Source of the DNA: a virus
Lineage: Duplodnaviria; Caudoviricetes
Virus record (IMG/VR): IMGVR_UViG_3300019093_001485
Location: 916-64,915 of that record
Strand: one strand, 5' to 3'
Length of the DNA: 64,000 bases
In this document: positions 1 to 64,000 of the stretch, one piece after another
How the letters are laid out: each line of letters begins with the position of its first letter
How positions within the stretch are numbered: the stretch's first letter is position 1
Position numbers and translations under genes: made by a program
The notes under the pieces: generated by a model
Database searches by the model: none
Told to the model about the DNA's origin: nothing
What the model saw: only the letters and a program-made list of their open reading frames with translations

Positions 1-320
1 TGAAAAAAAATACTGACGTAACTGCAAAATTAACTAATTGGCGCATGTACCCTCCCTTTAAATTTAACGATTTGGTAAATACTAAGTCCAAATTATTTTT
101 TGGCAAGGTACAAGTGCCGGTTTTCGCATGTAACCAACAAATATTTAAAGCAACTGCCCTGCATGTGCAATTGCACCACCCCAACTCGCAGCACTAATCC
201 TGCTTAGCTAGATACCGGTAACGTCCTGAATGAATGGCGCTAGTGAGGTTTGGCCTAAGCGCAAAGCTCCATTCAGCAGAGTTACACGGCTGAACTTGAT
301 GATACTTTGATGTACATTTA

Positions 321-340
321 TACTGAATGCATATACAGTA
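321..340 (+). promoter_or_regulatory. LexA (SOS) box
   Basis: TACTGAATGCATATACAGTA matches CTG-N10-CAG, 8 nt before the umuD ATG at 349. Confidence 0.9.
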
Positions 341-348
341 TAAATATC

Positions 349-774
349 ATGACCGCACCTATCCCCATTTCCGACACCCCTGCCCTGATCACTTTGTTTG
401 GCACAAGCGTGCAAGCAGGTTTCCCCTCGCCTGCTGCTGACTATGCCCAAGGGAAAATCAATCTCAATGAACACCTATTGATCAATGAAAATGCCAGCTT
501 TCTGTTTAGGGTGAGCGGCGAGTCCATGCGGGACATTGGCATCTATGACGGCGACACCTTAATTGTCGATCGCTCAATTGCGCCGGCACACAATCAAATC
601 GTCCTGGCCATCGTCGACGAGGAATTCTGCGTTAAGCGTTTATATAAGCGCGGCCAGGTCATCAAGTTGCTGGCAGAGAACCCTGCCTTTCCTGAAATCG
701 CGTTTAAAGATGGGCAGGAACTGCGGATCTGGGGCGTCGTCACATTTAACTTGCATCGTCTTACCAATGTGTGA
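349..774 (+). CDS. umuD: DNA polymerase V subunit UmuD (S24 peptidase)
   Basis: VQAG/FPSPA cleavage site, GESM catalytic Ser, VKRL catalytic Lys; start moved to ATG 349 because the upstream part overlaps the SOS box. Confidence 0.95.
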   Translation: MTAPIPISDTPALITLFGTSVQAGFPSPAADYAQGKINLNEHLLINENASFLFRVSGESMRDIGIYDGDTLIVDRSIAPAHNQIVLAIVDEEFCVKRLYKRGQVIKLLAENPAFPEIAFKDGQELRIWGVVTFNLHRLTNV

Positions 775-777
775 GGC

Positions 778-2055
778 ATGCCAATGGAAGTACAACAACG
801 CAGCATTGCGCTAATCGACTGCAATAATTTCTATGTTTCCTGCGAAAGACTGTTTCGCCCAGATCTGTTGAACCGGCCTGTAGTCGTACTCAGTAATAAT
901 GATGGGTGTGCCGTGTCACGCAGCCAGGAGGCAAAAGCCCTGGGTATTAAGATGGGCGGGCCTATCTTTGAGGTGGCAGACCTGGTCAAGAAGCACAATA
1001 TCGCGGTTTTCAGCAGCAACTATGCCTTGTACGCAGATTTGAGCAACCGGGTGATGTCAATATTGTCCGAGTATTCCCCGGAGCATGAGATATACAGCAT
1101 TGACGAATCTTTTTTGGACTTGACTGGATTTCACGATATCCCTGATCGCTGCAAACAAATGCGCAACCAGGTGATGACGGATGCTGGGATACCCGTTTGC
1201 GTAGGCGTCGGGCCGTCAAAGACATTGGCCAAGTTAGCAAATTTTGTCGCCAAGCGACACCCGCGCTCTGCTGGTGTATTCAACTTCAATCTGCTGACAG
1301 CGAGCCAAGTGGAAAGCGTGATGGGGAATTTACCTGTTGAAGAGATTTGGGGGATTGGCCGTAAGTTGACTGCTTCGCTCAGCGAATACGGCATCAATAC
1401 AGTACTGCAGCTTCGAGATAGTGACGTGGCCAGCATGCGCAAAAAGTTTGGTGTTGTGATGGAAAAGACCATCAGGGAGCTGCGCGGTGAGGCATGCATC
1501 GAGCTGGACGAGGTGGCACCAGCCAAGAAGCAGATCATCAGTAGCCGAAGCTTTGGCAAGAACGTCACTGTGATTGAAGATATTCAGGACGCCCTCGCCC
1601 ACTTTGTCAGCAATGCTGCCCGCAAGTTGCGAGACCAGGGATCTATTGCGGGGATGTTGCAAGTATTTATCCAGACGAACCGGTTTAGGACTGAGCTGCC
1701 GCAATACAACCCGTGTCTTGCTATCCCTTTGGTGCAGCCGTCATCCAATACGATGACGCTGCAGCGTTACGCCCTTTCAGGGCTGGCAGTCATGTTCAAG
1801 CCTGGTTATCAGTACAAAAAGGCAGGGGTAATCCTGAGTGAGATCTGTCCGGCATCGATGTACCAGGGCGATATGTTTTCTGATACCAAGGAAAAGCCTG
1901 AGCTAATGGACGTGCTTGACCAGGTCAACAGGCGATATGGCAAAGGTACTTTGAAACTCAGCCAGGATGGCAGCAGGCATTCGTGGAAGATGAGGATGGA
2001 AGCCAAGTCACCGTGTTATACGACGGATTGGGATGAGTTTCCTGTTTGCTTTTGA
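778..2055 (+). CDS. umuC: Y-family DNA polymerase V subunit UmuC
   Basis: [30 protein letters not shown] motifs and C-terminal SPCYTTDW tail. Confidence 0.96.
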
Positions 2056-2099
2056 CCGAACAATGTTATTATTTAAAAAACAAAACCATTAAATGAATT

Positions 2100-2486
2100 A
2101 TGAAAATTCAAGCCCTATTATTCACTCTTGCCGGTTCCATTATTCTGACCGGTTGTGGCTCTAACGAACTCAACTTTGTTGGTTCCACAGACAAAGACCA
2201 AAAGTCGACAATCCACATTTCAGACGGAAAAGGAACATTGACCTGGGAGATTCCTGGTGAAAAAGAGCCTACCGTCATACAGATTGAATCAGTGGAAGCG
2301 CTCTATCCAGAATTGCTTGGAAAAATCCTATTCAAAAACGATTACAAAATTAGAATTACAGGGTACGGTTCTGTTCTGTCGCTAAGCCGGGTACCTGGCG
2401 GATATTTCTGTTTTGAGTGCGCATCCATCAGTAAGAATTTGATACAAGTTACTCCCCCTGTTTTGTGGAAGCGCACATCGAAATAA
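2100..2486 (+). CDS. Putative lipoprotein (moron)
   Basis: Signal peptide with lipobox ILTGC; CxxC near C-terminus; AT-rich. Confidence 0.7.
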   Translation: MKIQALLFTLAGSIILTGCGSNELNFVGSTDKDQKSTIHISDGKGTLTWEIPGEKEPTVIQIESVEALYPELLGKILFKNDYKIRITGYGSVLSLSRVPGGYFCFECASISKNLIQVTPPVLWKRTSK

Positions 2487-2498
2487 ATAAAGAAATCC

Positions 2499-2527
2499 TT
2501 GTCTGTTCGTATTTTACGAACTAAGAT
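2499..2527 (+). promoter_or_regulatory. Sigma70 promoter with inverted-repeat operator (putative Aca2 site)
   Basis: TTGTCT, 17 bp, TAAGAT; the spacer is the palindrome GTTCGTA-TTT-TACGAAC (2505-2521). Confidence 0.8.
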
Positions 2528-2577
2528 ATAGTCAATCCGGCAGCAATTGTGCAGACCGGTACTCTAGGAGATTCAAC

Positions 2578-2844
2578 ATGACTACCTTCACCAATTACAC
2601 CATCAACAACAACGGCATCGCTCAAATCGCCAATTTCTTGCGCGAAACACATAAAAATGGCGCTGTCATTGCTGAATCACCAGATATGCTGGGTGCCTGG
2701 GCTACTGACGCGGAGTTTCAATTGGGTGAAGGCAACCCTGCCATGATTGAAGTACGTAGCTTTGATGCAGTGAGCGGGCAGACCACGACATTTACGATCT
2801 CTGACGAAGGGATCGATGCAACTGAAGTGACTGACGAAGAATAA
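2578..2844 (+). CDS. Small acidic protein, candidate anti-CRISPR/anti-defence
   Basis: 88 aa, acidic C-terminus, strong AGGAG RBS, directly upstream of an aca2 homologue. Confidence 0.65.
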   Translation: MTTFTNYTINNNGIAQIANFLRETHKNGAVIAESPDMLGAWATDAEFQLGEGNPAMIEVRSFDAVSGQTTTFTISDEGIDATEVTDEE

Positions 2845-2849
2845 TACAC

Positions 2850-2869
2850 AGCCCCGCAAGGGGCTTTTT
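2850..2869 (+). terminator. Rho-independent terminator between candidate acr and aca2
   Basis: AGCCCC-GCAA-GGGGCT followed by T run. Confidence 0.8.
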
Positions 2870-2882
2870 CATAGGGGATGCC

Positions 2883-3347
2883 ATGAACGGCCCTACTCTT
2901 AAGGCTTTACGAAACCTATTGTTTTTTACAATGGACGAGGCCTCTCATTTAATAGGCAATGTGCAGCTACGCTCTTGGCAGTATTGGGAGGCTGGCCAGC
3001 GGCCAATACCTGCAGACGTGATCGAGAAAATCACCAGTCTGGCGAAGTGGCGCGGCCAGGCTGTGACGGCTGGTGCGCAGGCCATCGAAGGGATGCTGTC
3101 ACAGTTGCCGCCTGATGCTGAGTTTGATCCTATTGGCCTGGTGAGTTATGCGTCGGTGGAAGACTGGATGACGTTACCAGACCGTGAGCCGGTCTTGTGG
3201 AAGCCGCATTGCTCAGTCATTGCGGAAATGTGTGCCTGCCTGCCGGTGCAGGTGGTGATATTTGACGGCCCAGCCTATGCAAAGTGGCTGGCTGGGCGCG
3301 ATGACAATGAGACGATGCGCAGCCACTGGGCTGCGGAATCACATTAA
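2883..3347 (+). CDS. aca2: Aca2/YdiL (DUF1870) HTH regulator
   Basis: LKALRNLLFFTMDEASHLIGNVQLRSWQYWEAGQRPIPADV matches the Aca2 N-terminal HTH pattern (RSWQYWE.G...P.DV). Confidence 0.85.
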   Translation: MNGPTLKALRNLLFFTMDEASHLIGNVQLRSWQYWEAGQRPIPADVIEKITSLAKWRGQAVTAGAQAIEGMLSQLPPDAEFDPIGLVSYASVEDWMTLPDREPVLWKPHCSVIAEMCACLPVQVVIFDGPAYAKWLAGRDDNETMRSHWAAESH

Positions 3348-3571
3348 TTAATGTGGTTTACTACTTCGGCCAGGCCTGTACTATTTTGCAGTGCATGGCA
3401 GATTTGCTTTATTGTAGGGTTTTTACTTTTTTTATAAAACATGAAACAGCGGTGGAATTAGGAGCCAGTGCATTTTTCAATAACGAATATTGATAGCGCC
3501 TTGTTATATTATTGGCTACTATCAGTGGCAGAGTGCTAAGTTAAGCACTTTTAACAATAAGGGGGAAGAAA

Positions 3572-4012
3572 ATGGTGCCGGAACACAAGGTAAAAGAAGC
3601 GTCCGAAAAATTGGTCGCGGCTGTTGGAAAATATCGAGACGGCAAGACAGATGATGATTTTGCACAAAGTGTCGTGCTCGCTGTGGAAACAATTAACCTA
3701 CTAGCAGTCGCTGGCATCGATTCTGCTGAAGTTGCACTATCAAAACTCGCTCCTGCCATTGCTCGCCATATTGAACCACAAGAACATATCATGACACCTG
3801 AAGCCTTCATGGAGTTTTCTAGGCAAACATACGAGGATATCAAAAAACATAACAAGGAACATCCAGGCGAACCATATCAAGGCCACTGCAAAGATGACGC
3901 CTATCAACTTATTAATCATGCTATCGATGATTTTAATAACCCTAAACTTAAATTGTCAGGTGAATTTCCAAAGATATTTTTAGATATTATCAACTCTCCA
4001 TTTGATAAATAA
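3572..4012 (+). CDS. Hypothetical protein (moron, convergent with lysis cassette)
   Basis: 146-aa ORF with purine-rich RBS and AT-rich upstream region. Confidence 0.65.
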   Translation: MVPEHKVKEASEKLVAAVGKYRDGKTDDDFAQSVVLAVETINLLAVAGIDSAEVALSKLAPAIARHIEPQEHIMTPEAFMEFSRQTYEDIKKHNKEHPGEPYQGHCKDDAYQLINHAIDDFNNPKLKLSGEFPKIFLDIINSPFDK

Positions 4013-4026
4013 CAGCTAGTTAAACG

Positions 4027-4281
4027 CTACTTCGGCCAGACCTGCACTACCATCCTATGCTTGGAAGCGCATTCGCCGTAAGCGCGCAGGACTGCGTTTT
4101 GCATCCATAGCTGCCACTGGTCGTAATCTGCGGATTCTGGCGCTGTCAGGGTCTTGCAGGGTTCTGCCAGGCTACTGTCCAGAGGCGGCACTGTTTGCAG
4201 CGTCAACGGCTGCTTTGAGGTTGCGCACCCGTTCATCATCAGGCTTGCAATCAACAGGCAAAGGGCTTTTTGCTTGAGCAT
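4027..4281 (-). CDS. o-spanin (Rz1-like lipoprotein)
   Basis: Overlaps i-spanin in another frame; lipobox LMMNGC, Pro-rich, two further Cys. Confidence 0.8.
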   Translation of the reverse strand: MLKQKALCLLIASLMMNGCATSKQPLTLQTVPPLDSSLAEPCKTLTAPESADYDQWQLWMQNAVLRAYGECASKHRMVVQVWPK

Positions 4282-4534
4282 TTTTGAGGTCCATAGAGAT
4301 TTTGTCGAGTTTGCCATCGAGGTTGAGTTTGATGCCAGTGAGTTCGGTTGCGGCGGTCTGCATTTTTTCTGTGCCGGTGCGCAGGTCATCGAAGGCTTTC
4401 TCTGCTACGGCTGCGCGGTCGCTGACTTGTTCAGCCTTGATCGTCAGGATTTCTTCACTTTTGCGCCAGTCCTGCACCTGCCAGCCAGCACCGAAGGCAG
4501 CAACGGCAATTAGGAATATTAGCCACGGATTCAT
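4172..4534 (-). CDS. i-spanin (Rz-like)
   Basis: N-terminal TM (AAFGAGWQVQDW) then coiled coil; ATGA overlap with endolysin stop. Confidence 0.82.
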   Translation of the reverse strand: MNPWLIFLIAVAAFGAGWQVQDWRKSEEILTIKAEQVSDRAAVAEKAFDDLRTGTEKMQTAATELTGIKLNLDGKLDKISMDLKNAQAKSPLPVDCKPDDERVRNLKAAVDAANSAASGQ

Positions 4535-5004
4535 GACGCCCCCCTCAAACACATCGCCCGCTCCCCTGCCCTGCGCTTGACGAGGCCGGGGAGTTCTTTG
4601 CCGCCTGCCATGGTCCAGCGAGGCAACTCATTGCATGCACCGACCATATCGCCCGAATTTGCTTTTTTTGCCAGGGTGGACGAGCAGAATTTTTCGCCGC
4701 CGACGTTAAAGGCAAAGGACAGAAAGGCGGCTTTCTGGCCGTCTGTCATGGGCTTTTTAATGCAGGCCAGGTCGTTTGCGTGCTTGAGCAGATCTGTTTC
4801 AAGCATTTGCTGGCACTGGGCTGGGGTGAAGGTTTGGCCCATTTTTAGCTCTGGGCCTGTATGGCCATTGCAGGCGGTGATGATGCCGATGGGGTCTTTG
4901 TATGTTTTAAAGACCGAGCCTTCAGACATGATGACAAATGGCACGACCAGGGCGGCTGCGCCTGCCCCGATCTTGAGGGCTAGTTTGCTTTGTGTTTGGC
5001 TCAT
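4531..5004 (-). CDS. GH24 lysozyme, probable SAR endolysin
   Basis: E-8x-D-5x-T triad (SEGSVFKTYKDPIGIITACNGHT), FNVG, LPGLVKRR; Ala/Gly-rich N-terminal SAR segment. Confidence 0.93.
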   Translation of the reverse strand: MSQTQSKLALKIGAGAAALVVPFVIMSEGSVFKTYKDPIGIITACNGHTGPELKMGQTFTPAQCQQMLETDLLKHANDLACIKKPMTDGQKAAFLSFAFNVGGEKFCSSTLAKKANSGDMVGACNELPRWTMAGGKELPGLVKRRAGERAMCLRGAS

Positions 5005-5315
5005 TTTGGGGTGATTCCATTCTTGAGGGTTACCCAGGCTGTGACCACAGCGCTGGCGAAAACAGCGATGAAGCCCAGCGGACGGAAGAAGCGGCCAATA
5101 CCTTCCAGCACTTTCATGGCACCCTGCCAGCTCTGGACCACGTCCAGCACTTGACCAATGTTTTCTTTGGCGATGCGGGTATCTGCCGTGTTCTCTGACA
5201 GCTCGGATTGCATGGCCGTGGTTTGGTCTACCAACTGGGCGTTTTGCTTTTCGAGGCTTTCGATGCGCCCTGCGTGGGCTTGGAGTGTTGCGGCGATTTG
5301 TTCGGCGTCGGTCAT
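5001..5315 (-). CDS. Putative holin / membrane lysis protein
   Basis: Coiled coil plus C-terminal TM; coupled to endolysin start. Confidence 0.55.
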   Translation of the reverse strand: MTDAEQIAATLQAHAGRIESLEKQNAQLVDQTTAMQSELSENTADTRIAKENIGQVLDVVQSWQGAMKVLEGIGRFFRPLGFIAVFASAVVTAWVTLKNGITPK

Positions 5316-5324
5316 GCTGGTCCT

Positions 5325-5837
5325 TTATTTGATATTGGTTCTGATTTGCATCTTGAGCATCAGCATGGCTGCAAGCTCGCCTGGTGAAACGATGCGGGAA
5401 TGTTCGCCCCAGCCAGCCTCTTCATACACAGCAACGCACCAACCTGAGCAGACCAACATCTGGCGCCAACGGACAAAAACTTTAGCGCGCAACCAGTTAA
5501 GCAGTCCGATGGCGACGAAGGCGACATACGCGTAATCGATTTGCAGGCGTAGCCAGAAGAACAGGGCATCTGCGATATTGCTCAGGCCTGGCGGCGGGTG
5601 GTACACGTCAAAATCACAGCGATCAAGCTGCGAGAGCGGGATGAGGTGATTGCGTCCGCCGTTGAGTTCGCCCATGTATAGGCCACCCTCTATCCAGATG
5701 GCGATGCCGGTATGGTTGTAGGGGCTGCGGGTAAAGAACTGGGTCAGGCGGCCAATGATGCCGTGCGCTGAACGCACTGCTATCAGGTCACCGGTTGCGA
5801 TGTGCGAACGTGCTTCTTGATATTTCAGTGCGATCAT
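5325..5837 (-). CDS. Permuted papain-like NlpC/P60 (YiiX/YebB-like) protein
   Basis: GDLI...YNHTGI...Y...LVCSGW order (His before Cys). Confidence 0.75.
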   Translation of the reverse strand: MIALKYQEARSHIATGDLIAVRSAHGIIGRLTQFFTRSPYNHTGIAIWIEGGLYMGELNGGRNHLIPLSQLDRCDFDVYHPPPGLSNIADALFFWLRLQIDYAYVAFVAIGLLNWLRAKVFVRWRQMLVCSGWCVAVYEEAGWGEHSRIVSPGELAAMLMLKMQIRTNIK

Positions 5838-5845
5838 GGTTCACC

Positions 5846-6136
5846 TCAGAGAGTTGACGCAGTGATAAACAACTGGTCTATTTGGGCGTCTGTCAGGCCC
5901 AGCGATGGCGTGAGCGCCAGCACCAGGGGCTTGTGCCTTTCGACGGTGCTGGAAAATTCCCACTCGATACGGGCAGCATCTCCAGTGGGGCCGGATAAGT
6001 TGGCAATGGTTGAATTCACCATTGACAGCAAGCCTGCGGCATTAAGAGCAAGCCTGGCTTGTCGCATGGTGACAACCTGGGGAACGACCGGCGCTGCTGC
6101 GGGCTGGCCAATATCGACAACGATTAAAACTGACAT
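5846..6136 (-). CDS. Tail fibre-associated/chaperone protein
   Basis: VTMRQARLAL...IEWE...LGLTDAQIDQLF phage motif downstream of the fibre gene. Confidence 0.7.
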   Translation of the reverse strand: MSVLIVVDIGQPAAAPVVPQVVTMRQARLALNAAGLLSMVNSTIANLSGPTGDAARIEWEFSSTVERHKPLVLALTPSLGLTDAQIDQLFITASTL

Positions 6137-6137
6137 A

Positions 6138-8069
6138 TCAATTCATCCTCATGTATTTTGGTAGACCTTGATTTTGGGGATCTGCAAACAGGGCTATGTG
6201 ATAACCACGGCCATAAGCCAGGTTAAAGATATCGATGCCATTGGTGCTGCCACCCTGCACGCCGATGACGCGGCCACCATTGGCAACGCAGACAGATGTC
6301 GCGGCATGCGTAGCCACACCGGTGCGGGGAGTCCAGGTGATGCCATCAGGCGATGTGTAGCAGGTTTTGGTCGTGGCTTTTGTCAACAGGAACAGACCGG
6401 CTGCAAACGACAGTGTTTTAGCTTCTGAGAACGAGACGCCCAGGTTGCGCGTTTGCCATGTCACACAGTCAGTGGAAGTTGATACATTGCTCGTAGATCC
6501 GCCGCCGTTATCCCGCTGATTGACGACAAACAGCCCTGCGCCATAAGCACAGTTTCCGGCGTAGTTGTTGTACGCGATGGAGAGCGTGCGTGCCATCCAC
6601 GTCTAGCCGTGGTCCGCTGAGGATGCGGCAGCGTTGGATATAGCGCCCGCGTGTGTAGCCAGGATCAGGCCACCGCCAAAACACAATGACGACCAGTTAA
6701 ATGATGCGGGCAAGGTACTGGCATACCAGGTGATGCCGTCTGCAGAGTAAGCACCTGCAGTGCCGGTACCAGACACCGCCACAAAATTTGTGCCGTCGTT
6801 TATCACAGCCTGCCAGGTGTTTGCGCCAATCGTGCGCGCCGTCCATTCGACGCCATCGGTTGACGTGGCACAGACACTCGCACCAACAGCAACGAAGATG
6901 CCAGCGCCGTAGCATATAGCCTTATAGCCAGCATTCGGCATAGTAATCGGCGACCAGGTATAACCATTGTCATACGATATCTGGCCGGTTGCGCTGCCAC
7001 TGGCCACGGCAACTGTGATGCCGCCACCATTAGCCACACCTACCCAGTCGCCTGATGTGATGCTTTTCTTTGTGTCCGTAAATACATTTTGCAGAGGTGC
7101 AGACGTGTACGATCCTGCAGCAGCAAGCACACCAGTTTTGAGATAGTCAATACCGTTAATTGTCACCTGGTTAGCGGTCTGACTCATGGCGATCAGGCCA
7201 CCGATAGGCACGACTGCACCAGCTGCAGCAGTCAGTACAGCGATGCCGCGCTTATCTGTCACAGTTGTGATTGCACCACTGAGGGTGACTGCAGTACAAA
7301 TAGGGAATGACCCGGCAGTAAAGCCCGTTGTATTTGCTGACACGCCTGACGTATTAACCTCGACATAATTGGTCGTGTTGTTGGTCAGCGCAGTGGTAGT
7401 GGCATTGTGGTGCGTTGTCGCATTATCAGATCTGATATCACCTGCTTTAATACCAATATTCAAGCCGCTGCTTGTGGCCGGATCATAGGCAAAGTCTGTT
7501 GCTGATTGCAATGTCCCTACCGTGCCGGTCGCACCCGTTGCGCCGGTCACTCCTCGCGGTCCATTAACGCTCAGCACCCAGCTTGAGCAGGACCCGCTGC
7601 CACCAGCGTCAGTGGCGTTGGCTACCGTCATGGATAGTGTGGTGCCTGAATAGGTGCAGTATCCAAACACCCACCTGCTGGCATCACCACTGTCTGTGGC
7701 TTGTACCCAGGTGTTATTGAACTGCTTGCCAGCCTGAGTGGTAAAAGTCTTCGTGCCGGTGCCAATAGTTACCGCGCTGGTACTTGTCCCTTGGAGGCCT
7801 GTCGCAGCACTGGCAGCTGCGACGGCAGAAGCCAGAGCTGCGGTTGCAGAGTTGCCAGCATTCGTTTCGCTGATCCCCGCGGCCACTTTGCTATTATTGG
7901 CAGCGTCCTTATACCCCAACACAGTAACCACGGTCGTTACCAGGTCTGCGAACAGGTTGCCGAGTGCCGGAATGTACTCGTACCCGGTAAACTTATAACC
8001 ATATGGCAAAGCACTGGTCGGATCGTTGGTGTAAGAATTGCCATTGATCGTGAAATTGAAATAAGCCAT
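6138..8069 (-). pseudogene. Tail fibre / receptor-binding protein with Asp-box repeats, interrupted by an in-frame TAG at 6603-6605
   Basis: ORFs 6603..8069 and 6138..6596 share a frame; junction reads SADHG*TWMART, matching repeats SYDNGYTW, STDGVEW, SADGITW, SPDGITW. Confidence 0.8.
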
Positions 8070-8075
8070 AGCGCC

Positions 8076-8945
8076 TTAAAATGTTTGAGAAATTTCAATG
8101 TCCATTGAATTGAGGTCAATGTGCGTCTGTGATGGTGGAGTGATGTTTTCCAGGGTGCACATGAAGGATTGCTTCATGAGGATCGCCGCAGGTGCATCAG
8201 AGTCATAGATAAAGAACAGTGGCTTGCTGACACCGTACTGCCTCATCATTTCGTACAACTGGCCGTAAGTCTCAGCGTCACTCAAGTAATCAAGGCGCAT
8301 CCTGGTTGTAAGGTATTTTTTCTGCTTGTCTGAGAACTGAACGCCGCCTTTTGATCGCTGCTTAGTGCTTGGGTCTTTCAAATATGGAACGCCAACACCA
8401 AACGACACGTTATAGATGGGCGAGACCGCCGGAGAAACAACGATCTGGCCGATATCGACATATCCATCTGTATTGGTTGAAAAGTTGAGGGAAACTTCTA
8501 CATAGCGGCCGAGAACCTCGTTCGGTGCCAAATACATCCAGGCTGGCACCTGTCCGGCTATCTGTTCTTTGGTTGGATGACCATCTACCCAACACGGATG
8601 TCCCCAAAGCAAAGAACCGTACGGATAGATTTCCCCCCAAAACTCTTTCCAACCTGAATCAGCTACCACGTCAGTAAAACCCGAATCCGTGGCAAACCGG
8701 ATTCGCCCAAGGTCACCAAGCTGAGCATTGTTGAACGGAATGGCGAAGACACTGGCACCACGAATGGTGCCCAGGTCGATGACAAACTTTGTGTTTGTTG
8801 GGTTCACGCCTGGGTAACGCGCCATTTCAGAAAGCACATCCCCAAATAGATTGGAAAGGCTCAGCCAGCCTGATCCTGTGGCGACTGGTGTAATGATGGC
8901 AGTTGGAAGGGTATGGTTTGGAAAGCAAAATTTCGGATTCGCCAC
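8076..8945 (-). CDS. Minor tail protein
   Basis: Position between tail hub and fibre; 289 aa, beta-rich. Confidence 0.7.
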   Translation of the reverse strand: MANPKFCFPNHTLPTAIITPVATGSGWLSLSNLFGDVLSEMARYPGVNPTNTKFVIDLGTIRGASVFAIPFNNAQLGDLGRIRFATDSGFTDVVADSGWKEFWGEIYPYGSLLWGHPCWVDGHPTKEQIAGQVPAWMYLAPNEVLGRYVEVSLNFSTNTDGYVDIGQIVVSPAVSPIYNVSFGVGVPYLKDPSTKQRSKGGVQFSDKQKKYLTTRMRLDYLSDAETYGQLYEMMRQYGVSKPLFFIYDSDAPAAILMKQSFMCTLENITPPSQTHIDLNSMDIEISQTF

Positions 8946-8946
8946 A

Positions 8947-10551
8947 CTACCCCCATAACGTCAATTCGGTCTTGCCGGTGTATCGATCAACCTGTACCCC
9001 GGCAACCCGCATCAACTTTCCATTCGCATAGTCCCATCGATCATCCTTTACTGAGACTACGGTGCCGCTCCTGACCACATCGATGAGAGCTGGCGAAAGC
9101 CACTGTGATAATTTCGTCATATCTCTCTTTACTTTAAAAAGCGCCAACTGCATGTCTGCAAAGTTTTGTGCCTGTGTTTGGTCTGCCAGCATTGACCGCA
9201 ATTTGATCTCAACCGCATTCGGGTGCGGCGTCTTGACTGAGGCATCAGTAGATGTAGCCTTCCGGTACTCGTTGGCAAGCCATGCACGCGCTATCACCCA
9301 GGCGCGGCTGCCAGGAGCTCGGACAGTGTCGGTATTAACAGTTTTATCACCAGCAAGAGCACTGTCTTCCTGGCGCGTCCAGTTGCGCCCCCATTCCAAT
9401 GTCACCAAGTATGCGGGAGCTACTTCACCATTACCCACAGGGTCTGCAATCTCAATTGTGTCGGTACGCAGGTTCGTCAGAGTGGCGACTGGCGAGCCGG
9501 ATGGTGCGGTCCACTGCAATATCCGGTGCACTCCGCTGGCATCGCCGTACCAGGCACAACCCGCGCTTTCTGCAACCTCACGGATAGCATCAATGGCCGT
9601 AACCTCGTCCATGTACACACATTCGATTTCACCCGGTATTGCTGTATCGAGCGCTGTGATATCACTAGACGATACTGATCCGCCTGAGATACCCGCATAG
9701 GTAAGGAGACGCTGCCAGACTTGCGCATGTGTGCGCTGCGCCGCGCTTGTACCATACACGGCATCGCATGTAATCTGCCCTGCTGGCGGTATGTTCAGAC
9801 GAAAGAAACAGCCGTCAGTTGTATTGGACAGTACCCGGTAGGTGCCTGCGGCAGGGGCGTTGGCAATCATGTCCGCCATGTTGGCGTATGCAGCACCGGC
9901 AGTAATCGGCACGCCTTTATCCCGGACAGCCGATATCGTGACTGCCTGACCGCCCAGAGCAATTGAAGCCTGGTAGATCTGTTTGCTGGTGTTGACCTGA
10001 ACTGGTGACATATTGGACCCCAGCGCCAGCACGATGGGCTTGACCTTGCCTTTGATATCGTCCACGCCTTCCACGCCCAGCGGCAAGGCGTTTGTGCCTG
10101 CATAGCGCACGGTTTGCAATGTCTTGTTCAGGGCTTCGGTCAGGTCTGCCGGGTGGAAGGTAATTTGCGTGCGGCTAAAAATTGGGGCCCCAGTCATGCT
10201 GCCACTGATGGTGACCACATAGCCGGATGGATAGGCAGCACCGCGCTGGCCTATGCGCTGGACGATGCTGCGACCGTCGAATGCATAGCCCTTGAGCAGC
10301 CTGCCCAGCGTGCCGCTGTCGTCATACAGAGTCACTTCGCCTGGTGTGTTGTGGCCGTACTGACCTGGCTTGCTGAAAACGTCAATGCGGGACCAGCCTG
10401 GGTCTTTGAGGAAAGGCCTGTACAGGGCATTGGCGGGTGTTTCGCTTGGCCGTGTGCGATAGGCAAGGCCTGTGCAGAAACGCAGCGTCTCGACCGTGTT
10501 GGTGGCGAGGTTGTAGGCTTCTATCTCTGTCAGGACGATTTGCTCGCTCAT
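8947..10551 (-). CDS. Tail tip / hub protein
   Basis: Directly downstream of tape measure with ATGA overlap; LPLGVEGVDDIKGKVKP motif. Confidence 0.75.
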   Translation of the reverse strand: MSEQIVLTEIEAYNLATNTVETLRFCTGLAYRTRPSETPANALYRPFLKDPGWSRIDVFSKPGQYGHNTPGEVTLYDDSGTLGRLLKGYAFDGRSIVQRIGQRGAAYPSGYVVTISGSMTGAPIFSRTQITFHPADLTEALNKTLQTVRYAGTNALPLGVEGVDDIKGKVKPIVLALGSNMSPVQVNTSKQIYQASIALGGQAVTISAVRDKGVPITAGAAYANMADMIANAPAAGTYRVLSNTTDGCFFRLNIPPAGQITCDAVYGTSAAQRTHAQVWQRLLTYAGISGGSVSSSDITALDTAIPGEIECVYMDEVTAIDAIREVAESAGCAWYGDASGVHRILQWTAPSGSPVATLTNLRTDTIEIADPVGNGEVAPAYLVTLEWGRNWTRQEDSALAGDKTVNTDTVRAPGSRAWVIARAWLANEYRKATSTDASVKTPHPNAVEIKLRSMLADQTQAQNFADMQLALFKVKRDMTKLSQWLSPALIDVVRSGTVVSVKDDRWDYANGKLMRVAGVQVDRYTGKTELTLWG

Positions 10552-13500
10552 GCTGGTGCCCTCGCTTTCAGGCTGAGGGTTGCACCCATGTATTGTTTGA
10601 GCTCGCGGATATCGACAGAACTTGCGTTTTCATCTGTGGATGTCAGAATTTTTTCCAGCAATTCATTTTGCTTTTCAAGCAGATCGTTATTGCGCTCAGC
10701 CTCAGTCACCTGGCGTTTTGCCAGCTCGATGGCTTCTTTGTTGCTGCCCTTGCTGGCCCCGCCATAGCTCCTGATTCCCAGACCTTTGGGGCCCTGCGTA
10801 ATGGGCACAATTGCTTCTGGTCCAGCCTCGCCCATCTCCCCGAAGTTGAATGTCGTCGGTTGCGTGACAATGCCGTTTGTGAAAACACCGCCGCCAGCAA
10901 ATTTTGGAAGTTTCGAATCTATTGGCATATCGCTGGGTGCAAAAATACCCAGTTCCCTAGCAAATTTCTCAAATGCACCAGAGCCGAAGAACTTCTCGTT
11001 CAGGTCCATGTAGTACTGATTGCCTTTACTACCTGGGTTGTATCCAACTTCCAAAGCATACTGAGATTGAATGTAGCTATCTACTTCAGCAGTACGCTGA
11101 TTGTTCAAAGCCATTGCTGCAGCACGTTTTGCCTGCAAATTTCCCTCACCAGGTTTTCCGCCGTATATCTGGTCTGGTGTTGGCGCGGCAGTCGTGGTGA
11201 TGCCGCCATTCTTGACTGCATTTGCAGCGTTTGCAGCATTGACATTGCCGAGTGTGACCTGCAACAAGGCATTGATTGCATCCACCACTGCTTTGGCGCT
11301 GTCTGTGGTTGCATCCTTAAGGTCGATGAGCCCAGTGACTGACTGGTTCAGTGCCGTCAACTGAGCTTTAGCCACATCAGCCTGAGACATCGCTGTCCTG
11401 CCAGCTTTTTCCAATATAGATTGAACAGTGCCAAACTCTTCGACAAACACGCCATTGCTGGCATTGTAGGCTCGGGACAATTCTATAAATTGTTGCAGTT
11501 CCGTTAATGCAGAAGCGTCCTGCGCATTTGCTCGTGCCGTCAGTTCGCCCAAGTTACCTTTTGCACGCAAGTATTTAGCTTCAGTGCCCAGCGTTGAATT
11601 GGCGCCATAGATCAGGCTGTCACGCATGTCCAAGGCGGCCTTGCCGAACGAGCTCATCTTGTCAATCAGCGTCTGCAGTTCGCCTGCCCGTTTTTGATAG
11701 GCAGATGAAAGGTTGCTTTGCGCCTTTGAATATGCAGACTCGTATTCCTGTCTGGCTCTTTCTTGTTCTTGCTGTATGCGCTGCGCCTCTGCCTGTGCGC
11801 TTGCCTTGGCTTTTTCGATGGCAGCTTTGGCGTCATTTGCTGCCCAGGTCTGCTGCTTGATGGCCTTGCTGTATTCGTCCAGGCCTTTGAGTGCATCTGC
11901 ACGCTCAGCGGCCAGCGCGCCTTCTTCATTGCCCAAGGCCCGCATGAGTTCAATATCGAGTGCGCGATGGCCTTTTAATATCTCAAGCTGACTGGCCTCA
12001 TCCTGCAACCCGTAGATTCGCAATTGCTGAGGGCGCAAACCGGCTTCCATGGCGGCTAGCTCAAGCTTGCGTTGCAATGCAGTCGCTTCGACACCTTTAC
12101 CTTCGAGGCGTAAAATTTCAACAGCCAGGCCAGCTTGGCGAGTTGCAAGCTCGCGTGCTTCTTTTTCACGCAGAGCAAGTTCCAGCTTTTCTGCCAATGG
12201 TCGCAGCTCTGCATCGAGCAGCATGATTTCTGTCTGGCGCTTGAGGTTTAGGGCTTGTTGGCCCAGTCCTTGCGCTTCCATGATCTGCAAGATGTAGTCA
12301 CTCTTGCTTGCCGCCAGCGTGTTTGCTTTTTGTGTTGCAGTGTCTCTGATGTTGGCCGTGGCCTCGTTCAAGCTGGCGAATGCGCCGGTGAGTTGCATGA
12401 GGCTGACATAGGTCTTGTCACCAGCTTCAGTACCCAGGGCTTTTGCGGCCTCGATCCACTCCCGCAATTGGCCCAGGGACGTCGGCATGTCTGAACCAAT
12501 TTTTTTGAATTCTGCCGAGATGTTGGCGGTGGCGATGGATGCTTTTTCAGCGTCACTGTAATATTTATCGTAATAGCCAGACGTAATGCTCTGCATTTGT
12601 TGCAGGCCACCGTATAGAGTCACCAGGCCTTCTGCTGCTTTGATACCGCTGGCATTGAGCTTGTAGGTCTCATAGCCCAGCACCTTCATGGCTTCATTGA
12701 CTGCACTGATATCAGTAGCCAGGCGGGATACTGTCTGGGATGCTGTCTCGCCGTCTTTTTTCAAGTTGGTCAAACCCGCCCTGTCGAGCAAGTCTGTGCT
12801 GATGTCGTTGCCAACTTTTTCAAACAACTTGGCAATGTTCTTCTGCATTTCTTCAGCGGTCGTGCCCAGTTCAATGCTGAAATCTTGCGTGCGGTCTTTC
12901 AAAAAGTCTGCACTCAAACCCAGGGCTTTTGCGTAATCGCCAGCGGCCAGCTTTAGGGCATCGTACTCTTTCGTGATCGTGATAAGCAGAGCTTTGTCTG
13001 TGGTCTGGCTTGCTGTGTCGGTATAGTTGCGACCGTCGACCACGGTAGAAGAATTGGCCAGGTTGTACTTCCAAGTGCCAGCTGTGTCGCTGTTGAACCA
13101 GCCGCCGTCTTTTGTCCAAGACACGTCGCGGGTAATGTTTTGGGTACCCAACTGACCAGACAGACCAACGCCCGTCAATTCGCGATCTTTGCCTTGCCCA
13201 AGGACTGCAACTGCCGCAGCAGCCATTGCCGCCCAGCCCCAAACGGGGATCGCGCCTAGTGCGGCACCTATAGAGCCTATTCCAGAGCCCACAGCGCCTC
13301 CTGCTGCAGCACCTGCTGAAAGATTGCCAGCAGTTGCGGCTGATGCATACATGGCAGCCAGACCAGTGTCTGCGCCAATCGTAGCAGCGATACCACCACC
13401 GAAGGCAGAAACAGCACTGGCCCCAAACATGGAGCCAGCAGCCGAAATTGCATTCGCACCAGCGCCAATCATCGAGACTAGACTTAAGCCGCCACTTGCA

Positions 13501-16358
13501 GCCCCTGCGGCTCCTACCGCATTAGCAGCGCCGCTGGCAATGCTGCCCGACATGCTCGCGCCAATATTGACAATCCACTTCTTGGCGGTCATCTGCCACA
13601 ACCAGTCAAAAAAGCCATTTTTGAGCGTTTCGCGCAGGCGGGTAGCGAAGTCCTTGCTGCCGTTGGCAATGCTGACAAAGGTATCGTGGGCCGTGCGCTC
13701 GATGGTATCGAGATAACCAATCCATTCGGTACGCTGCGCTTTGACAGCCGCTGCTGACTTTTCGACTGCTGCCGTCGCAGTGGCTTTGTTGATCAGATCT
13801 TCCTGGTCGACCAGGAACAGATTTTGTTTTTTGATATCCTGTATTTTTTTCTGCAGGTCAATCTCGATCTTGTATTGAGCGATGATCGTCTCACGCTCGC
13901 TGACAGATCGACCCATCAGGGAAACTTCCAGATTGCTTAGATCAATACCTTGCTTGACAGAGAGAGTATAAGCCGACGCAGCCTCTGCCATACGGCCACA
14001 GGTGAGTACCTGATTATTAAAGACATCAAGGCCTTGCTTGGCCCGGTCTTGCGTTTCTTTCTCATATTTTGCCAAGTCACCTTTGATGCCAGCACTAAGC
14101 ACTTCTTTTGCCTGGTTGGATATGTTCAATGCGCGGGCATATTCCAGCTCCGCCTTTGTTGCGCGGGCAGTGCCGTCAGCCAGTCTTGTTTTTAGGTCAA
14201 TGTAAATCTTATCGCTGGCGGAACTTGCTTTTGTGGTGCGCAACTCTTCATCGAGGGCTTGCGAACGCTCCATCATCCTACGAATGATGGAGTCGTATGC
14301 ATTAGATTCTTCGGCTGTAGTTTTTGCGGCTTCCTTGCCAGCCTTGGATTTGTTATAGGTTTCTGTCGCGAGCTGGCCGATCAGCTTGATGTATTCCTTT
14401 TCGCCGATCACGCCTTTGTCACGAGCGGCTTCCAGCTTGGTCAGATCTTCTAGATATTGTTTGTTAACACCGGAAAGACGCTGGCGCACTTCAATCAGAT
14501 CATTCGCGGCTTTGCCATGCAATGCGTCTTTTTGTTCTGCTGCAGTTTTTCTTTCGATCTTGGTGGTCAAATCTGCGTACTGCTGTCCAAGTGCGCGCAT
14601 TTTTTCCTGACGAGTAATGATGTCGTCGTTTTTATACTCACCCTCACCTTTTTTCGCTTGCTCTAATTTTTTGACTACTTCAGCGAGTTGGTCCGTTGTC
14701 TCGCTAGGTTGTTTGGCATATCCTCCGAGCCCCTTTTCATGTAGCTCATTCCGCCTTTCAAGTTTTTGGATTTCTTTATCTAATCCATCCAGGATTCGCT
14801 GATGTTTCTCGCCGAAAGACTCGGCAGCTTTTTCCGATGACTCCTTGGCATTATTACCCCAGGCCATCCAGGCAGCCACGCCCACACCCAGCAGAATTGA
14901 GATGGCACCTATTGGACCACCAAGCATGGCCAATGCCCGTGTAGCAAGGCCACTGGCCGCACCACCAGCTGCGGTAGCTGCGGTAAGAGCGACCTGCGAT
15001 GCGGCCTGTGCGGCATTTGCCGCCGTGATTTGAGCCGATACACGCGCCTGCTGTTGACCGAGCAGTGCCAGCTCTGCAGTTGCTGCACTCCTGGCTTGCA
15101 TAGCCACTACGAGCGCGGCCTCGCCTTGTGCCAGCATGGCTAACGCATACGACTGCGCGCCAGCAGCGCGTGCGGCGTTGATTTGTGCAGTGGCAGCAGC
15201 GACAGACGCATTGGCTAGAGCAAGGTCAGAAACGGCAGCCTGTCGTGATGTTACGATTGCAGCCTGAGTCAGCGCCATGCGCTCGCCAGTTGCGACGGCA
15301 GCGGCTATTTCCGCCTGTGCTGACGCTATTCCCGCCGCCCTTTGCACAGTTTGAGCCTCTGCGTATGCCAGCACACTAGTGGCCCCTTGGACTGCTGCGA
15401 CGCCAACTGAGGCCAGCATTTCGGCCAGCTTAGTTACGACCAGGCCTGTAGCAGCTGCGGCAACCAGACCAAGATTATCTGCAAGAGTTGTGAACGCACT
15501 TGCGATTATCTTGACAGTGCCGTTTGCTTCGGCGGTTGTCCCAACAAACTCCATGACACTGTTTTTCAGAACAGTAAACGCTCCGCCGATGGTCTGGACA
15601 TTTTTGGCCTCCTCGCGTAACTCCTTAAGTGCGTTTGGCAGGACGTTCGCCATGATTTCGGAGGTAATCTTGCCCTCAGAGGCCATGCTTTTTAGCGCAC
15701 CAACTGGTACGCCAATTCCATCGGCCAGCGCCTTCATCAGGCGCGGTGCCGCTTCATTGACCGCATTAAATTCTTCACCACGAAGCGTGCCAGATGCAAA
15801 TGCCTGGGAGAGTTGCAGCATGGCCGAGGATGATTCAGCAAACGTCGCTCCACTGACTTTCAGAGCAAGGTTGACGGTCTCGGTAATTTCAGCAACCTTC
15901 TTTTGCGACACGCCCAGCTCTCGAGTACCATTGGCAATACGGGCATACAGCACACCAGTCGCAGACAGGTCCGCGTGAGCTTCTTTTGCGATGCGTCGCA
16001 CGTCCGCCAGGGCACTGACATATTCACTGGTACTTACAGTGGCAAGTTTCAGTTGTGCGGTAAATTTGGCATACTGATCTATCATCTGAACTATCTGCAT
16101 CCCGCCGAACGCCGCCGCAGCCATACCCATGACTCTGCTGAGAGTTGATGTTGTCTCGGACAAAAGTCTGGTCTGGCGTTCGGCCAAGGCTGCGGAATTT
16201 CCAAATTGATTGAAATTCCGCGATCCTGTTGCCCCAACGCGATCAGCCGCATTGGCAGTGTTATTCGCAGCCTGTGTAGTCGCATTCAGAGACTGTTGAC
16301 CAGCATTCAGTCCGGATGTATCAAATCCGATACCGATTGTTGTAATATCAATTGTCAT
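10548..16358 (-). CDS. Tail tape measure protein
   Basis: About 1936 aa, Ala-rich helical; QLSQAFASGTLRGEEFNAVNE tape-measure domain; C-terminal FAGGG...MGEAGPEAIVP. Confidence 0.96.
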   Translation of the reverse strand: MTIDITTIGIGFDTSGLNAGQQSLNATTQAANNTANAADRVGATGSRNFNQFGNSAALAERQTRLLSETTSTLSRVMGMAAAAFGGMQIVQMIDQYAKFTAQLKLATVSTSEYVSALADVRRIAKEAHADLSATGVLYARIANGTRELGVSQKKVAEITETVNLALKVSGATFAESSSAMLQLSQAFASGTLRGEEFNAVNEAAPRLMKALADGIGVPVGALKSMASEGKITSEIMANVLPNALKELREEAKNVQTIGGAFTVLKNSVMEFVGTTAEANGTVKIIASAFTTLADNLGLVAAAATGLVVTKLAEMLASVGVAAVQGATSVLAYAEAQTVQRAAGIASAQAEIAAAVATGERMALTQAAIVTSRQAAVSDLALANASVAAATAQINAARAAGAQSYALAMLAQGEAALVVAMQARSAATAELALLGQQQARVSAQITAANAAQAASQVALTAATAAGGAASGLATRALAMLGGPIGAISILLGVGVAAWMAWGNNAKESSEKAAESFGEKHQRILDGLDKEIQKLERRNELHEKGLGGYAKQPSETTDQLAEVVKKLEQAKKGEGEYKNDDIITRQEKMRALGQQYADLTTKIERKTAAEQKDALHGKAANDLIEVRQRLSGVNKQYLEDLTKLEAARDKGVIGEKEYIKLIGQLATETYNKSKAGKEAAKTTAEESNAYDSIIRRMMERSQALDEELRTTKASSASDKIYIDLKTRLADGTARATKAELEYARALNISNQAKEVLSAGIKGDLAKYEKETQDRAKQGLDVFNNQVLTCGRMAEAASAYTLSVKQGIDLSNLEVSLMGRSVSERETIIAQYKIEIDLQKKIQDIKKQNLFLVDQEDLINKATATAAVEKSAAAVKAQRTEWIGYLDTIERTAHDTFVSIANGSKDFATRLRETLKNGFFDWLWQMTAKKWIVNIGASMSGSIASGAANAVGAAGAASGGLSLVSMIGAGANAISAAGSMFGASAVSAFGGGIAATIGADTGLAAMYASAATAGNLSAGAAAGGAVGSGIGSIGAALGAIPVWGWAAMAAAAVAVLGQGKDRELTGVGLSGQLGTQNITRDVSWTKDGGWFNSDTAGTWKYNLANSSTVVDGRNYTDTASQTTDKALLITITKEYDALKLAAGDYAKALGLSADFLKDRTQDFSIELGTTAEEMQKNIAKLFEKVGNDISTDLLDRAGLTNLKKDGETASQTVSRLATDISAVNEAMKVLGYETYKLNASGIKAAEGLVTLYGGLQQMQSITSGYYDKYYSDAEKASIATANISAEFKKIGSDMPTSLGQLREWIEAAKALGTEAGDKTYVSLMQLTGAFASLNEATANIRDTATQKANTLAASKSDYILQIMEAQGLGQQALNLKRQTEIMLLDAELRPLAEKLELALREKEARELATRQAGLAVEILRLEGKGVEATALQRKLELAAMEAGLRPQQLRIYGLQDEASQLEILKGHRALDIELMRALGNEEGALAAERADALKGLDEYSKAIKQQTWAANDAKAAIEKAKASAQAEAQRIQQEQERARQEYESAYSKAQSNLSSAYQKRAGELQTLIDKMSSFGKAALDMRDSLIYGANSTLGTEAKYLRAKGNLGELTARANAQDASALTELQQFIELSRAYNASNGVFVEEFGTVQSILEKAGRTAMSQADVAKAQLTALNQSVTGLIDLKDATTDSAKAVVDAINALLQVTLGNVNAANAANAVKNGGITTTAAPTPDQIYGGKPGEGNLQAKRAAAMALNNQRTAEVDSYIQSQYALEVGYNPGSKGNQYYMDLNEKFFGSGAFEKFARELGIFAPSDMPIDSKLPKFAGGGVFTNGIVTQPTTFNFGEMGEAGPEAIVPITQGPKGLGIRSYGGASKGSNKEAIELAKRQVTEAERNNDLLEKQNELLEKILTSTDENASSVDIRELKQYMGATLSLKARAPA

Positions 16359-17117
16359 TCTGAATGCTTTCAAGTGCTACGCGATCAAGCGCGCGGATAG
16401 TATCCAACTGCCAAATTTCTGGACGAAGACGCCGATTTCGAAAAAAGCTTTCAATCTCAATTTCTGAAATCGGACTGGGAGCCATACCAACTTGCCTGGA
16501 AGAATTGAGACTGAGAAACCAGCCCCACTCATCAGCAAGTAGGTTGGGAAAATCAACCGGGTTGATACCTTCAGCAGGCATCCTCCCAGTCATTTTTTCG
16601 ACTACAGCCAGGGTTTCCCGCAGGCTTACGCCGTCGCTGCCTCGTTTTCCGAGCCGGAATTCGTGTCCGGCGTATTCAATGAGGTCGGCAACGGCTTCTT
16701 GGTAAAATTTGCGACACTCTCCGAAAAGCTATTGATTTGCGTGATCCAGTGCGGATTGCGCGCCAAAGCGAGTTTCAATATGTCCTGAGAAAAATCTTGC
16801 TTGACACCCTTCCAACCAGTCACGCGCACAGCGGAACCGTCAATTTCATTATTGACACTGTTTTCAATCAGGCTTTGAGCGAACTCAATTTCCTTTTTTT
16901 GCTTTTTGGCAATTTCAGTTCCTGCCACATACTGTTTGGTTTTACCCTTGATGAACGAAACCACGCGCTGAGCATGTGCACCCAGAACAAGTACACGGAT
17001 ACCTGTTGATGTAACCATGTCAGCGCTCATGAGCTCCAGTTCCTGTGGGATTTCGCAGTCAGCGACAGCATTCAAGTCGTCCAAATCAACCAGTTTGTTT
17101 TGTGTTGCAGTTGTCAT
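16348..17117 (-). CDS. Tail assembly chaperone G (16626..17117) and GT fusion via -1 programmed frameshift
   Basis: Slippery A-AAT-TTT at 16704-16710; the -1 frame reads NFYQEAVADLIEYAGHEF... without a stop into ORF 16348..16593. Confidence 0.88.
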
Positions 17118-17229
17118 AATTTACTTTCGCAGAGAAAAAAATGCCCGTGCCCATCCAGTGCTCCCTGCGAAGGAAGACACCAGACGGGTCGGTACGAGTG
17201 ATTGGCTTGCGCCAGAGAGAGGTCAGGCT

Positions 17230-18455
17230 TTATGCCTGGGAGTCTTGAACCATCAGGGTTGTGGCATGGTTTGCGGTACCGGTGCCCCAGCGCTATTACG
17301 GTAGGCCGTATAGTTGTATGTCCGCTTCAATCCCGTCTGATTGTCATCAGGAGTATTTGATGTTAACTTTACCGCTGTCATGGTAGAGGTCATTACGTCG
17401 GCGTTTGCAGCGGCACCAGCCGTCAGAGCCGAAATGATGCTGGTCTGCGTCTCGTTGCGGAACAGATCAGGCACTGTGCCACCCTCGAAGTACGCGGTGA
17501 ACGAGCCAGAAACCATTAGCATGCCCCGAAAAACATCAGGACGCACATCCGTGCCCACAACAGCGTCTGCAACCGCGCCTTTTCCATCAATATTGATCGA
17601 CAAATCAGTGACTGTCGCGACTGCCACACCATCGACTAACAGAACACCATTTGCGGCCGCCAGTGCATCAGTGGTCGATTCCGGGGCTGGTGAAGTGAAA
17701 TAGGCTGATGTGTCAGAAGTCTGATCCAATCCCAGGGCGGTAAATTTAATCTTGGCATTGCCAGTTCCTGGCAACGACAAGTCAGCCTTTACGAATTTGA
17801 CGTCGAGATTACGTTCGGAAACTCCTGCTACTGGATACCACTCTTCGACTGTGTAATACGGATCGGTATGACCCGATACTGGCACGTAAGTTACTTTACC
17901 TGGCACTGATACTGTTGCGGATGCAATTGGGCCCTCTGGCGTCAGCGAGAGTTTATTGAGCACGATGCCAGTCAATACCAACGCAGTTACATTAGTGACC
18001 AGTATGTTTTTGTTCAAATTTCCAGCGGCAAATGAGCCAGCTGTGAGCCGCACTACCATGCCGATCTTGATACCGTCAGTCAAGAAAGATCCCGCTGCAC
18101 GTGTCAATGTGTAACCGGAGCCGCTACTTGCAATTGTGATCGATGCTGCTGTAATTGCTGACACAACAGCAAAATCTTTGCGCATAACAGCGGACAGCGG
18201 ATCGGAATAGGTGCCAGGCGAAAGAATGCCGTCGATATTGCCATTGATAGTTTTGGCACCATGGCGAACACTGGCCAGTTGTTGAGCACTGTTGATTTCG
18301 CTTTCTGTTGTGTAGGTTTCTTTGACCAGTTCAAACTTGGAGTTCTCGCGCCGCATAGTTTGGCCCAAGGATGTTCCCGCCAACGCCCCTTTCGCAGATT
18401 GGCGCTTGATACGCGTTTGTTTGTACACGCCTTGATCGATTGTCATTTTTGACAC
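17230..18455 (-). CDS. Major tail tube protein; C-terminus frameshifted at G4 run 17285-17288
   Basis: 400-aa ORF upstream of the chaperone; one extra G restores the end AGGTGTANHATTLMVQDSQA* (stop 17230-17232). Confidence 0.85.
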
Positions 18456-18532
18456 CTCAAATAAAAAAAGCCCGCAAGGCGAGCAATAAATAAAGCCCGC
18501 TGTTTAGGCGGGCTGCTTGTCCGGAAGTCCGG

Positions 18533-18943
18533 CTATCCTTTGACGTATGCTGACCAGGGAATCGAAACTGGGACTACCCACCTGTCATCGTCAGTAAATC
18601 CTGTGGCAATTGTTGCTGTGTTGTTGACGTCAACACGTGTACCGCCTTCAGTGATGCTGGTCGGCGGCTTGAAGAGCGCTTTGATACGCGCTGCGTAGAG
18701 TTCCGCATCTGCTGTACCCATTCCTTGCGGATAGAACAGAGACACCTGGCAGATGCCTTGCAGTTGCGTAAGCGTCCGCCCCATCACCAGGTCGGCAGGA
18801 TCTGCGCGAAGGATATTTATTCGCTGATATGGAACACCTGCCTCTGGAGTAAAAGCGATGTTTTCATACGCAGTCGCCAATGGCGAAACCATAGCGGCCA
18901 GTGTTTTCTCAAACGCCCGCCTTACATTGATATCGTCGCTCAT
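18533..18943 (-). CDS. Tail terminator-like protein (DUF4128-like)
   Basis: AYEN..F.P...PY, GICQVSLFYPQG.G, VPVSIPW; position. Confidence 0.8.
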   Translation of the reverse strand: MSDDINVRRAFEKTLAAMVSPLATAYENIAFTPEAGVPYQRINILRADPADLVMGRTLTQLQGICQVSLFYPQGMGTADAELYAARIKALFKPPTSITEGGTRVDVNNTATIATGFTDDDRWVVPVSIPWSAYVKG

Positions 18944-19395
18944 TTTAGGTTCTTAGCAAGTTGTCTTACGATGTTCTTAAATTCCATCGCTGTTATCCTG
19001 ACCACGCCTGCCTGCGCTTGCTTAGACCAAGCGTTGTATTCAATTCTCCTGGAATATGGCAGCGAGTTCGTAATAAACACCTGAGTGCCGAGCGGAAAGC
19101 TACCAATTGCACCAGCGCCACGTTTAAGGGAAGACATACCCGTCATGTCTGGGGCTGCAGCTGCATTGAAGTCAATCACACCGACCGACACCTGCCAGTT
19201 TGCCTTGAACCTGCCACCAACATAGCCTGGTGGTACCCGCGTCGGATCTTTCCACATAGAAGGGTCACCAACCGGCGACTTGAGAATGACGCGCTTGAGT
19301 AGCTCCATTGCCGAAGCACGAACCAGCGCTTCCATGTTGTCGCCAGCCTTTTTCATAAGTTTGGCGAAGTCACGCTTGAATTGTGCGTTGCTCAT
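18940..19395 (-). CDS. Neck protein (HK97 gp10-like)
   Basis: SPVG...GGRFKANW...NSLPYSRRIEY...SKQAQAGVV. Confidence 0.85.
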   Translation of the reverse strand: MSNAQFKRDFAKLMKKAGDNMEALVRASAMELLKRVILKSPVGDPSMWKDPTRVPPGYVGGRFKANWQVSVGVIDFNAAAAPDMTGMSSLKRGAGAIGSFPLGTQVFITNSLPYSRRIEYNAWSKQAQAGVVRITAMEFKNIVRQLAKNLK

Positions 19396-19766
19396 TTCCG
19401 TAAGAGAACTTCATAAAGGACAGGGATTCCTGCAGGTGCCAGGGTCTTGGTCGCCACGACATGCCAGGTTTTAGTACCGATAATCACGAAAGACCCTGGT
19501 TGTGGTTCTGTCATACCAACCGGCGACAGCAACAATTGCTTGTCACCAGCTAGAATCAGTGTGCCAGGCAAAAAGGCGGTACCAGACAAATGCAGCGAAA
19601 AATCGAAGACGGCCCCTGTGCCTGGCAGATCAGAGCTAGTCGTTGATGGTTTTCCTGTTGATGGATCATAAGCACCTGTAGTAACTGTTCTAATTGTGAC
19701 TGGTTGCCCGGTTTCGGCCAGAATGGCATCGACATCCAGCGCAATCGAGGCGTAGTCGAGGCTCAT
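19392..19766 (-). CDS. Head closure / head-tail joining protein
   Basis: GQPVTIR...GAYDPSTG...ILAGDKQL; position. Confidence 0.75.
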   Translation of the reverse strand: MSLDYASIALDVDAILAETGQPVTIRTVTTGAYDPSTGKPSTTSSDLPGTGAVFDFSLHLSGTAFLPGTLILAGDKQLLLSPVGMTEPQPGSFVIIGTKTWHVVATKTLAPAGIPVLYEVLLRK

Positions 19767-20137
19767 GAGTCCTTCTTCACATAGTCATACGGTGGAGTTT
19801 CTTCAAAGCGCACTGCCTTAATCGTCGTTTTGCGATCAATTAAGGCTCGGGTTACGCGATGCCAGCCGTCCATGATGTAGCCTTCTTGGTCAAGAATGAT
19901 CGGATGTGATGTATCAACATCCAAAACACGACGCATGTGCCCTGCTAGGTCACGAGCAGACCGAACAGGATCCCAGACTTCGGAGCCGATATAGATTGCG
20001 GCCAAAGGTAGGTCGAAGACGGGTAGGGATTTCGCCCGCATTATCAAATTTGCGACGATCCAGACTTTGTCCTGGCAACTGAAGGTATTTTCTTCAACCT
20101 TTACGCCGTCTATTTTGACAACTGGATAATCATTCAT
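19763..20137 (-). CDS. ParB/Srx-like small protein
   Basis: PIILDQEGYIMDGWHR motif; coupled at both ends. Confidence 0.65.
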   Translation of the reverse strand: MNDYPVVKIDGVKVEENTFSCQDKVWIVANLIMRAKSLPVFDLPLAAIYIGSEVWDPVRSARDLAGHMRRVLDVDTSHPIILDQEGYIMDGWHRVTRALIDRKTTIKAVRFEETPPYDYVKKDS

Positions 20138-20637
20138 GCTCTTATCACCCTAATCATTGCACTGCCCCCGCCATTCAAAAGCGGTGCAAGCATGCGATCA
20201 ACAGCCAGATACTGAGTGTGTCGAGGTGAATTTTCGTCATACACAAACTCAAGTGGCCCAACTTTTTTACTCTTGACACCCTGGGTCAGATCAACAACCA
20301 GCGGGCCAGCAATTGCTTTCAGCGCCAGCTCTGCACAGGCATTCTTTACTTCAACTGGCACGACGTTGCTAGCAAGCCAGTAGTCATTGACTTCAACGTC
20401 ATAGCGCGGCCAGTCAAGTGCCTGGGTGGATTTGGTGGGCTTCCCTTGCCATGCCATGCGATACAACTGCCGCATGAAGTTTGTGGCCTTACGCAGGTTT
20501 TGCTCTCTCAGCGTGTCACTGGCCAGGTTCGCCCAGGCTTGATTGCCCAGGGCAGCGTGATACGCATTTGCCTGGGCAACTGAACAATAGCTCTCGGCAT
20601 CAGCCAGGCCAGTGCCGTCTTCAACTATGAGCGCCAT
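20134..20637 (-). CDS. Head-tail adaptor (DnaT-like ssDNA-binding family)
   Basis: MALIVEDGTGLADAESY...QALDWPR...ACAELA. Confidence 0.85.
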   Translation of the reverse strand: MALIVEDGTGLADAESYCSVAQANAYHAALGNQAWANLASDTLREQNLRKATNFMRQLYRMAWQGKPTKSTQALDWPRYDVEVNDYWLASNVVPVEVKNACAELALKAIAGPLVVDLTQGVKSKKVGPLEFVYDENSPRHTQYLAVDRMLAPLLNGGGSAMIRVIRA

Positions 20638-20639
20638 GG

Positions 20640-21131
20640 TTAGCCAACTGGATTCAGCAATGCCAGCAATTCAGCCTTGTTCGCACCAGAAGGGATTTCA
20701 ATGCCCTTGGCGGTCAGCGCTTCTTTGATCTGCGGAACTGTCATATGGGCGCTGGCATCATCATTTTTAGACGCGAGACTTGCAGCCAGAGCAGACAATC
20801 GCTCACGTTCCGCAGCTTGCTCAGCTTCTACGCTGTTCAGTTTCTCAGCCTGGATATTCAATTCTTCTGCACGAGCATCGAGGCGTGTACGCTCTTCTTC
20901 GATTTCAGCGCGTAACTTTGCAGCTTCAGCATCAAATTCTGAACGCGCCTGTTCGATCGACAGCAGGCCACCTGGAACTATCTCTGCTGTGATTCTTTCA
21001 ACATTACGTAACGCGGCAGCATCTTCTTCGGAGAATGGCTCGTGCTGGCCAATGACGAAATCTGCAACGTTTATTGTGATAAACGGGCCTTGAGTGGCTG
21101 GATCCGTTGATACTATTCGGAGGGTTTTCAT
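20640..21131 (-). CDS. Head-associated protein with C-terminal HeH/LEM motif
   Basis: Coiled coil plus TVPQIKEALTAKGIEIPSGANKAELLALL. Confidence 0.7.
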   Translation of the reverse strand: MKTLRIVSTDPATQGPFITINVADFVIGQHEPFSEEDAAALRNVERITAEIVPGGLLSIEQARSEFDAEAAKLRAEIEEERTRLDARAEELNIQAEKLNSVEAEQAAERERLSALAASLASKNDDASAHMTVPQIKEALTAKGIEIPSGANKAELLALLNPVG

Positions 21132-21181
21132 ATTGTCCCTTAGTTAAGAAAGCGGGGCCTAAGCCCCGCTTCTTTAGTTGA

Positions 21182-22513
21182 TTAACCCAGCAGGATGCCG
21201 ATGTGCTCATCCTTTGCCGCGCCGCAGCCCCAGACCAGCGCGACTTCCAATTGAACTTGGCGGTATTGCATGTACATGCTTATCTCGAACGACAAGCCAG
21301 AGATCGGATCGGTAACAATGGTGCGATCAACAGCAGAATCGCCTTGTTGTGGCAGCGCTGGTACACGAGTAGCCAACATGATCGCAGAGCGAGCAAAGAA
21401 CATATTGCGAAACCCTGTACTTGCGATCGTAATGGCTGTTGCAGATGCAGGAATCGCCTGCAACAAGCCAGGCGCTGCCAGGGTGATGGTGCCCCCGTTC
21501 GAAACATCTGTGTCACCTACAGAAACAACATATTGGTTCGGATCACCAGCGAAAGTTGCAACGTCGCCAGCCAAAATAGTGCCAGTGCCAGCAGCTGCCA
21601 GTGTAATCACTGTGGTCCCTACAGCATAACCAGCAGCGTTAGTAGTAGCACCAGCTCCAGTACCCTTTGTAGGGCGCTTGATCTGACCACTCTGGCGCAA
21701 AGCCAAGTTTTGCAGACGGTCAGTTATGCCGTTGCGCAGCATATCTTCACGGCCTGCCTCGTTCACCTTGAACAAACCAGACTGCTTAGCACGCATATTC
21801 TGCATGGCTGCGCTACCAAGTACTAACTGGAAGTCGAGCCCTTGGGCCCCGTTGTCTTCCAGGATTCGCAGGGCGCCGGCAGTGTCGCTCAAGTCATTGG
21901 CTGTGCCGAACGGGGCAGTCCCTGCAGTACCGCAAGCTCGTGATGCTTTTACGTGCAATGCGGCCAAGTCGCTTTCAACTTCGTTGCACAAAGTACGCAT
22001 CGCCTGGGCAATCTGGTCACGGAGGATGACGTTGTAACTTGCCCCGTTGTTATCCAATGCAAGTTTTTCTTCGCCGTTCCAACGGATCGGCACACGACGT
22101 GCCTTAGTCAACTTTACAGACTTGTTGCCAATGTTTTGGTTGCCATCGTCTGGAGGCGTAACGGCAGGCGTAATATCGGTGGCCGTTGCTTGAGGCGCGA
22201 CTGGCGATGTAACGTCCTGTCCGACTGCAGCGCGGGCAAACGTCATATCAGATGTAACCGCCGGGATCATCCCCACTTGTTCACGCGAGACAACATCCAT
22301 CGCGTTATAGATGGTAGTGATGAGGCCAGTCAGTGTATTTCCGCCCAGAACCAAGCCTTGCTTTGCCATTGTATTAAACAAATGCGCGTGCAGAACTTCG
22401 CCTGCGACACGCGTGGCAAAAACCACTTTATCCGCGGTTGTAGCTGCTACAGAAGCTGCCGAAGTAAATGCCATGGTTGCCAACACCATGACGTGAGTCA
22501 GGAGTTTTTTCAT
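21182..22513 (-). CDS. Major capsid protein (P22 coat-like family)
   Basis: NTLTGLITTIYNAMDVVSRE..., follows scaffold; start at ATG 22513 with AAGG RBS. Confidence 0.9.
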   Translation of the reverse strand: MKKLLTHVMVLATMAFTSAASVAATTADKVVFATRVAGEVLHAHLFNTMAKQGLVLGGNTLTGLITTIYNAMDVVSREQVGMIPAVTSDMTFARAAVGQDVTSPVAPQATATDITPAVTPPDDGNQNIGNKSVKLTKARRVPIRWNGEEKLALDNNGASYNVILRDQIAQAMRTLCNEVESDLAALHVKASRACGTAGTAPFGTANDLSDTAGALRILEDNGAQGLDFQLVLGSAAMQNMRAKQSGLFKVNEAGREDMLRNGITDRLQNLALRQSGQIKRPTKGTGAGATTNAAGYAVGTTVITLAAAGTGTILAGDVATFAGDPNQYVVSVGDTDVSNGGTITLAAPGLLQAIPASATAITIASTGFRNMFFARSAIMLATRVPALPQQGDSAVDRTIVTDPISGLSFEISMYMQYRQVQLEVALVWGCGAAKDEHIGILLG

Positions 22514-22658
22514 ATAGATACCTTTGTTAAAAATTGGTGTTTTGGAATTTGTGTTACAGACAGGCCATCCAGCCCAAAGCACCAACACCCATCCAGGCGG
22601 TGGCAACAGATACGAAAAAGCCCACAATAAGCAGGCTTGGTTGTGTTACTAAATTCAA

Positions 22659-23456
22659 TCAATCGACAATGACCGCGCCTTCTTTCAATGCACCTGAGCG
22701 TGCTGACGGGTCCATGCTGTCGAATTGCGAGCGGGGAATTTCTTTTTTTCCACCAGTGCCGGTACCGCCACCTTGTGCGCCGCTGCCAGATGCACCGCTA
22801 CCTTTAAGGATCATGTTCCTATTTGGGTATTGATTCACCATTACCTGGAGTGCCTCTTCAAAGTCGGCATGTTCCCCATGGCGTGTAGCAGAGAAAATCG
22901 GATTACCTGCTGGGTCCAGTGGAACCAGCTTGCCATCATCGACCTTGAAGCGATCACCAAATACTTTTTGAGCAATATCAGCTGGAATAGCCAGCTTGTC
23001 GGCAATGAATTTGGAACTACTGAAACTGCCGCCAATGATGTGATTATTCAGATTCTGGGTGAGTTTTTCGTTTTTTTCTGTAAGTTCGCGTTGCTTTTCT
23101 TCTGCGGTACGAGTGGCATTTGCCACTTGCTCTTGCGCTGTCCGAGTCGCAGCGTCCTTGATTTCTTGGACTTTACCAGCAGTGACCAAATCACCATCCT
23201 TGATGTTTTTTGCCAGCTTGATGGCATCAGCAGCAGCGAGAGGATCTTCGATTCCTGCGTCCTTGAACGGTTTCAGCGCTGCTTCTGCGGCTTCCTTTGC
23301 AACACGGTGCGCCTTAGCTTCTCCGTTCAGGCGACTGATTGTCGCGACTGTGGAATCTGCATCGAACGGGGCCTCTGCACCATCCGCATTGATATAAATA
23401 GGTTTTTTGTCGGCATCCAAGGCGATATTGCCGTCAGCGTTGTATTTGAATGGCAT
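22659..23456 (-). CDS. Capsid scaffolding protein (DUF6651-like)
   Basis: ISRLNGEAKAHR, helical body, Gly-rich linker GASGSGAQGGG; directly upstream of capsid. Confidence 0.82.
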   Translation of the reverse strand: MPFKYNADGNIALDADKKPIYINADGAEAPFDADSTVATISRLNGEAKAHRVAKEAAEAALKPFKDAGIEDPLAAADAIKLAKNIKDGDLVTAGKVQEIKDAATRTAQEQVANATRTAEEKQRELTEKNEKLTQNLNNHIIGGSFSSSKFIADKLAIPADIAQKVFGDRFKVDDGKLVPLDPAGNPIFSATRHGEHADFEEALQVMVNQYPNRNMILKGSGASGSGAQGGGTGTGGKKEIPRSQFDSMDPSARSGALKEGAVIVD

Positions 23457-23567
23457 GGTAGTTCTTTCCGGGCATCCGCCCAATGATGAGCCGCCTGGCT
23501 CGTTCCGCCCTCTGCAATCCTGCTTTGGGCAATAAAAAAGCCGACTGTTTAGGTCGGCTTGGTGATA

Positions 23568-23972
23568 CTAAATTCCCATTCGCTGCAGCAGTCGCTCGGA
23601 CCGCAGCACATCGTCGGGGTGCTTTGAAAGCTTTCTGATTGCTACGGCCAGATGAAACCCGCAACCTTGTGCGGCGGCATAGTCGTCAGCCTCGAATTCC
23701 TGGTGTAGCCGCATGGTCTGGCTTGGCGTCATGAAAACGAACCTACACAAGAGATTCTTCCAGACGTGCAAGTAACGCAGATGCCCGCGCTCATGAGCCT
23801 TGACAGCCTCAAGTTCAGATTCTGTCAGTACTTGCGCCAACCAAGACGGAACCATGATCACGATTCCATTACAACATGGTTGTGCAGGTCTCAATATGAC
23901 ACCACTCAGCAGCACCATCAAAACATTGAAACCGATCCACGCGCCCCATAAATACAGTATATAAAAAGCCAT
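23568..23972 (-). CDS. Small membrane zinc metalloprotease (M48/M56-like)
   Basis: N-terminal TM; ELEAVKAHERGH (HExxH) and EFEADDYA. Confidence 0.75.
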   Translation of the reverse strand: MAFYILYLWGAWIGFNVLMVLLSGVILRPAQPCCNGIVIMVPSWLAQVLTESELEAVKAHERGHLRYLHVWKNLLCRFVFMTPSQTMRLHQEFEADDYAAAQGCGFHLAVAIRKLSKHPDDVLRSERLLQRMGI

Positions 23973-24023
23973 CTTCGCTTCCGTTCGGCAATAAAAAAAC
24001 CCGCAAAGAGCGGGTTTCGTTTT

Positions 24024-24284
24024 CTATTCAACTGGCTTTAGTTCGGGCAGCATCGAGACAATTATGCCTCGTCGCCAACACTCAGAGCATACATCTTTGT
24101 GGATCACGGTACCGCCCTGCTTCCTACCCTTCAGCACAAATGCTCCGTTGACCGTGGTCAAACTGGTCTGGCACCCGCAATTCGGACACTTCAGCCCGCC
24201 ATCAGGCCGCACCATTTTGCGTACCCGCTGGCGTACCCCGGCTTTACCGGTTGGCTCTTGAGAGTGGACGAGTTTAATTGACAT
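24024..24284 (-). CDS. Zinc-finger hypothetical protein
   Basis: CPNC and CSEC pairs. Confidence 0.65.
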   Translation of the reverse strand: MSIKLVHSQEPTGKAGVRQRVRKMVRPDGGLKCPNCGCQTSLTTVNGAFVLKGRKQGGTVIHKDVCSECWRRGIIVSMLPELKPVE

Positions 24285-24298
24285 CAGGCCATTTTAGC

Positions 24299-25384
24299 TT
24301 AAATGCCGTACTTTTCCTTCAGTTGGGAGAGATCAAGAAACTCACCCTTTGCCGAATACATCTGATCAGCTGAAAGCTTGCCCTCTCGCAGTAACTTGCC
24401 CCTCGTTGGTCCGAGTACTTCATCCTGCCTTGCTGCAGACTGCCTCGTTAGCCATTCGTTATATGTCTGATTGGCAGGTACTTGCCCATCAAGACTTGCC
24501 CGTGTGCCAGGTGGAAACAGGCTTTCATCGATTCCCATGCCAAGCAGTTCTTGAAAACTCTTTACCATGGGAGCAGCAGAACTGCGGCAGTTCCAGTGAA
24601 ATGCACCTGGGCCAGCACCCCATGGCAACTTGTGCCCGATTGGCTTCCGGTCGGTAGTCCAAAGCTTATGATCACGTATCCGGCATGCCGAAGTCGTGCG
24701 CAAATCCAATTTTGCCGACCAGAGCAACCCCTTTAACACGTCTGCATTTGCGTCATGGACTTGCCGCTGAGTGAAGGCAGCAATGTGACTTATCGCAGTC
24801 TGCACTATCGTTTGCAAGCTCCTGCGGTCGATTTCAAGCAGTCCATCAGCGTACTTGAGTGCCCTGGTACCGCGTATCTGCCGCACAATCTCAGAGTTCG
24901 TCTTACCTTCTACAAAGCCCTGCGCGATTGCCTGACGGATTCGTTTGGCTTTGGTTGCTTCCAAATCGTCCAGCGCACCTTTGAGGATTAGTCCCTGGAA
25001 AGGTCTGGCGAGAGCTGCCGCATACACCTGATCGGGTGATACATCGGCGACATTGAACTGCACTGGCAGCACTTCCTGCAGGGTCATCTGCTGGTATGAC
25101 GCCTCGAATCTGACGAAATCACGCAACTCATCCCTCAGATCTGCTTGAACCTGGGCGTATGCTTGCGCATTGAGTCCGCGCACACTGCCAAGCATGGCCT
25201 CAAGCCGCTGTATTGTGAAAGATTCCGGGTCTAGCCGTTCAAGTGCATCCGATAGCTCCTTAAACAAGGCATCATCAGACAGATTCAGCACCTTCATCAT
25301 CCGGCGCACGACGCTGTTTGTGTACTTCTGGAGCTCTATCTGGTGCCTGATCGCTGCATCGAGCAGATCATCATTTGCTGCCAT
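24299..25384 (-). CDS. Minor head morphogenesis protein (MuF / SPP1 gp7-like)
   Basis: LDLRTTSACRIRD, HWNCRS; downstream of portal. Confidence 0.9.
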   Translation of the reverse strand: MAANDDLLDAAIRHQIELQKYTNSVVRRMMKVLNLSDDALFKELSDALERLDPESFTIQRLEAMLGSVRGLNAQAYAQVQADLRDELRDFVRFEASYQQMTLQEVLPVQFNVADVSPDQVYAAALARPFQGLILKGALDDLEATKAKRIRQAIAQGFVEGKTNSEIVRQIRGTRALKYADGLLEIDRRSLQTIVQTAISHIAAFTQRQVHDANADVLKGLLWSAKLDLRTTSACRIRDHKLWTTDRKPIGHKLPWGAGPGAFHWNCRSSAAPMVKSFQELLGMGIDESLFPPGTRASLDGQVPANQTYNEWLTRQSAARQDEVLGPTRGKLLREGKLSADQMYSAKGEFLDLSQLKEKYGI

Positions 25385-26766
25385 TACACAACACCAAGCG
25401 CAGGCCCCTGGGCTGCGATCAGATCCTCCTCGGTTGCGCTGTCGAACTCAGGCGAAAGAATACCCCGGCGTTTATACTCGCCATGAAGGGTCTGGCGTGA
25501 CAAATCACCTGATTGCTTCATTTTCAGCAGCAACTCGGCACTAGCCTCTGCCAGCGTGGCCGCGCCAAAGTCATCATAAATCTCAACGTGACCGCCCTGC
25601 TGCTCTCCCACCCACATGGCCATGAACTGCAACGCCTGGTCGATACCGTCTTCCAGATCGCCAACGATACGCTGCAGAGCGCATGCACCCTGCTCATTGT
25701 CGGCCAAGGTCTGGCTTTCGGTAATGTTGCCAGGCTTGATCACCAGCAGTTCTGCGCCTGCCTGGCGCATCTGATCTTCCAAGTCCAGCAGTGACTTACG
25801 GCCAGCCTCGATCGCAGCGCCTGTATGTTCGACAAACTTCAATTCGGAGTCCAAGGGCAATTTCACAGCAGCAGCTGCGCCGACTGTCAGTGTCCAATTC
25901 TCGTCCTGAATCCCAGTGACCGATAGAATCGGCACCCTGGCAACGTGCAAGATCGTGTCTTGATCGCTCTGACTCTGCCAGTGCTTCACGTTCATGTGCG
26001 CCATCTCCAGCAGCGGCGGTGCGGCCTTCATAAAGCCTTCACGCTTGCCATAAACTGCAACAAATGGGATGACCGTCAATGAGGTAGTGCCCTCCTCAAA
26101 CAATGCCCACTCATCTTTAGCCGTCGGCGCTGTTGATTTACGCCAAGTCTGCCATCTTCCTGGCATCAAAACTCGAACCTGCTCAATCTCTTTTTCACCG
26201 AACTCACCGTCATCTTCAACGATGCATTCCAGGATACGCAGTTGCGTGAGCACTTCAGCGCCATTCACTTGCTTTGAACGCCAGCCTACCAACTGCTGGG
26301 GGCGGATGTGAACAAAATAGGGTCTGACACCTGCAGCAGCTTCCTCCGCCTGTGTTGGGTACAGCAAATTACCATCCGCGTCTTTGGTGGGTGGATAGTC
26401 CACCAGGATGCCACTAAAACCATATCCCAATGCTTCCTGACCGATAGCGGCAGCAAACGTGTGCAAGTTGCGACCTTGAAGATCGATATTTTCAGTCCAC
26501 TTCTTCAAGCGCTCTGGAACGTCTTCGCCAATCGTTATAGGCTTCGAGAAAGGCTTACTGGCCAGTACTTCAATCGTTCGCTGAAAAGCTGGGAACAACG
26601 TGGCTACACTCAACCTGGCTTCATAGCTCTTTTCTTGCTCACTCGGCCAGCGTGGCATCAGGTCCTTTTTCTTACGCATGGCAGTGGTGCCACCGATCAA
26701 GGCGGCAATCAGCGGCCAGTTCTCGGCCATGGCTGACACCGCGCTTGATTGTGTTCTTACTGTCAT
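25384..26766 (-). CDS. Portal protein (DUF4055 family)
   Basis: YEARL..ATLFP, HWQSQSDQDTILHVARVP; follows TerL. Confidence 0.9.
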   Translation of the reverse strand: MTVRTQSSAVSAMAENWPLIAALIGGTTAMRKKKDLMPRWPSEQEKSYEARLSVATLFPAFQRTIEVLASKPFSKPITIGEDVPERLKKWTENIDLQGRNLHTFAAAIGQEALGYGFSGILVDYPPTKDADGNLLYPTQAEEAAAGVRPYFVHIRPQQLVGWRSKQVNGAEVLTQLRILECIVEDDGEFGEKEIEQVRVLMPGRWQTWRKSTAPTAKDEWALFEEGTTSLTVIPFVAVYGKREGFMKAAPPLLEMAHMNVKHWQSQSDQDTILHVARVPILSVTGIQDENWTLTVGAAAAVKLPLDSELKFVEHTGAAIEAGRKSLLDLEDQMRQAGAELLVIKPGNITESQTLADNEQGACALQRIVGDLEDGIDQALQFMAMWVGEQQGGHVEIYDDFGAATLAEASAELLLKMKQSGDLSRQTLHGEYKRRGILSPEFDSATEEDLIAAQGPALGVV

Positions 26767-26770
26767 ATTT

Positions 26771-28096
26771 TTACATTCTCAATGGTTCTACAGAGGCAAC
26801 ACGCTTCGTAATTGGATAACGTTTGACGATGAAATATCCGCCACTGTCATTGGTGTGATCGAATCCACCCTTCTTGTCTGGCTCACCCTTGTCGTCATAT
26901 ATCTGGCGTTCCAGGCAAAGAGTGAATTTAGGGCATTTGTTCGTATTGACAAGCAATCGCCGCTCTCCGTAGGTGTTACAGAGCATCGCATTCATACTAT
27001 TAATGCGGTCCTTTACAGCGGGATTCGTGGAATCAACCACCACTGTAAATCCTGCTTTTCGCAGCAAAGACAAATCTGATTCACTTGCATTACTGGTCTT
27101 GCGGTTCTGACCAGAAGCATCCGGATAGACAGATATCGTATGCCCAGGGTACCGTTCCTTGATTTTTTCAATCATTGCTGGCGTGTCAAAAACTTCCACA
27201 ATCTCATCCACCGCACGCGGCAGATCAGAACGCATCACAAACACAACTGCCGCCATCTTGCCGACGTTGAAGTCCATACCTAAATGCAAAGCATCAGCAG
27301 CAATGCCCGGCTTAGCTGGCTGCACCGTATCATCGGTATGGTTCTGCCTGCGGTCAAAGCAGTAGTAAATTACCCCTTGGTAGTTCTCGAAACTGGCCAG
27401 GTATTCCTGCCGGAACGTGCGCGGGTCCATCTTCCGCCGCGCTGCTTCTATCTCTTCCGCCGGGACATTGCCACCGTCAACTGACGTGTATAGCCAGCTT
27501 TTATGGTCAGGCTCTTTGCCCTGTCCGTCTAAGTAGCTGTCATAGCAATGGTTGAAACCCTTGGGCGTTCCAATGCGCAGAGCATGGCCACCTACCCTTT
27601 GCTCAGCATTGACAATGAACTTGCAAGTCGAGAGCATGGGACGCAGTACTTCTTCCCATGCCTCATACGGACAATCTGCCCATTCGTCCACTAGGGCGAA
27701 AAACAAACCTGAGCCACGCAGATTGTCATAAGCATCCAGGCCGACAATGCGCACCACATGCCCAGCCTTGGTGGTAATTGAGCATTCTGTCTCGTTCGGC
27801 TTTGTCGCACGCCAACTGACAGGTATAGCCTGCTTCAGGCGTCGCCAGAAAACACGCTTTGCCTGCTTGAACGTCGGCGCGCAGTACCATATTTCGTCTT
27901 CAACACTGACATTCCACTGCGCTGCATACCGCACCGCTCGCCGTATCTCGGCTTTGCCCAGAAATGTCTTGCCGAAGCGTCGACCGCATACAGCATCGCG
28001 AAATCGCGCCTTTTTCTGCCAACCCCAGACATAAATGTTCGCCTGCTTTGGCGTCAGCTCAATAGGTGGATCAGAGTATGGGATTGTCTGGGACAT
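26771..28096 (-). CDS. terL: Terminase large subunit
   Basis: Walker A CGRRFGKT, Walker B ALVDE, GTPKG, FRQEY, GMDFN nuclease, DHTNDSGGY. Confidence 0.96.
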   Translation of the reverse strand: MSQTIPYSDPPIELTPKQANIYVWGWQKKARFRDAVCGRRFGKTFLGKAEIRRAVRYAAQWNVSVEDEIWYCAPTFKQAKRVFWRRLKQAIPVSWRATKPNETECSITTKAGHVVRIVGLDAYDNLRGSGLFFALVDEWADCPYEAWEEVLRPMLSTCKFIVNAEQRVGGHALRIGTPKGFNHCYDSYLDGQGKEPDHKSWLYTSVDGGNVPAEEIEAARRKMDPRTFRQEYLASFENYQGVIYYCFDRRQNHTDDTVQPAKPGIAADALHLGMDFNVGKMAAVVFVMRSDLPRAVDEIVEVFDTPAMIEKIKERYPGHTISVYPDASGQNRKTSNASESDLSLLRKAGFTVVVDSTNPAVKDRINSMNAMLCNTYGERRLLVNTNKCPKFTLCLERQIYDDKGEPDKKGGFDHTNDSGGYFIVKRYPITKRVASVEPLRM

Positions 28097-28547
28097 CTTC
28101 GTCAGGTTTCAGGACATATTCCGGTGCAGCTGGAATGCCGGGAGCGTCTGCACCTGGTGTTTTGTTCGTATCGAGGCGTCGGTTCACGTACACGTCTCCG
28201 ACTTCCTTTGCAGCTTGCTCAATTACCTGGACAGCAAGGGCAATGTTGCGCATGCCTTCTGCCTGCTGTGCCATTCGCGCCAATGCACGCAAACGAAAGG
28301 CTCGGCTCGCAATTGGGATCTCTGCGACCTCTTCACGAAACTTTTTGCGTGTATCCTCGAAAACCGTTCGCCACTTTTGGCTTAAACGCCTTCCTACAAA
28401 GCAATTTGGGTCATACGCAGCCACCTGCTGGCGCATCACATCGAGCCCGAATTCCTCTTTTACTGCTTTCGCCACCTGTGTTGGCGTATCGAAACATGCC
28501 AGCGCTTGGACGATGAACAGCTTCACCTCGTCACGTAGTGCTGCCAT
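28071..28547 (-). CDS. terS: Terminase small subunit (DUF2280)
   Basis: FIVQALACFDTP..V...VKEEFG; overlaps terL start. Confidence 0.85.
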   Translation of the reverse strand: MAALRDEVKLFIVQALACFDTPTQVAKAVKEEFGLDVMRQQVAAYDPNCFVGRRLSQKWRTVFEDTRKKFREEVAEIPIASRAFRLRALARMAQQAEGMRNIALAVQVIEQAAKEVGDVYVNRRLDTNKTPGADAPGIPAAPEYVLKPDEDVPDNPIL

Positions 28548-28578
28548 ATGTTGCTATCCTGTAAAAGCCGAGTAAAGC

Positions 28579-29223
28579 TTATGCGGCTCTAAGCAAACAC
28601 GTTCCGCATGCCCTCGCAATGTTGGTTTTCGCCACTTCTGGTGATGTCTTGGCGGCGTCAATCATCTTTGCCACATCCTTTGACGGGCCGTAGCGTCTGA
28701 CCACCCCTACAAACTCCTCCACGTCATGAGCGCGCATTGAAAGCTTTGGCTGTCCATCCTTGGCGAATACAGGCTGGCCGAATTCGTCGAGTGTCTGCCC
28801 TATGTGGTAAAGCTCATGGTCAACCAATGCGCAGAAGTCTATGTCTGAGCATTGAGCACAGTGACTTGCATCCAGAGTTATCAAGAAATCCGGCACCATG
28901 CCGAACCAGTCGCGCATCTGCTGCTCTTGCCTACCCTTCTGCCATGGTCCACAGCGAAACGTTAGGTCTTCGCATTGACCAAGCACTGTTCGCCCATGCT
29001 TGTTGAATCCCGCTGCAGCCCACAAGAACGCTACCTCGGCAAACTGTAGATGCGCGTGGTCAACATTGAACAGCGCACCGCCTTCATTGATGATTTGCTC
29101 GAAGGCCCATGTTTTGACTTCAGGCGCCGGCACAAACTGGTGCTGTGCCATCGGCTCAAATAGGGAACTCGGCGGCATTGGCCTGGACAATCCAGAGACA
29201 ATTCTTGATTTGCGTACCATCAC
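28579..29223 (-). CDS. Phage putative metallopeptidase
   Basis: ALVDHELYH and HDVEEFVGVVRRYG. Confidence 0.85.
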   Translation of the reverse strand: MMVRKSRIVSGLSRPMPPSSLFEPMAQHQFVPAPEVKTWAFEQIINEGGALFNVDHAHLQFAEVAFLWAAAGFNKHGRTVLGQCEDLTFRCGPWQKGRQEQQMRDWFGMVPDFLITLDASHCAQCSDIDFCALVDHELYHIGQTLDEFGQPVFAKDGQPKLSMRAHDVEEFVGVVRRYGPSKDVAKMIDAAKTSPEVAKTNIARACGTCLLRAA

Positions 29224-29240
29224 TGAAACAACCGGGCTAT

Positions 29241-29522
29241 TTAAGCTGGATCGTACGTTGAATTGAAGATGTCAATCTTGCATGGGTAGATTTCGCCATC
29301 AATCTGGGTAATCAGCATATCTTCGCGATTAAACCGAACGCTACCTTGATGTGTTGGGACGATGTAGCAGTTGTCATTCTCGTGAGTTATTGGGTGTCCT
29401 TGGTAATTAAACGACCAAGGCATCCCGTTGATAATACTCGCACCAGACGTTATGCCATGCTGTACCAGTTCATCGAATGTGATAGCTTCAATGACCACAG
29501 GTTTTTTGCGAAACTTTGCCAT
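29241..29522 (-). CDS. Conserved phage protein
   Basis: KFRKKPVVIEA...GEIYPCKIDIF..TY family. Confidence 0.8.
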   Translation of the reverse strand: MAKFRKKPVVIEAITFDELVQHGITSGASIINGMPWSFNYQGHPITHENDNCYIVPTHQGSVRFNREDMLITQIDGEIYPCKIDIFNSTYDPA

Positions 29523-29539
29523 TTCTGTTCCTTAAACGA

Positions 29540-29782
29540 TTATGACTCGACTGTCAGTGACACTGGCGGCATCGTGCCACCTATCACCCACAGTGCTATT
29601 GCCTGGCCTTGATTCAAGAGTGCCAGCTCTTCAGCGGTTGGCTTCCAGAAGCTTACAACTGCGGGCTGGCCATCCACTTCCGTGCGCGTAATCGGCAGCG
29701 CTGAGCATGGCAGTACTTTCTGATCCCAGCCTGCTGGTGCGCCGAGAACACCGTTATTTGACGGATGTTGTAATCGATTCAT
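29540..29782 (-). CDS. Conserved phage protein
   Basis: LGAPAGWD...CSALP...SFWKPTAEEL..LNQG. Confidence 0.75.
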   Translation of the reverse strand: MNRLQHPSNNGVLGAPAGWDQKVLPCSALPITRTEVDGQPAVVSFWKPTAEELALLNQGQAIALWVIGGTMPPVSLTVES

Positions 29783-29961
29783 GATTGGTTCGTAAAGTCA
29801 GCCAGGAAGGCATTGATGGTCAGATGATTCTCGCCTTCCTCTGCGTCAAATACACGCAGTCTTGGCAATTCACTTCCAGAGGTTTCATTATCAAGCGCAA
29901 CCTTGTGCTCTACGCACAATGCCTCAAGCGCGATAAGGAATGAATCAAACTTGGTCGACAT
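29779..29961 (-). CDS. Hypothetical protein
   Basis: ATGA coupling to next gene; start chosen at ATG 29961. Confidence 0.45.
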   Translation of the reverse strand: MSTKFDSFLIALEALCVEHKVALDNETSGSELPRLRVFDAEEGENHLTINAFLADFTNQS

Positions 29962-30123
29962 ATTTTCTTTCGCCCATTCGATAAACTCATTTACTGGCAC
30001 TCCCCGCACCTGGTTGAGTTCCCTTTCGAGCGGAGTCGCCAGGCCTTTGTTCGTGAGTGTCTGTGCCTGTAACCCGCCAATAAGAGGCACTCTGGCGTCC
30101 GGCGAGCATTCTGTTTGATGTCT

Positions 30124-30198
30124 TGGAGCATCCTGAGAGTACCGATCTCTCGTCCTTGTGCTTGGAAGGCACTCGCTCCACCATTGAGCTAAGGATGC
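30124..30198 (-). tRNA. tRNA-Gly(TCC) with atypical T-loop
   Basis: Acceptor GCATCCT/AGGATGC plus T-CCA; D arm GCTC/GAGC; anticodon loop CT-TCC-AA; T stem GAGAG/CTCTC with loop ATCGGTA. Confidence 0.85.
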
Positions 30199-30208
30199 AT
30201 TGAAGTTT

Positions 30209-30338
30209 GTTGGTGCTGTTCGTCAACAAGTGGGATTCGAACCCACGGCGCCCCGTCTACAGGCTACAGAGCCAGACTCAGCACTTATCTGCGTCACTGT
30301 TAAACCAGCTCCAGCATTGCCGAGCTACTAGCACCAAC
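30209..30338 (-). ncRNA. tRNA-like structured RNA within a 9-bp outer stem
   Basis: Perfect T arm GTGGG-TTCGAAT-CCCAC, D-like arm, 7-bp acceptor-like stem TCGGCAA/TTGTTGA, enclosed by GTTGGTGCT/AGCACCAAC. Confidence 0.6.
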
Positions 30339-30433
30339 ACGGATAACCACTACTCAATTGTATTGACCATTCGTGTTTCCACTAGTGAATTTATTTGCAG
30401 CTATTGTTTGCTCAACTCATTGAGCACAAATAG

Positions 30434-30465
30434 AAAAGCCCCGAATCTCGCGACCGGGGCTTTTT
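30434..30465 (-). terminator. tR'-like terminator just downstream of late promoter
   Basis: GCCCCG...CGGGGC hairpin flanked by A and T runs. Confidence 0.8.
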
Positions 30466-30495
30466 GGTTACAATTACGACGTGTATCTAAAACAT

Positions 30496-30524
30496 ATGTT
30501 ATACCGGACGTTTTTTCCGGTCAA
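30496..30524 (-). promoter_or_regulatory. Late promoter pR'
   Basis: TTGACC, 17 bp, TAACAT on the minus strand, shortly upstream of a terminator and of the late operon. Confidence 0.7.
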
Positions 30525-30545
30525 GTAAAATAGATATGATTCTGA

Positions 30546-31139
30546 TTATTCCTTAATAGCCTGAACCTGTATTGCATCAATAAACCCTTGCACCTTCCCT
30601 GCTGGGGTTGGTGAGCTGCGGTCATATGCAAAGACTTGCTTGCCAGATTTGGCCGTTACAAAAAACCATTGTCCAGAATTTTGAGACGGCTCAACCAGAT
30701 ACACAACATCAATGTTCGGCGACGCGCCATATGAACCATTTAGCGAATCCAATTCAACGAACTGTGTAGATGTGTAAATGTTGCGCCTGATTATTGCATC
30801 ACAGAATACTTTGATACCGTAGTAATTAGATTGAGTTAAGGTCTCTATTATCTCTTTTCCGCTCCCAGTCGCAGCGGATCCCTGCTTTTTAGCAAAATTT
30901 TCTAAAGCAGTATTTACAAACGCATATTGGCTTGGAATAGCGCAAACCAATTTTTTCTGTGAAACAGGCGAAGGCAAAGGCACTATGGCATTCGAAATCC
31001 CGGAAAACATGGTCCTTGACGCATCAAGCATTTTTTCTTTGGAATCGTACTTGGCACCCTCTAATGTATATACAGTCCCGCAGCCAGTAAGGACTCCAGA
31101 AAACAGCAAGGCAATTGGCAAACAATACTTTAATTTCAT
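30546..31139 (-). CDS. Lipoprotein (moron)
   Basis: Lipobox VLTGC; AT-rich. Confidence 0.75.
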   Translation of the reverse strand: MKLKYCLPIALLFSGVLTGCGTVYTLEGAKYDSKEKMLDASRTMFSGISNAIVPLPSPVSQKKLVCAIPSQYAFVNTALENFAKKQGSAATGSGKEIIETLTQSNYYGIKVFCDAIIRRNIYTSTQFVELDSLNGSYGASPNIDVVYLVEPSQNSGQWFFVTAKSGKQVFAYDRSSPTPAGKVQGFIDAIQVQAIKE

Positions 31140-31864
31140 TCTTCAACACTCCCATTGATTAAACTGCATTTCTCACGTGTGGTTTGAACGGGTGCCTGTG
31201 TAGCCAATTTGCAATTGACTCGATCCTGCGTTTTTACAGGTGCATTTGAGACACTGGGCGCTACTAAATTTGATACCTGAGCGCCAGTTATGGTGCTTGG
31301 CCTCGTCAGATACTGCGACCTTACTGACTCCAATGTTTGCGAACATAATTGCTGTTCTGTAGGCGCAAAGTTTGAAACAGAGACGCAAATGCCACTGGGA
31401 TGCCTAAATGGATCCTTCTGAACCTGATCAAAATACTTGATTTCACCGTTCCCAAGGCGCAAGGCGTATCTAAAATGGAATTGTTGATTTGGTTTGCTGT
31501 CGAGACTTGAACCAATCATTCCGCCTATCAACATCGCCGCCAACTGTGTTTTTGCAGAATAATTTCCAGAATTTATGGCCTTATCCACATAAACGGCATT
31601 TCCTACCGCGACACCAAGCGCAGCACCACCAGATGTACCTGGAGTAGATTCATTGACGCCTTGATTGTCGATGATAAACCCGTACGAATCGGATTCTTGA
31701 ATTTGAATTTGACGATTTTCTTGAATAAGTGTCTGCTCATTTGCCGAAAGTGAATTCCAGACATGGCGGGCAATATTCACTGTTTGTGCATGGGCCGTAC
31801 CAAAACTGCCCAATGCAAATAACAGGCAAACCAAAACCTTAACAGAGGGTAAATTGATGCACAT
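31136..31864 (-). CDS. Exported protein with glycine-zipper-like segment (moron)
   Basis: Signal peptide ending AHA-Q; GGAALGVAVG...LIGGMIGS; paired Cys; ATGA-coupled to the lipoprotein gene. Confidence 0.7.
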   Translation of the reverse strand: MCINLPSVKVLVCLLFALGSFGTAHAQTVNIARHVWNSLSANEQTLIQENRQIQIQESDSYGFIIDNQGVNESTPGTSGGAALGVAVGNAVYVDKAINSGNYSAKTQLAAMLIGGMIGSSLDSKPNQQFHFRYALRLGNGEIKYFDQVQKDPFRHPSGICVSVSNFAPTEQQLCSQTLESVRSQYLTRPSTITGAQVSNLVAPSVSNAPVKTQDRVNCKLATQAPVQTTREKCSLINGSVEE

Positions 31865-32028
31865 GATTTGAAATGTGTGGCAAATAAACTAATAATGTAA
31901 CCGAATGCTACAAACATTTCAAAAAAACTTTTCGTTACGTTTGACTATAAGTGCAGCAGACTTGTTCGGCCTGCTGTCTTTTTCCTTTGAAGTATTGACC
32001 AAGAATGTTTAATACAACTCCATCCTGT

Positions 32029-32583
32029 TCAAACGAGTTGCTTCTCCAAATCTTCACTTTCGCAAACGTTGCTCAATCTCTCAGCTATTTTTGTCTGGGC
32101 CGTTGCATCAATCTCTTTTAGCCACGCCCAAATTAATCTCTTCTGATCATGCGCTGTGGACTTTCGGACGTTTAAGTCCGTGGCGACCTGGGTGATAGAA
32201 ATTCCCCGCTCATAAAATGCCCGGACAATCATCTCGCGCATACCTCGAACGGACATTCCTGTTACCTGGCCAGCAGCATGTTCTCGCAGACTTCCTATCT
32301 CGGTCCTGTACTGTTCGCTCATCCCATTAGACCCGCAGCACTTGCATTCTACGGTCTTCATTGCGTACCTGGCGATGATGCAGGAACGATGTATTGGCTT
32401 AAGACGATCCACCTCCGCCAGTATCATTCCAGCCTGGGCTGCGCCATCCACGGACACCAGGCCTTTACCACTGCCGGCACCTTTCAGCGCCAGCTTGGAC
32501 ATTGGTGACAGAGCATACTGTTGAGTTGAGTAATTAAAAGCAAAAATCAATGCTTCATGAGTATTATTGAAAAGTGCCGTCAT
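32029..32583 (-). CDS. Late antiterminator Q-like protein
   Basis: FNNTHEAL.FAF, GKGLVSVDGAAQAGMI, CKCC, C-terminal HTH; last gene of early-right operon. Confidence 0.7.
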   Translation of the reverse strand: MTALFNNTHEALIFAFNYSTQQYALSPMSKLALKGAGSGKGLVSVDGAAQAGMILAEVDRLKPIHRSCIIARYAMKTVECKCCGSNGMSEQYRTEIGSLREHAAGQVTGMSVRGMREMIVRAFYERGISITQVATDLNVRKSTAHDQKRLIWAWLKEIDATAQTKIAERLSNVCESEDLEKQLV

Positions 32584-32759
32584 TCCCGCTCCTTGTAGTT
32601 TGTACATTTCTTACCGTGCCGTCTGCCCTTGGCACAAATCTTGATTTTCACGTCAAAAACCCGCTCCTTTCTCTCGAACGCGCAGCCCTTGCAGGTACGC
32701 TCCTCGCGTTCGATCAGGATGTCCAACGGATCGCGGCCATAGTCTCTTTGCCTGGTCAC
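32580..32759 (-). CDS. 59-aa Cys-rich phage protein (not in ORF track)
   Basis: Hand translation from GTG: MTRQRDYGRDPLDILIEREERTCKGC...CAKG...CTNYKERE; coupled at both ends. Confidence 0.7.
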   Translation of the reverse strand: MTRQRDYGRDPLDILIEREERTCKGCAFERKERVFDVKIKICAKGRRHGKKCTNYKERE

Positions 32760-33223
32760 CTGGCCTCCCGCAATTTCTGTGCTGCTTCTTGAATTTGAGT
32801 GTCACGGATCAATTCTTGGGCGTAGCCCAGGGTCATTGTCATGGACGCCCTGCGCATCCGGTCAAAGCAGGCTCTAACCGCTTCGGTGTCGCTGGCAAAG
32901 ACCGGCATGTCCACCTCAAGCTTCTTGGCCAGTAAACGCAAAGGCTCCAGATTGATACTGATCCCCGCCCTCTTCTCATGAATTTCGTAAGCATCAACAA
33001 CGCCCATGATCGCTACAGAACTGTCATACCAGTGACCGTCTACAACGTCCTTGAAAATGGCGGTGCCGTTGCCAGCGACATCCTTGGTACCGTCGCGCTC
33101 CAGTTGGTCAACTATTGCCAGCAATGGGTCAAATACTGCGTTTAGGCGCCATGGCTGAGTTTTGATGAGACACTTAGTCGGGTCGCGCGGCACGTGCTTT
33201 TTGTTCTTTCTGTATTTGCTCAT
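32756..33223 (-). CDS. Hypothetical phage protein
   Basis: Coupled ORF downstream of dnaB. Confidence 0.7.
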   Translation of the reverse strand: MSKYRKNKKHVPRDPTKCLIKTQPWRLNAVFDPLLAIVDQLERDGTKDVAGNGTAIFKDVVDGHWYDSSVAIMGVVDAYEIHEKRAGISINLEPLRLLAKKLEVDMPVFASDTEAVRACFDRMRRASMTMTLGYAQELIRDTQIQEAAQKLREAR

Positions 33224-34578
33224 AAATGCTCCGCCAATCCTTTCCTGCTATATTTTTGTTCATGCACATGCGGTTGCCATGAGCGGTCTAGATTTTCAAA
33301 CCGGGTCTGTTCGCCGAAGTAAGCCAACGCAACGCGACCAGGTGCGCCTTGTCTGCAAAGGGCAACATCCACTTCGCAAATGCCCTTGTCCATGCTGTCT
33401 GGGTTATAGACTTCATCCCTGTAGAGAAAAATGACTGCATCAGCGTCTTGCTCAATAGCACCTGAATCACGCAGATCAGAGGGCTGTGGCCGCTTATTAG
33501 GACGTTTCTCCAGGTCACGATTAAGCTGAGAAAGCAGCAGAATGCCGATATCGAGTTCCTTGGCCAAGGCTTTGAGTCCCCGTGTGATGCCTTCTATCTG
33601 CGCATTCCGGTTATCCCCTTCCCCGTCCATCAGCTGCAGGTAGTCAACAACCAGCAATTTAAGGCCGTGCTTGCGCTTCAGATTTTTTGCTTTCATTCGC
33701 ACGTCCAACAGACGCAATCCGCCTTGGTCATCCAAAAACAGATCCATGTTGTCAATTTTTTGGATAGCGGCAGTTAATCCGTTCCAATCACTTGGGCCCA
33801 TGAGGTTAGGACTGAGCAGATGTGGCAAGGGAATCTTGCCCAAAACAGCCAGGTTCCGATCATGCAGCTGGCTGCGAGGCATCTCCATCGACAGGATCAG
33901 TACCGGATAATCTCTGGCCACGTTAAGAGCGATGTTCAAAGCACATGCTGTTTTCCCCATTTTGGGACGAGCTGCCAACACGATCAAATCGCCACCACGG
34001 ATGCCGCCGCTCAATTTGCTATCAACGTCCAAGTAACCCGTTGAAATGGCCTTGGTGCCTCCTTCCATGCGTAATTCAAGCTCTTCGATATGTTTCGCCA
34101 GGTCGGCACTTGCCCTGACAGGTTCTTGTTTGACCTGAGTCTGCGCCAATGCCTCGAGTTCGGATGAAATGCGATCAACCAAAATCCCTGCATCCTCATG
34201 AGCGTTGATTGTCATTTCTTCCGCTTTTCGCCCTAAAGCGATCAACCCACGCTTGATAGCCTTGTCTTTGACAATGCCGGCATAACGAGCAATGTTGGCA
34301 CTTGACGGCGTGTTTTGCGCCATTTGGTTCAAATAGACCAGGCAGTCCTCGATCTTGGAGGCCAGTATTTCGTGTATCGAGATGACGTCACATGTCTTGC
34401 CCGCTAGTACTTGCTTGTGGATTTCGCCAAAGATGACTCGGTGTTCACCACGGTAGAAATGCTCTGCGCGCAAGTCGCCTATTCGGTCAATCGCATCGTT
34501 ATCGAGCAACAGTGCGCCAAGGACAGACTGTTCGGCTTCCAAGTTTCGAGGTATTAACTTTTCACTATCTCGGCTCAT
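33220..34578 (-). CDS. dnaB: Replicative DNA helicase DnaB
   Basis: EAEQSVLGALL, AARPKMGKT, VVDYLQL, LSQLNR, DLRDSGAIEQDAD. Confidence 0.97.
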   Translation of the reverse strand: MSRDSEKLIPRNLEAEQSVLGALLLDNDAIDRIGDLRAEHFYRGEHRVIFGEIHKQVLAGKTCDVISIHEILASKIEDCLVYLNQMAQNTPSSANIARYAGIVKDKAIKRGLIALGRKAEEMTINAHEDAGILVDRISSELEALAQTQVKQEPVRASADLAKHIEELELRMEGGTKAISTGYLDVDSKLSGGIRGGDLIVLAARPKMGKTACALNIALNVARDYPVLILSMEMPRSQLHDRNLAVLGKIPLPHLLSPNLMGPSDWNGLTAAIQKIDNMDLFLDDQGGLRLLDVRMKAKNLKRKHGLKLLVVDYLQLMDGEGDNRNAQIEGITRGLKALAKELDIGILLLSQLNRDLEKRPNKRPQPSDLRDSGAIEQDADAVIFLYRDEVYNPDSMDKGICEVDVALCRQGAPGRVALAYFGEQTRFENLDRSWQPHVHEQKYSRKGLAEHL

Positions 34579-35360
34579 ACTTTCTTTCTCGTATTTTGGT
34601 AAAGTTTGCGGACTTGGTTATCCATTCGAGGTCTGCAAAAAAAGGCGTTTTCTTAGGATCGTTCGCCTTGCCAACAAGGAAATCACATGTGCCGACATAG
34701 GTAAAAAGCCTTTTCCAGTACTCTAAATTTTGCCTAGACTTGTCCTCATTCCACCTTGCTCGTAACTGCGTAGCTCTGGCAGGTGTCCAATCCCGTACTT
34801 GTGGACACTGGGGGTAAAACTTCGTGGTAGAGGGCAATGATTTGCTTGTGCGGGCATTCAATTCGTTCATGGGAGTGTCCGACAGGTTCGTCAGCATCGC
34901 TGGCGACATCTAACCCGTTAGGGTTAGTAGTGTTTACTTCTTCTCTTCTCTTCTCTTCTCTAGGTAACGCATCAGTAACGCTGCCACCGTTACCTTCATC
35001 GTTACTTTTAGCGTTAGCCTTGTGATTTGCTACACGTTTCGCGGTCAAAGCACGGTCTTTTGCTGTTTTCCCGTTATGTCTTTCGAAGTTTGGTAGCTGG
35101 AGTCCACCCTCAGTGGTTAACAACCAACCCACGTTTGTCATTGCCTGCGTTAATCCGGTAACGCCAACAATCCTATCTAGTAACGCTGAGGTAACGCCAA
35201 TAGCGTTACCATCGATTGTGTGTTGATCGAACCAGCGCCATACCCGCAAGAGCTTCCCTACGGTCAAGTCAGGGTCGTCCCAGCCCATGGCGACAGTGAT
35301 CTGTAGCACTTCCGGCTTCTCAGGTGTACTTGCATCGAATTTGAGCCATTCGCCAGCCAT
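34565..35360 (-). pseudogene. Replication initiator (O-like), split by a frameshift at C5 run 34810-34814
   Basis: MAGEWLK...CPHKQIIALYHEVLP joins QCPQVRDWTPARATQLRARW...ADLEWI..ANF.KI.E.KY if one C is removed. Confidence 0.82.
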
Positions 35361-35590
35361 TACATCCCTTCCAATAGAGGATAAATACCTGACAATCCTC
35401 GTAGTTCGCGGTCTGCCCGCAATGCCATTTCGGATGCTATCTGCATCTTATTTAGGCGATCCAGTTCCGCCGCAGCTTGGGAAACAGTCCTGCATTGGCA
35501 AGTAGGAGTTACAACAAGACAACCAGGGACTTGATATCCGACTAAAAAAGAACCATCTTTGTGAGGCCCTGTAATCGCGTAATTCAGCAT
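35360..35590 (-). CDS. Hypothetical protein
   Basis: TAATG coupling to the replication gene. Confidence 0.6.
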   Translation of the reverse strand: MLNYAITGPHKDGSFLVGYQVPGCLVVTPTCQCRTVSQAAAELDRLNKMQIASEMALRADRELRGLSGIYPLLEGM

Positions 35591-35627
35591 TGACTCACCA
35601 ATCCTTTCAGCTTTGCTTTGTAGAATT

Positions 35628-36065
35628 TCATGCTGCTAGACCGATAACACTGCCAACATGCACAACAGCTGAAGGCGTCTCCGCATACCGCTTTCTCAGA
35701 AGCACTTCAACAACCTGGGCATCATCTCGCCAGACGATCCCGTTACAGCCATCCTTCAGCCCTTTAAGCACATTGTCTGCGTCAGGTTTCTTGGTGGGCA
35801 GGATATGGCCTTGGATCGCCAGCAAGCGCTTCTTGTTTGACCAGCTCGCTGGCACTTGCATGTGCAAATGCACTTCCAAGGCTAATGGTTCGGCGCTCGG
35901 CTCGATCCCTGCCATTGCTTGAGATGCAGCCAACTTGACCAAGTTTTCATAATTTACTGTTTTTGCCGGGGTGTACGTTGTGACAAAATTCCCCTGCCTT
36001 GCGAACTTCGGACGGGCTTTAGCGACTGGCTGGCCAGGCACGATAAATTGAATTCTAAAAGTCAT
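35628..36065 (-). CDS. rusA: Holliday junction resolvase RusA family
   Basis: VPGQPVAKARP, KKPDADNVLKGLKDGCNGIVWRDDAQV. Confidence 0.93.
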   Translation of the reverse strand: MTFRIQFIVPGQPVAKARPKFARQGNFVTTYTPAKTVNYENLVKLAASQAMAGIEPSAEPLALEVHLHMQVPASWSNKKRLLAIQGHILPTKKPDADNVLKGLKDGCNGIVWRDDAQVVEVLLRKRYAETPSAVVHVGSVIGLAA

Positions 36066-36415
36066 AACAAGCCCTTTCTCTTGAGTATTCGGTGCGTGTG
36101 TTCAACACCAGCGCGAAAGTGCGCAAGCATCAGTTCCCGGCTATAGTTCTTTGGCATAGGTATGCGGCCGTCAAGCAAGTCATGGCAGCTACTGCAGCCG
36201 AATGCTGCGGCAGTGTCTGGAGCCTTCAGGCCCATGCCCTTGCCGTCTTCCAGCAGGTTTGAGTGGCATAGCGCGGTCGTCTCTGGGTTGTAGTTACATA
36301 CTGGGAAACGCAAAGTGCATTCCTGGCCGCGTGCGGCTTTACGAATTGGCGTCATCACCGGGCGACTGGTTTTCATGCGCTTGGAGCTGCGCTTCAATGG
36401 AGAGCGTTTCATCAT
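36062..36415 (-). CDS. DUF1364/YbcO-like Zn nuclease-domain protein
   Basis: ARGQECTLR...CNYNPETT.LCH...GMGLK.PD...FGCSSCHD. Confidence 0.85.
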   Translation of the reverse strand: MMKRSPLKRSSKRMKTSRPVMTPIRKAARGQECTLRFPVCNYNPETTALCHSNLLEDGKGMGLKAPDTAAAFGCSSCHDLLDGRIPMPKNYSRELMLAHFRAGVEHTHRILKRKGLL

Positions 36416-36708
36416 GGCAGCACCAGCCTGTAATGACGGCCACCAATGTGCTCCATCTTCAAGGGGGCCGGTGCAGTCCATACGCAATAACCATCGGCGT
36501 CGATCTGCTTTCCCTGTGCATACCACCAGGTGACTACACGCCAAAATGAAGCCCGCGAACCAGGCTGATTCTCTTTAATCGAACCGTTCGCATTGAGTAC
36601 TTGCGGACCAAACCGCGGATGGTCTTCGAATTTAATGATCTTGCCTGCCTCATCTCGAATTTTTCTATCAGGTCCGCCCAGGGAGATATGAAGAAATGGG
36701 AAAGTCAA
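36412..36708 (-). CDS. Hypothetical protein
   Basis: Coupled at both ends within the operon. Confidence 0.6.
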   Translation of the reverse strand: MTFPFLHISLGGPDRKIRDEAGKIIKFEDHPRFGPQVLNANGSIKENQPGSRASFWRVVTWWYAQGKQIDADGYCVWTAPAPLKMEHIGGRHYRLVLP

Positions 36709-37937
36709 AGCTCAGCCTCCGAAAACAATCTCGGTTGCACCGCGCCGTTTTGATAGACAACGTCCATCACGGTAGTGGCTAGCGGTTCATCACCATCCCA
36801 GCCATCAGGCCAAGTTTGCAAATCGATCAGTTCATGGATGCGCGCTTCTTCCTCGGCATTGATCAAGTCGACAACTGGCCGCCCTGTGCACGCTGCTCTT
36901 GCATTGATTTCTGCCTGAATTGCAAGGATGCGATCAAGTGCCATCAACCTGGCCTCAAAAGTCAGCGGCCCTTTCCTTTGCGGGTTCTTGCCGATTGATC
37001 CGTCTTTGAGGCGTTCAATGCCAGCTTTGCGCAAACGGTACTGGTCCTCACGCAACTCGCGCCAGAGAGGTTTGATGCGCTTCAACGGCGCTAAGTAAGC
37101 CCACTGTGGGTTTAAAAGAATGTTATCCAGAGCAGTATCAGTGTCGACCAGCGGGCAACCTGTGCAACCTGTTCGGGCATTTATTTCCTCAGCCTCATCA
37201 CCACCGTATGCATCAGCAATTGCCCGAGTACTCCAGTCACCGAACTCAGCTGTAGGTGCCCAATGTTTTAGCCATTCCCAGATATGACAGACGCGCCAAT
37301 GCAGCAACGGTGCCAAGGTTGCCAGGCGGCCGCGAAGGCCTTTTGCATTTGGCAATACTTCCTGGTACCAGCCTTGGCCACACTCTGCACCATCTTTGCC
37401 GCAACTCATTTCGATACGCTGATCACGAATGGCACTTTCACCCTGGCGCACGCCAGTGATCATTAGGATGCCACCCTCCAACTGATCCAAACGCGCCTCA
37501 AGTGCATGTTGCATGGGGTCGATTTTGATTTGGCGAGTACACCAGCGCAGCGTATTGTTATTTGGAGGTGGTACGCCTCTGCCAAGGATGTAAACCATAA
37601 AACGCTTGTCCATGGGTGCCATGACAATTTCTACAGCAATGCCACGATCACGCAGCTCGTCCATGATCTGGTGCGCAGATGCAGCCAAGGGAATGAGCTC
37701 CTGGCGGGTGTCTGCATAAAAGACTGTCAGTGTTTTTGGTCTGGCAATCTTGCCCGTATCAATCAGCCAGATAATCAAGGTAAGCGTGGCGCTTGAATCC
37801 TTGCCACCTGACCAGGCTATTCCCCAATGATCATGCTGCTGGCCGTAGGCCTGCATGGAGCGGATCGTCAGATCAATGGAATCTGTCATCTGCAAGCGCT
37901 TGGAGCCAGCCGCGAAAAAATCCACTTGCGCCGTCAT
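36705..37937 (-). CDS. PAPS-reductase family PP-loop enzyme, DndC-like
   Basis: WSGGKDS, ILGRGVPPP, RWCT..IKIDP, GVRQGES, RTGCTGCPLV, GPLTFEAR. Confidence 0.82.
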   Translation of the reverse strand: MTAQVDFFAAGSKRLQMTDSIDLTIRSMQAYGQQHDHWGIAWSGGKDSSATLTLIIWLIDTGKIARPKTLTVFYADTRQELIPLAASAHQIMDELRDRGIAVEIVMAPMDKRFMVYILGRGVPPPNNNTLRWCTRQIKIDPMQHALEARLDQLEGGILMITGVRQGESAIRDQRIEMSCGKDGAECGQGWYQEVLPNAKGLRGRLATLAPLLHWRVCHIWEWLKHWAPTAEFGDWSTRAIADAYGGDEAEEINARTGCTGCPLVDTDTALDNILLNPQWAYLAPLKRIKPLWRELREDQYRLRKAGIERLKDGSIGKNPQRKGPLTFEARLMALDRILAIQAEINARAACTGRPVVDLINAEEEARIHELIDLQTWPDGWDGDEPLATTVMDVVYQNGAVQPRLFSEAEL

Positions 37938-40492
37938 GCCACTGCCTCGAGTTCTTCAAAGTCGAACAGCGTCGGCATAGACATTTCTCGTTCAGCAGCC
38001 TTGCAATATGCGGCACCATCGAGGAAGTAAGCCGGGCTCAACTCAATGCCTATACCCTTGCGACCCTTCAGAATGGCGCGGTACGGGACAGTCATCAGGC
38101 CGCCAAACGGGTCCAGGACGATATCGCCCTTGTTTGACCACTGTTCAATTGCACGATCAGCGATATCAAATTGCATCGGGCAAAGATGCATTTCTTTACC
38201 CTTCGCTGACTGGGCTCCATTCAATGTGAGCATGCGCGTCACATCTGACCAGACCTCACTTGACCAGGACTGCGGCTGCAGCAGCATAAAAGTGACTGGC
38301 AACTTGCCTTGCGCATCCAGCGTTTCACCTATCTTGACGTGATGCTCAAAGTTATAGATCGCTTCCAGGCTGTTTGCCTTGAAGGTCTTGAAAATCATGT
38401 CGTGCGGCATCGACTGCAGCTCTTCAGGTGCCAGCAGGCGGTTACCAGATGACCTGGTGAAGCCATGGGCATCAATCTGCCAGCGAGACCGGCTATAGTT
38501 ATCCTTGCCCTTCACCACCGGCTCATCCGCATAACTGTTGCTTGTGTCTGTTGGCGGCTTCCTGAAAATCAGCAAGTACTCGGGTATGCCACAACTCATC
38601 TTGCTGCCGTCTTTGCACTGCTCAGACCAGCCCAGGCGATATGTTTGATTGTTTTCGCGGACCACGTCAGTGACAATGGTTTTCATACCCATATAGGCGA
38701 AACCGTGTTTTGTATAATGCTCAATACAGCGTGCATGGAATGGGTACACGGTCTGAAAGCCGAGGCCTGTCATGCCACCGGGCACAATGCGGTCTTTAAC
38801 GTGGATAGCGGCCAAGCGGCCAGGTTTGAGCACTTTTAGCAAATTGGGCGTCAAATAGTCCATTTGCTTGAAAAAATGCTCGTTATTGTCCGTGTGCCCG
38901 AAATCAGAATAGTTGGGGCTGTATTCGTACTGCGTAGAAAAAGGAATCGAAGTGACGATCAGGCCTACGCTGTTTTCTTCCATGGCAGTTGTTTCCAGCA
39001 CGCTGTCATTGTTGATGCAGCGGTAGTTGTCGCCGCACACTTCAATGCGCTTAACGCCCATTGCGCGGGTAAGCTCGTTTGCCATAGCATCCTCGGACAA
39101 ACCGTATTCATTGATCAGTTCAGACATCTTTGCCACCATTTCATTGTGTTGTTTCCATTTGCGTTCCACCTGACGCCGCACCTCGCGCTCAGCCTCCGTA
39201 TAGATCAGATCAATACGGACGGTCTTGGTCTGCAAGAATCGCTGGATACGGTGAATTGCCTGAATCAGGTCTTTGAATTTGAAACCGATTCCCAGGAAGA
39301 TCGCCCAGGAGCAGTGCCGCTGGAAATTGCAACCGCTGCCAGCGATCACCGGCTTGGCCGCCAACTCTTGAATCCTTCCGTCGGAAAAGTCGATAATCGC
39401 CGCCTCACGCTCTTCCATGTCCTGACTACCGTAAACGCTGACTGATGTTGGGATTGCTTTCTCGATCGCGTGGCGCTCTGCTTCCAGGTCATGCCACAGC
39501 AATCTATGTGCGTCCGGATCTTCGGCGCGCAGTTCCATCATTTTTGCAATGCGGGCTGGCAATGACTCCCTTTTCTCGCGGGCGGAATCGACAACGCCGA
39601 TGGCCTGATTCTTGAACATGCGCGCCTGGCCGGACATTTCATGGCCAGCAGTGGAATGGTTCGCAGGGATTTCATGCCAGCGGATATCCATCTTTGGCAG
39701 CGAATAGCCTTCATCGGAAAAGCCCAGATCAGACGGCCGCTGAACAAATAAACCCCACGATGCCAGCCAAGTCCAGAACTCGCGCTCTTTGTGGGCGTGA
39801 ATCGTCAGTTCGTCGGCCTTTTCGCTATTGCGCTTGAAGAAGCGAGTTTTGGCAGCTGAGACATCCATCACGCCCAGGAATGCTGAATAAGCAAGCAGCT
39901 CTATGTATTCATTCGGGCTGGGTGTAGCCGTGGCAACAAACCGGTACCGCACTCCGTCGCTGCGCACCCGGTTAACCATGGTTTTATAGTCGCCGGCAAA
40001 CAGACCCATGAATTCTCTGAATGTCTTGGTGCCACCAAATCCCCGCAAGCAGTCGGCTTCATCAAGGCATGCGACACTGAACAGGCGAGGATCCAGTTTG
40101 CCGTCCCGAATGGTCTCGTAATTTGTCATGTAGATGCCTTCGGGGTCCGTGGCTTCCTGGATGCGACGAATAAACTTGATCGTGATGCCCAGCATAGCTG
40201 CATCGCGCATAAATTCCTGACGCACGCCAAGCGGTGCACAGATCAAGCCCCTGCCACCAGCAAAATTGCGGATGATGCGGACGATCTCCAGTTCCATCAC
40301 AGTCTTACCCAGGCCGAAGGCTGCAAATATTGCTCGCCTGCCACCACGGACAGCCCATTTGACGATCGCTCGTTGGTGCTGTTTTAGGATGGGATTGATA
40401 TCGGAATCACATATCTCAAAGCCATATAACTCAGCTTTGACAACCTTTTGTTGCAGAAATTTTGTGTAATCGCTTAAAATATGAGCAGTCAT
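37934..40492 (-). CDS. SNF2-like helicase fused to N6/N4 DNA methyltransferase
   Basis: FGLGKT, LDEAD, TATPSPN, QAIHRIQRF; then TSIPF (motif IV) and VLDPFGGL (motif I). Confidence 0.88.
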   Translation of the reverse strand: MTAHILSDYTKFLQQKVVKAELYGFEICDSDINPILKQHQRAIVKWAVRGGRRAIFAAFGLGKTVMELEIVRIIRNFAGGRGLICAPLGVRQEFMRDAAMLGITIKFIRRIQEATDPEGIYMTNYETIRDGKLDPRLFSVACLDEADCLRGFGGTKTFREFMGLFAGDYKTMVNRVRSDGVRYRFVATATPSPNEYIELLAYSAFLGVMDVSAAKTRFFKRNSEKADELTIHAHKEREFWTWLASWGLFVQRPSDLGFSDEGYSLPKMDIRWHEIPANHSTAGHEMSGQARMFKNQAIGVVDSAREKRESLPARIAKMMELRAEDPDAHRLLWHDLEAERHAIEKAIPTSVSVYGSQDMEEREAAIIDFSDGRIQELAAKPVIAGSGCNFQRHCSWAIFLGIGFKFKDLIQAIHRIQRFLQTKTVRIDLIYTEAEREVRRQVERKWKQHNEMVAKMSELINEYGLSEDAMANELTRAMGVKRIEVCGDNYRCINNDSVLETTAMEENSVGLIVTSIPFSTQYEYSPNYSDFGHTDNNEHFFKQMDYLTPNLLKVLKPGRLAAIHVKDRIVPGGMTGLGFQTVYPFHARCIEHYTKHGFAYMGMKTIVTDVVRENNQTYRLGWSEQCKDGSKMSCGIPEYLLIFRKPPTDTSNSYADEPVVKGKDNYSRSRWQIDAHGFTRSSGNRLLAPEELQSMPHDMIFKTFKANSLEAIYNFEHHVKIGETLDAQGKLPVTFMLLQPQSWSSEVWSDVTRMLTLNGAQSAKGKEMHLCPMQFDIADRAIEQWSNKGDIVLDPFGGLMTVPYRAILKGRKGIGIELSPAYFLDGAAYCKAAEREMSMPTLFDFEELEAVA

Positions 40493-40509
40493 TTATCGGA
40501 ACCCTATTT

Positions 40510-40725
40510 TCATAATTGATCAGAAGCCCGGGCGGGTGCAACCGCTTGGGCTTTGTTTTTTGCGGGGCGCACATTGATGTATGTGGCGTACTGCACGATG
40601 TCGCGAATAGTGCTTTCGCCAACCTGATAGATTTTGGCAAGAGTGCCGTAGCCGCGCACGTATGCCAGGTATTGCGACCTGATTTCAAGTACTTGCTCAG
40701 GCGTGAGCTTCCGGCGACGAGTCAT
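40510..40725 (-). CDS. Small HTH protein
   Basis: KLTPEQVLEIR...LAKIYQVGESTIRDIV. Confidence 0.75.
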   Translation of the reverse strand: MTRRRKLTPEQVLEIRSQYLAYVRGYGTLAKIYQVGESTIRDIVQYATYINVRPAKNKAQAVAPARASDQL

Positions 40726-41252
40726 CTGCCATCTCCTTCAAACAGGCAAAGAATCGCTTCCATTGATTGTTCAGCTACCTGTGCAGAGGCATACGGCCAA
40801 AGATATTTCTGTGCATGATGTGTGCGGAAAAACTCAAGAACGCCATCGCGATAAATTTGAAAGTCACCTTCGTCGCATTTTTTGTACGAGATAGATTTCG
40901 GAACAGGGAACACTCCGCCCTTTGGACCGCTGCACCATATAACCCAGCCTGACCCTACTTTCAGCCAAAGTCTGAACGTTTCACGGTCTTTGAATCGCTC
41001 TTGGTTTTTGAATACCTCACCTTCAAGCTTCATTTGCTTGCGGTGCACTGGGCCAAAGCGAGGGATCAGCGTCTCAACAGAGAAAAACTCACCACTGCCT
41101 AGATTCCAGATGCTGTTCCAAAATCTGCGCCAAGCTTTCTGATCTTGCTCAGCTTGGCCATCGACCATTTCAAAGAGACATTCACGCAAAACCTGGCGCT
41201 GAGCTTCGGTTGGCTCAATGTCTGTACGCTTTGTTAGTACGATTTGCGTCAT
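40722..41252 (-). CDS. DUF1367/Nin-region-like protein
   Basis: HRK...FRLWLKVGSGW...PVPKSISY..CDE. Confidence 0.65.
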   Translation of the reverse strand: MTQIVLTKRTDIEPTEAQRQVLRECLFEMVDGQAEQDQKAWRRFWNSIWNLGSGEFFSVETLIPRFGPVHRKQMKLEGEVFKNQERFKDRETFRLWLKVGSGWVIWCSGPKGGVFPVPKSISYKKCDEGDFQIYRDGVLEFFRTHHAQKYLWPYASAQVAEQSMEAILCLFEGDGR

Positions 41253-41455
41253 GCAGCGCCCCGGCATAAGCTGCAATACTTGAACACAGCCTCACCTGCG
41301 GAATTGGTGAACTGTTGAATAGAACGCCATTGGCCGCTGCCATTGCGGCAGCGGCTCCCTTTACAGTATCGGCGAGCGGTTACTGTATTGAGGGGCGATG
41401 TTGATTGATTGCGGATGTGCTGAGCATCCGTTGCCGCCGGAGATTGATAGGTCAT
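41249..41455 (-). CDS. Small Cys-containing hypothetical protein
   Basis: CKGSRC...CSLC; coupled. Confidence 0.55.
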   Translation of the reverse strand: MTYQSPAATDAQHIRNQSTSPLNTVTARRYCKGSRCRNGSGQWRSIQQFTNSAGEAVFKYCSLCRGAA

Positions 41456-41558
41456 AGCTTCCCCCGGAAAAAATCACGGATTGCACGCAAGCGGCGAATG
41501 ACCAAGATGCGAGTCCAGATCATTTCCAACCGCATGCACTTAAAAAACGTTGGTGTCG

Positions 41559-41744
41559 TCATGGTTCCGCTTTCACCAAGGTATCAATCGCTTCACGCAA
41601 ATGGCGCGTAGCCAAAACCAGCCGGCTATTACATTCCTCCACTCTGGAAGTGCCACGCGCACCAATTTTTTCTTTATCTGCTTCCCGCCAATTTTTAGCC
41701 ATCACAAGCACCCTTTCTTTTTTCTGGTCGGTCTGTTCGCTCAT
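41559..41744 (-). CDS. Hypothetical protein
   Basis: AAGGA RBS, in operon. Confidence 0.55.
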   Translation of the reverse strand: MSEQTDQKKERVLVMAKNWREADKEKIGARGTSRVEECNSRLVLATRHLREAIDTLVKAEP

Positions 41745-41784
41745 TACTGTCCTTCTTGTGTCTCATCGTTGTCCGCCCTTCCCG

Positions 41785-42009
41785 TCAAAGACGCATGTTT
41801 CGGTTAGGAAACATGGCCTTGTTATGTGCCGATGAAGGTCTTTCTGTTCGTCGTCGCGATCGAATAACATTCGTGCTTCGGGCCCAGTTATTTGCCAGGT
41901 TGCGCAAAACACGGGACTGAGGAACATCCGAGGCTTTGCAACGATTTTGAAATTCCAGAAATTCATCTGCATTCAGCAGGGTTTTGACGACTATGGTTCG
42001 AGAGTTCAT
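41785..42009 (-). CDS. Small DNA-binding protein (RHH-like) at the cII position
   Basis: beta-alpha-alpha pattern TIVVKTLLNADEF...SRVLRNL; AGGA RBS; follows cro. Confidence 0.5.
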   Translation of the reverse strand: MNSRTIVVKTLLNADEFLEFQNRCKASDVPQSRVLRNLANNWARSTNVIRSRRRTERPSSAHNKAMFPNRNMRL

Positions 42010-42065
42010 GTTTTTGTCCTAGTGTTAGTGATTCAGGAATAGTGCTGCGATTCGAGGTGCCAGGG

Positions 42066-42314
42066 TTAGGAGTCACATTGGGATTCCTCCTGGAGTTCCG
42101 GCCAGAATTCGAGCCAATCATTAGGGCGCAATACTTTGAGAGATATGCCAAACCTATCGGTCACTTTTTTACAATGGCGCGCAGCAAGTGGCTTTCCACT
42201 TATATAAAGTTGATTTATATAGGCAGGAGAAACGCCGAGGAAGGAAGCTAAAGCTTTTTGACTTCCAGCCTTTGCGCTTGCCAGTTGGATTGGATTTAAG
42301 TTCTGTTCGCACAT
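42066..42314 (-). CDS. cro: Cro/YdaS-like repressor
   Basis: AGSQKALASFLGVSPAYINQL HTH and LRPNDWLEFWPEL tail; divergent from cI. Confidence 0.88.
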   Translation of the reverse strand: MCEQNLNPIQLASAKAGSQKALASFLGVSPAYINQLYISGKPLAARHCKKVTDRFGISLKVLRPNDWLEFWPELQEESQCDS

Positions 42315-42320
42315 GGCGTC

Positions 42321-42361
42321 AATATAAAGCAGTGCTTTATCAAAATCAAGCATTGATTTAT
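42321..42361. promoter_or_regulatory. OR: two 17-bp operators overlapping PR
   Basis: ATAAAGCAGTGCTTTAT (42324-42340) and ATCAAGCATTGATTTAT (42345-42361); minus-strand TTGATT, 17 bp, TATATT, 6 nt before the cro ATG. Confidence 0.88.
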
Positions 42362-42388
42362 CTGACGGCAACGAATCACAATTACTTT

Positions 42389-42877
42389 ATGAAAATCGAC
42401 CCAAATAAAGAAAATCAGGATCGCGCCGCTTTAATCAAAGAGGCTATTGCTGCTTCTGGAAAAAAGAAGTCTGCGATCGCTTTAGAGCTTGATATCAAGC
42501 CCCAGGCGATTACTGGCTGGGAAACTACTGGGCGCATCCATCGAACTATGTTGCGAAAACTGGGGCTTGTACTGGGGAAAAATCTTTGTGGAGAGGAATC
42601 TACAATTGAGGACCTGGACGAAGACACCAAGCAAGTAGTTAAACTGATGGAGATGACAGACAATGAGGGGCGTGTCCGCGCACGTATAGCCGTAACGGAC
42701 ATCCTCAATCAGTACAAATTCAACAAGCGACTTTCAGAATCGTCTGAGCCAAACATTGAGGAAGCTATTAACAGCATCAAAGACCCTCAGAAACGCGCAG
42801 TGCTTAAGGCTGCACTTGATACCATAAGTTCTATGGAGCAAGATTCTGTTGCAAAACCATTAAAGAAAGCCAGTTAA
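42389..42877 (+). CDS. CI-like repressor (XRE HTH, no S24 domain)
   Basis: KKSAIALELDIKPQAITGWETTGRI HTH; divergent from cro; helical C-terminus. Confidence 0.82.
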   Translation: MKIDPNKENQDRAALIKEAIAASGKKKSAIALELDIKPQAITGWETTGRIHRTMLRKLGLVLGKNLCGEESTIEDLDEDTKQVVKLMEMTDNEGRVRARIAVTDILNQYKFNKRLSESSEPNIEEAINSIKDPQKRAVLKAALDTISSMEQDSVAKPLKKAS

Positions 42878-42938
42878 ACAGTCATATCAGCATTAATTAT
42901 GCTAATGTGAATAGCGCGTATGCAAGAATTTTGCAACT

Positions 42939-43316
42939 ATGCATAATTCGCGCATGGACATTTCAACTAGATTAGATATGGCGATGGTTGCCGCTGGATT
43001 CCGCGATCAAAGCGATTTGGCGCGAGTCGCCGGAATCTCTCAATCCACAGCCAACAGAATTTTAAGTGGTCGGGCAAAGCAGCCCGACGCATTGAGTTTG
43101 TTCAGACTTGCGAGGGCTTGTAACGTGTCCGTTGAATGGCTTGTGTCTGGTGAGGAACCTGAAAAAATAAGTGTTTCCCTGGCTTACATCAGCAGTAAAG
43201 AGGCTGAACTACTCACCATGTACCGTCAATGTAACGACGACGGCAAAAAAGTCATCTTTGCGGCCGCGGAGACCGCTTTACAGATAGCCCCTGCGGGTGA
43301 CTCGGAAACTGAATAA
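42939..43316 (+). CDS. Second XRE-family HTH regulator
   Basis: QSDLARVAGISQSTANRILSG...LARACNVSVEWLVSG; start may be ATG 42954. Confidence 0.88.
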   Translation: MHNSRMDISTRLDMAMVAAGFRDQSDLARVAGISQSTANRILSGRAKQPDALSLFRLARACNVSVEWLVSGEEPEKISVSLAYISSKEAELLTMYRQCNDDGKKVIFAAAETALQIAPAGDSETE

Positions 43317-43485
43317 CATTCGACTTTTCCGAGAAGTCCTTTTCCAATTTCTCCATAAATCCCACTGCGAACCGGCGACCAGAACTATTTAGCCGGTTAA
43401 ACACGCACATCGCCGCTATCTGCTCTTCCGTCATCTCAACACTTTCGGTCTTTTGTAGTGCACCCAACTGTTGCTCCGAATCCAT
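43252..43485 (-). CDS. Small protein resembling the XRE C-terminal helix pair (candidate antirepressor)
   Basis: GAAGGG RBS before ATG 43485; EEQIAAMCVFNRLNSSGRRFAVGFME resembles KEAELLTMYRQCNDDGKKVIFAAAE of the neighbouring XRE. Confidence 0.55.
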   Translation of the reverse strand: MDSEQQLGALQKTESVEMTEEQIAAMCVFNRLNSSGRRFAVGFMEKLEKDFSEKSNVIQFPSHPQGLSVKRSPRPQR

Positions 43486-43746
43486 TAAGTTACCCTTCGC
43501 CTTAGTTGTTACAAACCAGCTTGCTCCGTTACAGAGGAAAAGATTATATTTCCAAAATTCCAATGTTTCATTTGAAACGCATTGTAGTATCACTTTAAAT
43601 GATTTTGCAATGTTTTTCATTTGAATAATTGAAGAAACTAATGGACATGATCCAAGGGAAATAAAGCTCTTTCGTTAAACTTCTCTTGTTGCAAATGAAA
43701 TTATATCATTGTAAAATACCTAATTTAATCATTTTAAGTGATATTC

Positions 43747-44394
43747 ATGTCCCTACCCGCGATTACCCTCGTTACGGCAGATGATCAGCATATGTTGCTT
43801 GCGCTGTATCAGTACTATGCAGAAGAGCATGGCATGACTGTGATAGAGGAATGCAAAACTCCAGAGCAAGCAATTGAGTCATATTCAAAGCATCAGCCCC
43901 AGGTCATTTTGCTTGATATTCGATTTGGTACTGATATGTCTGGCTTTGATATTGCAAGAGAGATTCTGAAAAAACATCCAAATGCGAATATCGTTTTCAT
44001 CAGTCAATATGACCAGGCATCGTATATAGGCGAAGCTTATCGCGTCGGGGCAAAGGCCTTTTTAACAAAGAATTGTGATGCAGATACTTTTAAAAAAGCC
44101 ATTCAGGCTGCTAGCAAAGGCGAAAAATTCTTTATGCCTGAACTACTGGAAAAAGCTGTTCAACTGGTGACCAATCCGGAAATGAACCCGAAGCTAGTTT
44201 TGCAAGAAAAGAATCTATTCGAAGTATTTATACTGCTTGCCGAAGGCCTGACGAACGAAGAGATTGCCGAAAAGCTTGGTGTGGATAAACGTACCGTATC
44301 ACTCAATCGACAAAAAATTCAAGACAGATTGAATATTAGTAGGCTGCAGGAATACACAAGAATGGCAATCGCCCATGGCCTGATGGAGCCTTGA
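43747..44394 (+). CDS. NarL/LuxR-family response regulator
   Basis: REC residues ADD, LLDI, FISQ, FLTK intact; LuxR HTH GLTNEEIAEKLGVDKRTV. Confidence 0.93.
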   Translation: MSLPAITLVTADDQHMLLALYQYYAEEHGMTVIEECKTPEQAIESYSKHQPQVILLDIRFGTDMSGFDIAREILKKHPNANIVFISQYDQASYIGEAYRVGAKAFLTKNCDADTFKKAIQAASKGEKFFMPELLEKAVQLVTNPEMNPKLVLQEKNLFEVFILLAEGLTNEEIAEKLGVDKRTVSLNRQKIQDRLNISRLQEYTRMAIAHGLMEP

Positions 44395-44413
44395 GGCCCA
44401 TTAAACATATTCA

Positions 44414-45871
44414 ATGATAGACCTACACAAGATAATTCCTCTTCGATGGTTTTTTCCATTGATTGCAGTGCTGCCGGTTTTTATCGTCGCCTGCCTGGCC
44501 GGCGTATTTCTTGATGTAAGTATTTCAAACCAGCTAGACAATCAGTTAGAAAATAATTTGCGCGGACTCGGTGAAAACATTTCAAATTCTTCAGAATTTG
44601 CATTGCAGACCCAAAATACATCAGAACTCAAAAAAGTAATTTGTGCAAGCTTGTATCTATCAGCTGAAATCAATGAGATTGAGATTTTAGATGACAGTTC
44701 TGTAAAGTTAGACGATTGCCGCCGGATGGTTAAAATTGAAGGTGACTCAATAGCAGTGACCCTTCCAATTCACCCACTAAACAGGGATCAAGTTAAATCT
44801 ACGAGCAAAAATATTGTCATTGGATATGTACGAATAACCGCAGCAAAATCCGTCGTCGAAAATGAAAAACGACTGATCAGGTGGGTATTATTCCTGGTTC
44901 TGACTTTTGCTGTACTACTCACACTTTTATTCTCTTATTTTTTCACAAAAAAATTAGCTTTTGCAGTAATCGAGTTATCACAGGCGTCAAAAAGTATTAC
45001 GGAAAAAAATTTCCAAATCGAATTTTCGAAAATGCTTGGTGGCGAAGTAGGTCAAATGCAAAAGTCATTTTTGGAAATGTCGAGGACTATGTCCGACTTT
45101 ACAAAACACCTGAACAATAATGTGGAAGCCAGAACCAAAGAACTTGATACCCAGAAAAATTTGCTAGAAAAAGCCTATACAGAAAACAAAAGATTAATTC
45201 ATCGCATCAACACTGCGATTGAGAATGAACGCAGATTGATTGCTCTTGATTTACACGATGTATTTAATACAGTCATCTTGCACATCTTAGGGACTGCGCG
45301 CCAGACAAAGTCAATGCTGCATAAAGTCGCCCAACAGGTAGACGTTTCAGGCGCGCAGTCGAATTTAGTAGCCATTGAACACAATGCCAATCACCTGTAC
45401 GCCTTGTCTAAAGATTTGGTTTCGAATCTAAGACCGGAAGTGCTTGACGAGTTCGGCCTGGCAGAGGCCTTGCAGGATTTAGTAACCAAACACGGGAATT
45501 CGCATGCCGATTGCCAATACTCTTTGAAACTCAATGGTCAAATTCCCCGGTTTGATTACGATTTCAATATTGCCATATTCAGGATTGTTCAAGAATCACT
45601 ATCGAATGTCGCCAAACATGCAAACGCGACCCAATGCAAGATCACTTTAACTGTTATTGATAAGATTAATCATTGTCGCATCGTATTAAGCATTATTGAC
45701 GACGGCAACGGATTTGATATGCGAAACCGTAAGCAAGGCTTTGGCCTGGACGGTATGCGTGAAAGAGCTGGAGGCATTGGCGGCACCATCGAAGTTTCGG
45801 CTGCACCAGGTGCAAGTACTAATATCTTGCTTTGCGTAGACAAATATATTCAATCTAAAACAGAAATATAG
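44414..45871 (+). CDS. Membrane sensor histidine kinase (HAMP, HisKA_3, HATPase)
   Basis: Two TMs; ERRLIALDLHD; QESLSNVAKHANA; DDGNGF; GFGLDGMRERA. Confidence 0.95.
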   Translation: MIDLHKIIPLRWFFPLIAVLPVFIVACLAGVFLDVSISNQLDNQLENNLRGLGENISNSSEFALQTQNTSELKKVICASLYLSAEINEIEILDDSSVKLDDCRRMVKIEGDSIAVTLPIHPLNRDQVKSTSKNIVIGYVRITAAKSVVENEKRLIRWVLFLVLTFAVLLTLLFSYFFTKKLAFAVIELSQASKSITEKNFQIEFSKMLGGEVGQMQKSFLEMSRTMSDFTKHLNNNVEARTKELDTQKNLLEKAYTENKRLIHRINTAIENERRLIALDLHDVFNTVILHILGTARQTKSMLHKVAQQVDVSGAQSNLVAIEHNANHLYALSKDLVSNLRPEVLDEFGLAEALQDLVTKHGNSHADCQYSLKLNGQIPRFDYDFNIAIFRIVQESLSNVAKHANATQCKITLTVIDKINHCRIVLSIIDDGNGFDMRNRKQGFGLDGMRERAGGIGGTIEVSAAPGASTNILLCVDKYIQSKTEI

Positions 45872-47626
45872 ATGAATAATATCTATAAATATATATTCGC
45901 TACCATTGCGTTGATTGGACTCGTGAATCTAATTACGCCTTACGTTCTTGCATCTGAGCGGACGCAAGAAAATAGGGTCGACAGTCTTATACGCCAGCAG
46001 TCCTACAACTTCCGATTTAGCTTTGATAAAAGCGATTCAACACTGATTGAACTAAAAAAATTGGAGCCTTTTTTTACGAAAAAGCAAAAAGATCTTGTAT
46101 ATCTTATGCATGCAGCCGTCCTGGGCTTCCAAGGGAAACATACGGAACGTACGGCACTAGTGAATGGATATCTTACGCAAGTTACCGATGCCGACATGAG
46201 AGCTAGATTTCTTGACCAACTAATAGGAGCATATTCGAACCTTGGCGAATATGAAAAAGCAATCTTATCAATGAACGAAGCCACAGCGCTACTACCAGCT
46301 TTAAGGACACGTGAGGGAATAAGCGCCACTTTACAGGGGGCAGTCAATCTACTGCGTACACTAAAAGAATATGACGAAGCTTTGGTTTATGCAAACAGGA
46401 TGTTAGAGCTCAAACCAAATCCCGATCGCCCTTCAGAGCGGTGCTTGGGCATTTTGAATACCGTTGAACTGAATTACATACGTGGTGATGTACAACATGC
46501 AAGATCACTCATTCCCGAATCAGATGCAACTTGCAAGGTTGGCGGAAATAGACTCTACGTTCAAATTTTGCAAGCAATGTCTGTGATAGACCTAATAAAT
46601 TCTGGCAATTATCAAAAGGGTATAAATCAAGGCGTCCCTTTGGCAGCAGATTTCGAAAATCTTAATCATCGTAATGAGTATAGGATGCGACTTGAAGAGG
46701 CTTTGGCAAAAGCTTTTATGTCTTCAAATGATCTAAAGTCGGCATCAAAATTCGGGTTACTAGCTTTTGATCATGCTAAAGAAGCAAAAGCAGTCGAGCA
46801 GGTTGAATCTGCAGCCGAGACCATGGCAAAAGTGCACGAGCGCCAGGGAGACAATCCAAACGCGTTAGCATTCTTAAAGATTGCGTTTGAGTATCGAAAA
46901 AAACGAACAGACGATGACCTTCTAAAAAACCTCGCTTACCAACGCGTTAAATTCAATTTGCGCGAAAAAGCGATGCAATTAAGTGCATTGGAGAATAAAA
47001 ACCAAGTATTGCGCATTGAGCAGGAACTCGAAAAGAAAAACACACAAACAATATTCTGGGTTGCAGTTTTTTCCGCGACTGTGATGATCATCCTGTTGGT
47101 AATGTTGATATTTTTCATAAAGCAAAGGAAGAAATATTTAAGGTTAGTGCAGATTGACCAACTAACAAATATTTTTGATCGGACATTTTTTATATCCCGT
47201 GCCTCCGAGAAAATTGCAGGTCGTCTAGCACCTATCTCTATTGTTCTGCTAAATCTTGACCGATTCAGGAAAATCAACGCTGCGTACGGTTTCTCCATGG
47301 GAGATCACATACTCGTTGAAGTATGTTCAAAAATTAAGACTCTATTAACAGTCGATGACCTTTTTGGAAGAATGCAGGGCGATGAATTCGCAATATGCAT
47401 GGTCGGTCCCACTGAAGAATTAGCCAGGCATTTAGCTGAGAAATGTCGCCTGGCCATTTTAGAATTGAATATAGATAAGTTGACGCCAGACCATAAACTG
47501 ACTGCTAGCATCGGTGTGGCGACAATTGATACAAAAGGACTGACAAATTTCGAAGATACCCTCAATGCAGCGCGCGACTCCCTACTTCTTTCAAAAAGTT
47601 TAGGCGGTAATTGCGTCAACGGTTAG
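45872..47626 (+). CDS. Periplasmic TPR, TM, degenerate GGDEF protein
   Basis: N-terminal signal/TM; TPR helices (AYSNLGEYEKAI, EYDEALVYA); TM; DQLT...LLNLDRFRKINAAYGFSMGD...GRMQGDEF...TASIGV. Confidence 0.9.
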   Translation: MNNIYKYIFATIALIGLVNLITPYVLASERTQENRVDSLIRQQSYNFRFSFDKSDSTLIELKKLEPFFTKKQKDLVYLMHAAVLGFQGKHTERTALVNGYLTQVTDADMRARFLDQLIGAYSNLGEYEKAILSMNEATALLPALRTREGISATLQGAVNLLRTLKEYDEALVYANRMLELKPNPDRPSERCLGILNTVELNYIRGDVQHARSLIPESDATCKVGGNRLYVQILQAMSVIDLINSGNYQKGINQGVPLAADFENLNHRNEYRMRLEEALAKAFMSSNDLKSASKFGLLAFDHAKEAKAVEQVESAAETMAKVHERQGDNPNALAFLKIAFEYRKKRTDDDLLKNLAYQRVKFNLREKAMQLSALENKNQVLRIEQELEKKNTQTIFWVAVFSATVMIILLVMLIFFIKQRKKYLRLVQIDQLTNIFDRTFFISRASEKIAGRLAPISIVLLNLDRFRKINAAYGFSMGDHILVEVCSKIKTLLTVDDLFGRMQGDEFAICMVGPTEELARHLAEKCRLAILELNIDKLTPDHKLTASIGVATIDTKGLTNFEDTLNAARDSLLLSKSLGGNCVNG

Positions 47627-48133
47627 CTGTCCGTAATATTTCATTGACACGTCTTGTCGTTGGACGGTCAATGGATCCGTTGTGAGCAGCCATAACCTCT
47701 TCCTGCTGTATCGGAGTTGCATAGTCAATCCGGAAATGTGCCCCAGAACTGCGTTCAAGTGCAAATTTTGTGAAGGTGAGAAGGATCTCTGACGGAACGC
47801 AATTCCAAAGTGTGAAAACACCGCCCCCCATTTCGAAGAGAGAGTCCTGAGTTTTTTTGGCGCCAACAGTAGGAAACTTAACTTCATGGCCCAGATCGCT
47901 CAAGACCTGTTCAATCGTTTCGTTTCCTGCATGTTTTACATAGAAACTAGTTCCGCAACTTTTTTCTAAAGCGAAGCGCATCCCAGCTTCCAACAAATCG
48001 TCCGGCATGCCGTGCCAAAGATATATTTCTCCCTGCCCTGACTCGAGTTGGGATGCATACAGTTCAGCTTGTGTGCGAACAAGGCATTTAGCAATTTAGT
48101 TTTTTGATCAATGTCAGTCGTAGAACTTCCCAT
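47616..48133 (-). CDS. Two-repeat protein of unknown function; probable frameshift near 48095
   Basis: Internal duplication GQGEIYLWHGMPDDLL..RFALEKSCG / GGGVFTLWNCVPSEIL..KFALERSSG begins upstream of the tracked ATG 48008; ATG 48133 is out of frame by one base. Confidence 0.6.
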
Positions 48134-48139
48134 ATCAAT

Positions 48140-48355
48140 CTAATAGCCGACGACTAAAGTGTCCAATGAACCGTATTCAGCGTTAGGTATGCCAACGATA
48201 TCAGCAACCACCTGTTTGTCGCCAGTGTGAATTGCAGCCTGTTCTGCAACAGTCAAACCATATTTTGTCATTGCAGCTTCTGGATTTTCATTGTGAGCTT
48301 CACGAGCAACGGCATTTTTGTCCAGCAGATTCAAATATGCTAATAAGTTAGACAT
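48140..48355 (-). CDS. SonA-like split-borosin RiPP precursor (borosin-binding domain plus short core)
   Basis: 71 aa; NPEAAMTKYGLTVAEQAAIHTGD resembles Shewanella SonA NPEAVMRAHGLTDEQINAVMTGD as recalled; aliphatic C-terminal tail; next to a TPR-GGDEF gene. Confidence 0.78.
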   Translation of the reverse strand: MSNLLAYLNLLDKNAVAREAHNENPEAAMTKYGLTVAEQAAIHTGDKQVVADIVGIPNAEYGSLDTLVVGY

Positions 48356-48566
48356 TTCGCTTTACCTTTCCAATACATACTTTGGTTAAAAAAACATAAT
48401 ATTGCACAAGCATTTTATTATGATTTCTGCTATATGACTTAGTTTTTCTTGACCTGATCAGGGCTCTTAAATTTGACACGTTCGCCTGGAGTGATTTTTG
48501 GATTCGACAGGTCCAAGATAGACGGCCTTGTTGCAACTATCAATAACAACAAGGCTGTTCTCATTC

Positions 48567-49067
48567 TTACATCCCTAGCCCTGAACCGCTGCCGCTGGGT
48601 TCAGGCTTTTGATCATTCTCGTCATGCCCGGCTTGCTGCATTCCCAATTCAATTACATCATCAAGCTCTTTTACAACTTGTTCGGCCTGCAGCTTGCTTA
48701 AGCATCTCGCCTGGAAAGTACCAGAGGCATCATAAACACCATATCCAGTTACGACGTACTTGCCATTTTTTATCGTCACATATTCAACAACTTTGTGCCC
48801 GTACCTCCCAACAAACCAGATAAAACCAATCAACTCACCTGATCTTTCCGGCTGCAGCTCCGCCACACCACCTATAAGGTCGCTGGCCCATTTAGCCGCT
48901 TGTTCTTTATCCTCAAATATTGCAACCAATCTGTATTCTTCGTTATCGTCAAGAGCCATGACCGCATATCCTACAAGCTCATTGCGATCACCTGTTGAAT
49001 AGACTTTACAAATCAAGTACTTCCCAGAGTCGTCAACATATTCCAGCGTTCTAACATCATATTCCAT
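48567..49067 (-). CDS. Acidic hypothetical protein with internal repeat
   Basis: GAGG RBS; two VGY.V...K.QA units; tail PEPSGSGSGLGM. Confidence 0.7.
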   Translation of the reverse strand: MEYDVRTLEYVDDSGKYLICKVYSTGDRNELVGYAVMALDDNEEYRLVAIFEDKEQAAKWASDLIGGVAELQPERSGELIGFIWFVGRYGHKVVEYVTIKNGKYVVTGYGVYDASGTFQARCLSKLQAEQVVKELDDVIELGMQQAGHDENDQKPEPSGSGSGLGM

Positions 49068-49306
49068 AGATTTAACCTCTCAGAAAACTTCATGTTTTCA
49101 ACAATCACCCCAAAACCCTTGGCACCAGTAGCACTTAGGCCAGTTCATCTACTTTAGCTATTTCCCTGATTTTCATTTGCGACAAATTACGCTCTGATTT
49201 TACGCCCCTTCCCTTTTTTAGCCTTCGCGATCGTGGCCTCAGCTTCGCTTTGATACGCACATGCTGCACTGCACAATCGAAAAGATAAATAAAATTCAAA
49301 ATTTAG

Positions 49307-49347
49307 ATAAAGCACTGCTTTACTTTAATAAAGCTTTGCTTTATTAT
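49307..49347 (+). promoter_or_regulatory. OL: two 17-bp operators overlapping PL
   Basis: ATAAAGCACTGCTTTAC (49307-49323) and ATAAAGCTTTGCTTTAT (49328-49344); TTTACT, 17 bp, TATTAT. Confidence 0.88.
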
Positions 49348-49383
49348 TCATACATCGCAGCAAACAATTAATCAGGAGCCGAG

Positions 49384-49599
49384 ATGATCACACAAACACC
49401 TTTCAACTTGCCAACAGGCCACTTTGCCCAACCAGCAGTTGCATCGAACGCCCTGGTCATCAACGGCCAAAACCTGATTGATGCTTTTGCTGATTGTGAC
49501 ATGGAACAGTGCGACAAGTTGGCCTCGTTGCTGGCAAGCGGTCGTCATGAGCAAGTAGGCCGAATGCTGGAAGCGATTTTCTACAAATGGGCCGAATGA
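49384..49599 (+). CDS. First PL-operon protein, hypothetical
   Basis: AGGAG RBS directly after PL. Confidence 0.7.
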   Translation: MITQTPFNLPTGHFAQPAVASNALVINGQNLIDAFADCDMEQCDKLASLLASGRHEQVGRMLEAIFYKWAE

Positions 49600-50640
49600 T
49601 TTTCTGATACCCCGAAAAGTCCTGGTGATGGCGAACAAAAGACCACCGGACAGAATAGGCAAGTACCTGGCAGCTCGGAACTAGACGGGCAACGAATTAA
49701 AGATTGGTCGCTGGCACCAAGTTTCAAGCCAGCAGGGAAATCTGGGTGCCTGAATGACCTGGCCTCTGTATCGGGTGATGCCTCTAGTCTTGAGTTGGGA
49801 CGGACAGTCGGGAAAGACCGACAAAGAATTGCAGTAGAGAAGATTGCAAGACTGGCTGAATCGTGACGTCAAGTAGCGCTGTACTGCGCGAAAACCTATG
49901 AACGAAAGATGCCATGAGCAAGCCGAGGACGGAAGGCACTGCCGTGACAGCCTGGAGAGACAGGCATCAAAACAAAACCGGCTTCACCCGCCTTGGCCAG
50001 CGGAGCTCCCGATGTACGAGGCCGGTTCTGTTTTGAGTTTGACTCGCCTGCAGTGTGTTTCTCACCCACCCTGCCGCCTTCCGTGGTCGATAAATCGGAC
50101 TGGTAACTCTCTGCCAGCGAAGTTCTAAAAGAGGGCACCACACAAAACCAGCGGCTAAACGAAGACCATGGCGCGCCTCCGATGGTCGGATACCGGAGAA
50201 AGACCGGGCCGCTGGTTCTGTGTGGTGAATACCAAAAGGACGCACCCCGAGAGGGCGCTCTGCAAAGCATCGCAGGAATCTGCTTAGCCTGTTAATCATG
50301 ATCGGGTTTTGCGGTAGCCCAGATAGAAATCTGAAGGAAGCATGATTAACCTTCGGCACCTGTCGATAAGTCCGTCGCCGCAGACGGTAATCGCGACTGC
50401 TGGGACGAGAGTAACCCAGCGCCAACAGGAAAGAGGGGGCACTGCAAAACGGTCTTCCCGAGCACACGTAGTACCGAACGACCGAGAGGGTGTGCTAACG
50501 ACGGGTGAATTCCTCTTTTTCCTGTTGGTAAATGCATGATTGGATCTGGACGGTTCGAACCCGTACCCGAAACTCCCAGAGTAGTCGAGCTGGCATAGTC
50601 GAAAAATAGTGAAGATAGCCCATTTGCCAACACCTAATTT
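49600..50640 (+). ncRNA. About 1-kb hairpin-rich non-coding tract in the early-left transcript
   Basis: No convincing ORF; repeated GACA-stem-GARAGA-stem hairpins and a T-loop-like hairpin. Confidence 0.45.
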
Positions 50641-50656
50641 AACCAGGAGATCAGCA

Positions 50657-51046
50657 ATGAATGCAGCAGATCAGTTTGAAGCACCAAAACACACGCCGGG
50701 ACCGTGGGAAGCGATTGGCAATTTGGTTCGCTCCCCTATGGTTCACCCGCAGGGTACTGATAGGCCGCGAGGAATCATGCTTGCGGAATGCGCAGATGGA
50801 TACGGCGTCAAGGCAAACAGCGCTGAAGCCGCCGCAAATGCCAGGCTCTTCGCTGCGGCACCTGATTTGCTGGCCGAGTTGGTCATGGCTGGCCAGGTCA
50901 TCAGCGTGCTGCTGAACGAGTTGACTGTCGAGCAAAAGCGCAACTGTGCAGCAAAAATCGACGCATTGGGCATACACGGCGAAGGCATGATCAGGGCAAA
51001 TGAGCGTGATGCAGTCATGAAAAAGGCCACGGGAGCACCAACATGA
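50657..51046 (+). CDS. Conserved phage protein
   Basis: KHTPGPW...ANARLFAAAPDLL family; AGGAG RBS. Confidence 0.85.
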   Translation: MNAADQFEAPKHTPGPWEAIGNLVRSPMVHPQGTDRPRGIMLAECADGYGVKANSAEAAANARLFAAAPDLLAELVMAGQVISVLLNELTVEQKRNCAAKIDALGIHGEGMIRANERDAVMKKATGAPT

Positions 51047-51153
51047 CCCGCACCCGCCCTATTCGCGCTTACCGCCACTGGCGCAGCGCTGGCTTCAGTG
51101 TCCGCAATGCACTTTACCTGACAGTGAAATGGGGTTGCCCAGCATGGTACTGA
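51043..51153 (+). CDS. 36-aa cationic peptide (not in ORF track)
   Basis: MTRTRPIRAYRHWRSAGFSVRNALYLTVKWGCPAWY; GGAG RBS, ATGA coupling. Confidence 0.55.
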   Translation: MTRTRPIRAYRHWRSAGFSVRNALYLTVKWGCPAWY

Positions 51154-51230
51154 TCAAAAACATCCTCTTTTACCGCCGCTTTGGATATAGCTGGCGAACA
51201 GCCTGGCGCAAAGCCCGCAACACGATTTAA
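51144..51230 (+). CDS. 28-aa cationic peptide (not in ORF track)
   Basis: MVLIKNILFYRRFGYSWRTAWRKARNTI; overlaps the previous stop. Confidence 0.5.
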   Translation: MVLIKNILFYRRFGYSWRTAWRKARNTI

Positions 51231-51258
51231 CCGATTTTCAAAATTTCTGGAGTAAGAC

Positions 51259-52233
51259 ATGAGTACAGCAGTCGCAACAAAGACACCAGCAGCAAACTTG
51301 ATGCAGTTTATGGAGAAACATAAGCAGCAAGTCGCCCTTGCCTTGCCAAAGCATATTACTGCTGATCGTATGGTTCGCCTGGCTATGACTTCATTCAGCC
51401 AAAACAAGGCGCTGCAAAACTGCGAAATGAATAGCATTTTTGCTTCAGTCATCATTGCTTCACAGCTCGGTCTTGAGATTGGTGTGGGCGGACAGGGCTA
51501 TCTTGTTCCATACAAGGGCAAATGCACGTTCGTGCCTGGCTGGCAGGGCTTGGTTGATCTGGTATCTCGCGCTGGTCGTGCCACAGTTTGGACTGGCGCG
51601 GTGTATCGCGGCGATAAATTCGATTGGGCACTTGGTGACAATCCATTCGTAAAACATCAACCAGAGGGCGACGCAGACGATTGGCGCGACATCTCGCATG
51701 TGTATGCCATAGGTCGCGTGAATGGCAGCCAATACCCTGTTATCGAAGTCTGGACGATGGATCGCGTTGTTCGCCACCTCAACAAATACAACAAGGTAGG
51801 CACCAGCCACTATGCCCTTACGAACGATGGCGCAAATATGGAGATGTACGCCCGCAAGGTCGCCCTGCTCCAGGTCTTGAAGTACATGCCAAAGTCAATC
51901 GAAGTACAGAAAGCCATGGACGTGGCCCACGCAGTCGATTCCGGCAAAAACTTCACGATGGAAGGCGATATCGTTATTGTTCAGGACGAGCCAGAAGATC
52001 AGGCAGCAGTGCCCCAAAGCGTTGATATGCCGCGCTCACGAAGCGAACAAGCAGCCGCCCAAGCTGACCCAGCCGCGCCACTGACCGCTACGCAAATTGA
52101 CTTCGTTAAGAACAAGATGGAGCTGGATGCCCTTGGCAGTGCTGACCTGTTCCGAAAGTTCGGCAAGAAATTAGAAGACTTCACTCAAGCTGAATTTGAA
52201 ACTGTTCTGGCCTGGGTAAAGAACCCTGACTAA
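51259..52233 (+). CDS. recT: RecT-family single-strand annealing protein
   Basis: ALPKHITADRMVRLA, SQLGLE, GQGYLVPYK, MYARKVAL..LKYMPKSIE. Confidence 0.93.
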   Translation: MSTAVATKTPAANLMQFMEKHKQQVALALPKHITADRMVRLAMTSFSQNKALQNCEMNSIFASVIIASQLGLEIGVGGQGYLVPYKGKCTFVPGWQGLVDLVSRAGRATVWTGAVYRGDKFDWALGDNPFVKHQPEGDADDWRDISHVYAIGRVNGSQYPVIEVWTMDRVVRHLNKYNKVGTSHYALTNDGANMEMYARKVALLQVLKYMPKSIEVQKAMDVAHAVDSGKNFTMEGDIVIVQDEPEDQAAVPQSVDMPRSRSEQAAAQADPAAPLTATQIDFVKNKMELDALGSADLFRKFGKKLEDFTQAEFETVLAWVKNPD

Positions 52234-52235
52234 TC

Positions 52236-52814
52236 ATGCTGACGTTCGATGAATCAACACACACATATAGATGGCACGGCGTTGTTGAGCCTGGTGTGAC
52301 CTCAATACTTTCGCCTCTAATCGACTATTCGATGGTCAAGCCAGAAGTCCTTGAACGCGGGCAAAAGTTGGGGACTGCTGTTCATCGAATGACAGAACTG
52401 TATGACCTTGACGACCTCGACGAATCATCTTTGTCGCCGGTGATGGTTAACTACCTTGAAGGCTGGAAGCGATTCAAGGAAGACACAGGATTCGTTCCGG
52501 CGACGATCGAGCATCGAATGTATCACCCAAAGCACCACTACTGTGGAACGTCCGACAGGACAGGCGTAATCAAGAAGCACAAGGCTGTTGTTGACATAAA
52601 GAAGATGCTCACTCTGGGGCCTGTTATCGGCATACAGCTTGCCGCTTACCAGGCAACGCACAACCTGGAGGGCTCGGGAATCACCCACCGGTACGCCCTC
52701 GGGCTCCGGCCAGACGGTACATACAGGTTAGAGCCATTTATTAACCCAGGTGACTTTGCAGTGTTTTTGTCACTTCTCACTATCAAGAACTGGAAAGCGC
52801 AACATGGAAACTGA
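52236..52814 (+). CDS. PD-(D/E)XK exonuclease partner of RecT
   Basis: FDESTHTY, PGVTSIL, GTAVH, YCGTSDR, VVDIK, QLAAY. Confidence 0.85.
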   Translation: MLTFDESTHTYRWHGVVEPGVTSILSPLIDYSMVKPEVLERGQKLGTAVHRMTELYDLDDLDESSLSPVMVNYLEGWKRFKEDTGFVPATIEHRMYHPKHHYCGTSDRTGVIKKHKAVVDIKKMLTLGPVIGIQLAAYQATHNLEGSGITHRYALGLRPDGTYRLEPFINPGDFAVFLSLLTIKNWKAQHGN

Positions 52815-53721
52815 AATCGAAACTACGCACATCACGATCGCAATACCAGCCAAAAATCCGGCCTTGGCCAGACGTGCCAGCGCTTTCGTCAAGATTGCAG
52901 AAAATTATGCGGTAACCAGTCCGCAAATGTTTGAACTTGCCGCCGAAGATCTGAAAAGCGTGAAGGCATTGCAAAAGCGCCTGGAAGATCAGCGCACCAG
53001 CGAAGTTGGGCCACTGAATGCAAAGGTCAAGGAAATCAACGACGAGTACCGAGCACCAAAAGACTGGTTATCCAATGCTGAGTCGATTCTTAAAGAGAAG
53101 TTGCTGACTTACACAACCGAGCAAGAGCGCATCGCTGCGGAAGAGCGCCGAAAAGCTGAGACGGCAGCGCGCATTGAACGCCAGCGTTTGGAAGCTGAAG
53201 CCAGGGAAAAACAAGCATTGGCGGATCGCCAAGCGGCACAGATTGCTGCTGCTGAAGCAGCACAGGCACGCGCCCAGGCAGAACAAGCAGATGCTCAGGC
53301 CACAGCAAACGCTGCCGCACAAGCAGGTGATCATGCTGCAGCACGCGAAGCCTTCGCCGCTGTTGACAAGGCTGAAACTGAACGCCTCGAAGCTGAGCAA
53401 ATCGCTGTCCAGGCACGTCATGTACAAGAGCAAGCACAGCAGGATGCTTTTGCGACAGAGATGACCGCCCTTGTTATGACCGCTCCAGTTGTCGCGTCAA
53501 AGGCAAAAGTCGCTGGCATTTCGACCTCAAAGAACTGGAAAGCTCGCGTTACTGACAAGGCCGCGCTGCTCAAGTACATCGCAGACCACCCTGAAATGCA
53601 CGATTGGGTTGATATCAGAATGACCGGTCTGAATGGCATGGCGCGGGCAATGAAGCAGACCATGAATATTCCGGGCGCAGAAGCATACCCAGATATTTCT
53701 GTCTCGGCCAGAGCCGCCTAA
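52804..53721 (+). CDS. Coiled-coil phage protein
   Basis: Long Ala/Glu/Gln-rich helices; IPGAEAY tail typical of recombination-module proteins. Confidence 0.75.
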   Translation: METEIETTHITIAIPAKNPALARRASAFVKIAENYAVTSPQMFELAAEDLKSVKALQKRLEDQRTSEVGPLNAKVKEINDEYRAPKDWLSNAESILKEKLLTYTTEQERIAAEERRKAETAARIERQRLEAEAREKQALADRQAAQIAAAEAAQARAQAEQADAQATANAAAQAGDHAAAREAFAAVDKAETERLEAEQIAVQARHVQEQAQQDAFATEMTALVMTAPVVASKAKVAGISTSKNWKARVTDKAALLKYIADHPEMHDWVDIRMTGLNGMARAMKQTMNIPGAEAYPDISVSARAA

Positions 53722-53754
53722 CCACCAACAAACTCAACAACTATTGGAGCTGTC

Positions 53755-54024
53755 ATGAACACAGAAACTCAGGAATTGCCGGAAATTACTCTGTCCCCAG
53801 TTGTTTCATCTCAACTGGCCGCGATTGGTCACTGCCCTGCTACCAATCGCCTGGCCATTCAGTTCAAAAGCTGGCGTGCTGATCAGCCTGGCAGCGTATA
53901 TCACTACAGCGATTTTGACGCCGCTGCATTCGAGGCCTTCCGCACTGCTGAATCGCTTGGCTCGTATTTCAAGAAGTTCATCAAGCCATTCGATGACCGT
54001 TTTCCATTCGTAAAGGTTTCCTGA
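53755..54024 (+). CDS. KTSC domain protein
   Basis: PVVSSQLAAIGH...LAIQF...YHY...AESLGSYF...IK. Confidence 0.88.
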   Translation: MNTETQELPEITLSPVVSSQLAAIGHCPATNRLAIQFKSWRADQPGSVYHYSDFDAAAFEAFRTAESLGSYFKKFIKPFDDRFPFVKVS

Positions 54025-54026
54025 TC

Positions 54027-54719
54027 ATGCAAGAACTTCAAAACGTAGTTGCCACGTCCATGGCAAAAATTATCGAGTCTGGCGTCATTGAACAGACTAT
54101 CGAGAAAAAATTGGTTGAAACAGTGAGCAGCATCATCACCAGCGAGTTGCGTGATTACTCTGAATTCGGCAAGGGCTTGCAGCAGCATGTAAAGGCAGCT
54201 CTGCAGGTCGATTTTTCAAGTCTTGGCATACCTGGATACAACGACTTCATATTGAAGATCATTCGCCAGCAGGTTACTGCACATGCTGACCTTGCAATTG
54301 CCAGCCAAATTAGCGGCCAATTGGAGCAGCTTTTGAAGCCAGCGCCAGCAACGATAAATATCTCTGAAATTGTAGCGAATTTCATCAAGTACAACACTCC
54401 GGATGGTTGCGAGTGTGATGGACCAGATGAAATCACGCTCATCATCGATGAAGAGTCATATGGCAGCCGCTGGGTATCGTTAGATAAAGAACCTGGAAAA
54501 ACACTGTACCGCTGCGACTATCGCTTTGGAGTAAGTCTGTCTGACGGCCACGTCTTTGGTATGAATCTCGACGGTAAGGACATTGAAAAACGGCTGTTCG
54601 TGGGGAATTTCTACAGCTTTGAGCGTGACTTATTTCAGATGCATGCATCTGGTACCAAAGTAATCATCGACAAAGAAGCTGTAGATATTGATACCTACTA
54701 CCCAGGGCGAGGTGACTGA
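54027..54719 (+). CDS. Conserved phage hypothetical protein
   Basis: 230-aa ORF in operon. Confidence 0.75.
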   Translation: MQELQNVVATSMAKIIESGVIEQTIEKKLVETVSSIITSELRDYSEFGKGLQQHVKAALQVDFSSLGIPGYNDFILKIIRQQVTAHADLAIASQISGQLEQLLKPAPATINISEIVANFIKYNTPDGCECDGPDEITLIIDEESYGSRWVSLDKEPGKTLYRCDYRFGVSLSDGHVFGMNLDGKDIEKRLFVGNFYSFERDLFQMHASGTKVIIDKEAVDIDTYYPGRGD

Positions 54720-54721
54720 AC

Positions 54722-54943
54722 ATGAACGCCCTGCAGCGCAACAAGAACAGAGCGACAGCCCGGCTGCTTGCCGAAGAAGTATATGAAGCAAATCTGCCAA
54801 ACGGACTGACTTTGCGCGGGAATGTTCTGTATTTCGAGTGTCCGCGCTGTGGAAACGATAGTGAGTGGTATGGATCAGCCGAAGACTTCATGCACCCTGA
54901 TGCGGTCAAAGCTTGTGGCGGAACGCAATGGTGCATTCCATGA
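54722..54943 (+). CDS. Small Zn-ribbon protein
   Basis: CPRC...CGGTQWC; GAGG RBS. Confidence 0.6.
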   Translation: MNALQRNKNRATARLLAEEVYEANLPNGLTLRGNVLYFECPRCGNDSEWYGSAEDFMHPDAVKACGGTQWCIP

Positions 54944-55113
54944 ACGGCCCGCAAGTCGTTTGCTGCTCATGTGGCAAAGAGTGCGGGATTTTCAGCCCAT
55001 TCTGTAAGGCATGCCAAAAGCTCACCCAAGGTGATGCCCTCCCAGAGTCCAAGGCAACACAACCGACATCGGAAGAACTTGAAAAAGCTGGTCAAACAAG
55101 ACTTATCCCATAA
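54940..55113 (+). CDS. Small Zn-finger protein
   Basis: CCSC...CKAC; ATGA coupling at 54940. Confidence 0.5.
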   Translation: MNGPQVVCCSCGKECGIFSPFCKACQKLTQGDALPESKATQPTSEELEKAGQTRLIP

Positions 55114-55122
55114 GGAATTGAT

Positions 55123-56028
55123 ATGTGGTTTAAAAATATACAGATATTCAGACTGACGCAGCCATGGGCGATAACTTCCGACGAGTTGCAAGCTCAGTTG
55201 GCCAAGATCCAGTTTGCGCCGGCGGCATCCAATGAAATGCAAAGCCAGGGTTGGGCATCGCCCCGCGAGAATGATTTGCTGGTCCACGCGGTCAACAAGC
55301 AATTCCTGATCTCGTTGGCGACTGAAAAAAAGCTTCTGCCCTTCTCCGTCATCAATCAGGCGACCAAGGCCCGTGCCTTGGAGGTCGAAGAAGAGCAAGG
55401 CTTCGCACCTGGTCGCAAGACGGTCAAGGAGCTGAAAGAGCGCATGACGGAAGAACTGCTGCCGCGCGCGTTCGCAGTCAAAACCACCACTAAGGTCTGG
55501 ATTGATACCGTGAATTGCTGGCTGGTCATTGATGCATCCAGCCCTTCTGCTGCAGATGAAGTAATCAAGCTCCTGCTGAAATGCTGTGACAAGTTGCCAC
55601 TGGAAGGCCTGCGCACAGCTATCTCGCCACAATCGGCAATGACAAGCTGGCTGGCAGGAAATGAAGCGCCCATGGGCTTCACGATTGACCAGGACACAGA
55701 GCTGAAGTCTTCAACAGAAGACAAGGCCACCGTGCGCTATACCCGCTACACCCTGGAACCAGACGACACATTGAAGCACATCAGTGCGGGCAAGCAGTGC
55801 ACAAAGATGGCACTGACTTGGGACGACAAGATTAGCTTTGTTCTGACCGATACCCTGGCGATCAAGCGCATCAAGCCGCTGGACGTGCTGGAAGAAGGCA
55901 AGGACAAGGGCAGCAACCAGGACGAGCGCTTTGATGCTGACTTTGTGCTGATGACTGCAGAGCTGGCAAAGATGCTTGATGACGTGGTGTTTGCGCTGGG
56001 TGGGGAAGCATCATGCCCTGCTACATAG
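55123..56028 (+). CDS. rdgC: Recombination-associated protein RdgC
   Basis: MWFKN.QIFRL, EKKLLP, LLPRAF, GKQCTKMALTW, RFDADFVLMTAEL. Confidence 0.95.
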   Translation: MWFKNIQIFRLTQPWAITSDELQAQLAKIQFAPAASNEMQSQGWASPRENDLLVHAVNKQFLISLATEKKLLPFSVINQATKARALEVEEEQGFAPGRKTVKELKERMTEELLPRAFAVKTTTKVWIDTVNCWLVIDASSPSAADEVIKLLLKCCDKLPLEGLRTAISPQSAMTSWLAGNEAPMGFTIDQDTELKSSTEDKATVRYTRYTLEPDDTLKHISAGKQCTKMALTWDDKISFVLTDTLAIKRIKPLDVLEEGKDKGSNQDERFDADFVLMTAELAKMLDDVVFALGGEASCPAT

Positions 56029-56300
56029 AGAATTTCCCAGACGGCGGCACATTCTTCTTATGCGGCGACTTCGGCCCACATTGCGCCGCCGAGAAATGTG
56101 CTGCCAGCACTTATTTCTTGTGTGACTTTCCTGTGGGAGATGAAAAAACTTGCGATTTGCCACTCTGCGCAAGTCATGCCTACGAAGTCGCACCAGATAT
56201 CCATTACTGCCCAGGGCATTTGATTTTATGGAAAGAATTTAGGGAAAAGGGTGGCGTTGAACAGGAACTGAAGAATGTAGTTCCCTTTGAAGGTAAATAG
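56013..56300 (+). CDS. Cys/His-rich phage protein
   Basis: LCDFPV...TCDLPLC..H...HYCPGH. Confidence 0.7.
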   Translation: MPCYIENFPDGGTFFLCGDFGPHCAAEKCAASTYFLCDFPVGDEKTCDLPLCASHAYEVAPDIHYCPGHLILWKEFREKGGVEQELKNVVPFEGK

Positions 56301-56305
56301 CAAGA

Positions 56306-56458
56306 ATGATCATAAGCAAAGAGCGCATCAAGCGCGAATACGACCACCTTGCCCAGCATGAGCCGCCAGACCAGGCAGCGCAATGGACAGCCGAAAAGCT
56401 CGGCATCCCCGTGGCAACAGTAAAACAAACAATTCATGAACAGGAGCAACAAGCATGA
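56306..56458 (+). CDS. 50-aa hypothetical protein (not in ORF track)
   Basis: MIISKERIKREY...TAEKLGIPVATVKQ; ATGA coupling to next gene. Confidence 0.5.
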   Translation: MIISKERIKREYDHLAQHEPPDQAAQWTAEKLGIPVATVKQTIHEQEQQA

Positions 56459-56760
56459 GAGCAATTACATTCCGCCAAAGCAACGTAGAAGCGCCTTTAC
56501 CAAAACCTTGTTTTCACCTGGCGTCTGAATTTGCAACACCAAACGCGCAAAACAACCAGATCAACAAGGTTATCAAGGCTGCAGGCGTGAAAAACGATGC
56601 AGGTCTGGCTCGGCTGCTGGAAGTCGCACCGCCAGTAATTAGCAAGATCCGCCACAACCGTTTGCCGGTAGGCGCAACGTTGGCTATAGCGATCACAGAA
56701 GAAACTGACCTGTCTATTACTGATATCAAAGCCATTTTGGAAGGCCAGGTGGCTGCATGA
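56455..56760 (+). CDS. Small HTH protein
   Basis: KNDAGLARLLEVAPPVISKIRHNRLPVGA, a motif I recognise from Oxalobacteraceae chromosomal HTH proteins. Confidence 0.75.
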   Translation: MRAITFRQSNVEAPLPKPCFHLASEFATPNAQNNQINKVIKAAGVKNDAGLARLLEVAPPVISKIRHNRLPVGATLAIAITEETDLSITDIKAILEGQVAA

Positions 56761-58559
56761 TCATCGAGAAAGATATCAGGCATTTCCACTTTTGCTGTGG
56801 CCTCGGGGGCGGCAAGAAGGGATTCAACAAAGCCAAGCCGCGCGTGGGCAACATGGTTGGCAAGTTGCGCTGCATCGGAGGCGTGGACGTTGACCCTGCA
56901 GCCATTCGCGATTTTGACAAAATGGGCGATGGCAGACCAGGCACGGTTATGGACCTGTTCACCCGTGGCCAGTATACCGCCTTCCATAGCAAGCAACCTC
57001 CTGGCGAATGGCAAGAAGTCACGCCTGCAGATATACGCCGCGCGGCTGGCAATGAAAGCCCGAACATTGTTTTCATTTCTAGCCCATGCAAAGGTGCGTC
57101 CGGTCTGTTGAGCGAAAAACTCAGCCAAACGGCAAAGTACCAGGCATTGAACGAACTGACGCTGCGCTGCATCTGGCTCATGGCAGAGGCCTGGCAGGAT
57201 GACCCAGTCGAGCTGATTGTATTCGAGAACGTACCGCGTCTGGCTACCCGTGGCCGCCACCTGCTCGACCAGATCAACCAGTTGCTTAACCGCTACGGCT
57301 ATGCAGTTGCCGAGACAACCCACGACTGCGGCGAACTCGGTGGCCTGGCTCAATCACGCAAGCGATTCTTACTGGTGGCCCGCCACATGGAAAAAGTACC
57401 GCCGTTCTTGTATGAACCAGAGAAAAAGCGCCTAGCTGCTGTCGGTGACGTTCTTGGCCGCATGCCCATGCCAGGTGATCTGACTGGCGGGCCAATGCAC
57501 CGCATCCCTCGACTGCAGTGGAAAACATGGGTGCGCCTGGCATTTGTTGAAGCTGGCTCAGACTGGCGCAGCTTGAACAAGTTGGCCGTGAACAATGGGC
57601 ACCTGAGCGATTACCTGATTGTGCCTGAGTATCGCTCTGGATACCTTGGCGTACAAAACTGGTCTGATACTTCGGGCACGGTCTGCGGGAAATCAAATGC
57701 GACAAATGGCGCGTTCTCAATTGCTGACCCTCGGATGGTGACCACTGCCGAATACAGCCAGTACGGTGTGCTGCCATGGACAGACTCAACAGGCGTTATC
57801 AGCGCTCAATCCGCCCCTGGTGGAGGCAAGTACTCGGTTGCAGACCCGCGCATGCTGGATAGCAGCCATCACAACAACTGTTTCAGAGTTGTTGCCTGGG
57901 ACGGCCATGCTGGCACCGTCACTTCTGGCCATGGCCCAAGCAGTGGCGGCGGATGCGTAGCAGACCCGCGTCGTGCTGGTCCTTCATTTGGCAAATACGC
58001 CGTGACCAAATTTGACGAGCCTGCCGGTACCGTGATCGCAGGCAGCACGACTGGCCAAGGTGCATTTGCAGTGGCCGACCCACGCACAAGCATGAATCGC
58101 AAGTCAGGCGATGCGTACCTGACGGGCGGTCATTACGGTGTAGTGCCATGGGATGCTGCCTGCGGAGCTGTTAGCGCATCGGCTGGCCTGGACAATGGCC
58201 GCTGGTCGGTCGCCGATCCTCGTATCGCTACCCTGCCCGCCATGGATGAAAAGACGATTGCCATCATTCAGTCTTTGGATGGCACTTGGCACCGCCCATT
58301 TACAACGCTGGAACTGGCCGCACTGCAAAGCCTGGTCGAGCCAGAGGAATACTTGGAGCTGGACGGCCTATCTGATAGTGCTTGGCGCGAGCGTATCGGG
58401 AATGCGGTGCCACCTGCAGCAGCAGAAGCAATCGCCGAAGTCATGGGCACAACTCTACTACTGGCCTGGTCAGGAGAAACGTTCGTACTGTCGGCAATGC
58501 CTATCTGGGTGAAACCGGTGGCGGTTGCTCTGTCGGTTGCGCAAGGGGAAGCAGCGTAA
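56757..58559 (+). CDS. C5 cytosine DNA methyltransferase with repeat-expanded variable region
   Basis: FCCGLGGG (I), SPCKG (IV), FENVP (VI), QSRKR (VIII), IGNAVPP (X). Confidence 0.92.
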   Translation: MIIEKDIRHFHFCCGLGGGKKGFNKAKPRVGNMVGKLRCIGGVDVDPAAIRDFDKMGDGRPGTVMDLFTRGQYTAFHSKQPPGEWQEVTPADIRRAAGNESPNIVFISSPCKGASGLLSEKLSQTAKYQALNELTLRCIWLMAEAWQDDPVELIVFENVPRLATRGRHLLDQINQLLNRYGYAVAETTHDCGELGGLAQSRKRFLLVARHMEKVPPFLYEPEKKRLAAVGDVLGRMPMPGDLTGGPMHRIPRLQWKTWVRLAFVEAGSDWRSLNKLAVNNGHLSDYLIVPEYRSGYLGVQNWSDTSGTVCGKSNATNGAFSIADPRMVTTAEYSQYGVLPWTDSTGVISAQSAPGGGKYSVADPRMLDSSHHNNCFRVVAWDGHAGTVTSGHGPSSGGGCVADPRRAGPSFGKYAVTKFDEPAGTVIAGSTTGQGAFAVADPRTSMNRKSGDAYLTGGHYGVVPWDAACGAVSASAGLDNGRWSVADPRIATLPAMDEKTIAIIQSLDGTWHRPFTTLELAALQSLVEPEEYLELDGLSDSAWRERIGNAVPPAAAEAIAEVMGTTLLLAWSGETFVLSAMPIWVKPVAVALSVAQGEAA

Positions 58560-59008
58560 TGTCACACAACAAGACACCATGGAACCCATCAAAGACGGCA
58601 ACTGCCAGGGTGAGGAATCCCCTGCCCGCGCCTATTGTGTGCCCGTTCTGCATGCATTGCTCAGTTCAAATTGTTCATCACGACTATGTGTATGGTCGGG
58701 TGTACGGCGAATGGCCATGGGTCTATATGTGCAAGGCTTGCTGGGCATACGTGGGCATGCATCCATTCACCAACATCCCTCTGGGCACTCTGGCGGATGC
58801 CCAGCTGCGCAAAGCCAGGAAGGAGTGCAAACAACCGTTTGAAGTACTGTTTCAGTCGAAGAAGATGACTCGCGACCAGGCTTATGCAGGTCTGGCTGCA
58901 CATATGCGCCTAACCTCAGAAACATGCCATTTCGGCTGGTTCGACATCGGGCAGTGTGAAAAAGCGAGGGCCTGGGCAGTCAGTGCATTGCGCGGGGTAA
59001 CTGTATGA
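58559..59008 (+). CDS. DUF3268-like zinc-finger protein
   Basis: CPFC...CKACWAYVGMHP.T.IPLGTLAD..LR...CHFGWFD. Confidence 0.85.
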   Translation: MSHNKTPWNPSKTATARVRNPLPAPIVCPFCMHCSVQIVHHDYVYGRVYGEWPWVYMCKACWAYVGMHPFTNIPLGTLADAQLRKARKECKQPFEVLFQSKKMTRDQAYAGLAAHMRLTSETCHFGWFDIGQCEKARAWAVSALRGVTV

Positions 59009-59010
59009 AA

Positions 59011-59256
59011 TTATTGCCCTCGATCATGAAGCAAGTTGATTGCCTCTTTAGTGGCAATTTCAACAGCGCGTCTGATCTCGCCGATTTCAGAGGATGCTGC
59101 AACGGAACCTTTAACGGTGCCTTTGACCTCGTCGCCAAGCTTGATCTCAGCTTCCCATGTGACTTGTCTGCGGCTCTCTTCCAGGGTGCCCTTGTACGCA
59201 TACATCACTTCAGGGGCGGAGTCGGGTCTGCAATAACCATCGTAAGAGTGAATCAT
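59011..59256 (-). CDS. Antisense hypothetical protein inside the early-left operon
   Basis: 81 aa from ATG 59256 with globular composition; fully overlapped by sense ORF 59005..59262. Confidence 0.45.
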   Translation of the reverse strand: MIHSYDGYCRPDSAPEVMYAYKGTLEESRRQVTWEAEIKLGDEVKGTVKGSVAASSEIGEIRRAVEIATKEAINLLHDRGQ

Positions 59257-59926
59257 GTCTAATTTACCAATAAAAGAAAAGCCAATTTTGTTTTCGGGGA
59301 TCATGGTACGCGCTCTGCTGGATGGGAGCAAGACGCAGACGCGGCGACTAGTCACACCGCAACCAAGCTTAGTTCACCTTGGATTGCCCATTAAATTTAC
59401 ACCTCAGGACGAAAAATTAGGCAGGGTCGGAATGGTGGTTCCTTGCGCTTACGGTGCAGAAGGCGAGCAGATCTGGGTGCGTGAAACCTTCTTTGCGTAT
59501 GGCCGCTGGGAGACTCGTTATAGCGAGAAAAAGAAGCGCGATGAATGGCATTTCATTGATATGACCCTAGAGCGTGGTTGCACATATCAATATGCAACAG
59601 ACAATCCATATGTGCTACTGGCAAATAATCGCGTTCCTGGCTGGTACAAGCGCCCCGCTATCTTCATGCCACGTGCTGTTAGTCGCCTGCAGCTCGAAAT
59701 CATCAAAGTGCGCGTAGAGCGCCTGAACGAAATTAGCGAAGACGATGCAAAGGCTGAAGGTGCGCCAGGTTACGAAGAAAGTATAGACCCTTCCCCACCT
59801 GATGAACACTGCGAGTGGTCATATCAAGCGTCGTTCCGCAGGCTTTGGGAATCTATCAACGGCGCTGCCAGTTGGGCAAAGAACCCATGGGTTTGGGTAA
59901 TTGAATTTAAGAGGGTTACGACATGA
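59255..59926 (+). CDS. Conserved phage protein (ASCH/PUA-like)
   Basis: KPILFSG.MVRALLDG.KTQTRR, WVRETF, IFMPR, NPWVWVIEF. Confidence 0.85.
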   Translation: MSNLPIKEKPILFSGIMVRALLDGSKTQTRRLVTPQPSLVHLGLPIKFTPQDEKLGRVGMVVPCAYGAEGEQIWVRETFFAYGRWETRYSEKKKRDEWHFIDMTLERGCTYQYATDNPYVLLANNRVPGWYKRPAIFMPRAVSRLQLEIIKVRVERLNEISEDDAKAEGAPGYEESIDPSPPDEHCEWSYQASFRRLWESINGAASWAKNPWVWVIEFKRVTT

Positions 59927-60120
59927 GCATCATTCGTGAGAACTTAATGACACAGCGCGGCTATACCCCGTACTGCGGAAATGGGCATTGTGCAGGACTA
60001 ATGCCACGCACAGTGTTTAACGGCAACCAATTTGAGTGCAGGGCTTGCGGCTGGATATCTGGTTTTGAAGTTGATTTCATTGCTGAATATAAAGCAAAGT
60101 GGAAAGGCGATCAATCATGA
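59923..60120 (+). CDS. Small Zn-ribbon protein
   Basis: YTPYCG..C...FECRACGW; coupled at both ends. Confidence 0.65.
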   Translation: MSIIRENLMTQRGYTPYCGNGHCAGLMPRTVFNGNQFECRACGWISGFEVDFIAEYKAKWKGDQS

Positions 60121-61115
60121 GTGAAAACACCAAAATTGAATGGTGCGACCACACATTCAACCCCTGGGAAGGTTGCCAGAAGATCGGCCCAGGCTGCGAC
60201 CATTGCTACGCAGAGACGCGCAATGCGCGGTTCTCTGGTGGTCAAGCGATCAACTGGGGACCAGGCGCACCACGTCGCCGCACATCTGCCGCCAACTGGA
60301 AATTGCCATTGAAGTGGAATCGTCAGTTTGAACTCAAGCAAAACGCATGGAGGAAATTCGTAGCCTCGAATCCTGGCATGAGCGATCAACAACTGCTAGA
60401 GGCAGGCTTCGTGATGCCGAAACGCCCTCGCGTGTTTTGCGCAAGCCTGGCAGACGTGTTTGACAATGCAGTCTCTGACGACTGGCGTGCGGATCTGTTC
60501 GACTTGATCGCTGCCACCCCTAATCTTGACTGGCTGCTGCTTACCAAGCGCATCGGCAATGTTGAGGCAATGGTGCCATATGAATGGACATGCCCGAAAC
60601 GCGGCTGGCCAGTAAACGTTTGGCTCGGTGCCACGATCGTCAACCAGGCGGAAGCAAACCGCGACATTCCTAAATTGCTGCGTGTGCCAGCGGCCAAACG
60701 CTTTCTCAGCATGGAACCTTTGCTTGGACTGGTGCAAATTGATGTGATCGAACTTGGAGGTGTATCTGAGATATATCCTCTTGTGGGCACAACACGATGT
60801 GAAGATTTTGACGGCAATCCGATACCAGACATCCCCGCGCTTGATTGGGTAATTGTTGGTGGCGAGTCGGGCCCCGGCGCACGACCGAAGAGCCCGGAAT
60901 GGGCCCGAAGCCTGCGCGACCAGTGCCAGACGGCCAGTGTGCCGTTCCTGTTTAAACAATGGGGCGAATGGCTCCCGATGCTGGGTCAAGCCGAAGGCGT
61001 GCCAGTACGAGCAAAGACCACAACTCCAGACGGCTGGGTTATGGGGCACGCTGGCAAGAAAGCCGCTGGCCGCCTGCTTGACGGCGTCGTGCACAACGGA
61101 TTTACGGAGATTTGA
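60117..61115 (+). CDS. Phage Gp37/Gp68 (DUF5131) protein
   Basis: TKIEWCDHTFNPWEGC..GCDHCYA, LLTKR, FLSMEPLL, WVIVGGESG, FKQWG. Confidence 0.93.
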   Translation: MSENTKIEWCDHTFNPWEGCQKIGPGCDHCYAETRNARFSGGQAINWGPGAPRRRTSAANWKLPLKWNRQFELKQNAWRKFVASNPGMSDQQLLEAGFVMPKRPRVFCASLADVFDNAVSDDWRADLFDLIAATPNLDWLLLTKRIGNVEAMVPYEWTCPKRGWPVNVWLGATIVNQAEANRDIPKLLRVPAAKRFLSMEPLLGLVQIDVIELGGVSEIYPLVGTTRCEDFDGNPIPDIPALDWVIVGGESGPGARPKSPEWARSLRDQCQTASVPFLFKQWGEWLPMLGQAEGVPVRAKTTTPDGWVMGHAGKKAAGRLLDGVVHNGFTEI

Positions 61116-61116
61116 C

Positions 61117-61983
61117 ATGGCACACAACACAAAGGAAATGCTGCGCCTGATCAAGGCGAACCCTGGAATCAGGCAAGTTGAAATTGCAGATAAGGTCGAT
61201 TGCGAAATAGAAGCTGTCGAATGGGCGCTCAAAGTGCAAATTGAAATGGGCGACGTTGTGAGAAGCCAAGTTACTGGCCCCAATGGTGTCACACAGTCTG
61301 CTTACAAATTGGCCGCGAATTTCGAGGTGCTAGAAGATGCCGCGCCGATAATGTCAGTTGCACCGAAACCTGCACCAGAAAGCAAGGCGGCACCAGCCCC
61401 TCTCCAAACCAAGCCTAGCAAATCCAAGCCGGAATTGGCAATTGACTATTTGGCAAAGGTTGGCTTTGCCGATGATGTCGCCTTGCGTGTTGTCATGGGC
61501 CTGCACATTGGTGGCAATGTCAAAGCTTATCTAGCAACCGCGCTGGATAAACGCAAAGTCATTCGTGCCAAAATAAACGGCGTTATGGGCTACGCAATTG
61601 GCGATGGCACGCCGACCAAGGTAGCCGAAAAGCAGCCGGTGATTCAGGAGCATAAAACAATGTCCATACCAGTATTTGCGGCGTCAACGCCTGCAATCAC
61701 TACACCAGCGCAATCCATTGCAGTAGAACCAAACCACTCCCCTGCACCAATCGTCGCCACGCCGAATAAATACCAGCGGCAAGTTAAAGGTGCAACGGTG
61801 GACGTGTACGATATTCTCAAGGCATGGGATGTGCGTAATCCGGCCGTTCAGCACGCAATCAAGAAACTACTGCAGCCTGGTCAGCGCGGCCACAAAGACA
61901 TGTTGCAAGACTTGCGCGAAGCAGGTCAGTCGGTAGCACGTGCGCTGGAGCTCGAAAGTGTTCCGCAAGATGGCAACGGATAA
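61117..61983 (+). CDS. wHTH protein fused to a conserved phage C-terminal domain
   Basis: N-terminal IKANPGIRQVEIA HTH; Pro/Ala linkers; DVYDILKAW...QHAIKKLL.PG.RG.KD. Confidence 0.7.
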   Translation: MAHNTKEMLRLIKANPGIRQVEIADKVDCEIEAVEWALKVQIEMGDVVRSQVTGPNGVTQSAYKLAANFEVLEDAAPIMSVAPKPAPESKAAPAPLQTKPSKSKPELAIDYLAKVGFADDVALRVVMGLHIGGNVKAYLATALDKRKVIRAKINGVMGYAIGDGTPTKVAEKQPVIQEHKTMSIPVFAASTPAITTPAQSIAVEPNHSPAPIVATPNKYQRQVKGATVDVYDILKAWDVRNPAVQHAIKKLLQPGQRGHKDMLQDLREAGQSVARALELESVPQDGNG

Positions 61984-61995
61984 GAAAGAATAATT

Positions 61996-62334
61996 ATGCC
62001 AAAAACTAACGATGAGTCAGGGTTCAGTCACAAGTGGCCGAAAGGGAAAACCAAGACCACTTACATGTGCATGAGCATCGCCGGTTTCATACGAAACAAC
62101 AAGTTCCCAAAAGGCTGGGACTGCTTTGAAAAGCCCGATGGCTCCCCGATGAGTCCTGGCCAGGCATTCACGTTGTTGAGCGCACACCAAGCCAAGGGCC
62201 ACAAAGTAATCTCGATCAGTCATGAGTGCGACAACCCTTGCAAGCACGCAGACCAAGGATGCACAGGATTCGACTACGAAAACGGATGCCCTGGATTCTT
62301 CAAGGATGTTCAAGAGGGAAAGGATGCAACATGA
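61996..62334 (+). CDS. Hypothetical phage protein
   Basis: Cys-rich C-terminus GFDYENGCPG; coupled. Confidence 0.65.
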   Translation: MPKTNDESGFSHKWPKGKTKTTYMCMSIAGFIRNNKFPKGWDCFEKPDGSPMSPGQAFTLLSAHQAKGHKVISISHECDNPCKHADQGCTGFDYENGCPGFFKDVQEGKDAT

Positions 62335-62660
62335 AACAAGAACTTAGAGAACGGTATGCCATGGTTGCCCAGGTATTGACAGACAAGTGGCTATATATCG
62401 AAGACATCATGGTCGAGCTGCGGACATCAGAGAACTATGCCCGCAAGCTTGTCGGTGACCTTGTGTTTTCTGACCACGTGTTACAGCGCCCTATTCCAAC
62501 AGCCCGAGGGCGTAACCGGAAACAGTTTAGTTGGCATAGCGGTAAGCCGGTGCCGACAACGTACACCAGGCAATTCACACCGCAACAAATCGATATTTGC
62601 CGCACTGACCCGCTTATGATTGCGCTGTACGGACCAGCAATAACCAGGGGGCATGTATGA
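62331..62660 (+). CDS. wHTH-like hypothetical protein
   Basis: ATGA coupling at both ends. Confidence 0.6.
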   Translation: MKQELRERYAMVAQVLTDKWLYIEDIMVELRTSENYARKLVGDLVFSDHVLQRPIPTARGRNRKQFSWHSGKPVPTTYTRQFTPQQIDICRTDPLMIALYGPAITRGHV

Positions 62661-62869
62661 GTGCGCAAGACTATGCTTTGACTGACATAGAATTAAAGGA
62701 AATGACTGGCTATTCTCGCCCAGCGTACCAGTTGAAAACTCTGAAGGCATTGGGCATACCTGCGAAAAAGCGCCCGGACAATACCCTGCTAGTGATGAGG
62801 ATGCACTGTCTTACTCCAGTTGCACAACAAGCCGCCAGCGGCCCCAAATTGAAATCTGCAAGAAAATAG
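62657..62869 (+). CDS. Excisionase-like protein (DUF4224)
   Basis: LTDIELKEMTGY.RP..Q...L..LGIP...RPD; abuts the integrase. Confidence 0.85.
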   Translation: MSAQDYALTDIELKEMTGYSRPAYQLKTLKALGIPAKKRPDNTLLVMRMHCLTPVAQQAASGPKLKSARK

Positions 62870-64000
62870 ATGAATCGCCCAAGACTAAAGAAAACTGGAT
62901 TGCCAAAGCGCGTGTACTTGAAACATGGCGCTTGGCGATTCATGTCCGCAGAAAAAATTAGAGACCCGCAGGACGGCAAATTAAAGACCTGGATCACGCT
63001 TGCCCGCGAATCTGAAGGAATCAGTGCAATGTATAGTGCACTTGCGAAGCTGTTTGGAGAAAAACAGCTTCAAGAAGATTCAATGCCCCATCTATGCGCA
63101 GAATTCAAGTCCAACAAGTTAGCCAGGTATGGAAAGGACACCAAAGAGCAGTACACCCGTTTTTTGAATATCATCGCCGATGATTTCGAGGATTTCACTG
63201 TTGCTCAGGTAACAACCAAAGATTTTGCAGACTTCTTGAAGAATAACTTCAAAGGTAAGAACAATACAGCCAAGAAAATCACTGCCCTAGCTGCAAAACT
63301 TTTTCGATACGGCATATCCGAACTCGGCTTGCGCCAAGACAACCCAATTGACCAACTTGATGTATCAGACTATGTAACCACGCGCCGAGAATTTTGCCCA
63401 ACACATGAGCAGATTGAAAAAATACGGGTAGCAGCGCTGACAAGCACACCACGGCAAGACAATGGAACAACATACGACACACTTAGCGGTCCAATGTTCT
63501 GTTGCATCGTTGATATGACATATCTTTGCTGGGCGCGCGCCATTGACATGCGTGAATTGAAAGAATCGCAAATTGAGAGTGGAAGAATTCGTATCAAGGC
63601 ATCGAAAACAAAGCACTCAAGCGGGCAGGCTGTAGATATTTTAATTACACCACAAATTCAAAGAGTAATTGACTATGCCAGGGCCATCAAAAAACGATAT
63701 GGGGTGATCAGTCCTTATCTTTTTCCAGTGGCACAAGGGAAAACCAGGGGCGGGCCATATACCAAAAGTGGACTCACTTCCATGTGGGAAAGAGCCAGAG
63801 AACGCGCCGGTGAAATAGAGGTGCAATTCCGTGACTTGCGCGCCCTTGGCGCCACAGATGCCGCAAGAGCGGGTAAAACCAAAGATGAAATACGTGCACG
63901 CTTAGTGCATACAACGACAAAGACAAGTGAAATTTACATCAAAGATGTTATCCCTGAGACATCAAGTTTAGACTTAAAAATGCCTTGGGAAAGTGTCTAA
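62870..64000 (+). CDS. int: Tyrosine recombinase / integrase
   Basis: LPKRVYLKHG arm-binding N-terminus; WARAIDM (R), KTK, FRDLRA, LVHT...T.EIY catalytic set. Confidence 0.93.
   Translation: MNRPRLKKTGLPKRVYLKHGAWRFMSAEKIRDPQDGKLKTWITLARESEGISAMYSALAKLFGEKQLQEDSMPHLCAEFKSNKLARYGKDTKEQYTRFLNIIADDFEDFTVAQVTTKDFADFLKNNFKGKNNTAKKITALAAKLFRYGISELGLRQDNPIDQLDVSDYVTTRREFCPTHEQIEKIRVAALTSTPRQDNGTTYDTLSGPMFCCIVDMTYLCWARAIDMRELKESQIESGRIRIKASKTKHSSGQAVDILITPQIQRVIDYARAIKKRYGVISPYLFPVAQGKTRGGPYTKSGLTSMWERARERAGEIEVQFRDLRALGATDAARAGKTKDEIRARLVHTTTKTSEIYIKDVIPETSSLDLKMPWESV

Follow-up and report, generated by a model that had tools for sequence, protein, structure and literature searches.

A small gene lying directly before aca2 is an arrangement that, judging from described loci, usually marks a phage anti-CRISPR gene, and the locus at positions 2499-3347 of the DNA analysed here (a stretch of 64,000 nucleotides, the window) raises the question of whether its first gene, ORF88, is one of these. 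The window record is a provirus with lysozyme, RecT and integrase genes. The locus occupies the left edge of this prophage, whose record terminates at the integrase; att repeats were sought and none were found. Cas1 is absent from the window's own record because this is a virus record, and the window copy of ORF88 is tied to no particular CRISPR type. We read 2499-3347 as an Aca2-autoregulated anti-defence operon in which ORF88 is a new anti-CRISPR candidate, with Nme-like type II-C Cas9 as its likeliest target, a reading whose chances we judge to be about even. An earlier note on this DNA had described an inverted repeat, an ORF, a terminator and an Aca2 gene, and all four are present where it had placed them. 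The features of the locus are as follows.

2480-2498: A/T-rich stretch before the -35-like hexamer
2499..2504, plus strand: -35-like hexamer TTGTCT, read directly (4/6 against TTGACA)
2505..2521, no strand assigned: operator, a perfect 7-3-7 inverted repeat (GTTCGTA-TTT-TACGAAC), putative Aca2 binding site
2522..2527, plus strand: -10-like hexamer TAAGAT, read directly (4/6 against TATAAT)
2537..2559, plus strand: predicted 5'-UTR hairpin with a CCGG..CCGG outer stem, a GCA/UGC inner stem and an AUUG loop
2566-2570: AGGAG upstream of ORF88
2578..2844, plus strand: ORF88, encoding an acidic protein of 88 aa that belongs to an unnamed family and is a candidate anti-CRISPR or anti-defence protein
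2850..2870, plus strand: intrinsic-terminator-like hairpin AGCCCC-GCAA-GGGGCT (2850-2865) and T run, between ORF88 and aca2
2883..3347, plus strand: aca2, 154-aa Aca2/YdiL-type HTH repressor, long form with a conserved C-terminal tail
3337..3358, no strand assigned: 11-nt-arm palindrome spanning the aca2 stop codon

The 154-aa protein matched PF08965 over residues 1-118 (E 5.6e-19; 68.9 bits, with the curated cut-off at 23.8), and at E ≤ 1 this was its only family. Its nearest solved relative is Aca2 7ezy (E 1.1e-12); phmmer aligned its residues 3-63 to the solved Aca2 chains 7ezy, 8w35, 7vjo and 7b5j at E 1e-12 to 5e-10. These alignments include RSWQYWE.G, the recognition helix of the N-terminal HTH, and the recognition-helix residues R30, Y34, W35, E36 and G38 are invariant in alignment A5. 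By sequence, the protein is Aca2, and the earlier identification of the gene, which invoked its HTH, is borne out by both the family score and the solved chains. Long Aca2 forms found beside ORF88 homologues (L036, L044) match PF08965 as well as DUF4447 across almost the whole of their length. SO3848/DUF4447 and YdiL are structural relatives of Aca2, long and stand-alone, and SO3848 carries extra C-terminal helices (PMC8434428). Unlike ydiL and so3848, the window aca2 is carried by a mobile element and follows a small acidic gene. Aca2-like regulators are also found outside acr loci (PMC8434428), and of the genes that Aca1 or Aca2 is predicted to control, more than half lack an assigned function (PMC13551039).

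Upstream of ORF88, the promoter-like hexamers TTGTCT and TAAGAT are separated by 17 nt, and the operator repeat makes up the entire spacer. The earlier description of a strong promoter did not hold, because the hexamers agree with the consensus at 8/12 positions and the promoter scan, which needs 9/12, made no call. A 7-nt-arm repeat alone is not rare in the window: 50 perfect repeats with such arms and loops of 0-6 nt occur in the 64 kb, and in five the loop is 3 nt. When up to 3 mismatches are allowed, the operator pattern has a chance expectation of 1.24 occurrences; the operator occurs a single time. A second copy was sought within the window and was absent, hence no co-regulated second operon was found there. 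What sets the repeat beyond chance is its position together with its conservation across lineages. In all five distinct Aca2-linked lineages (the window, L004, L005, L035/36 and L044-46), a symmetric (G/T)TTC-N8/9-GAA(C/A) repeat lies between the hexamers, 69-73 nt 5' of the start codon. The two arms co-vary across the five lineages, as GTTCGTA/TACGAAC, GTTCATA/TATGAAC, GTTCT/AGAAC, ATGTTCC/GGAACAT and ATTTCCG/CGGAAAT.

According to PMC8633003, GTTC is the half-site recognised in the solved ZF40 Aca2-DNA structure, and Arg39 of ZF40 Aca2 contacts its G; the GTTC half-site of the window repeat is the same as the one given there, and the TTCG core of the window repeat agrees with PMC6765145. L035/36 is the sole lineage with TTTC in place of GTTC, and also the sole one without an Arg at Aca2 positions 39/40 (alignment A5); the altered half-site may thus be tied to the missing arginine. 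We infer that Aca2 represses the ORF88 operon.

The leader was considered as a possible RNA element. Binding of Aca2 to 5'-UTR hairpins has been published (PMC13551039), and leaders related to that of the window hold comparable hairpins. The 2537-2559 hairpin folds no better than shuffled sequences (z -0.20). Among 10 distinct leaders, 66% of cells pair, a value reached by 38 of 500 shuffles, and covariation is weak and not above controls. Model R1 detects the leader in 13 loci or copies; its pair counts fail to beat controls, and for this reason the hairpin was dropped as an RNA motif and no such motif is claimed for the leader. A search of Rfam over 2400-3000 gave nothing close to a gathering score. 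The terminator hairpin at 2850-2865 was called by the scan and folds at -13.6 kcal/mol, 16 of 200 shuffles folding equally well. It is confined to the window lineage; in L004, L035/36 and L044-46, the ORF88-homologue and aca2 genes overlap.

We propose that, upon entry of the element, a σ70-type promoter would drive ORF88, with Aca2 produced from the same transcript via read-through of the 2850-2865 hairpin. Accumulated Aca2 dimer would then bind the GTTC..GAAC repeat in the promoter spacer and shut the operon down. ORF88 would be the payload, and direct target binding by a small acidic protein would be its likely mode of action.

This layout resembles that of acrIF8-aca2 in Pectobacterium phage ZF40, where a small gene is likewise followed by aca2 and a σ70-type promoter with 17-nt spacing is overlapped by a GTTC/TTCG inverted repeat (PMC6765145, PMC8633003). 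The first ZF40 gene has a structured 5' UTR (PMC13551039), to which the predicted hairpin at 2537-2559 may correspond. The window differs from ZF40 in its first gene, whose sequence matches no solved Acr, in having one evident repeat that fills the spacer exactly, and in the terminator-like hairpin between the two genes. The gap between TTCG and CGAA half-sites is N7 in the window and N6 and N8 in ZF40, and the window Aca2 is a long form of 154 aa with a conserved C-terminal tail, compared to 116 aa in ZF40.

ORF88 contains 15 D+E residues and 3 K+R residues, with a net charge of -12 and a pI of about 4.05; the median net charge of the family is -10 (24 sequences of alignment A1). The AF2 model (pLDDT 90.1) predicts a mixed fold consisting of a strand, three helices and three strands, and an EFQLxEGN loop is invariant in the family alignment. 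ORF88 had no family match in Pfam or NCBIfam and nothing better than E 0.32 in PHROGs. Against 177,635 distinct PDB sequences, with E up to 10, phmmer with ORF88 returned 1 chain, not an Acr, while the 24-sequence family profile returned 8 chains, none of them an Acr. Foldseek found 0 matches in the PDB at E ≤ 0.001, and the highest Z in VIA, run over 48,161 chains, was 3.7, with none at Z ≥ 5; no Acr is present among the Foldseek and VIA matches listed. The claim that ORF88 resembles no known Acr was therefore upheld in the Pfam, PHROGs, NCBIfam, PDB-chain, Foldseek and VIA searches. In the ESM Atlas, there was no usable match by features, and TM stayed below 0.5 by structure; the cluster look-up returned only entries that are nameless or called "hypothetical protein". 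Four unnamed viral proteins in BFVD match ORF88 at E ≤ 0.001 with TM by query of 0.69-0.76; the predicted fold is thus found in other viral proteins, which is uninformative on function.

Homologues of ORF88 formed 24 clusters in one search and 423 representatives at E ≤ 0.001 in another. They are carried by IMG/VR contigs, prophages, an isolated phage and plasmids, including a conjugative plasmid, and one member comes from a phage contig of 33% GC (L011). The family gene adjoins lysis genes in the window and L005, and recombinase or integrase genes in L036 and in genome G003; in Acidovorax phage Alfacinha1, it sits among tail genes and is followed by an annotated HTH regulator. The family occupies accessory slots of mobile elements. 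For an Acr, a family of 423 representatives is broad and well conserved, which counts against the anti-CRISPR reading.

The earlier proposal had pointed to aca adjacency of homologues, and this was found: Aca2 lies immediately downstream in 7 of 52 usable loci, not counting the window (usable loci are the 52 of 58 whose sequence continues downstream for 150 nt or more), and different small regulators occur at others. The low share of loci with Aca2 in this position, 7 of 52, is also a caution against the anti-CRISPR reading. In the other 45, homologues are followed by at least four other kinds of gene, or by none. Sub-threshold HTH proteins occur in L010, L012, L018, L055/56 and L006, and a conserved 62-aa protein resembling RHH proteins lies beside homologues in L003, L017 and L021. 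Its RHH identity was not sustained, with no Pfam or PHROG match and an AF2 monomer of two helices at pLDDT 62. Across the ORF88-family loci, the downstream regulator has been swapped repeatedly and the leader retained. RHH proteins are reported to replace HTH Acas (PMC13551039), and ORF88 loci share interchangeable small regulators with the Aca14 (RHH) operons described there; unlike in Aca14 operons, the 62-aa protein is RHH-like by appearance only. For IMG/VR, that paper also lists numerous genes that lack annotation and that Aca2 is predicted to control, and the ORF88 family may already figure among its unannotated Aca2-regulated clusters.

The ORF88 domain is also fused to unrelated acidic regions. 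Ten such longer proteins had no Pfam or NCBIfam match above the cut-off, the best being a weak one to EXLDI (E 0.014). Ten small operon partners of homologues matched no Pfam family, and of a further ten compared with PHROGs, eight matched nothing and two matched families of unknown function weakly. The downstream ORF of L046 resembles, by eye, an adenine methyltransferase.

The evidence that points to a CRISPR target comes from G003, a complete, metagenome-assembled chromosome. Its ORF88 homologue (53% identical) is located within a 36-kb prophage flanked by 50-bp direct repeats at tRNA-His, and is followed by an RHH-like gene, not by Aca2. The chromosome has an intact cas locus with a cas9 ORF of 1181 aa (HNH and RuvC), cas1, cas2 and an anti-repeat upstream of cas9, and a single CRISPR array with 3 spacers. 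The search for self-targeting spacers suggested in the earlier note came out positive here: two of the three match the homologue-bearing prophage, spacer 1 at 30/30 positions and spacer 3 at 26/29-30, with all mismatches beyond the 10 nt nearest the shared flank. That flank, TTTGTT.AT., is common to both protospacers, lies on the same side of each, and is PAM-like. An Acr is not the only reason why self-targeting may be tolerated (PMC7708048), and the prophage holds several other small ORFs of unknown kind; five of these, in its early region, had no match to a solved Acr. G001 has both a cas9 locus and a homologue, and none of its 5 readable spacers matches its own genome. Cas1 was not seen in G002 or G004, both incomplete assemblies. 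Since a homologue is present in 1 of 401 genomes of G003's order, namely G003 itself, no co-occurrence statistic is possible.

A complex of the G003 homologue with residues 270-1181 of its own Cas9 was predicted with a score of 0.44 (runs 0.43, 0.46 and 0.44), which falls in the range that the tool rates more often wrong than right; the best of 3 controls scored 0.00. At least 68% of contacts recur across the runs, and the partner pLDDT is at least 73. Of 80 solved complexes, 58 reach the pass mark of the score, as do 2 of 110 mismatched pairs; only 7 of the 80 pass at 0.60 or under, together with both of the passing mismatches. The prediction weakly suggests that the homologue binds its own Cas9.

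Published type II-C inhibitors offer a precedent. AcrIIC1, AcrIIC4 and AcrIIC5 were each discovered as the small ORF immediately preceding aca2 (PMC6282205), in mobile elements of Proteobacteria, and AcrIIC4 has the same length as ORF88 (88 aa). For AcrIIC5, mimicry of dsDNA by an acidic protein has been described (PMC9976890), and ORF88 is likewise acidic. A further parallel is the G003 prophage, which carries an ORF88 homologue and is targeted by the host type II-C system. ORF88 departs from AcrIIC1/4/5 in its mixed predicted fold and in that no Acr was found among its PDB sequence, Foldseek or VIA matches. ORF88 as an anti-CRISPR candidate fits this precedent, and we infer its inhibitory activity and its target from these lines taken together. 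The wider proposal that the whole family is a new, widespread class of inhibitors of Nme-like type II-C Cas9, with no solved fold relatives and travelling as a promoter-leader-gene cassette with interchangeable repressors (Aca2, short HTH or RHH-like) and matching operators, is possible, though we regard it as doubtful.

The best-surviving alternative is that ORF88 is an Aca2-controlled anti-defence protein directed at a non-CRISPR target, for instance restriction-modification or some other defence that binds nucleic acids; ORF88 may then act as an acidic DNA mimic. Bulk charge (-12, family median -10) is the property that suggests mimicry, and a broad, conserved family on phages and plasmids suits a conserved target better than do most narrow Acr families. 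Aca-regulated operons with other anti-defence genes have been reported (PMC13551039), and the ORF of L046 that looks like a methyltransferase by eye would fit as well. On the other hand, the Foldseek and VIA searches gave ORF88 no fold match to a solved structure, anti-restriction and anti-defence proteins included, which is a weak test; the aca2-linked small ORFs of known function cited from PMC6282205 are Acrs; and the self-targeted G003 prophage is left unexplained. We consider this alternative rather unlikely.

Less probable still is that ORF88 plays no part in anti-defence. It would then be an accessory (moron) protein, perhaps modulating host physiology or the life cycle of the element, that merely happens to lie in one autoregulated cassette with regulators of the Aca2-like and other small kinds. 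This explanation, which we hold to be unlikely, draws on the Aca2/YdiL-like regulators known in non-acr contexts (PMC8434428), on the 45 of 52 usable loci where Aca2 is not directly downstream, on small neighbour genes that are all unannotated, and on domain fusions that give no functional clue. It is opposed by the position of a strongly acidic small protein as the first gene after an operator-bearing promoter, by repeated exchange of the downstream regulator with the leader retained, by the accessory slots at mobile-element ends, and by self-targeting in G003, which points the other way. A toxin-antitoxin-like or otherwise self-contained two-gene module of ORF88 and Aca2, as a two-gene operon ending in an autoregulating HTH gene might suggest, is highly improbable, given that homologues are followed by four or more other types of gene, or by none, that they also occur fused to unrelated acidic regions, and that ORF88 is acidic and has no toxin-family match.

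Should ORF88 inhibit Cas9, as in the anti-CRISPR reading that we prefer, it would represent a new structural class of anti-CRISPR acting on the compact Neisseria-type Cas9 used in genome editing, and an unusually widespread one (423 sequence clusters). Whatever its function, the locus extends to long-form Aca2 the operator rule that a GTTC half-site lies within the promoter spacer, with arms that change together and changes that appear to track the recognition helix, and it indicates that a single payload gene, together with its leader, can be paired with a number of unrelated repressors. G003 provides a compact natural case, with a complete chromosome, defined prophage ends, three spacers and a shared PAM-like flank.

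In a megablast comparison of 24 kb of the window prophage with isolated phages, a single 83-nt match was obtained. A search of sequencing runs recovered DNA nearly identical to the window locus from lake-water metagenome runs and, in part, from coded isolates. Single metatranscriptome contigs are 90-95% alike to the window DNA, with no transcript ends visible. The 3337..3358 palindrome coincides with the point at which related DNA from other samples diverges (3334 and 3363).

The arrangement that an earlier note had read from the sequence, a promoter with an inverted repeat as its spacer, an 88-aa ORF (ORF88), a terminator and an Aca2-type HTH gene, was present in full at 2499-3347.

Features of the ORF88-aca2 operon (window positions; hexamers read from sequence)
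2499-2504, −35-like hexamer TTGTCT
2505-2521, perfect inverted repeat GTTCGTA-TTT-TACGAAC, the entire 17-nt spacer between the hexamers
2522-2527, −10-like hexamer TAAGAT
2578-2844, ORF88, 88 aa, with AGGAG 5' of the start
2850-2870, GC-rich hairpin and T run between ORF88 and aca2
2883-3347, aca2 ORF, 154 aa

The anatomy of the locus is of a known kind, that of an acr-aca2 operon. The promoter could not be called strong, as the note had done: its hexamers agree with the consensus at only 8 of 12 positions, and a promoter scan made no call. Perfect repeats with 7-nt arms are common (50 in the window at loop lengths of 0-6 nt). The hairpin that separates ORF88 from aca2 is particular to the window lineage; the two genes overlap or abut in four other lineages.

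The 154-aa protein scored 68.9 bits against PF08965 (cut-off 23.8) and matched four solved Aca2 proteins (E 1e-12 to 5e-10); by homology it is an Aca2, as the note had called it. Homologues of ORF88 were collected at 58 loci (4 species genomes, 7 IMG/VR records, 2 annotated phage and plasmid records, and 45 metagenomes), 52 of which were usable after six with <150 nt of downstream sequence had been set aside. Aca2 was encoded immediately 3' of the homologue at 7 of the 52 (L004, L005, L035, L036, L044, L045, and L046), and these loci together with the window make up five distinct Aca2-linked lineages. A dyad-symmetric repeat lies between two hexamers, 69-73 nt 5' of the start codon, in all five.

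Promoter repeats of the Aca2-linked lineages
Window, GTTCGTATTTTACGAAC
L004, GTTCATATTTTATGAAC
L005, GTTCTCATTTAAGAAC
L044-46, GTTCCGAAATAGGAAC
L035/36, TTTCCGAAAACGGAAA

Both arms vary in step across the lineages, as expected of a dimer operator. In the ZF40 Aca2 dimer, the half-site GTTC is specifically recognised, with Arg39 on G (PMC8633003). Published acr-aca2 promoters have TTCG cores at N6 or N8 spacing (PMC6765145), whereas the window has TTCG-N7-CGAA; the window repeat agrees with published Aca2 operators and is a putative operator. Among these Aca2 proteins, closer recognition helices go with closer operators (alignment A5). The L035/36 lineage is the sole one with T for G of GTTC and also the sole one without Arg at positions 39/40, a tie that is suggestive only. 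Autoregulation of the operon by Aca2 is very probable. The Aca2 proteins beside ORF88 homologues are of a long form, 153-160 aa in length, in which the C-terminal tail is conserved (Y..WL.GR.DNE..R..WA); those of L036 and L044 additionally match DUF4447 (SO3848-like family).

Long-form Aca2
Window 2883-3347
L004:6270-6743
L005:6295-6756
L036:3246-3725
L044:3243-3719

ORF88 is acidic, as had been claimed, with 15 acidic and 3 basic residues. It had no match in Pfam or NCBIfam and no useful match in PHROG, and searches of PDB chains with the single sequence and a profile returned chance-level rows only. Its confident AF2 model (pLDDT 90.1) consists of one strand, three helices, and three strands; a Foldseek search of the PDB gave zero hits at E<=0.001, the best Z in an exhaustive VIA search was 3.7, and four unnamed viral proteins in BFVD carry the fold. 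The family is sizeable and genuine: its members fall into 24 clusters at 90% identity, and 423 of 1.84 billion representative sequences match at E<=0.001. Its EFQLxEGN loop is invariant and its tail acidic. Proteins of 150-320 aa (P0046, P0064, P0094, P0101, P0138, and others) also carry the domain, at either the N or the C terminus, and their acidic remainder matched no family, bar a weak EXLDI match in P0138. Text searches of the literature found no publication naming the family. A screen of IMG/VR for genes predicted to be controlled by Aca2 yielded many unannotated clusters (PMC13551039), among which the ORF88 family may already figure as an unnamed candidate.

AcrIIC1, AcrIIC4, and AcrIIC5 were each discovered as a small ORF 5' of aca2 (PMC6282205). 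ORF88 occupies the same slot and, like AcrIIC4, is 88 aa long, but its sequence is unlike all three. As a provirus record, the window comes with no host genome, and self-targeting was therefore examined in homologue-carrying genomes. Cas1 was found in two of these four, G001 and G003, the latter a single-contig chromosome.

Features of genome G003
L061:6571-11865, type II-C cas9-cas1-cas2 and array
L062-L064, chromosome about 26.8-62.9 kb, 36-kb prophage

A cas9 ORF of 1181 aa (HNH_4, RuvC_III, Cas9_RuvC), with an anti-repeat at its 5' side, is followed by cas1, cas2, and one array of four 36-nt repeats and three spacers. The prophage is flanked by perfect direct repeats of 50 bp at tRNA-His and contains the ORF88 homologue, 0.4 kb from xis-int. 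The search for self-targeting spacers proposed in the earlier note proved positive here, two of the three spacers matching the cell's own prophage: spacer 1 at 30/30 positions, and spacer 3 at 26/29-30, with every mismatch outside the 10 nt closest to the flank that the two protospacers share. Spacer 2 had zero matches in the genome. The flank TTTGTT.AT. is common to both protospacers and lies on the same side of each; in the opposite orientation, which we infer from an apparent likeness of the repeat to Neisseria-type repeats, it would be an N4-AACAAA-type 3' PAM. A perfect PAM-flanked self-target beside an intact cas9 is a classical sign of a prophage anti-CRISPR. Aca2 is absent from this prophage, and five further small ORFs of its early region gave no match to solved Acr proteins. 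The same search was negative in G001, which has a similar cas9 locus: none of its 5 readable spacers match its own genome. A homologue is present in 1 of 401 genomes of the order of G003, and homologues in species genomes are too rare for co-occurrence statistics.

The G003 homologue, entered as an alignment of 42 rows, was modelled in complex with its own Cas9 (residues 270-1181). The pair scored 0.44 (0.43, 0.46, and 0.44 in the individual runs), and the best of the three controls scored 0.00. Of 80 solved complexes, 58 reach the pass mark, as do 2 of 110 mismatched pairs; a pass at 0.60 or under was seen in only 7 of the 80 solved complexes, but in both passing mismatches. The runs had at least 68% of contacts in common, and partner pLDDT was at least 73. 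The model weakly supports binding of the homologue to its own Cas9. Overall, the chances that ORF88 is an anti-CRISPR appear about even; if it is one, type II-C is a reasonably probable target. An anti-defence protein of another kind is rather unlikely, and a protein with neither role is unlikely.

ORF88 homologues occupy accessory slots. In the window and L005, the gene adjoins lysis genes (the two endolysins are 56% identical), in L036 it adjoins a serine recombinase, and another homologue is present on a conjugative Citrobacter plasmid. In Acidovorax phage Alfacinha1 (L012:3926-4467, gp21-gp22), a distant homologue (29% identity) precedes an annotated HTH regulator, and the pair is inserted among tail genes of this P2-like phage, a classical accessory-gene slot. 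Short HTH proteins (Pfam E 7e-5 to 3e-4, all under curated cut-offs) are encoded directly 3' in L010, L012, L018, L055, and L056, and by a later gene in L006, L017, and L026. A conserved 62-aa protein, which looks RHH-like by eye and is a candidate only, follows the homologue in L003, L017, L021, and in part L019. Other downstream genes encode several unannotated small proteins, frequently acidic. An unannotated family of ~81 aa, with the N-terminus M(T/G)NHPNRGWR, recurs 3' of homologues (L009:6252-6500; L013:5298-5540; L022:3294-3536; L024:582-824; L026:3149-3391), one member being on the conjugative Citrobacter plasmid, near transposons and ampC.

Surroundings of the operon in the window
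307-2486, umuD (Peptidase_S24), umuC (IMS family), and an ORF for a lipoprotein-like product of 128 aa, adjoining the operon on its left
3337-3358, palindrome with 11-nt arms, spanning the aca2 stop codon
51259-64000, RecT, RdgC, a 600-aa C-5 cytosine methylase-like protein, a DUF5131 protein, and integrase, right part of the prophage

Rightward of aca2 lie a 146-aa ORF (3572-4012) without a family match, then spanin, lysozyme, and tail genes, with the integrase at the far end. The 600-aa methylase-like protein may be a second counter-defence gene product. In contigs of coded isolates, umuC, the lipoprotein gene, ORF88, and aca2 are collinear at about 96-97% identity, with divergence from 3334; in two such isolates, umuD, umuC, and the lipoprotein-like ORF are collinear with the operon. 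This block may consist of host genes or of cargo of the element. One lake-metagenome variant has 31 other nt in place of 3399-4097, which is therefore a variable slot. The divergence point in both the isolates and the variant, 3334-3363, may mark a border, either of recombination or of the prophage. The operon may lie just inside the left border of the prophage.

Many loci have a common homologous promoter-leader region, with TCATGG, a hairpin, and the ribosome-binding site in this order (window 2528-2577; L003, L004, L005, L006, L017, L019, L035/36, L044-46; L021:8-67). The palindrome in or near the promoter varies with the downstream regulator. The hairpin is weakly supported by covariation. 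In L021, the covariance model places the leader before another first gene, the ORF88 homologue being the third. A weak match to this model (R1; 22.4 bits, E 0.038) at window 51008-51048, just 5' of the RecT gene, is probably due to chance. A second leader type, ~60 nt 5' of the start in L009, L010, L013, L020, L022, L024, L026, L031, and L033 (…CCGCGCCTCGGG..ACAGGGGCAGGAG…), seems to form pairs across the ribosome-binding site. Promoter palindromes of these loci vary as well, with ACGCGCAATGCGCGT in L010, L026, and L031, and CTTAATT…AATTAAG in L013.

Follow-up and report, generated by a model that had tools for sequence, protein, structure and literature searches.

A SonA-type precursor gene, a TPR sensor and a two-component pair in the immunity region of a lambdoid prophage

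In a lambdoid prophage, the temperate phage of a betaproteobacterium from fresh water, the interval between cI and the early-left promoter (PL) houses an accessory signalling module, conserved and about 6 kb long, that has two parts. The first is a diverged copy of a SonA-type borosin precursor and its partner, a periplasmic TPR/membrane/GGDEF protein, and the second a NarL-type regulator and a HisKA_3 kinase, set beside another XRE gene and a small gene transcribed divergently. What is new is that the same immunity-region cassette is found in two heteroimmune phages, having the precursor and the sensor without the methyltransferase SonM, a cyclase motif altered to QGDEF, and an added kinase and regulator. 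The module is real phage-borne signalling cargo, and rare. The window referred to below is the whole stretch of DNA that was analysed, 64,000 nucleotides long.

The immunity interval and its genes

The prophage context proposed from the letters alone is borne out by the backbone, which encodes NinB, DnaB, terminase, portal and tape measure on the minus strand and RecT, exonuclease, RdgC and integrase on the plus strand. The features of the immunity interval are these (E-values in brackets):

42066..42315, minus strand: cro-like HTH gene leading the lytic operon, ATG start at 42315 (phrog_35 transcriptional repressor, 3.6e-10)
42324-42340 and 42345-42361: OR, operators 1 and 2 (0 and 2 mismatches to ATAAAGCAnTGCTTTAT), between cro and cI
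42389..42877, plus strand: cI-like immunity repressor, 162 aa (weak HTH_3 only, E 0.026, under the cut-off)
42939..43316, plus strand: second XRE repressor-type gene, 125 aa (HTH_3 5.2e-10, Phage_CI_repr 3.1e-7)
43252..43620, minus strand: orf122, divergent from the regulator operon (34% identity over 121 aa in the TJN19 prophage described below)
43738..44394, plus strand: NarL/FixJ-type response regulator, receiver and GerE HTH (Response_reg 5.4e-21, GerE 9.7e-10)
44414..45871, plus strand: HisKA_3 sensor histidine kinase (HisKA_3 2.4e-6, HATPase_c 1.8e-9)
45872..47626, plus strand: son-type sensor, 584 aa, TPR ectodomain and GGDEF domain reading QGDEF (GGDEF 1.2e-26, TPR_2 2.5e-6, TPR_1 4.8e-6)
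47616..48133, minus strand: orf130, frameshifted gene just downstream of the peptide gene (a 130-aa ORF is left; 172 aa in other copies)
48140..48355, minus strand: orphan SonA-type split-borosin precursor, 71 aa, without signal peptide (matches SonA chains in PDB)
48567..49067, minus strand: orf166, leading long gene of the minus-strand unit (DUF7336 only, E 0.025, under the cut-off)
49307-49323 and 49328-49344: OL, operators 1 and 2 (1 mismatch each), over a PL-like promoter
49384..49599, plus strand: first gene of the early-left operon, 71 aa, marking the end of the interval, with RecT and exonuclease following

The 17-bp palindrome ATAAAGCAnTGCTTTAT occurs in two pairs that bracket a low-GC block, the members of each pair lying 21 bp apart. 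There are 6 matches with at most 3 mismatches in the window, as against 0.29 expected, and none of 100 shuffles reaches 6. Outward-facing consensus promoter-like sites overlap the operators (minus strand 42349..42321, plus strand 49319..49347); as a class, such sites are not enriched in the window (19 found, 15.8 expected). A sequence-only reading had described two operator pairs enclosing cI, a second XRE gene, a regulator, a kinase, a TPR-GGDEF protein and a convergent peptide gene, all within a block more AT-rich than the phage backbone. Palindrome matches and domain searches agree with that description, and the block indeed has 41.8% GC, compared to 51.4% for the remainder of the window, with 1-kb windows from 42001 to 49000 ranging over 39.7-43.6% and both flanks at about 50-55%.

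The cro-like protein also matches Pfam YdaS_toxin (3.9e-6) and HTH_3 (0.0019), both under the cut-off. Its start is most likely the ATG at 42315, judging by the layout of the region; a TTG at 42371 was rejected, since the longer frame would overrun the operators. The second XRE protein matches the phrog_4 and phrog_2328 repressors. No family match was found for orf122 in Pfam, NCBIfam or PHROG, and the proposal that it mimics an XRE tail found no support, BLASTP giving no alignment to either repressor at E<=100.

Regulator, kinase and TPR protein are encoded in one tight operon, the sensor gene beginning one base past the kinase stop. The kinase has hydrophobic segments at residues 6-41 and 152-186, which flank an outer loop of roughly 110 aa, and the sensor has an N-terminal hydrophobic segment (4-28), the TPR ectodomain, a membrane segment (391-420) and a degenerate GGDEF domain. 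Convergent to this operon lie orf166, the peptide gene and orf130. The last is not an intact gene but what a frameshift has left of one of 172 aa, an extra C standing behind 48059 in the copies from all four runs; it has no match in Pfam, NCBIfam or PHROG.

A second phage with the same cassette

The search for the cassette in other prophage immunity regions, suggested by the same reading, yielded a second case. Undibacterium sp. TJN19 (genome G001) contains a syntenic prophage (L001) with the same cassette at the same place. Identity to the window phage is 84% for NinB, 83% for the response regulator, 74% for the kinase, 70% for the GGDEF part of the sensor and only 56% for its TPR part. The peptide is 71% identical (core about 62%, leader about 73%, by count from the alignment), and about 95 bp upstream of its gene are conserved. 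The first PL gene, immediately past the OL of L001, has 54% identity, the second XRE protein, which is conserved along with the cassette, 46%, and the cro-like protein 40%. Neither orf166 (by tblastn) nor the 172-aa gene has a counterpart in L001.

The repressor itself behaves otherwise. Over the C-terminal 84 aa it has 38% identity to a 160-aa protein at the equivalent place in L001; its N-terminal DNA-binding part is not alignable, which matches the different operator word that L001 has on both sides of its cassette, the leader that flanks OL being homologous. By these two criteria, operators and the DNA-binding end of cI, the phages are heteroimmune.

Such conservation bears on whether the cassette is passive cargo: part of a borosin operon from a host and an unrelated two-component pair, acquired through illegitimate recombination, functionless and now being lost. 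An insertion sequence of about 1.2 kb splits the TPR gene of L001 and the gene after the window's peptide gene is frameshifted, so the prophage can persist after losing parts of the module; the GGDEF motif is degenerate, and SonM is absent, no TP_methylase being found in the 64,915-b provirus record by a search whose control was positive in 14 of 14 genomes. The module is also rare: kinase relatives of at least 70% identity occur in one of 301 family genomes, one of 401 order genomes and one of 84 genus genomes, each time that of TJN19, and viral-contig scans disclosed neither a close kinase nor the module. Nevertheless, I regard passive cargo as very improbable. Each of the six core genes has a full-length open frame in the window, and gene order is kept at 34-83% protein identity in a phage of different immunity, which neutral decay would not have preserved. 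Kinase and regulator score above the cut-off for HisKA_3, HATPase_c, Response_reg and GerE; QGDEF and three other substitutions are common to both phage sensors and are therefore old and retained; and near-identical copies exist in three further organisms, the region being collinear in contigs from 4 runs and one 10.5-kb contig spanning 40292-49823 with 80 differences.

The precursor-sensor pair and the host borosin operons

The likeness of the 71-aa peptide to SonA, initially an impression, holds up. Searched with phmmer against PDB, it finds 7 SonA-type sequences (E 2e-4 to 1.4e-3; next match 0.8), and a profile built from a family of 23 sequences finds SonA chains only, all 7 of them, at E 6e-13. 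The peptide has 40 relatives at E<=1e-3 in a representative library and is 40-49% identical to four host copies in TJN19. No signal peptide or hydrophobic segment was detected in the precursor.

These host copies belong to a chromosomal operon of the order SonA, TPR-GGDEF, SonA, SonA, SonM, SonA, SonM, whose 275-aa enzyme matches SonM at E 8.5e-84. TJN19, the one identified host of the sister phage, thus has two copies of SonM. A strong match to the TPR part is present in 19 of 301 family genomes, at 20 loci; SonA and SonM cluster with the sensor in every one of the 19, and SonA lies immediately upstream of it at 19 of the 20 loci. The GC content of the host operon (41.7%) is that of the phage cassette (41.8%), the genomes being at about 51%. 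Across host loci and the phage pair, the peptide core and the TPR domain are the most variable parts: for 18 host loci the mean pairwise identity is 31% for the core and 46% for the TPR domain, and 60% for both leader and GGDEF domain. The peptide and TPR genes are a diverged copy of the gene pair adjoining SonM in host borosin operons, and the phage has retained precursor and sensor without the methyltransferase. The association of SonM, SonA and GGDEF genes at Shewanella son loci, mentioned in the sequence-only reading, is confirmed in the accessible text of PMC10549244, PMC8429565 and 10.1101/2021.12.24.474128.

Compared with the 20 sensors of host operons, the phage sensor shows 30-41% identity, and the two phage sensors form one clade (SH-aLRT 100, branch length 1.32). 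Both have QGDEF in place of the GGEEF found in 20 of 20 host copies, and both share further changes at the ND, GH and RxxD positions, residues whose roles I take to be those assigned in work on PleD. The phage domain has lost residues that are invariant among host copies. Moreover, the sensor is joined with kinase and regulator in the phage operon, both of which host borosin operons lack. Hosts do have relatives of the kinase-regulator pair (27-43% identity), but no TPR-GGDEF gene comes after them.

A sensor of this kind might serve lysogenic conversion or interference directed at the host: with its cyclase dead, it would compete with or replace the host TPR-GGDEF protein for the borosin peptide, while kinase and regulator re-route a host c-di-GMP decision (for example biofilm versus motility) to the benefit of the prophage, the phage switch being neither input nor output. 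Temperate-phage genes at this position, equivalent to that of lambda rexAB, the classic site of lysogen-expressed cargo, are commonly host-directed. The ectodomain is intact in the phage proteins that have lost the active-site residues kept in all 20 host copies; TJN19 itself possesses an intact GGEEF sensor along with four further precursors; and viral contigs carry GGDEF genes not rarely, at 41 loci, none of them son-type. I still find this explanation rather unlikely, as it leaves unaccounted for a DNA-binding two-component pair in an operon peculiar to the phage version and a precursor gene of the phage's own with a conserved upstream region.

Distribution cuts both ways. Most precursor-sensor pairs, at 20 loci in 19 genomes, are chromosomal and show no linkage to repressors, which weighs against the sequence-only view of a phage-bound system, whereas the version with kinase and regulator is found only in prophage immunity regions, which weighs for it.

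Output of the module and known systems

That reading saw in the module a peptide-controlled lysis-lysogeny switch, in which the phosphorylated regulator would act on cI, the second XRE gene, orf122 or PR/PL, and induction or lysogenisation would track the density of kin phage or host. In both heteroimmune phages the module does occupy exactly the interval from OR to OL; the second XRE gene and the small divergent gene move with the cassette and not with immunity specificity; the output domain is a DNA-binding regulator; and another induction input is needed because neither repressor has an S24 self-cleavage domain, according to domain search. The fast-diverging core and sensor recall the specificity classes of arbitrium, so far as PMC6458997 and 10.1101/2025.10.13.681337 describe them in their available portions, and VqmA/Qtip of VP882 is an earlier example of a Gram-negative phage reading a signal from its host (10.1101/2019.12.16.877910, 10.1101/2023.06.05.543668, in the parts accessible). 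Set against this, a search of OR, OL and the other intergenic regions disclosed no binding site for the regulator, and TKTTGCAAMT, the candidate word, shows no enrichment (4 matches, a number reached by 11 of 100 shuffles). The sensor gene of the TJN19 prophage is disrupted, orf122 has no detectable likeness to repressor tails, the precursor has no export signal, and the mature peptide of S. oneidensis was detected in cell pellets, not supernatants, in the available text of PMC10549244, a poor fit with a freely secreted signal. I consider the switch unlikely. Of the original proposal, then, SonA membership, the host gene pair and the position between OR and OL stand; sensing in the periplasm and a feed to the repressor circuit find no support.

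The explanation I prefer, and hold to be probable, combines a host-matured precursor, recognition of peptide by the TPR domain, and transcriptional output through kinase and regulator. The phage precursor would be matured in trans by SonM of the host, in the lysogen or the infected cell, a supply inferred from a single host (n=1), as one host of such a phage has been identified. The phage peptide, or the host's own borosin peptides, would act on the TPR ectodomain, and, with a cyclase site that is probably dead, it would pass its signal on as transcription through the co-encoded pair, coupled to the TPR protein, rather than as c-di-GMP. Phage promoters have about one chance in three of being the regulator's targets, and host genes are somewhat more likely.

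The nearest known system is the type IV split-borosin cluster of Shewanella, which in S. oneidensis MR-1 comprises SonM, SonA, the GGDEF protein SO1480 and the efflux pump SO1481 (PMC10549244, PMC8429565, 10.1101/2021.12.24.474128, as far as their available text goes). The phage element shares its SonA-family peptide and a partner of the published periplasmic TPR/membrane segment/GGDEF architecture, and the host relatives are ordinary son-cluster members with SonM. Unlike the cluster, the phage version has no methyltransferase and a degenerate cyclase motif, its precursor and sensor genes are convergent rather than tandem, and it adds a kinase-regulator pair and sits inside a prophage immunity region.

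The comparison with arbitrium (AimP/AimR/AimX of SPbeta-group Bacillus phages) survives as an analogy: a phage encodes a short peptide gene and a TPR-containing protein, and signal and sensor diverge fast (PMC6458997, PMC9232636, in their accessible parts). AimR, however, is a cytoplasmic HTH-TPR transcription factor, whereas the receptor considered here is a predicted membrane protein without HTH, its TPR part outside the membrane. AimP is secreted and then re-imported; the phage precursor has no signal peptide. Furthermore, the chemistry of the module would depend on a host methyltransferase.

Vibriophage VP882 likewise is a phage of a Gram-negative host; its VqmA-phi is a diverged version of a signal receptor of the host, so that the phage could read a host-made signal (10.1101/2019.12.16.877910, 10.1101/2023.06.05.543668, within the text available). 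VqmA-phi is a single cytoplasmic receptor and transcription factor driving an antirepressor, whereas here the receptor is in the membrane, output would pass through a two-component pair, and the phage has a precursor gene as well. No antirepressor was identified in the window phage.

The frame in which the module sits is that of lambda, where cI-rexA-rexB lie between OR and OL. In both, cro and cI diverge around a first set of operators, a further set lies at the early-left promoter, and accessory genes stand downstream of cI and ahead of PL. The window phage differs from lambda in having two operators per side, not three, a cI without S24 domain, and, as cargo, a set of signalling genes of about 6 kb that have promoter regions of their own and are transcribed in two directions.

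The immunity region and its cassette

The window is a lambdoid siphovirus provirus (IMG/VR), and the cassette of signalling genes lies in its immunity region, between cI and the early-left promoter PL. ORFs without a family name are called by their length in amino acids.

Principal features of the window
Minus strand: cro, NinB, helicase-methyltransferase, DnaB, terminase, portal and tape measure genes
42324 and 42345: operator word ATAAAGCAnTGCTTTAT, first pair (OR)
3' of cI, in order: second XRE/Phage_CI_repr gene; orf122, on the opposite strand; receiver-GerE response regulator; HisKA_3 histidine kinase; 584-aa TPR-GGDEF protein (the sensor)
Convergent to the regulator, kinase and TPR-GGDEF genes: orf166, the gene of a 71-aa peptide, and orf130
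49307 and 49328: operator word ATAAAGCAnTGCTTTAT, second pair (OL)
Plus strand, from about 49.4 kb: small first gene, RecT, exonuclease, RdgC, cytosine methylase and integrase genes

The two copies of the operator word are spaced by 21 bp within each pair. With up to three mismatches the word has six matches in the window, as compared to 0.29 expected, and none of 100 shuffles reached six. Both pairs are overlapped by outward-facing promoter-like hexamers; as a class, promoter-like sites are not enriched in the window. The likely start of cro is the ATG at 42315, which would leave a divergent control region of 73 bp before the 162-aa cI (start 42389). The arrangement is that of a lambdoid immunity region, with divergent cro and cI genes, repeated operators between them and a second set at the early-left promoter, and the ends that the sequence-only reading had assigned to the region are the operator positions themselves. 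The Peptidase_S24 domain of RecA-cleavable repressors found no match in cI or in the second XRE protein at E ≤ 0.1.

The GC content of the block is 41.8%, as against 51.4% for the remainder of the window. All the elements that the sequence-only reading described here are present, and what did not hold up is the likeness it saw between orf122 and the tails of the repressors. I have given up the term "XRE-tail mimic", since BLASTP of orf122 finds no similarity to repressor tails.

Other parts of the record and the region hold observations of their own. A 17-nt word at 43686-43702, upstream of the regulator gene, recurs with two mismatches on the opposite strand at 49169-49185, ahead of the minus-strand unit that adjoins OL; in a shorter, degenerate form it is not enriched in the window. 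The stretch of about 1 kb that follows the first PL gene (49600-50600) contains nothing but short ORFs, overlapping and on either strand, none of which makes a convincing gene. At the left end of the record, past the tail genes, are a gene for a Y-family polymerase of UmuC type with IMS domains and an HTH gene resembling Aca2/YdiL (778-2055 and 2883-3347). The replication region (36705-40492) has an 852-aa helicase/DNA-methyltransferase fusion overlapping a 410-aa gene of the PAPS-reductase family (phrog_12882, E 1.7e-232).

With the TPR protein as query, the species-representative genomes gave one close locus, L001, in Undibacterium sp. TJN19 (genome G001). It belongs to a prophage that is a mosaic relative of the window phage (NinB 84% identical, two other genes 82-89%). 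Its immunity region has the same layout with other operator words, ATTACTTTGGTTAT and ATTACTTTAGTAAT, on both sides of the cassette, and its cI aligns with that of the window over the C-terminal 84 residues only. Two heteroimmune phages therefore share the cassette, with its genes in the same order: the second XRE protein is 46% identical, orf122 34%, the regulator 83%, the kinase 74%, the TPR part of the sensor 56%, its GGDEF part 70%, the peptide 71% and the first PL gene 54%. The second XRE gene and orf122 go with the cassette and not with immunity specificity. In L001 an element of about 1.2 kb (11249-12468) interrupts the TPR gene. Its inverted ends are 27 nt long and its ORF, presumably an IS481-like transposase, encodes 374 aa; I take the element to be an insertion sequence.

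Contigs from four public runs, representing three organisms, are collinear with the region. One of them spans 40292-49823 with 80 differences and has flanks that are more diverged or different, from which it follows that the immunity region and the cassette move as a unit among mosaic phages. Against this record of conservation, it is very improbable that the cassette is passive cargo.

Beyond these cases the cassette is scarce in the collections searched. Exact-sequence look-ups gave few contigs per cassette protein, megablast of 42000-49500 found no match in phage and E. coli collections, and scans of viral contigs with the peptide, the kinase, the TPR protein, the kinase alignment and the peptide alignment found no relative. 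The TPR-GGDEF alignment did return 41 viral loci, all matching in the GGDEF part only, and beside none of the 41 was there a relative of SonA (the split-borosin precursor), of SonM (its backbone N-methyltransferase), of the TPR part, of the kinase or of the regulator. A metagenome scan with the kinase alignment gave two generic kinase cores (26-30% identity). The literature search found no borosin precursor or TPR-GGDEF partner in a phage regulatory region, with the proviso that supplementary cluster lists might include prophage-borne cases, and nothing alike in work on two-component systems of prophages or diguanylate cyclases of phages. In the text available of one study, many split-borosin clusters of Shewanella and Legionella are described as lying near phage integrases (10.1101/2024.01.09.574750).

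The peptide and the borosin operons of related hosts

Taken alone, the 71-aa peptide gives little in general searches: a sub-threshold LigA match in Pfam, and its own 93% cluster in a search for homologues. The proteins of the PDB are more informative. By phmmer its matches are the SonA chains of SonM-SonA complexes (E 2e-4 to 1.4e-3; the next match has E 0.8), with alignments spanning residues 1-55 or 1-66. It thus has what defines a SonA-type precursor, a length of about 70 aa and, over the N-terminal 55 or so residues, homology to the domain by which SonA binds SonM. HMMER, run exhaustively over 1.84 billion representatives, brought 40 relatives, nearly all of 49-119 aa (two are longer) and nearly all aligned from residue 1. 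A profile of 23 sequences, drawn from those and related relatives, matches SonA alone in the PDB (7 of 7 sequences, E 6e-13). The description of the peptide as SonA-like, made at first sight of the sequence, is borne out by the PDB matches and the family profile alike.

The enzyme does not accompany it. No match to TP_methylase (PF00590, the SonM family) occurs anywhere in the 64,915-b provirus, in a search whose control gave a match in each of 14 genomes, and G001, the one identified host of the sister prophage, has two SonM genes elsewhere. On these matches the phage carries a precursor of the SonA family and not the enzyme that goes with it. It has no signal sequence or hydrophobic segment. 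About 95 bp 5' of its gene are conserved between the two phages, though the gene upstream differs.

On the other side of the peptide gene (gene 47616-48133, minus strand), all four public runs have one C more behind 48059 than the window does. The orf130 of the window therefore represents a 172-aa gene that is frameshifted, or mis-assembled, there. In its intact form the gene would start 6 nt past the peptide stop, and its protein would have an internal two-fold repeat. It has no counterpart in L001 and no recognisable family, and an Atlas search with orf130 gave only uninformative shared feature counts, below 170, and a pLDDT of 0.43.

The same families occur together in chromosomes. In G001, on another contig (C6; locus L015, 7813-13175), the order is SonA (71 aa), TPR-GGDEF (583 aa, with the motif GGEEF), SonA, SonA, SonM, SonA, SonM, that is, four precursor genes and two enzyme genes, an enzyme matching SonM with E 8.5e-84. 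The operon has a GC content of 41.7% in surroundings of 51.3%. Since the phage cassette is skewed in like measure, low GC is a mark of this set of genes rather than of carriage by a phage. With the four SonA copies of G001 the phage peptide shares 40-49% of its residues. Among themselves these copies are 44-69% identical, and SonA1, which stands beside the host TPR-GGDEF gene, shows 44-50% identity with the rest.

Strong matches to the TPR part were found in 19 of 301 genomes of the family, at 20 loci (a twentieth genome has a weak match, 25%). In all 19 the cluster around the TPR-GGDEF gene includes SonA and SonM, and at 19 of the 20 loci the gene directly upstream is SonA. Judged by its genes, the host arrangement is the published type IV split-borosin arrangement. 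According to the text available of its description, GGDEF is the commonest accessory domain of split-borosin clusters (56%), the proteins that carry it are predicted to expose a periplasmic TPR domain, and neither bacterial borosins nor the GGDEF proteins that go with over half of the clusters have an established native role (bioRxiv 10.1101/2021.12.24.474128; PMC10549244).

Over 18 of the host loci the mean pairwise identity is 31% for the precursor core, 46% for the TPR part, 60% for the leader and 60% for the GGDEF domain. The comparison omits L054 and L057, where the pattern picked up no upstream precursor (tblastn finds one in L054). Rank correlations over these loci are 0.59 between core and TPR part and 0.36 between core and GGDEF domain, values that are descriptive only, as the pairs are not independent.

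Sensor, kinase and regulator

The phage TPR-GGDEF protein, which starts on the base after the kinase stop, has hydrophobic segments at 4-28 and 391-420, TPR matches and a GGDEF domain. It matches the SO1480 type of Shewanella in architecture, with homology along the full length, and is 30-41% identical over about 550 aa to the 20 host operon copies. The GGDEF fold is present (PF00990, E 1.2e-26, residues 427-580), and its active site is altered. The cyclase motif reads QGDEF in both phage copies, as compared to GGEEF in 20 of 20 host copies; both phage copies also have NA for ND and GF for GH, and in the window copy N replaces the first D of DxD. RxxD, an optional inhibitory site located five residues ahead of the motif, is missing from the phage copies (TVDD in the window, DEED in L001), while most host copies have R/GKxD. 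The phage copies thus depart from the active site of a GGDEF diguanylate cyclase, defined as GG[D/E]EF with the conserved positions. The substituted residues are, I assume from what is known of PleD, nucleotide- and metal-binding positions, and the phage domain appears to have lost its cyclase activity. In a tree midpoint-rooted for drawing only, the two phage copies group together with an SH-aLRT of 100. Their common branch, 1.32 in length, joins the host copies of G001 and of a second genome, G227, only at support 88. The divergence of the phage sensor is old.

Upstream, and joined to the sensor gene in one operon, a Response_reg + GerE regulator stands beside a HisKA_3 + HATPase_c kinase, the genes 19 nt apart and all four domains above the Pfam cut-offs. 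By these domains the two are ordinary NarL-class proteins. A close kinase (at least 70% identity) was found in G001 only, among 301 genomes of the family, 401 of the order and 84 of the genus; the search of the 301 family genomes gave 57 weak matches. In hosts the nearest relatives of the kinase and regulator, at 27-43% identity, have no TPR-GGDEF gene after them. One such locus (L061, on contig C33 of genome G704, 9370-12356) has a kinase and a regulator, 37% and 43% identical, split by an unknown 318-aa gene, with an SSB gene, an FlhC-like gene and a patch of uneven GC around them. It has no TPR or SonA gene and may be another mobile element.

When the k-mers of five intergenic regions were compared with those of the matching regions in L001, TKTTGCAAMT emerged as a candidate word of the regulator. 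I set it aside: its four matches in the window were reached by 11 of 100 shuffles, and its one match in L001 by 50 of 100.

The regulator might act on the phage's own switch, between whose operators its gene lies. This is unlikely; the intergenic regions of the window and L001 revealed no conserved site shared at the phage promoters. If it does so, the module would become the first peptide-based decision system known from a phage with a Gram-negative host, and it would depend on a modification enzyme of that host. A purely host-directed or interfering role, which I consider doubtful, is the other possibility for the output of the NarL-class pair; if the regulator acts on host genes, the result would be a new kind of lysogenic conversion, hijacking c-di-GMP input.

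A probable borosin-linked module and its known relatives

The reading I favour, with moderate confidence, is that of a functional borosin-linked sensory module, carried as conserved cargo of the immunity region. The phage precursor would be matured by the SonM of the host, and the peptide and the TPR ectodomain would form a cognate pair. The pairing is suggested by the phage having kept just these two elements, and by their being the parts that diverge fastest in the host loci. Complex prediction with the ectodomain (residues 30-392, 22-row alignment) and the peptide (23-row alignment) gave values of 0.02, 0.45 and 0.01, the mark being 0.32, and speaks neither for binding nor against it. If the cyclase is dead, the signal presumably leaves through the kinase and the regulator.

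More specific, and decidedly unlikely, is communication or eavesdropping in a Gram-negative host by means of a ribosomal peptide with backbone N-methylation, in which the phage would supply the precursor, a matched and cyclase-dead TPR receptor and its own kinase and regulator, the host would supply the methyltransferase, and the output would set induction or lysogenisation. Shewanellamide A is described, in the text available, as present in cell pellets and absent from supernatants (PMC10549244). Together with a peptide that has no export signal, this is evidence against a simple secreted signal. If the communication reading is true, the long-unexplained pairing of borosin precursor and TPR-GGDEF protein would be a pair of signal and receptor.

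With regard to the favoured module, the phage has performed what amounts to a natural dissection of a borosin operon: it keeps the precursor and the sensor (their genes convergent in the phage), drops the enzyme, would have killed the cyclase site and brings in an output by way of transcription. Such a dissection argues that peptide and TPR ectodomain belong together, and it offers a small, deletable system in which their pairing may be tested.

I rate the module as phage-borne signalling cargo assembled from known families. It is not an arbitrium system. AimR, the arbitrium receptor, is a cytoplasmic DNA-binding HTH-TPR protein, whereas the phage TPR protein has two hydrophobic segments, which place it in the membrane, and a GGDEF domain in place of any HTH; the arbitrium pro-peptide is secreted by means of an N-terminal signal sequence, whereas the phage precursor has none. 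With VP882, as far as the available account of that phage goes, the likeness is in logic only, the use of a captured host receptor. By family the phage sensor is one of the son-type TPR-GGDEF proteins, yet one with an active site that departs from that of the host copies.

Follow-up and report, generated by a model that had tools for sequence, protein, structure and literature searches.

A SonA-type borosin precursor travelling with a degenerate TPR-GGDEF protein in a prophage without a SonM-type methyltransferase gene

Within the window, the 64,000-nucleotide stretch of viral DNA analysed here, sequence and fold matches identify the open reading frame (ORF) at 48140-48355 as a SonA-type (type IV split borosin) precursor. 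No SonM-type methyltransferase gene accompanies it in the prophage. The precursor travels with a degenerate TPR-GGDEF membrane protein and a two-component system, and any explanation must therefore cover the whole module. The presence of the precursor and its membrane-sensor partner without the methylating enzyme suggests a phage that draws on the host's own peptide signalling or disturbs it.

The precursor and its family

The minus-strand ORF translates exactly to the 71-residue protein quoted in the initial annotation, and an AAGG Shine-Dalgarno-like motif lies 9 nt 5' of its ATG. Its parts are as follows.

48140..48355, minus strand: SonA-type split-borosin precursor, 71 aa (ORF; PDB sequence and fold matches)
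Residues 1-55: five-helix borosin-binding-domain leader
After Gly55: predicted 16-residue core, IPNAEYGSLDTLVVGY

The initial annotation had compared the protein with SonA by its length and leader pattern, and the database searches bear this out. In a phmmer search of 177,635 PDB sequences the best seven matches were all SonA chains (E 2.2e-4 to 1.4e-3), and residues 1-55 align without gaps to residues 1-55 of SonA with the common pattern NPEA.M..(H/Y)GLT......A..TGD. The AlphaFold2 model (mean pLDDT 73.4) has helices at residues 3-13, 15-23, 25-31, 36-44 and 47-54, and SonA chains also head the Foldseek search of the PDB with this model, with target-normalised TM scores of 0.89-0.91 and an rmsd of 0.8-1.2 Å across 50-55 columns; the Foldseek E-values are only 0.03-0.1, modest because the protein is short. 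Gly55 of the precursor is aligned with Gly55 of SonA in the phmmer alignment, and the leader/core boundary is predicted there by likeness to the boundary given for SonA in the accessible text of PMC10549244. Searches of the precursor against PHROGs and PADLOC returned no match, and a profile of the precursor family found this single copy across the 64,915-nt provirus record.

We also weighed the alternative of a non-borosin product, a small helical LigA-like protein whose role would be unrelated. The Pfam LigA model (19.9 bits against a cut-off of 25.3, E 8.4e-4) and the NCBIfam model of the protocatechuate 4,5-dioxygenase alpha subunit (E 6e-3) both match far under their cut-offs, and a LigAB chain (1bou_A) appears in the fold search, only at rank 30. 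The PDB entry of SonA itself is titled 'LigA domain-containing protein'. SonA chains rank above LigA by sequence and by fold, no LigB-type gene was found among the neighbours scanned, and the relatives of the precursor adjoin SonM-type enzymes wherever the contig is long enough to tell (below). The check for a non-borosin family thus leaves the borosin assignment standing, and we regard the LigA-like reading as disfavoured and hardly credible.

A HMMER search of 1.84 billion representative sequences found 40 proteins at E<=1e-3 (best 3.4e-13), and in an alignment of 30 family members residues 1-56 are conserved while the C-terminal tail is hypervariable. Genome contigs were searched with a profile built from a 7-row alignment, and a scan of metagenomes added 22 loci, the closest at 63% identity; native loci show 41-64% identity to the window precursor over the best-matching segment. 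These searches gave 36 related loci, a count that includes the metagenome duplicates L029/L030/L031, L041/L042 and L040/L043. Twenty-six of them are informative, having at least 2.7 kb of contig beyond the precursor, and all 26 contain both a TPR-GGDEF gene and a SonM-type methyltransferase gene. At the other ten the contig stops before the methyltransferase position; eight of these show the start of the cyclase gene, and two end within 184 nt of the precursor. The methyltransferase of locus L001 matches SonM at E 2.3e-82. The native clusters come from Undibacterium, Rhodoferax and other Burkholderiales, and their gene order is collinear: precursor, cyclase, methyltransferase (L001-L014, L023-L044 and L056).

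The cargo island and its degenerate GGDEF protein

The provirus has terminase, portal, head and tail genes on the minus strand, a DnaB-like helicase gene and cro-like and cI-like genes, followed on the right side by RecT and exonuclease genes, with the integrase gene at the right end. The precursor lies in an island of ~43.7-49.1 kb between the cI-like repressor and the RecT/exonuclease/integrase arm of this lambdoid prophage, and the GC content of the island is 0.41-0.45 versus 0.50-0.55 elsewhere. The genes around the precursor are listed below.

42939..43316, plus strand: phage cI-like repressor, left island flank (Pfam HTH_3 and Phage_CI_repr; PHROG transcriptional repressors)
43738..44394, plus strand: NarL/LuxR-type response regulator, 218 aa (Pfam Response_reg and GerE)
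44414..45871, plus strand: HisKA_3 histidine kinase, 485 aa (Pfam; two TM segments)
45872..47626, plus strand: borosin-cluster-type membrane protein, 584 aa (Pfam GGDEF at 1.2e-26, and TPR)
47616..48133, minus strand: gene without a family match, split in the window; begins 7 nt past the precursor stop
48567..49067, minus strand: 166-aa ORF without a family match, 5' of the precursor at the variable island end
49384..49599, plus strand: small conserved phage gene, right island flank (ORF; no family match)

The regulator, kinase and GGDEF genes form an operon on the strand of the cI-like repressor and immediately downstream of it. The kinase has a ~110-residue periplasmic stretch between its two TM segments, and its stop codon abuts the start of the GGDEF gene. 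The initial annotation had called the precursor an orphan. This is right as to the methyltransferase, but it overlooked the TPR-GGDEF partner encoded 514 bp away and the two-component system. In the phage the precursor gene and the GGDEF gene are convergent, whereas the chromosomal clusters are collinear. The island contains no exporter gene and no protease gene.

The 584-residue protein has a signal or TM segment at residues 7-27, a periplasmic TPR part, a TM segment at 391-419 and a cytoplasmic GGDEF domain (Pfam TPR matches within residues 116-184, GGDEF at 427-580). It aligns with the cluster cyclases of 14 genome loci over ~530-580 residues at 34-40% identity (E 1e-106 to 7e-149), and with the cyclases of the native clusters overall the identity is 28-40%, whereas the similarity of other GGDEF proteins of the same 14 loci is confined to the GGDEF domain. 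By domain, the identity between the window protein and native copies is 21% in the TM segment and 37-39% elsewhere.

The GGDEF active site of the window protein is degenerate, reading NLDRFRKINAAYGF...TVDD...QGDEF. When compared with the canonical site, DxD...ND..GH..GD...RxxD....GG[DE]EF, the changed motifs are NLD, NA (as INA), GF, TVDD and QGDEF, and an alignment to the solved cyclase 6et7 bears this out. We take the catalytic roles of these residues to be those assigned in the PleD literature. The catalytic motifs are canonical in all 17 cluster cyclases of the 14 genome loci and in the native cyclase of the Undibacterium genome described below, and all 18 have a canonical GGEEF site. Judged from these motifs, the window protein is probably incapable of making c-di-GMP. 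The same degenerate signature is present in five of five members of the subfamily (the window protein and four relatives), which are mutually ~50% identical, arguing for a maintained altered function and not for random decay. A scan of IMG/VR with the degenerate-GGDEF alignment found no relative, in a set from which the window's own record may be missing, and P0046 had nothing above 41% identity in a sample of 401 genomes.

A base is missing after position 48059 in the gene next to the precursor (47616..48133), splitting it into pieces of 24 and 147 codons, and both frames are open. An extra C after 48059 is present in four of the four sequencing runs compared, so the frameshift is absent there. 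Relatives of the product have 168-172 residues, including the intact P0044 (168 aa, 92% identical) and a 172-aa cluster member. The product has no match in Pfam, PHROG, PADLOC or the Atlas; an Atlas search with P0044 gave no usable match, and its single-sequence AF2 model has a mean pLDDT of 42.7. The product of the ORF at 48567..49067 has no Pfam, PHROG or PADLOC match.

Sequencing runs under three labels or more (lake-water metagenomes, organism A and organism B) contain a near-identical island. No RNA run carries the island among the sequencing runs listed. The organism B copy has 26 differences in 349 nt at the variable end and at most one per contig to the left of 48145, and its precursor variant is changed in the leader with the core unaltered. 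The 93% variant P0001 differs from the window precursor at five positions within residues 59-67 and at none within 1-58. A megablast search with 42000-50600 found no match among 50,697 phage records. A scan of IMG/VR with the precursor alignment found no relative, and this set too may leave out the window's own record. Against 401 genomes of the family the island DNA gave short matches only, at 67-88% identity, and on 49500-50700 Rfam returned only RAGATH-32 (E 0.62).

A sister prophage (L055) in Undibacterium genome G443 has an island at the same place, with the regulator, kinase, degenerate GGDEF and precursor genes and no methyltransferase gene; a portal homologue lies 16-21 kb away. The two ORFs on either side of the precursor (47616..48133 and 48567..49067) are missing from the sister island, and the 98-aa product of L055:5831-6127 (minus strand) resembles, by eye, that of the right-flank gene at 49384..49599. 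Identity between the prophages is 68% for the precursor, 74% for the kinase, 83% for the regulator and 47% for the cI-like repressor. The sister GGDEF gene is split by an IS transposase gene, and its halves are 57% and 70% identical to the window protein, implying that this part of the module can be lost. Neither G443 nor another Undibacterium genome, G419, encodes a close relative of the window integrase, implying that the two prophages are mosaic relatives and not the same phage.

The island could instead be a non-functional hitch-hiker: imprecise recombination would have captured part of a host borosin cluster, which would now be decaying without its enzyme. The missing methyltransferase, the rearranged gene order, the degenerate cyclase site, the IS in the sister copy and the frameshifted neighbouring gene of the window record would all fit such decay. 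Yet the precursor is intact, of equal length and alignable without gaps in both prophages, with about one residue in three differing between them. Counted by hand along the aligned DNA of the two phage copies, which has no gaps, more of the 71 codons have synonymous changes only (26) than have an amino-acid change (23). The conservation of kinase and regulator, the GGDEF signature common to the five subfamily members and the four runs free of the frameshift also stand against decay, and we consider the hitch-hiker reading improbable.

Host enzyme, core sequences and proposed role

The initial annotation recognised no SonM-type methyltransferase in the 64 kb, and this is confirmed over the whole 64,915-nt record, in which the Pfam model PF00590 has no match (14 of 14 control genomes were positive) and a tblastn search using three SonM-type queries yields no match below E 0.22. 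Thus the provirus precursor is not encoded beside a SonM-type alpha-N-methyltransferase as its relatives are, and neither the provirus nor the sister prophage has a complete borosin cluster, that is, precursor and methyltransferase in one locus.

The host of the window prophage is likely to be Undibacterium, judging from the distribution of homologues, the umuDC-like flank (80% DNA identity in G419) and the sister prophage. A SonM-type enzyme was found in 43 of the 84 Undibacterium genomes searched, and the identical 43 hold the cluster cyclase. The other 41 genomes are without a SonM-type enzyme, an observation that counts against the host-dependence reading. The genome of the sister prophage has a native chromosomal cluster of four precursors, a canonical cyclase and two methyltransferases, and its SonM-type genes are found only in this cluster, on a contig other than L055.

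We modelled the window precursor together with methyltransferase 2 of G443, a stand-in enzyme taken from another genome. The complex scored 0.76, while the best of three controls scored 0.15; the mark for this score is reached by 58 of 80 solved complexes and by 2 of 110 mismatched pairs. The runs agree in at least 86% of the contacts, with a partner pLDDT of at least 82, and the contacts on the precursor are at residues 1-13, 42-56 and, in the core, 64-71. SonM-SonA complexes have already been solved, and the score of the model is a sign of likeness, perhaps carried over from those structures, and not of binding.

The phage cores resemble native Undibacterium cores. They align without gaps, GSLDTLVVGY in the window and GALETLEIGY in the sister phage, and the native G443 cores in the same alignment are PALDTTESVY, DSLDTTEIGF, DAIDSVETLF and DAIDTIETPF. 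In the large-genome Undibacterium group the cores follow the motif [AS][LI][DE][TS]x[EV]xx[YF], to which the phage core conforms.

From this spread of SonM-type enzymes in the genus, it is plausible that the phage precursor depends on a host methyltransferase. The initial annotation had proposed that the phage borrows the host enzyme for its own signal variant or titrates it with a decoy. The phage-borne SonA-like precursor without a methyltransferase is confirmed, while the borrowing or titrating stays conjectural. Circumstantial support comes from the genome of the sister prophage, with its four native precursors and its pair of SonM homologues, from the finding of such homologues in 43 of 84 Undibacterium genomes and from the likeness of the phage core to native cores; the complex model, as a sign of likeness, points the same way.

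We see about even chances that the island serves lysogenic conversion by plugging into a host borosin circuit. The leader of the precursor would dock on a SonM-type enzyme of the host, which would then N-methylate the native-like core, and cleavage after Gly55 would release a 16-mer. The receptor for this 16-mer, or for native peptides, would be the periplasmic TPR part of the phage GGDEF protein, which, probably without c-di-GMP synthesis, would shift the response of the lysogen to the signal, possibly via the co-transcribed kinase and regulator. The net effect would be either a private signal variant or a weakening of the host's own signal. According to the available part of PMC10549244, S. 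oneidensis cell pellets yielded the mature borosin whereas the supernatants did not, and by analogy this location would fit a periplasmic receptor only awkwardly. No demonstrated link between a borosin peptide and a GGDEF protein was found for any system in the literature searched, in which borosins and c-di-GMP are hardly ever treated jointly.

The same parts could work by interference, silencing the host circuit instead of using it. The leader would act as a competitive substrate or decoy on the host methyltransferase, and the TPR-GGDEF protein, if catalytically dead, would soak up native peptide or pair with the native cyclase in inactive heterodimers, so that lysogens make less c-di-GMP. 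GGDEF cyclases work as dimers, and the degenerate site with a retained periplasmic part in all five subfamily members fits this proposal. So does the model that places the precursor on a host-type enzyme (likeness, not binding). The SonM-SonA pair binds tightly enough that 8 M urea was employed for its separation, as the accessible text of PMC10549244 reports, which is also in favour. On the other hand, a pure decoy needs no native-like core that is kept and varied, and the TM segment, through which heterodimers would form, shows the lowest conservation in the GGDEF protein. We think interference of this kind rather unlikely.

Another reading is communication between phages, in which the peptide is read by the TPR-GGDEF protein, the kinase or both, and the LuxR-type regulator acts on the adjacent cI/cro genes. 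In both prophages the island directly adjoins the cI-like/cro-like immunity region, the regulator and the kinase are its best-conserved genes, and the variation of P0001 is in the core only, like pherotype diversification. In contrast, there is no sign of the peptide leaving the cell and no exporter in the island; the periplasmic part of the kinase has no similarity to the TPR sensor; and the organism B variant alters the leader and not the core. We give little credence to this reading. A phage-owned circuit built from borosin parts in a Gram-negative host, with a phage peptide that only a host enzyme could mature, phage membrane sensors (a catalytically dead TPR-GGDEF receptor, the kinase or both) and a LuxR-type output to cI/cro or to host behaviour, also seems to us quite unlikely; if true, such a circuit, arbitrium-like or eavesdropping, would in addition report on the activity of the host borosin machinery.

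If the island does plug into a host borosin circuit, the substrate would be the one component of a host RiPP pathway that the phage carries, and its companion would be a conserved cyclase family with a degenerate catalytic site. Two diverged prophages keep the precursor and the TPR-GGDEF gene and drop the enzyme, which is independent genetic evidence for a functional pair, either signal and sensor or substrate and sink, and makes a compact system for testing. The findings are relevant to the rewiring of second-messenger signalling in hosts by their prophages.

Relation to known borosin and phage systems

Bacterial split borosins were discovered by genome mining, more than half of the clusters have a GGDEF gene, and the native role of bacterial borosins is given as unknown in the accessible parts of PMC10549244 and bioRxiv 2021.12.24.474128. 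Borosin clusters close to phage integrases are described in the available part of bioRxiv 2024.01.09.574750. We found no prior description of a borosin, a GGDEF protein and a prophage together among the matches listed, although supplements might list similar elements, and the literature on phage-encoded RiPP precursors, judged by title, has none on borosins.

The nearest characterised system is the son cluster of S. oneidensis MR-1, with SonM (SO1478), SonA (SO1479), a GGDEF protein (SO1480) and an efflux pump (SO1481), and with shewanellamide A as product. As with SonA, in the part of PMC10549244 available, the window precursor has 71 residues, a five-helix leader, a Gly55 junction and a 16-residue tail, and a GGDEF protein accompanies it as in the son cluster. 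That GGDEF class of borosin clusters is described as periplasmic TPR, TM and GGDEF in the accessible text of bioRxiv 2021.12.24.474128. Unlike the son cluster, the window has neither SonM nor the efflux pump, its module is in a prophage, its GGDEF site is degenerate and a two-component system is added. The window core is unrelated to the YLVISHGNGD of SonA, and identity to SonA is low (E ~1e-4).

With the native Burkholderiales clusters the phage module has the precursor family, the cyclase family and the Undibacterium core motif in common, but the phage copies are the most divergent members, without the enzyme, non-collinear and with a non-canonical GGDEF site. In type X borosins a GGDEF protein is fused to the N-methyltransferase, which ties TPR-TM-GGDEF proteins to borosin biosynthesis (bioRxiv 2021.12.24.474128, available part), whereas the window keeps the cyclase-like protein and the methyltransferase is missing altogether.

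Lambda rexAB-type morons, like the island, neighbour the repressor gene and share its strand, and the arbitrium AimP/AimR system likewise pairs a small peptide of a temperate phage with a receptor-like protein. The module has no sequence relation to either, and it differs in receptor type, in its Gram-negative host and in its presumed need for a host modifying enzyme. Phage-borne RiPP and bacteriocin clusters (bioRxiv 10.1101/2020.10.01.322628, as far as its accessible text goes) are, as here, natural-product cargo of temperate phages; unlike them, the window carries only a substrate and a sensor-like partner, and maturation would need the host.

A SonA-type precursor carried by a lambdoid prophage

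The 71-aa protein that the initial annotation read as a SonA-like borosin precursor is encoded exactly by 48140-48355 (minus strand), with an AAGG motif 9 nt 5' of its ATG. SonA is the split-borosin precursor of Shewanella oneidensis, and the proposed likeness held in a search against the sequences of all PDB chains, where the top seven matches were all SonA (E 2.2e-4 to 1.4e-3) and residues 1-55 aligned without gaps on SonA 1-55. Pfam returned LigA alone, below threshold (E 8.4e-4; 19.9 bits, cut-off 25.3), NCBIfam gave weak matches at most, and PHROGs gave no match. The LigA label is compatible with the borosin assignment because the SonA PDB entries are themselves titled 'LigA domain-containing protein'. 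A 30-row alignment gave an AlphaFold2 model (mean pLDDT 73.4) with five helices within residues 3-54, and its top Foldseek matches in the PDB were SonA chains (target-normalised TM ~0.9, rmsd ~1 Å), with the OphMA clasp region and LigAB ranked far below; with so short a protein, the Foldseek E-values stay weak (0.03 and up). We conclude that this ORF is a SonA-type precursor; a small LigA-like protein of non-borosin type, to which the Pfam label might point, is very improbable.

The precursor lies in a cargo island (~43.7-49.1 kb) with these genes in and beside it:

42939-43316, plus strand: cI-like repressor, left of the island
43738-44394, plus strand: NarL/LuxR-type response regulator, first gene of the regulator-kinase-GGDEF operon
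44414-45871, plus strand: HisKA_3 kinase, its stop abutting the GGDEF start
45872-47626, plus strand: TPR-TM-GGDEF gene (584 aa), final gene of the operon, convergent with the precursor and 514 bp from it
47616-48133, minus strand: neighbour gene (~172 aa when joined), starting 7 nt past the precursor stop

A cro-like gene is also found left of the island, and farther left, on the minus strand, are a NinB-like gene, helicases, tRNA-Gly, terminase, portal, major head and tail genes. Right of the island, the plus strand carries a phrog_1273 gene, RecT and exonuclease genes, with an integrase at the record end. This layout is that of a lambdoid prophage, and the island occupies the place of rexAB in lambda. 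GC content drops from 0.50-0.55 across the phage body to 0.41-0.45 within the island. The precursor is accordingly phage cargo, not flanking host DNA. Replication and packaging modules lie on either side of the tRNA-Gly (TCC; 30124-30198) within the prophage. At the left record end, a gene pair (307-2055) looks like umuD and umuC by position and size, its second gene matching a PHROG 'DNA polymerase' at 2e-150; its DNA identity is 80% to the Undibacterium genome G419 and 66-73% to other Undibacterium genomes, and it could be phage cargo or host flank.

The neighbour gene is split in the window, which lacks a C present after 48059 in all four runs; with this base the frames 48133-48062 and 48059-47616 fuse into one ~172-aa gene, which agrees with the intact relatives P0044 (a 168-aa database protein) and a 172-aa cluster member. 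The missing base reflects an error in the record or else a genuine frameshift. By eye, two internal repeats can be made out in the protein, which matched no known family.

The island is nearly complete in runs labelled lake-water metagenome, two of them marked as possible sources, and organism A, and partial in organism B; no RNA run was among the sequencing runs listed as carrying it. While 43700-48145 is near-identical across all runs, organism B carries 35 differences at 48147-48916, which makes the island mosaic at the precursor, and its precursor variant has codons 36-37 altered and the core kept. Left of the precursor 3' end, contigs of runs X7 and X8 show at most one difference each; to its right the counts rise to 9 and then 26 per contig. 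Such a sharp change in divergence suggests a recombination junction within the island.

Precursor family, native clusters and the absent methyltransferase

A word-indexed search with the precursor found a single cluster (93% identity), and with full HMMER 40 proteins out of 1.84 billion representatives reached E ≤ 1e-3, mostly of ~70 aa. In the alignment, residues 1-56 are common to the family and the final 12-15 vary freely, a build that is typical of RiPP precursor families. The last ten residues, from gap-free alignments, are:

Window precursor: GSLDTLVVGY
P0001 (database variant, 93%): DALDTIVVGY
Sister phage precursor: GALETLEIGY
Native precursors of Undibacterium genome G443: PALDTTESVY, DSLDTTEIGF, DAIDSVETLF, DAIDTIETPF
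L001 (U. umbellatum): NALDSIVTAP
L008 (U. pigrum): PAIDSVESPY

Judged from these residues, the phage cores are inside the native core motif of this Undibacterium group. The SonA 16-mer product starts after Gly55 (PMC10549244), and by analogy the predicted window product is IPNAEYGSLDTLVVGY.

Among species-representative genomes, the scan returned 14 loci, our firm total (by record title, eight from Undibacterium isolates, three from Undibacterium MAGs, two from Rhodoferax MAGs and two from other MAGs, a breakdown that sums to 15), and metagenomes gave 22 more (36 altogether), some evidently the same organism resampled (L029/L030/L031, L041/L042, L040/L043). In each of the 14 genome loci, two same-strand genes come after the precursor, one for a ~585-aa TPR and GGDEF protein and one for a ~270-aa TP_methylase; the L001 copy of the latter matches SonM at E 2.3e-82. 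Both the TPR-GGDEF and SonM-type genes are present in 26/26 loci reaching at least 2.7 kb past the precursor; the remaining ten of the 36 are short contigs ending before the methyltransferase position, of which eight show the cyclase start and two break off no more than 184 nt from the precursor. An M14 gene is also upstream in 7/14 genome loci. The Undibacterium contig G439:C9 is an exception to adjacency, with its SonM-type gene (42347-43144) and cluster cyclase (148073-149713) ~105 kb apart.

The window prophage carries one precursor copy and, as the initial annotation had it, no SonM-type methyltransferase: TP_methylase is absent from the whole 64,915-nt record (control genomes match 14/14), and tblastn found no SonM-type gene there. 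We modeled the window precursor, with its alignment, in complex with methyltransferase 2 of G443 (15-enzyme alignment), a stand-in from another genome. Against a best value of 0.15 in three controls, the model scored 0.76, a mark reached by 58/80 solved complexes and 2/110 mismatched pairs, with at least 86% contact agreement between runs, partner pLDDT of at least 82, and contacts through residues 1-13 and 42-56 of the precursor and through its core (64-71). Because SonM-SonA complexes are already in the PDB, this modeling shows likeness rather than binding: the phage precursor still looks like a SonA-type substrate.

A degenerate GGDEF partner shared with a second prophage

By sequence comparison, the 584-aa protein is a full-length relative of the borosin cluster cyclase, with 34-40% identity over ~530-580 residues to the cyclases of the 14 genome loci (E 1e-106 to 7e-149) and 28-40% when every locus is counted. 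Its parts are a signal/TM segment (7-27), a periplasmic portion with TPR matches, a TM segment (391-419) and a GGDEF domain. The 17/17 cluster cyclases of the 14 genome loci carry D-M-D-x-F-K-x-(I/V)-N-D..G-H..G-D and G-R-L-G-G-E-E-F, whereas the window protein has N-L-D-R-F-R-K-I-N-A..G-F..G-D and G-R-M-Q-G-D-E-F, with TVDD at the RxxD inhibitory site; alignment to a solved cyclase confirmed the register of the active site. In PleD, the first Asp coordinates metal, and substrate binding requires the GG turn. Since both are replaced, the domain is probably inactive as a cyclase. Identity of window to native proteins is 39% in the GGDEF domain (native to native, 64%) and 37% in the periplasmic part (51%), the fall being larger in the GGDEF domain.

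Among 84 Undibacterium genomes searched with this protein, 43 have a native-type cyclase at 34-42% identity, and SonM-type genes occur in the same 43. G443 alone has, additionally, a closer copy in two pieces (57% and 70%). This sister-prophage region (L055) runs RecT-like, phrog_1273-like, conserved small gene, two unrelated cargo genes, 77-aa precursor, GGDEF C-terminal piece (also QGDEF), IS transposase, TPR N-terminal piece, kinase, regulator and cI-like gene, with a portal homologue 16-21 kb away on the same contig; the neighbour gene is absent, and the window integrase is not shared. The transposase (HTH_29 plus rve; L055:8429-9553, G443:C3) is inserted at about residue 417 of the sister's degenerate GGDEF gene, between TM segment and GGDEF domain. 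Identity to the window is 68% for the precursor, 74% for the kinase, 83% for the regulator and 47% for the cI-like protein. With a cI-like gene beside both islands, a signal passed between phages and working on the cI/cro switch was considered, and we hold it to be improbable.

The ORF-poor stretch 49700-50600, between the island and the early-left operon, shares near-identical blocks split by large indels with L055:4300-5480. It matched no Rfam family, and 49815-50040 folds with z -2.79 (plus strand) and -1.31 (minus strand), so the stretch is a candidate for a structured RNA.

On another contig, G443 has an expanded native cluster (L056:2992-10175, G443:C6): an M14 carboxypeptidase-like gene, a precursor, a canonical GGEEF cyclase, two precursors, a methyltransferase, a fourth precursor and a second methyltransferase, the two enzymes being the only SonM-type matches in this genome. 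One of its precursors is 71 aa and stops at the aromatic residue; the other three carry acidic extensions of 10-19 residues beyond it.

A decaying hitch-hiker would account for degenerate catalytic motifs. The sister copy and the database relatives P0046-P0048 (~50% identical to the window protein) show like degeneration, (N/D)LDRFR, N(A/E), GF, and QG, GN, GT or GA for GG, a common pattern that marks these proteins as a conserved subfamily rather than products of random decay. The DNA alignment of the two phage precursor genes is gap-free, and by hand count their 71 codons have 26 synonymous-only and 23 residue-changing differences, indicating purifying selection; the five differences between P0001 and the window precursor are all in residues 59-67. 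We thus consider decay a minor prospect.

A proposed host-dependent module and known borosin systems

Three points are firm: the ORF is a SonA-type precursor; it is carried by a prophage that has no methyltransferase for it; and it is accompanied by a two-component system and by a conserved but degenerate form of the cluster's membrane GGDEF protein, in a module found again in another prophage, one whose host has the complete native system. Our best explanation, to which we give an even chance, is a lysogenic-conversion module that depends on a host SonM-type enzyme and alters the lysogen's borosin-peptide/c-di-GMP production or perception. The host enzyme would serve the phage precursor, and the module would change how the lysogen makes or senses these peptides and c-di-GMP; a tie between the peptide and its GGDEF companion is putative. 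Against this reading, half of the genus is without the enzyme, and the Shewanella product was in cell pellets, not supernatants (PMC10549244). Pure jamming of the host circuit is rather unlikely.

In the literature searched, no account turned up of a borosin precursor carried by a phage, nor of the degenerate borosin-cluster GGDEF subfamily; a single paper mentioned borosins and di-GMP together, and none of the papers listed combined borosin, GGDEF and prophage. The one relevant borosin-phage link in this literature is phage integrases near Shewanella and Legionella clusters, and phage-borne biosynthetic clusters as such are already known (bioRxiv 10.1101/2020.10.01.322628). The son cluster comprises SonM, SonA, a GGDEF protein and an efflux pump, its 'native role' termed elusive (PMC10549244). 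Among accessory domains in split borosin clusters, GGDEF is the most frequent (56%), and these proteins are predicted to have periplasmic TPR, TM and GGDEF parts (bioRxiv 2021.12.24.474128). The loci surveyed here agree with the published make-up of split borosin clusters (PMC10549244; bioRxiv 2021.12.24.474128).
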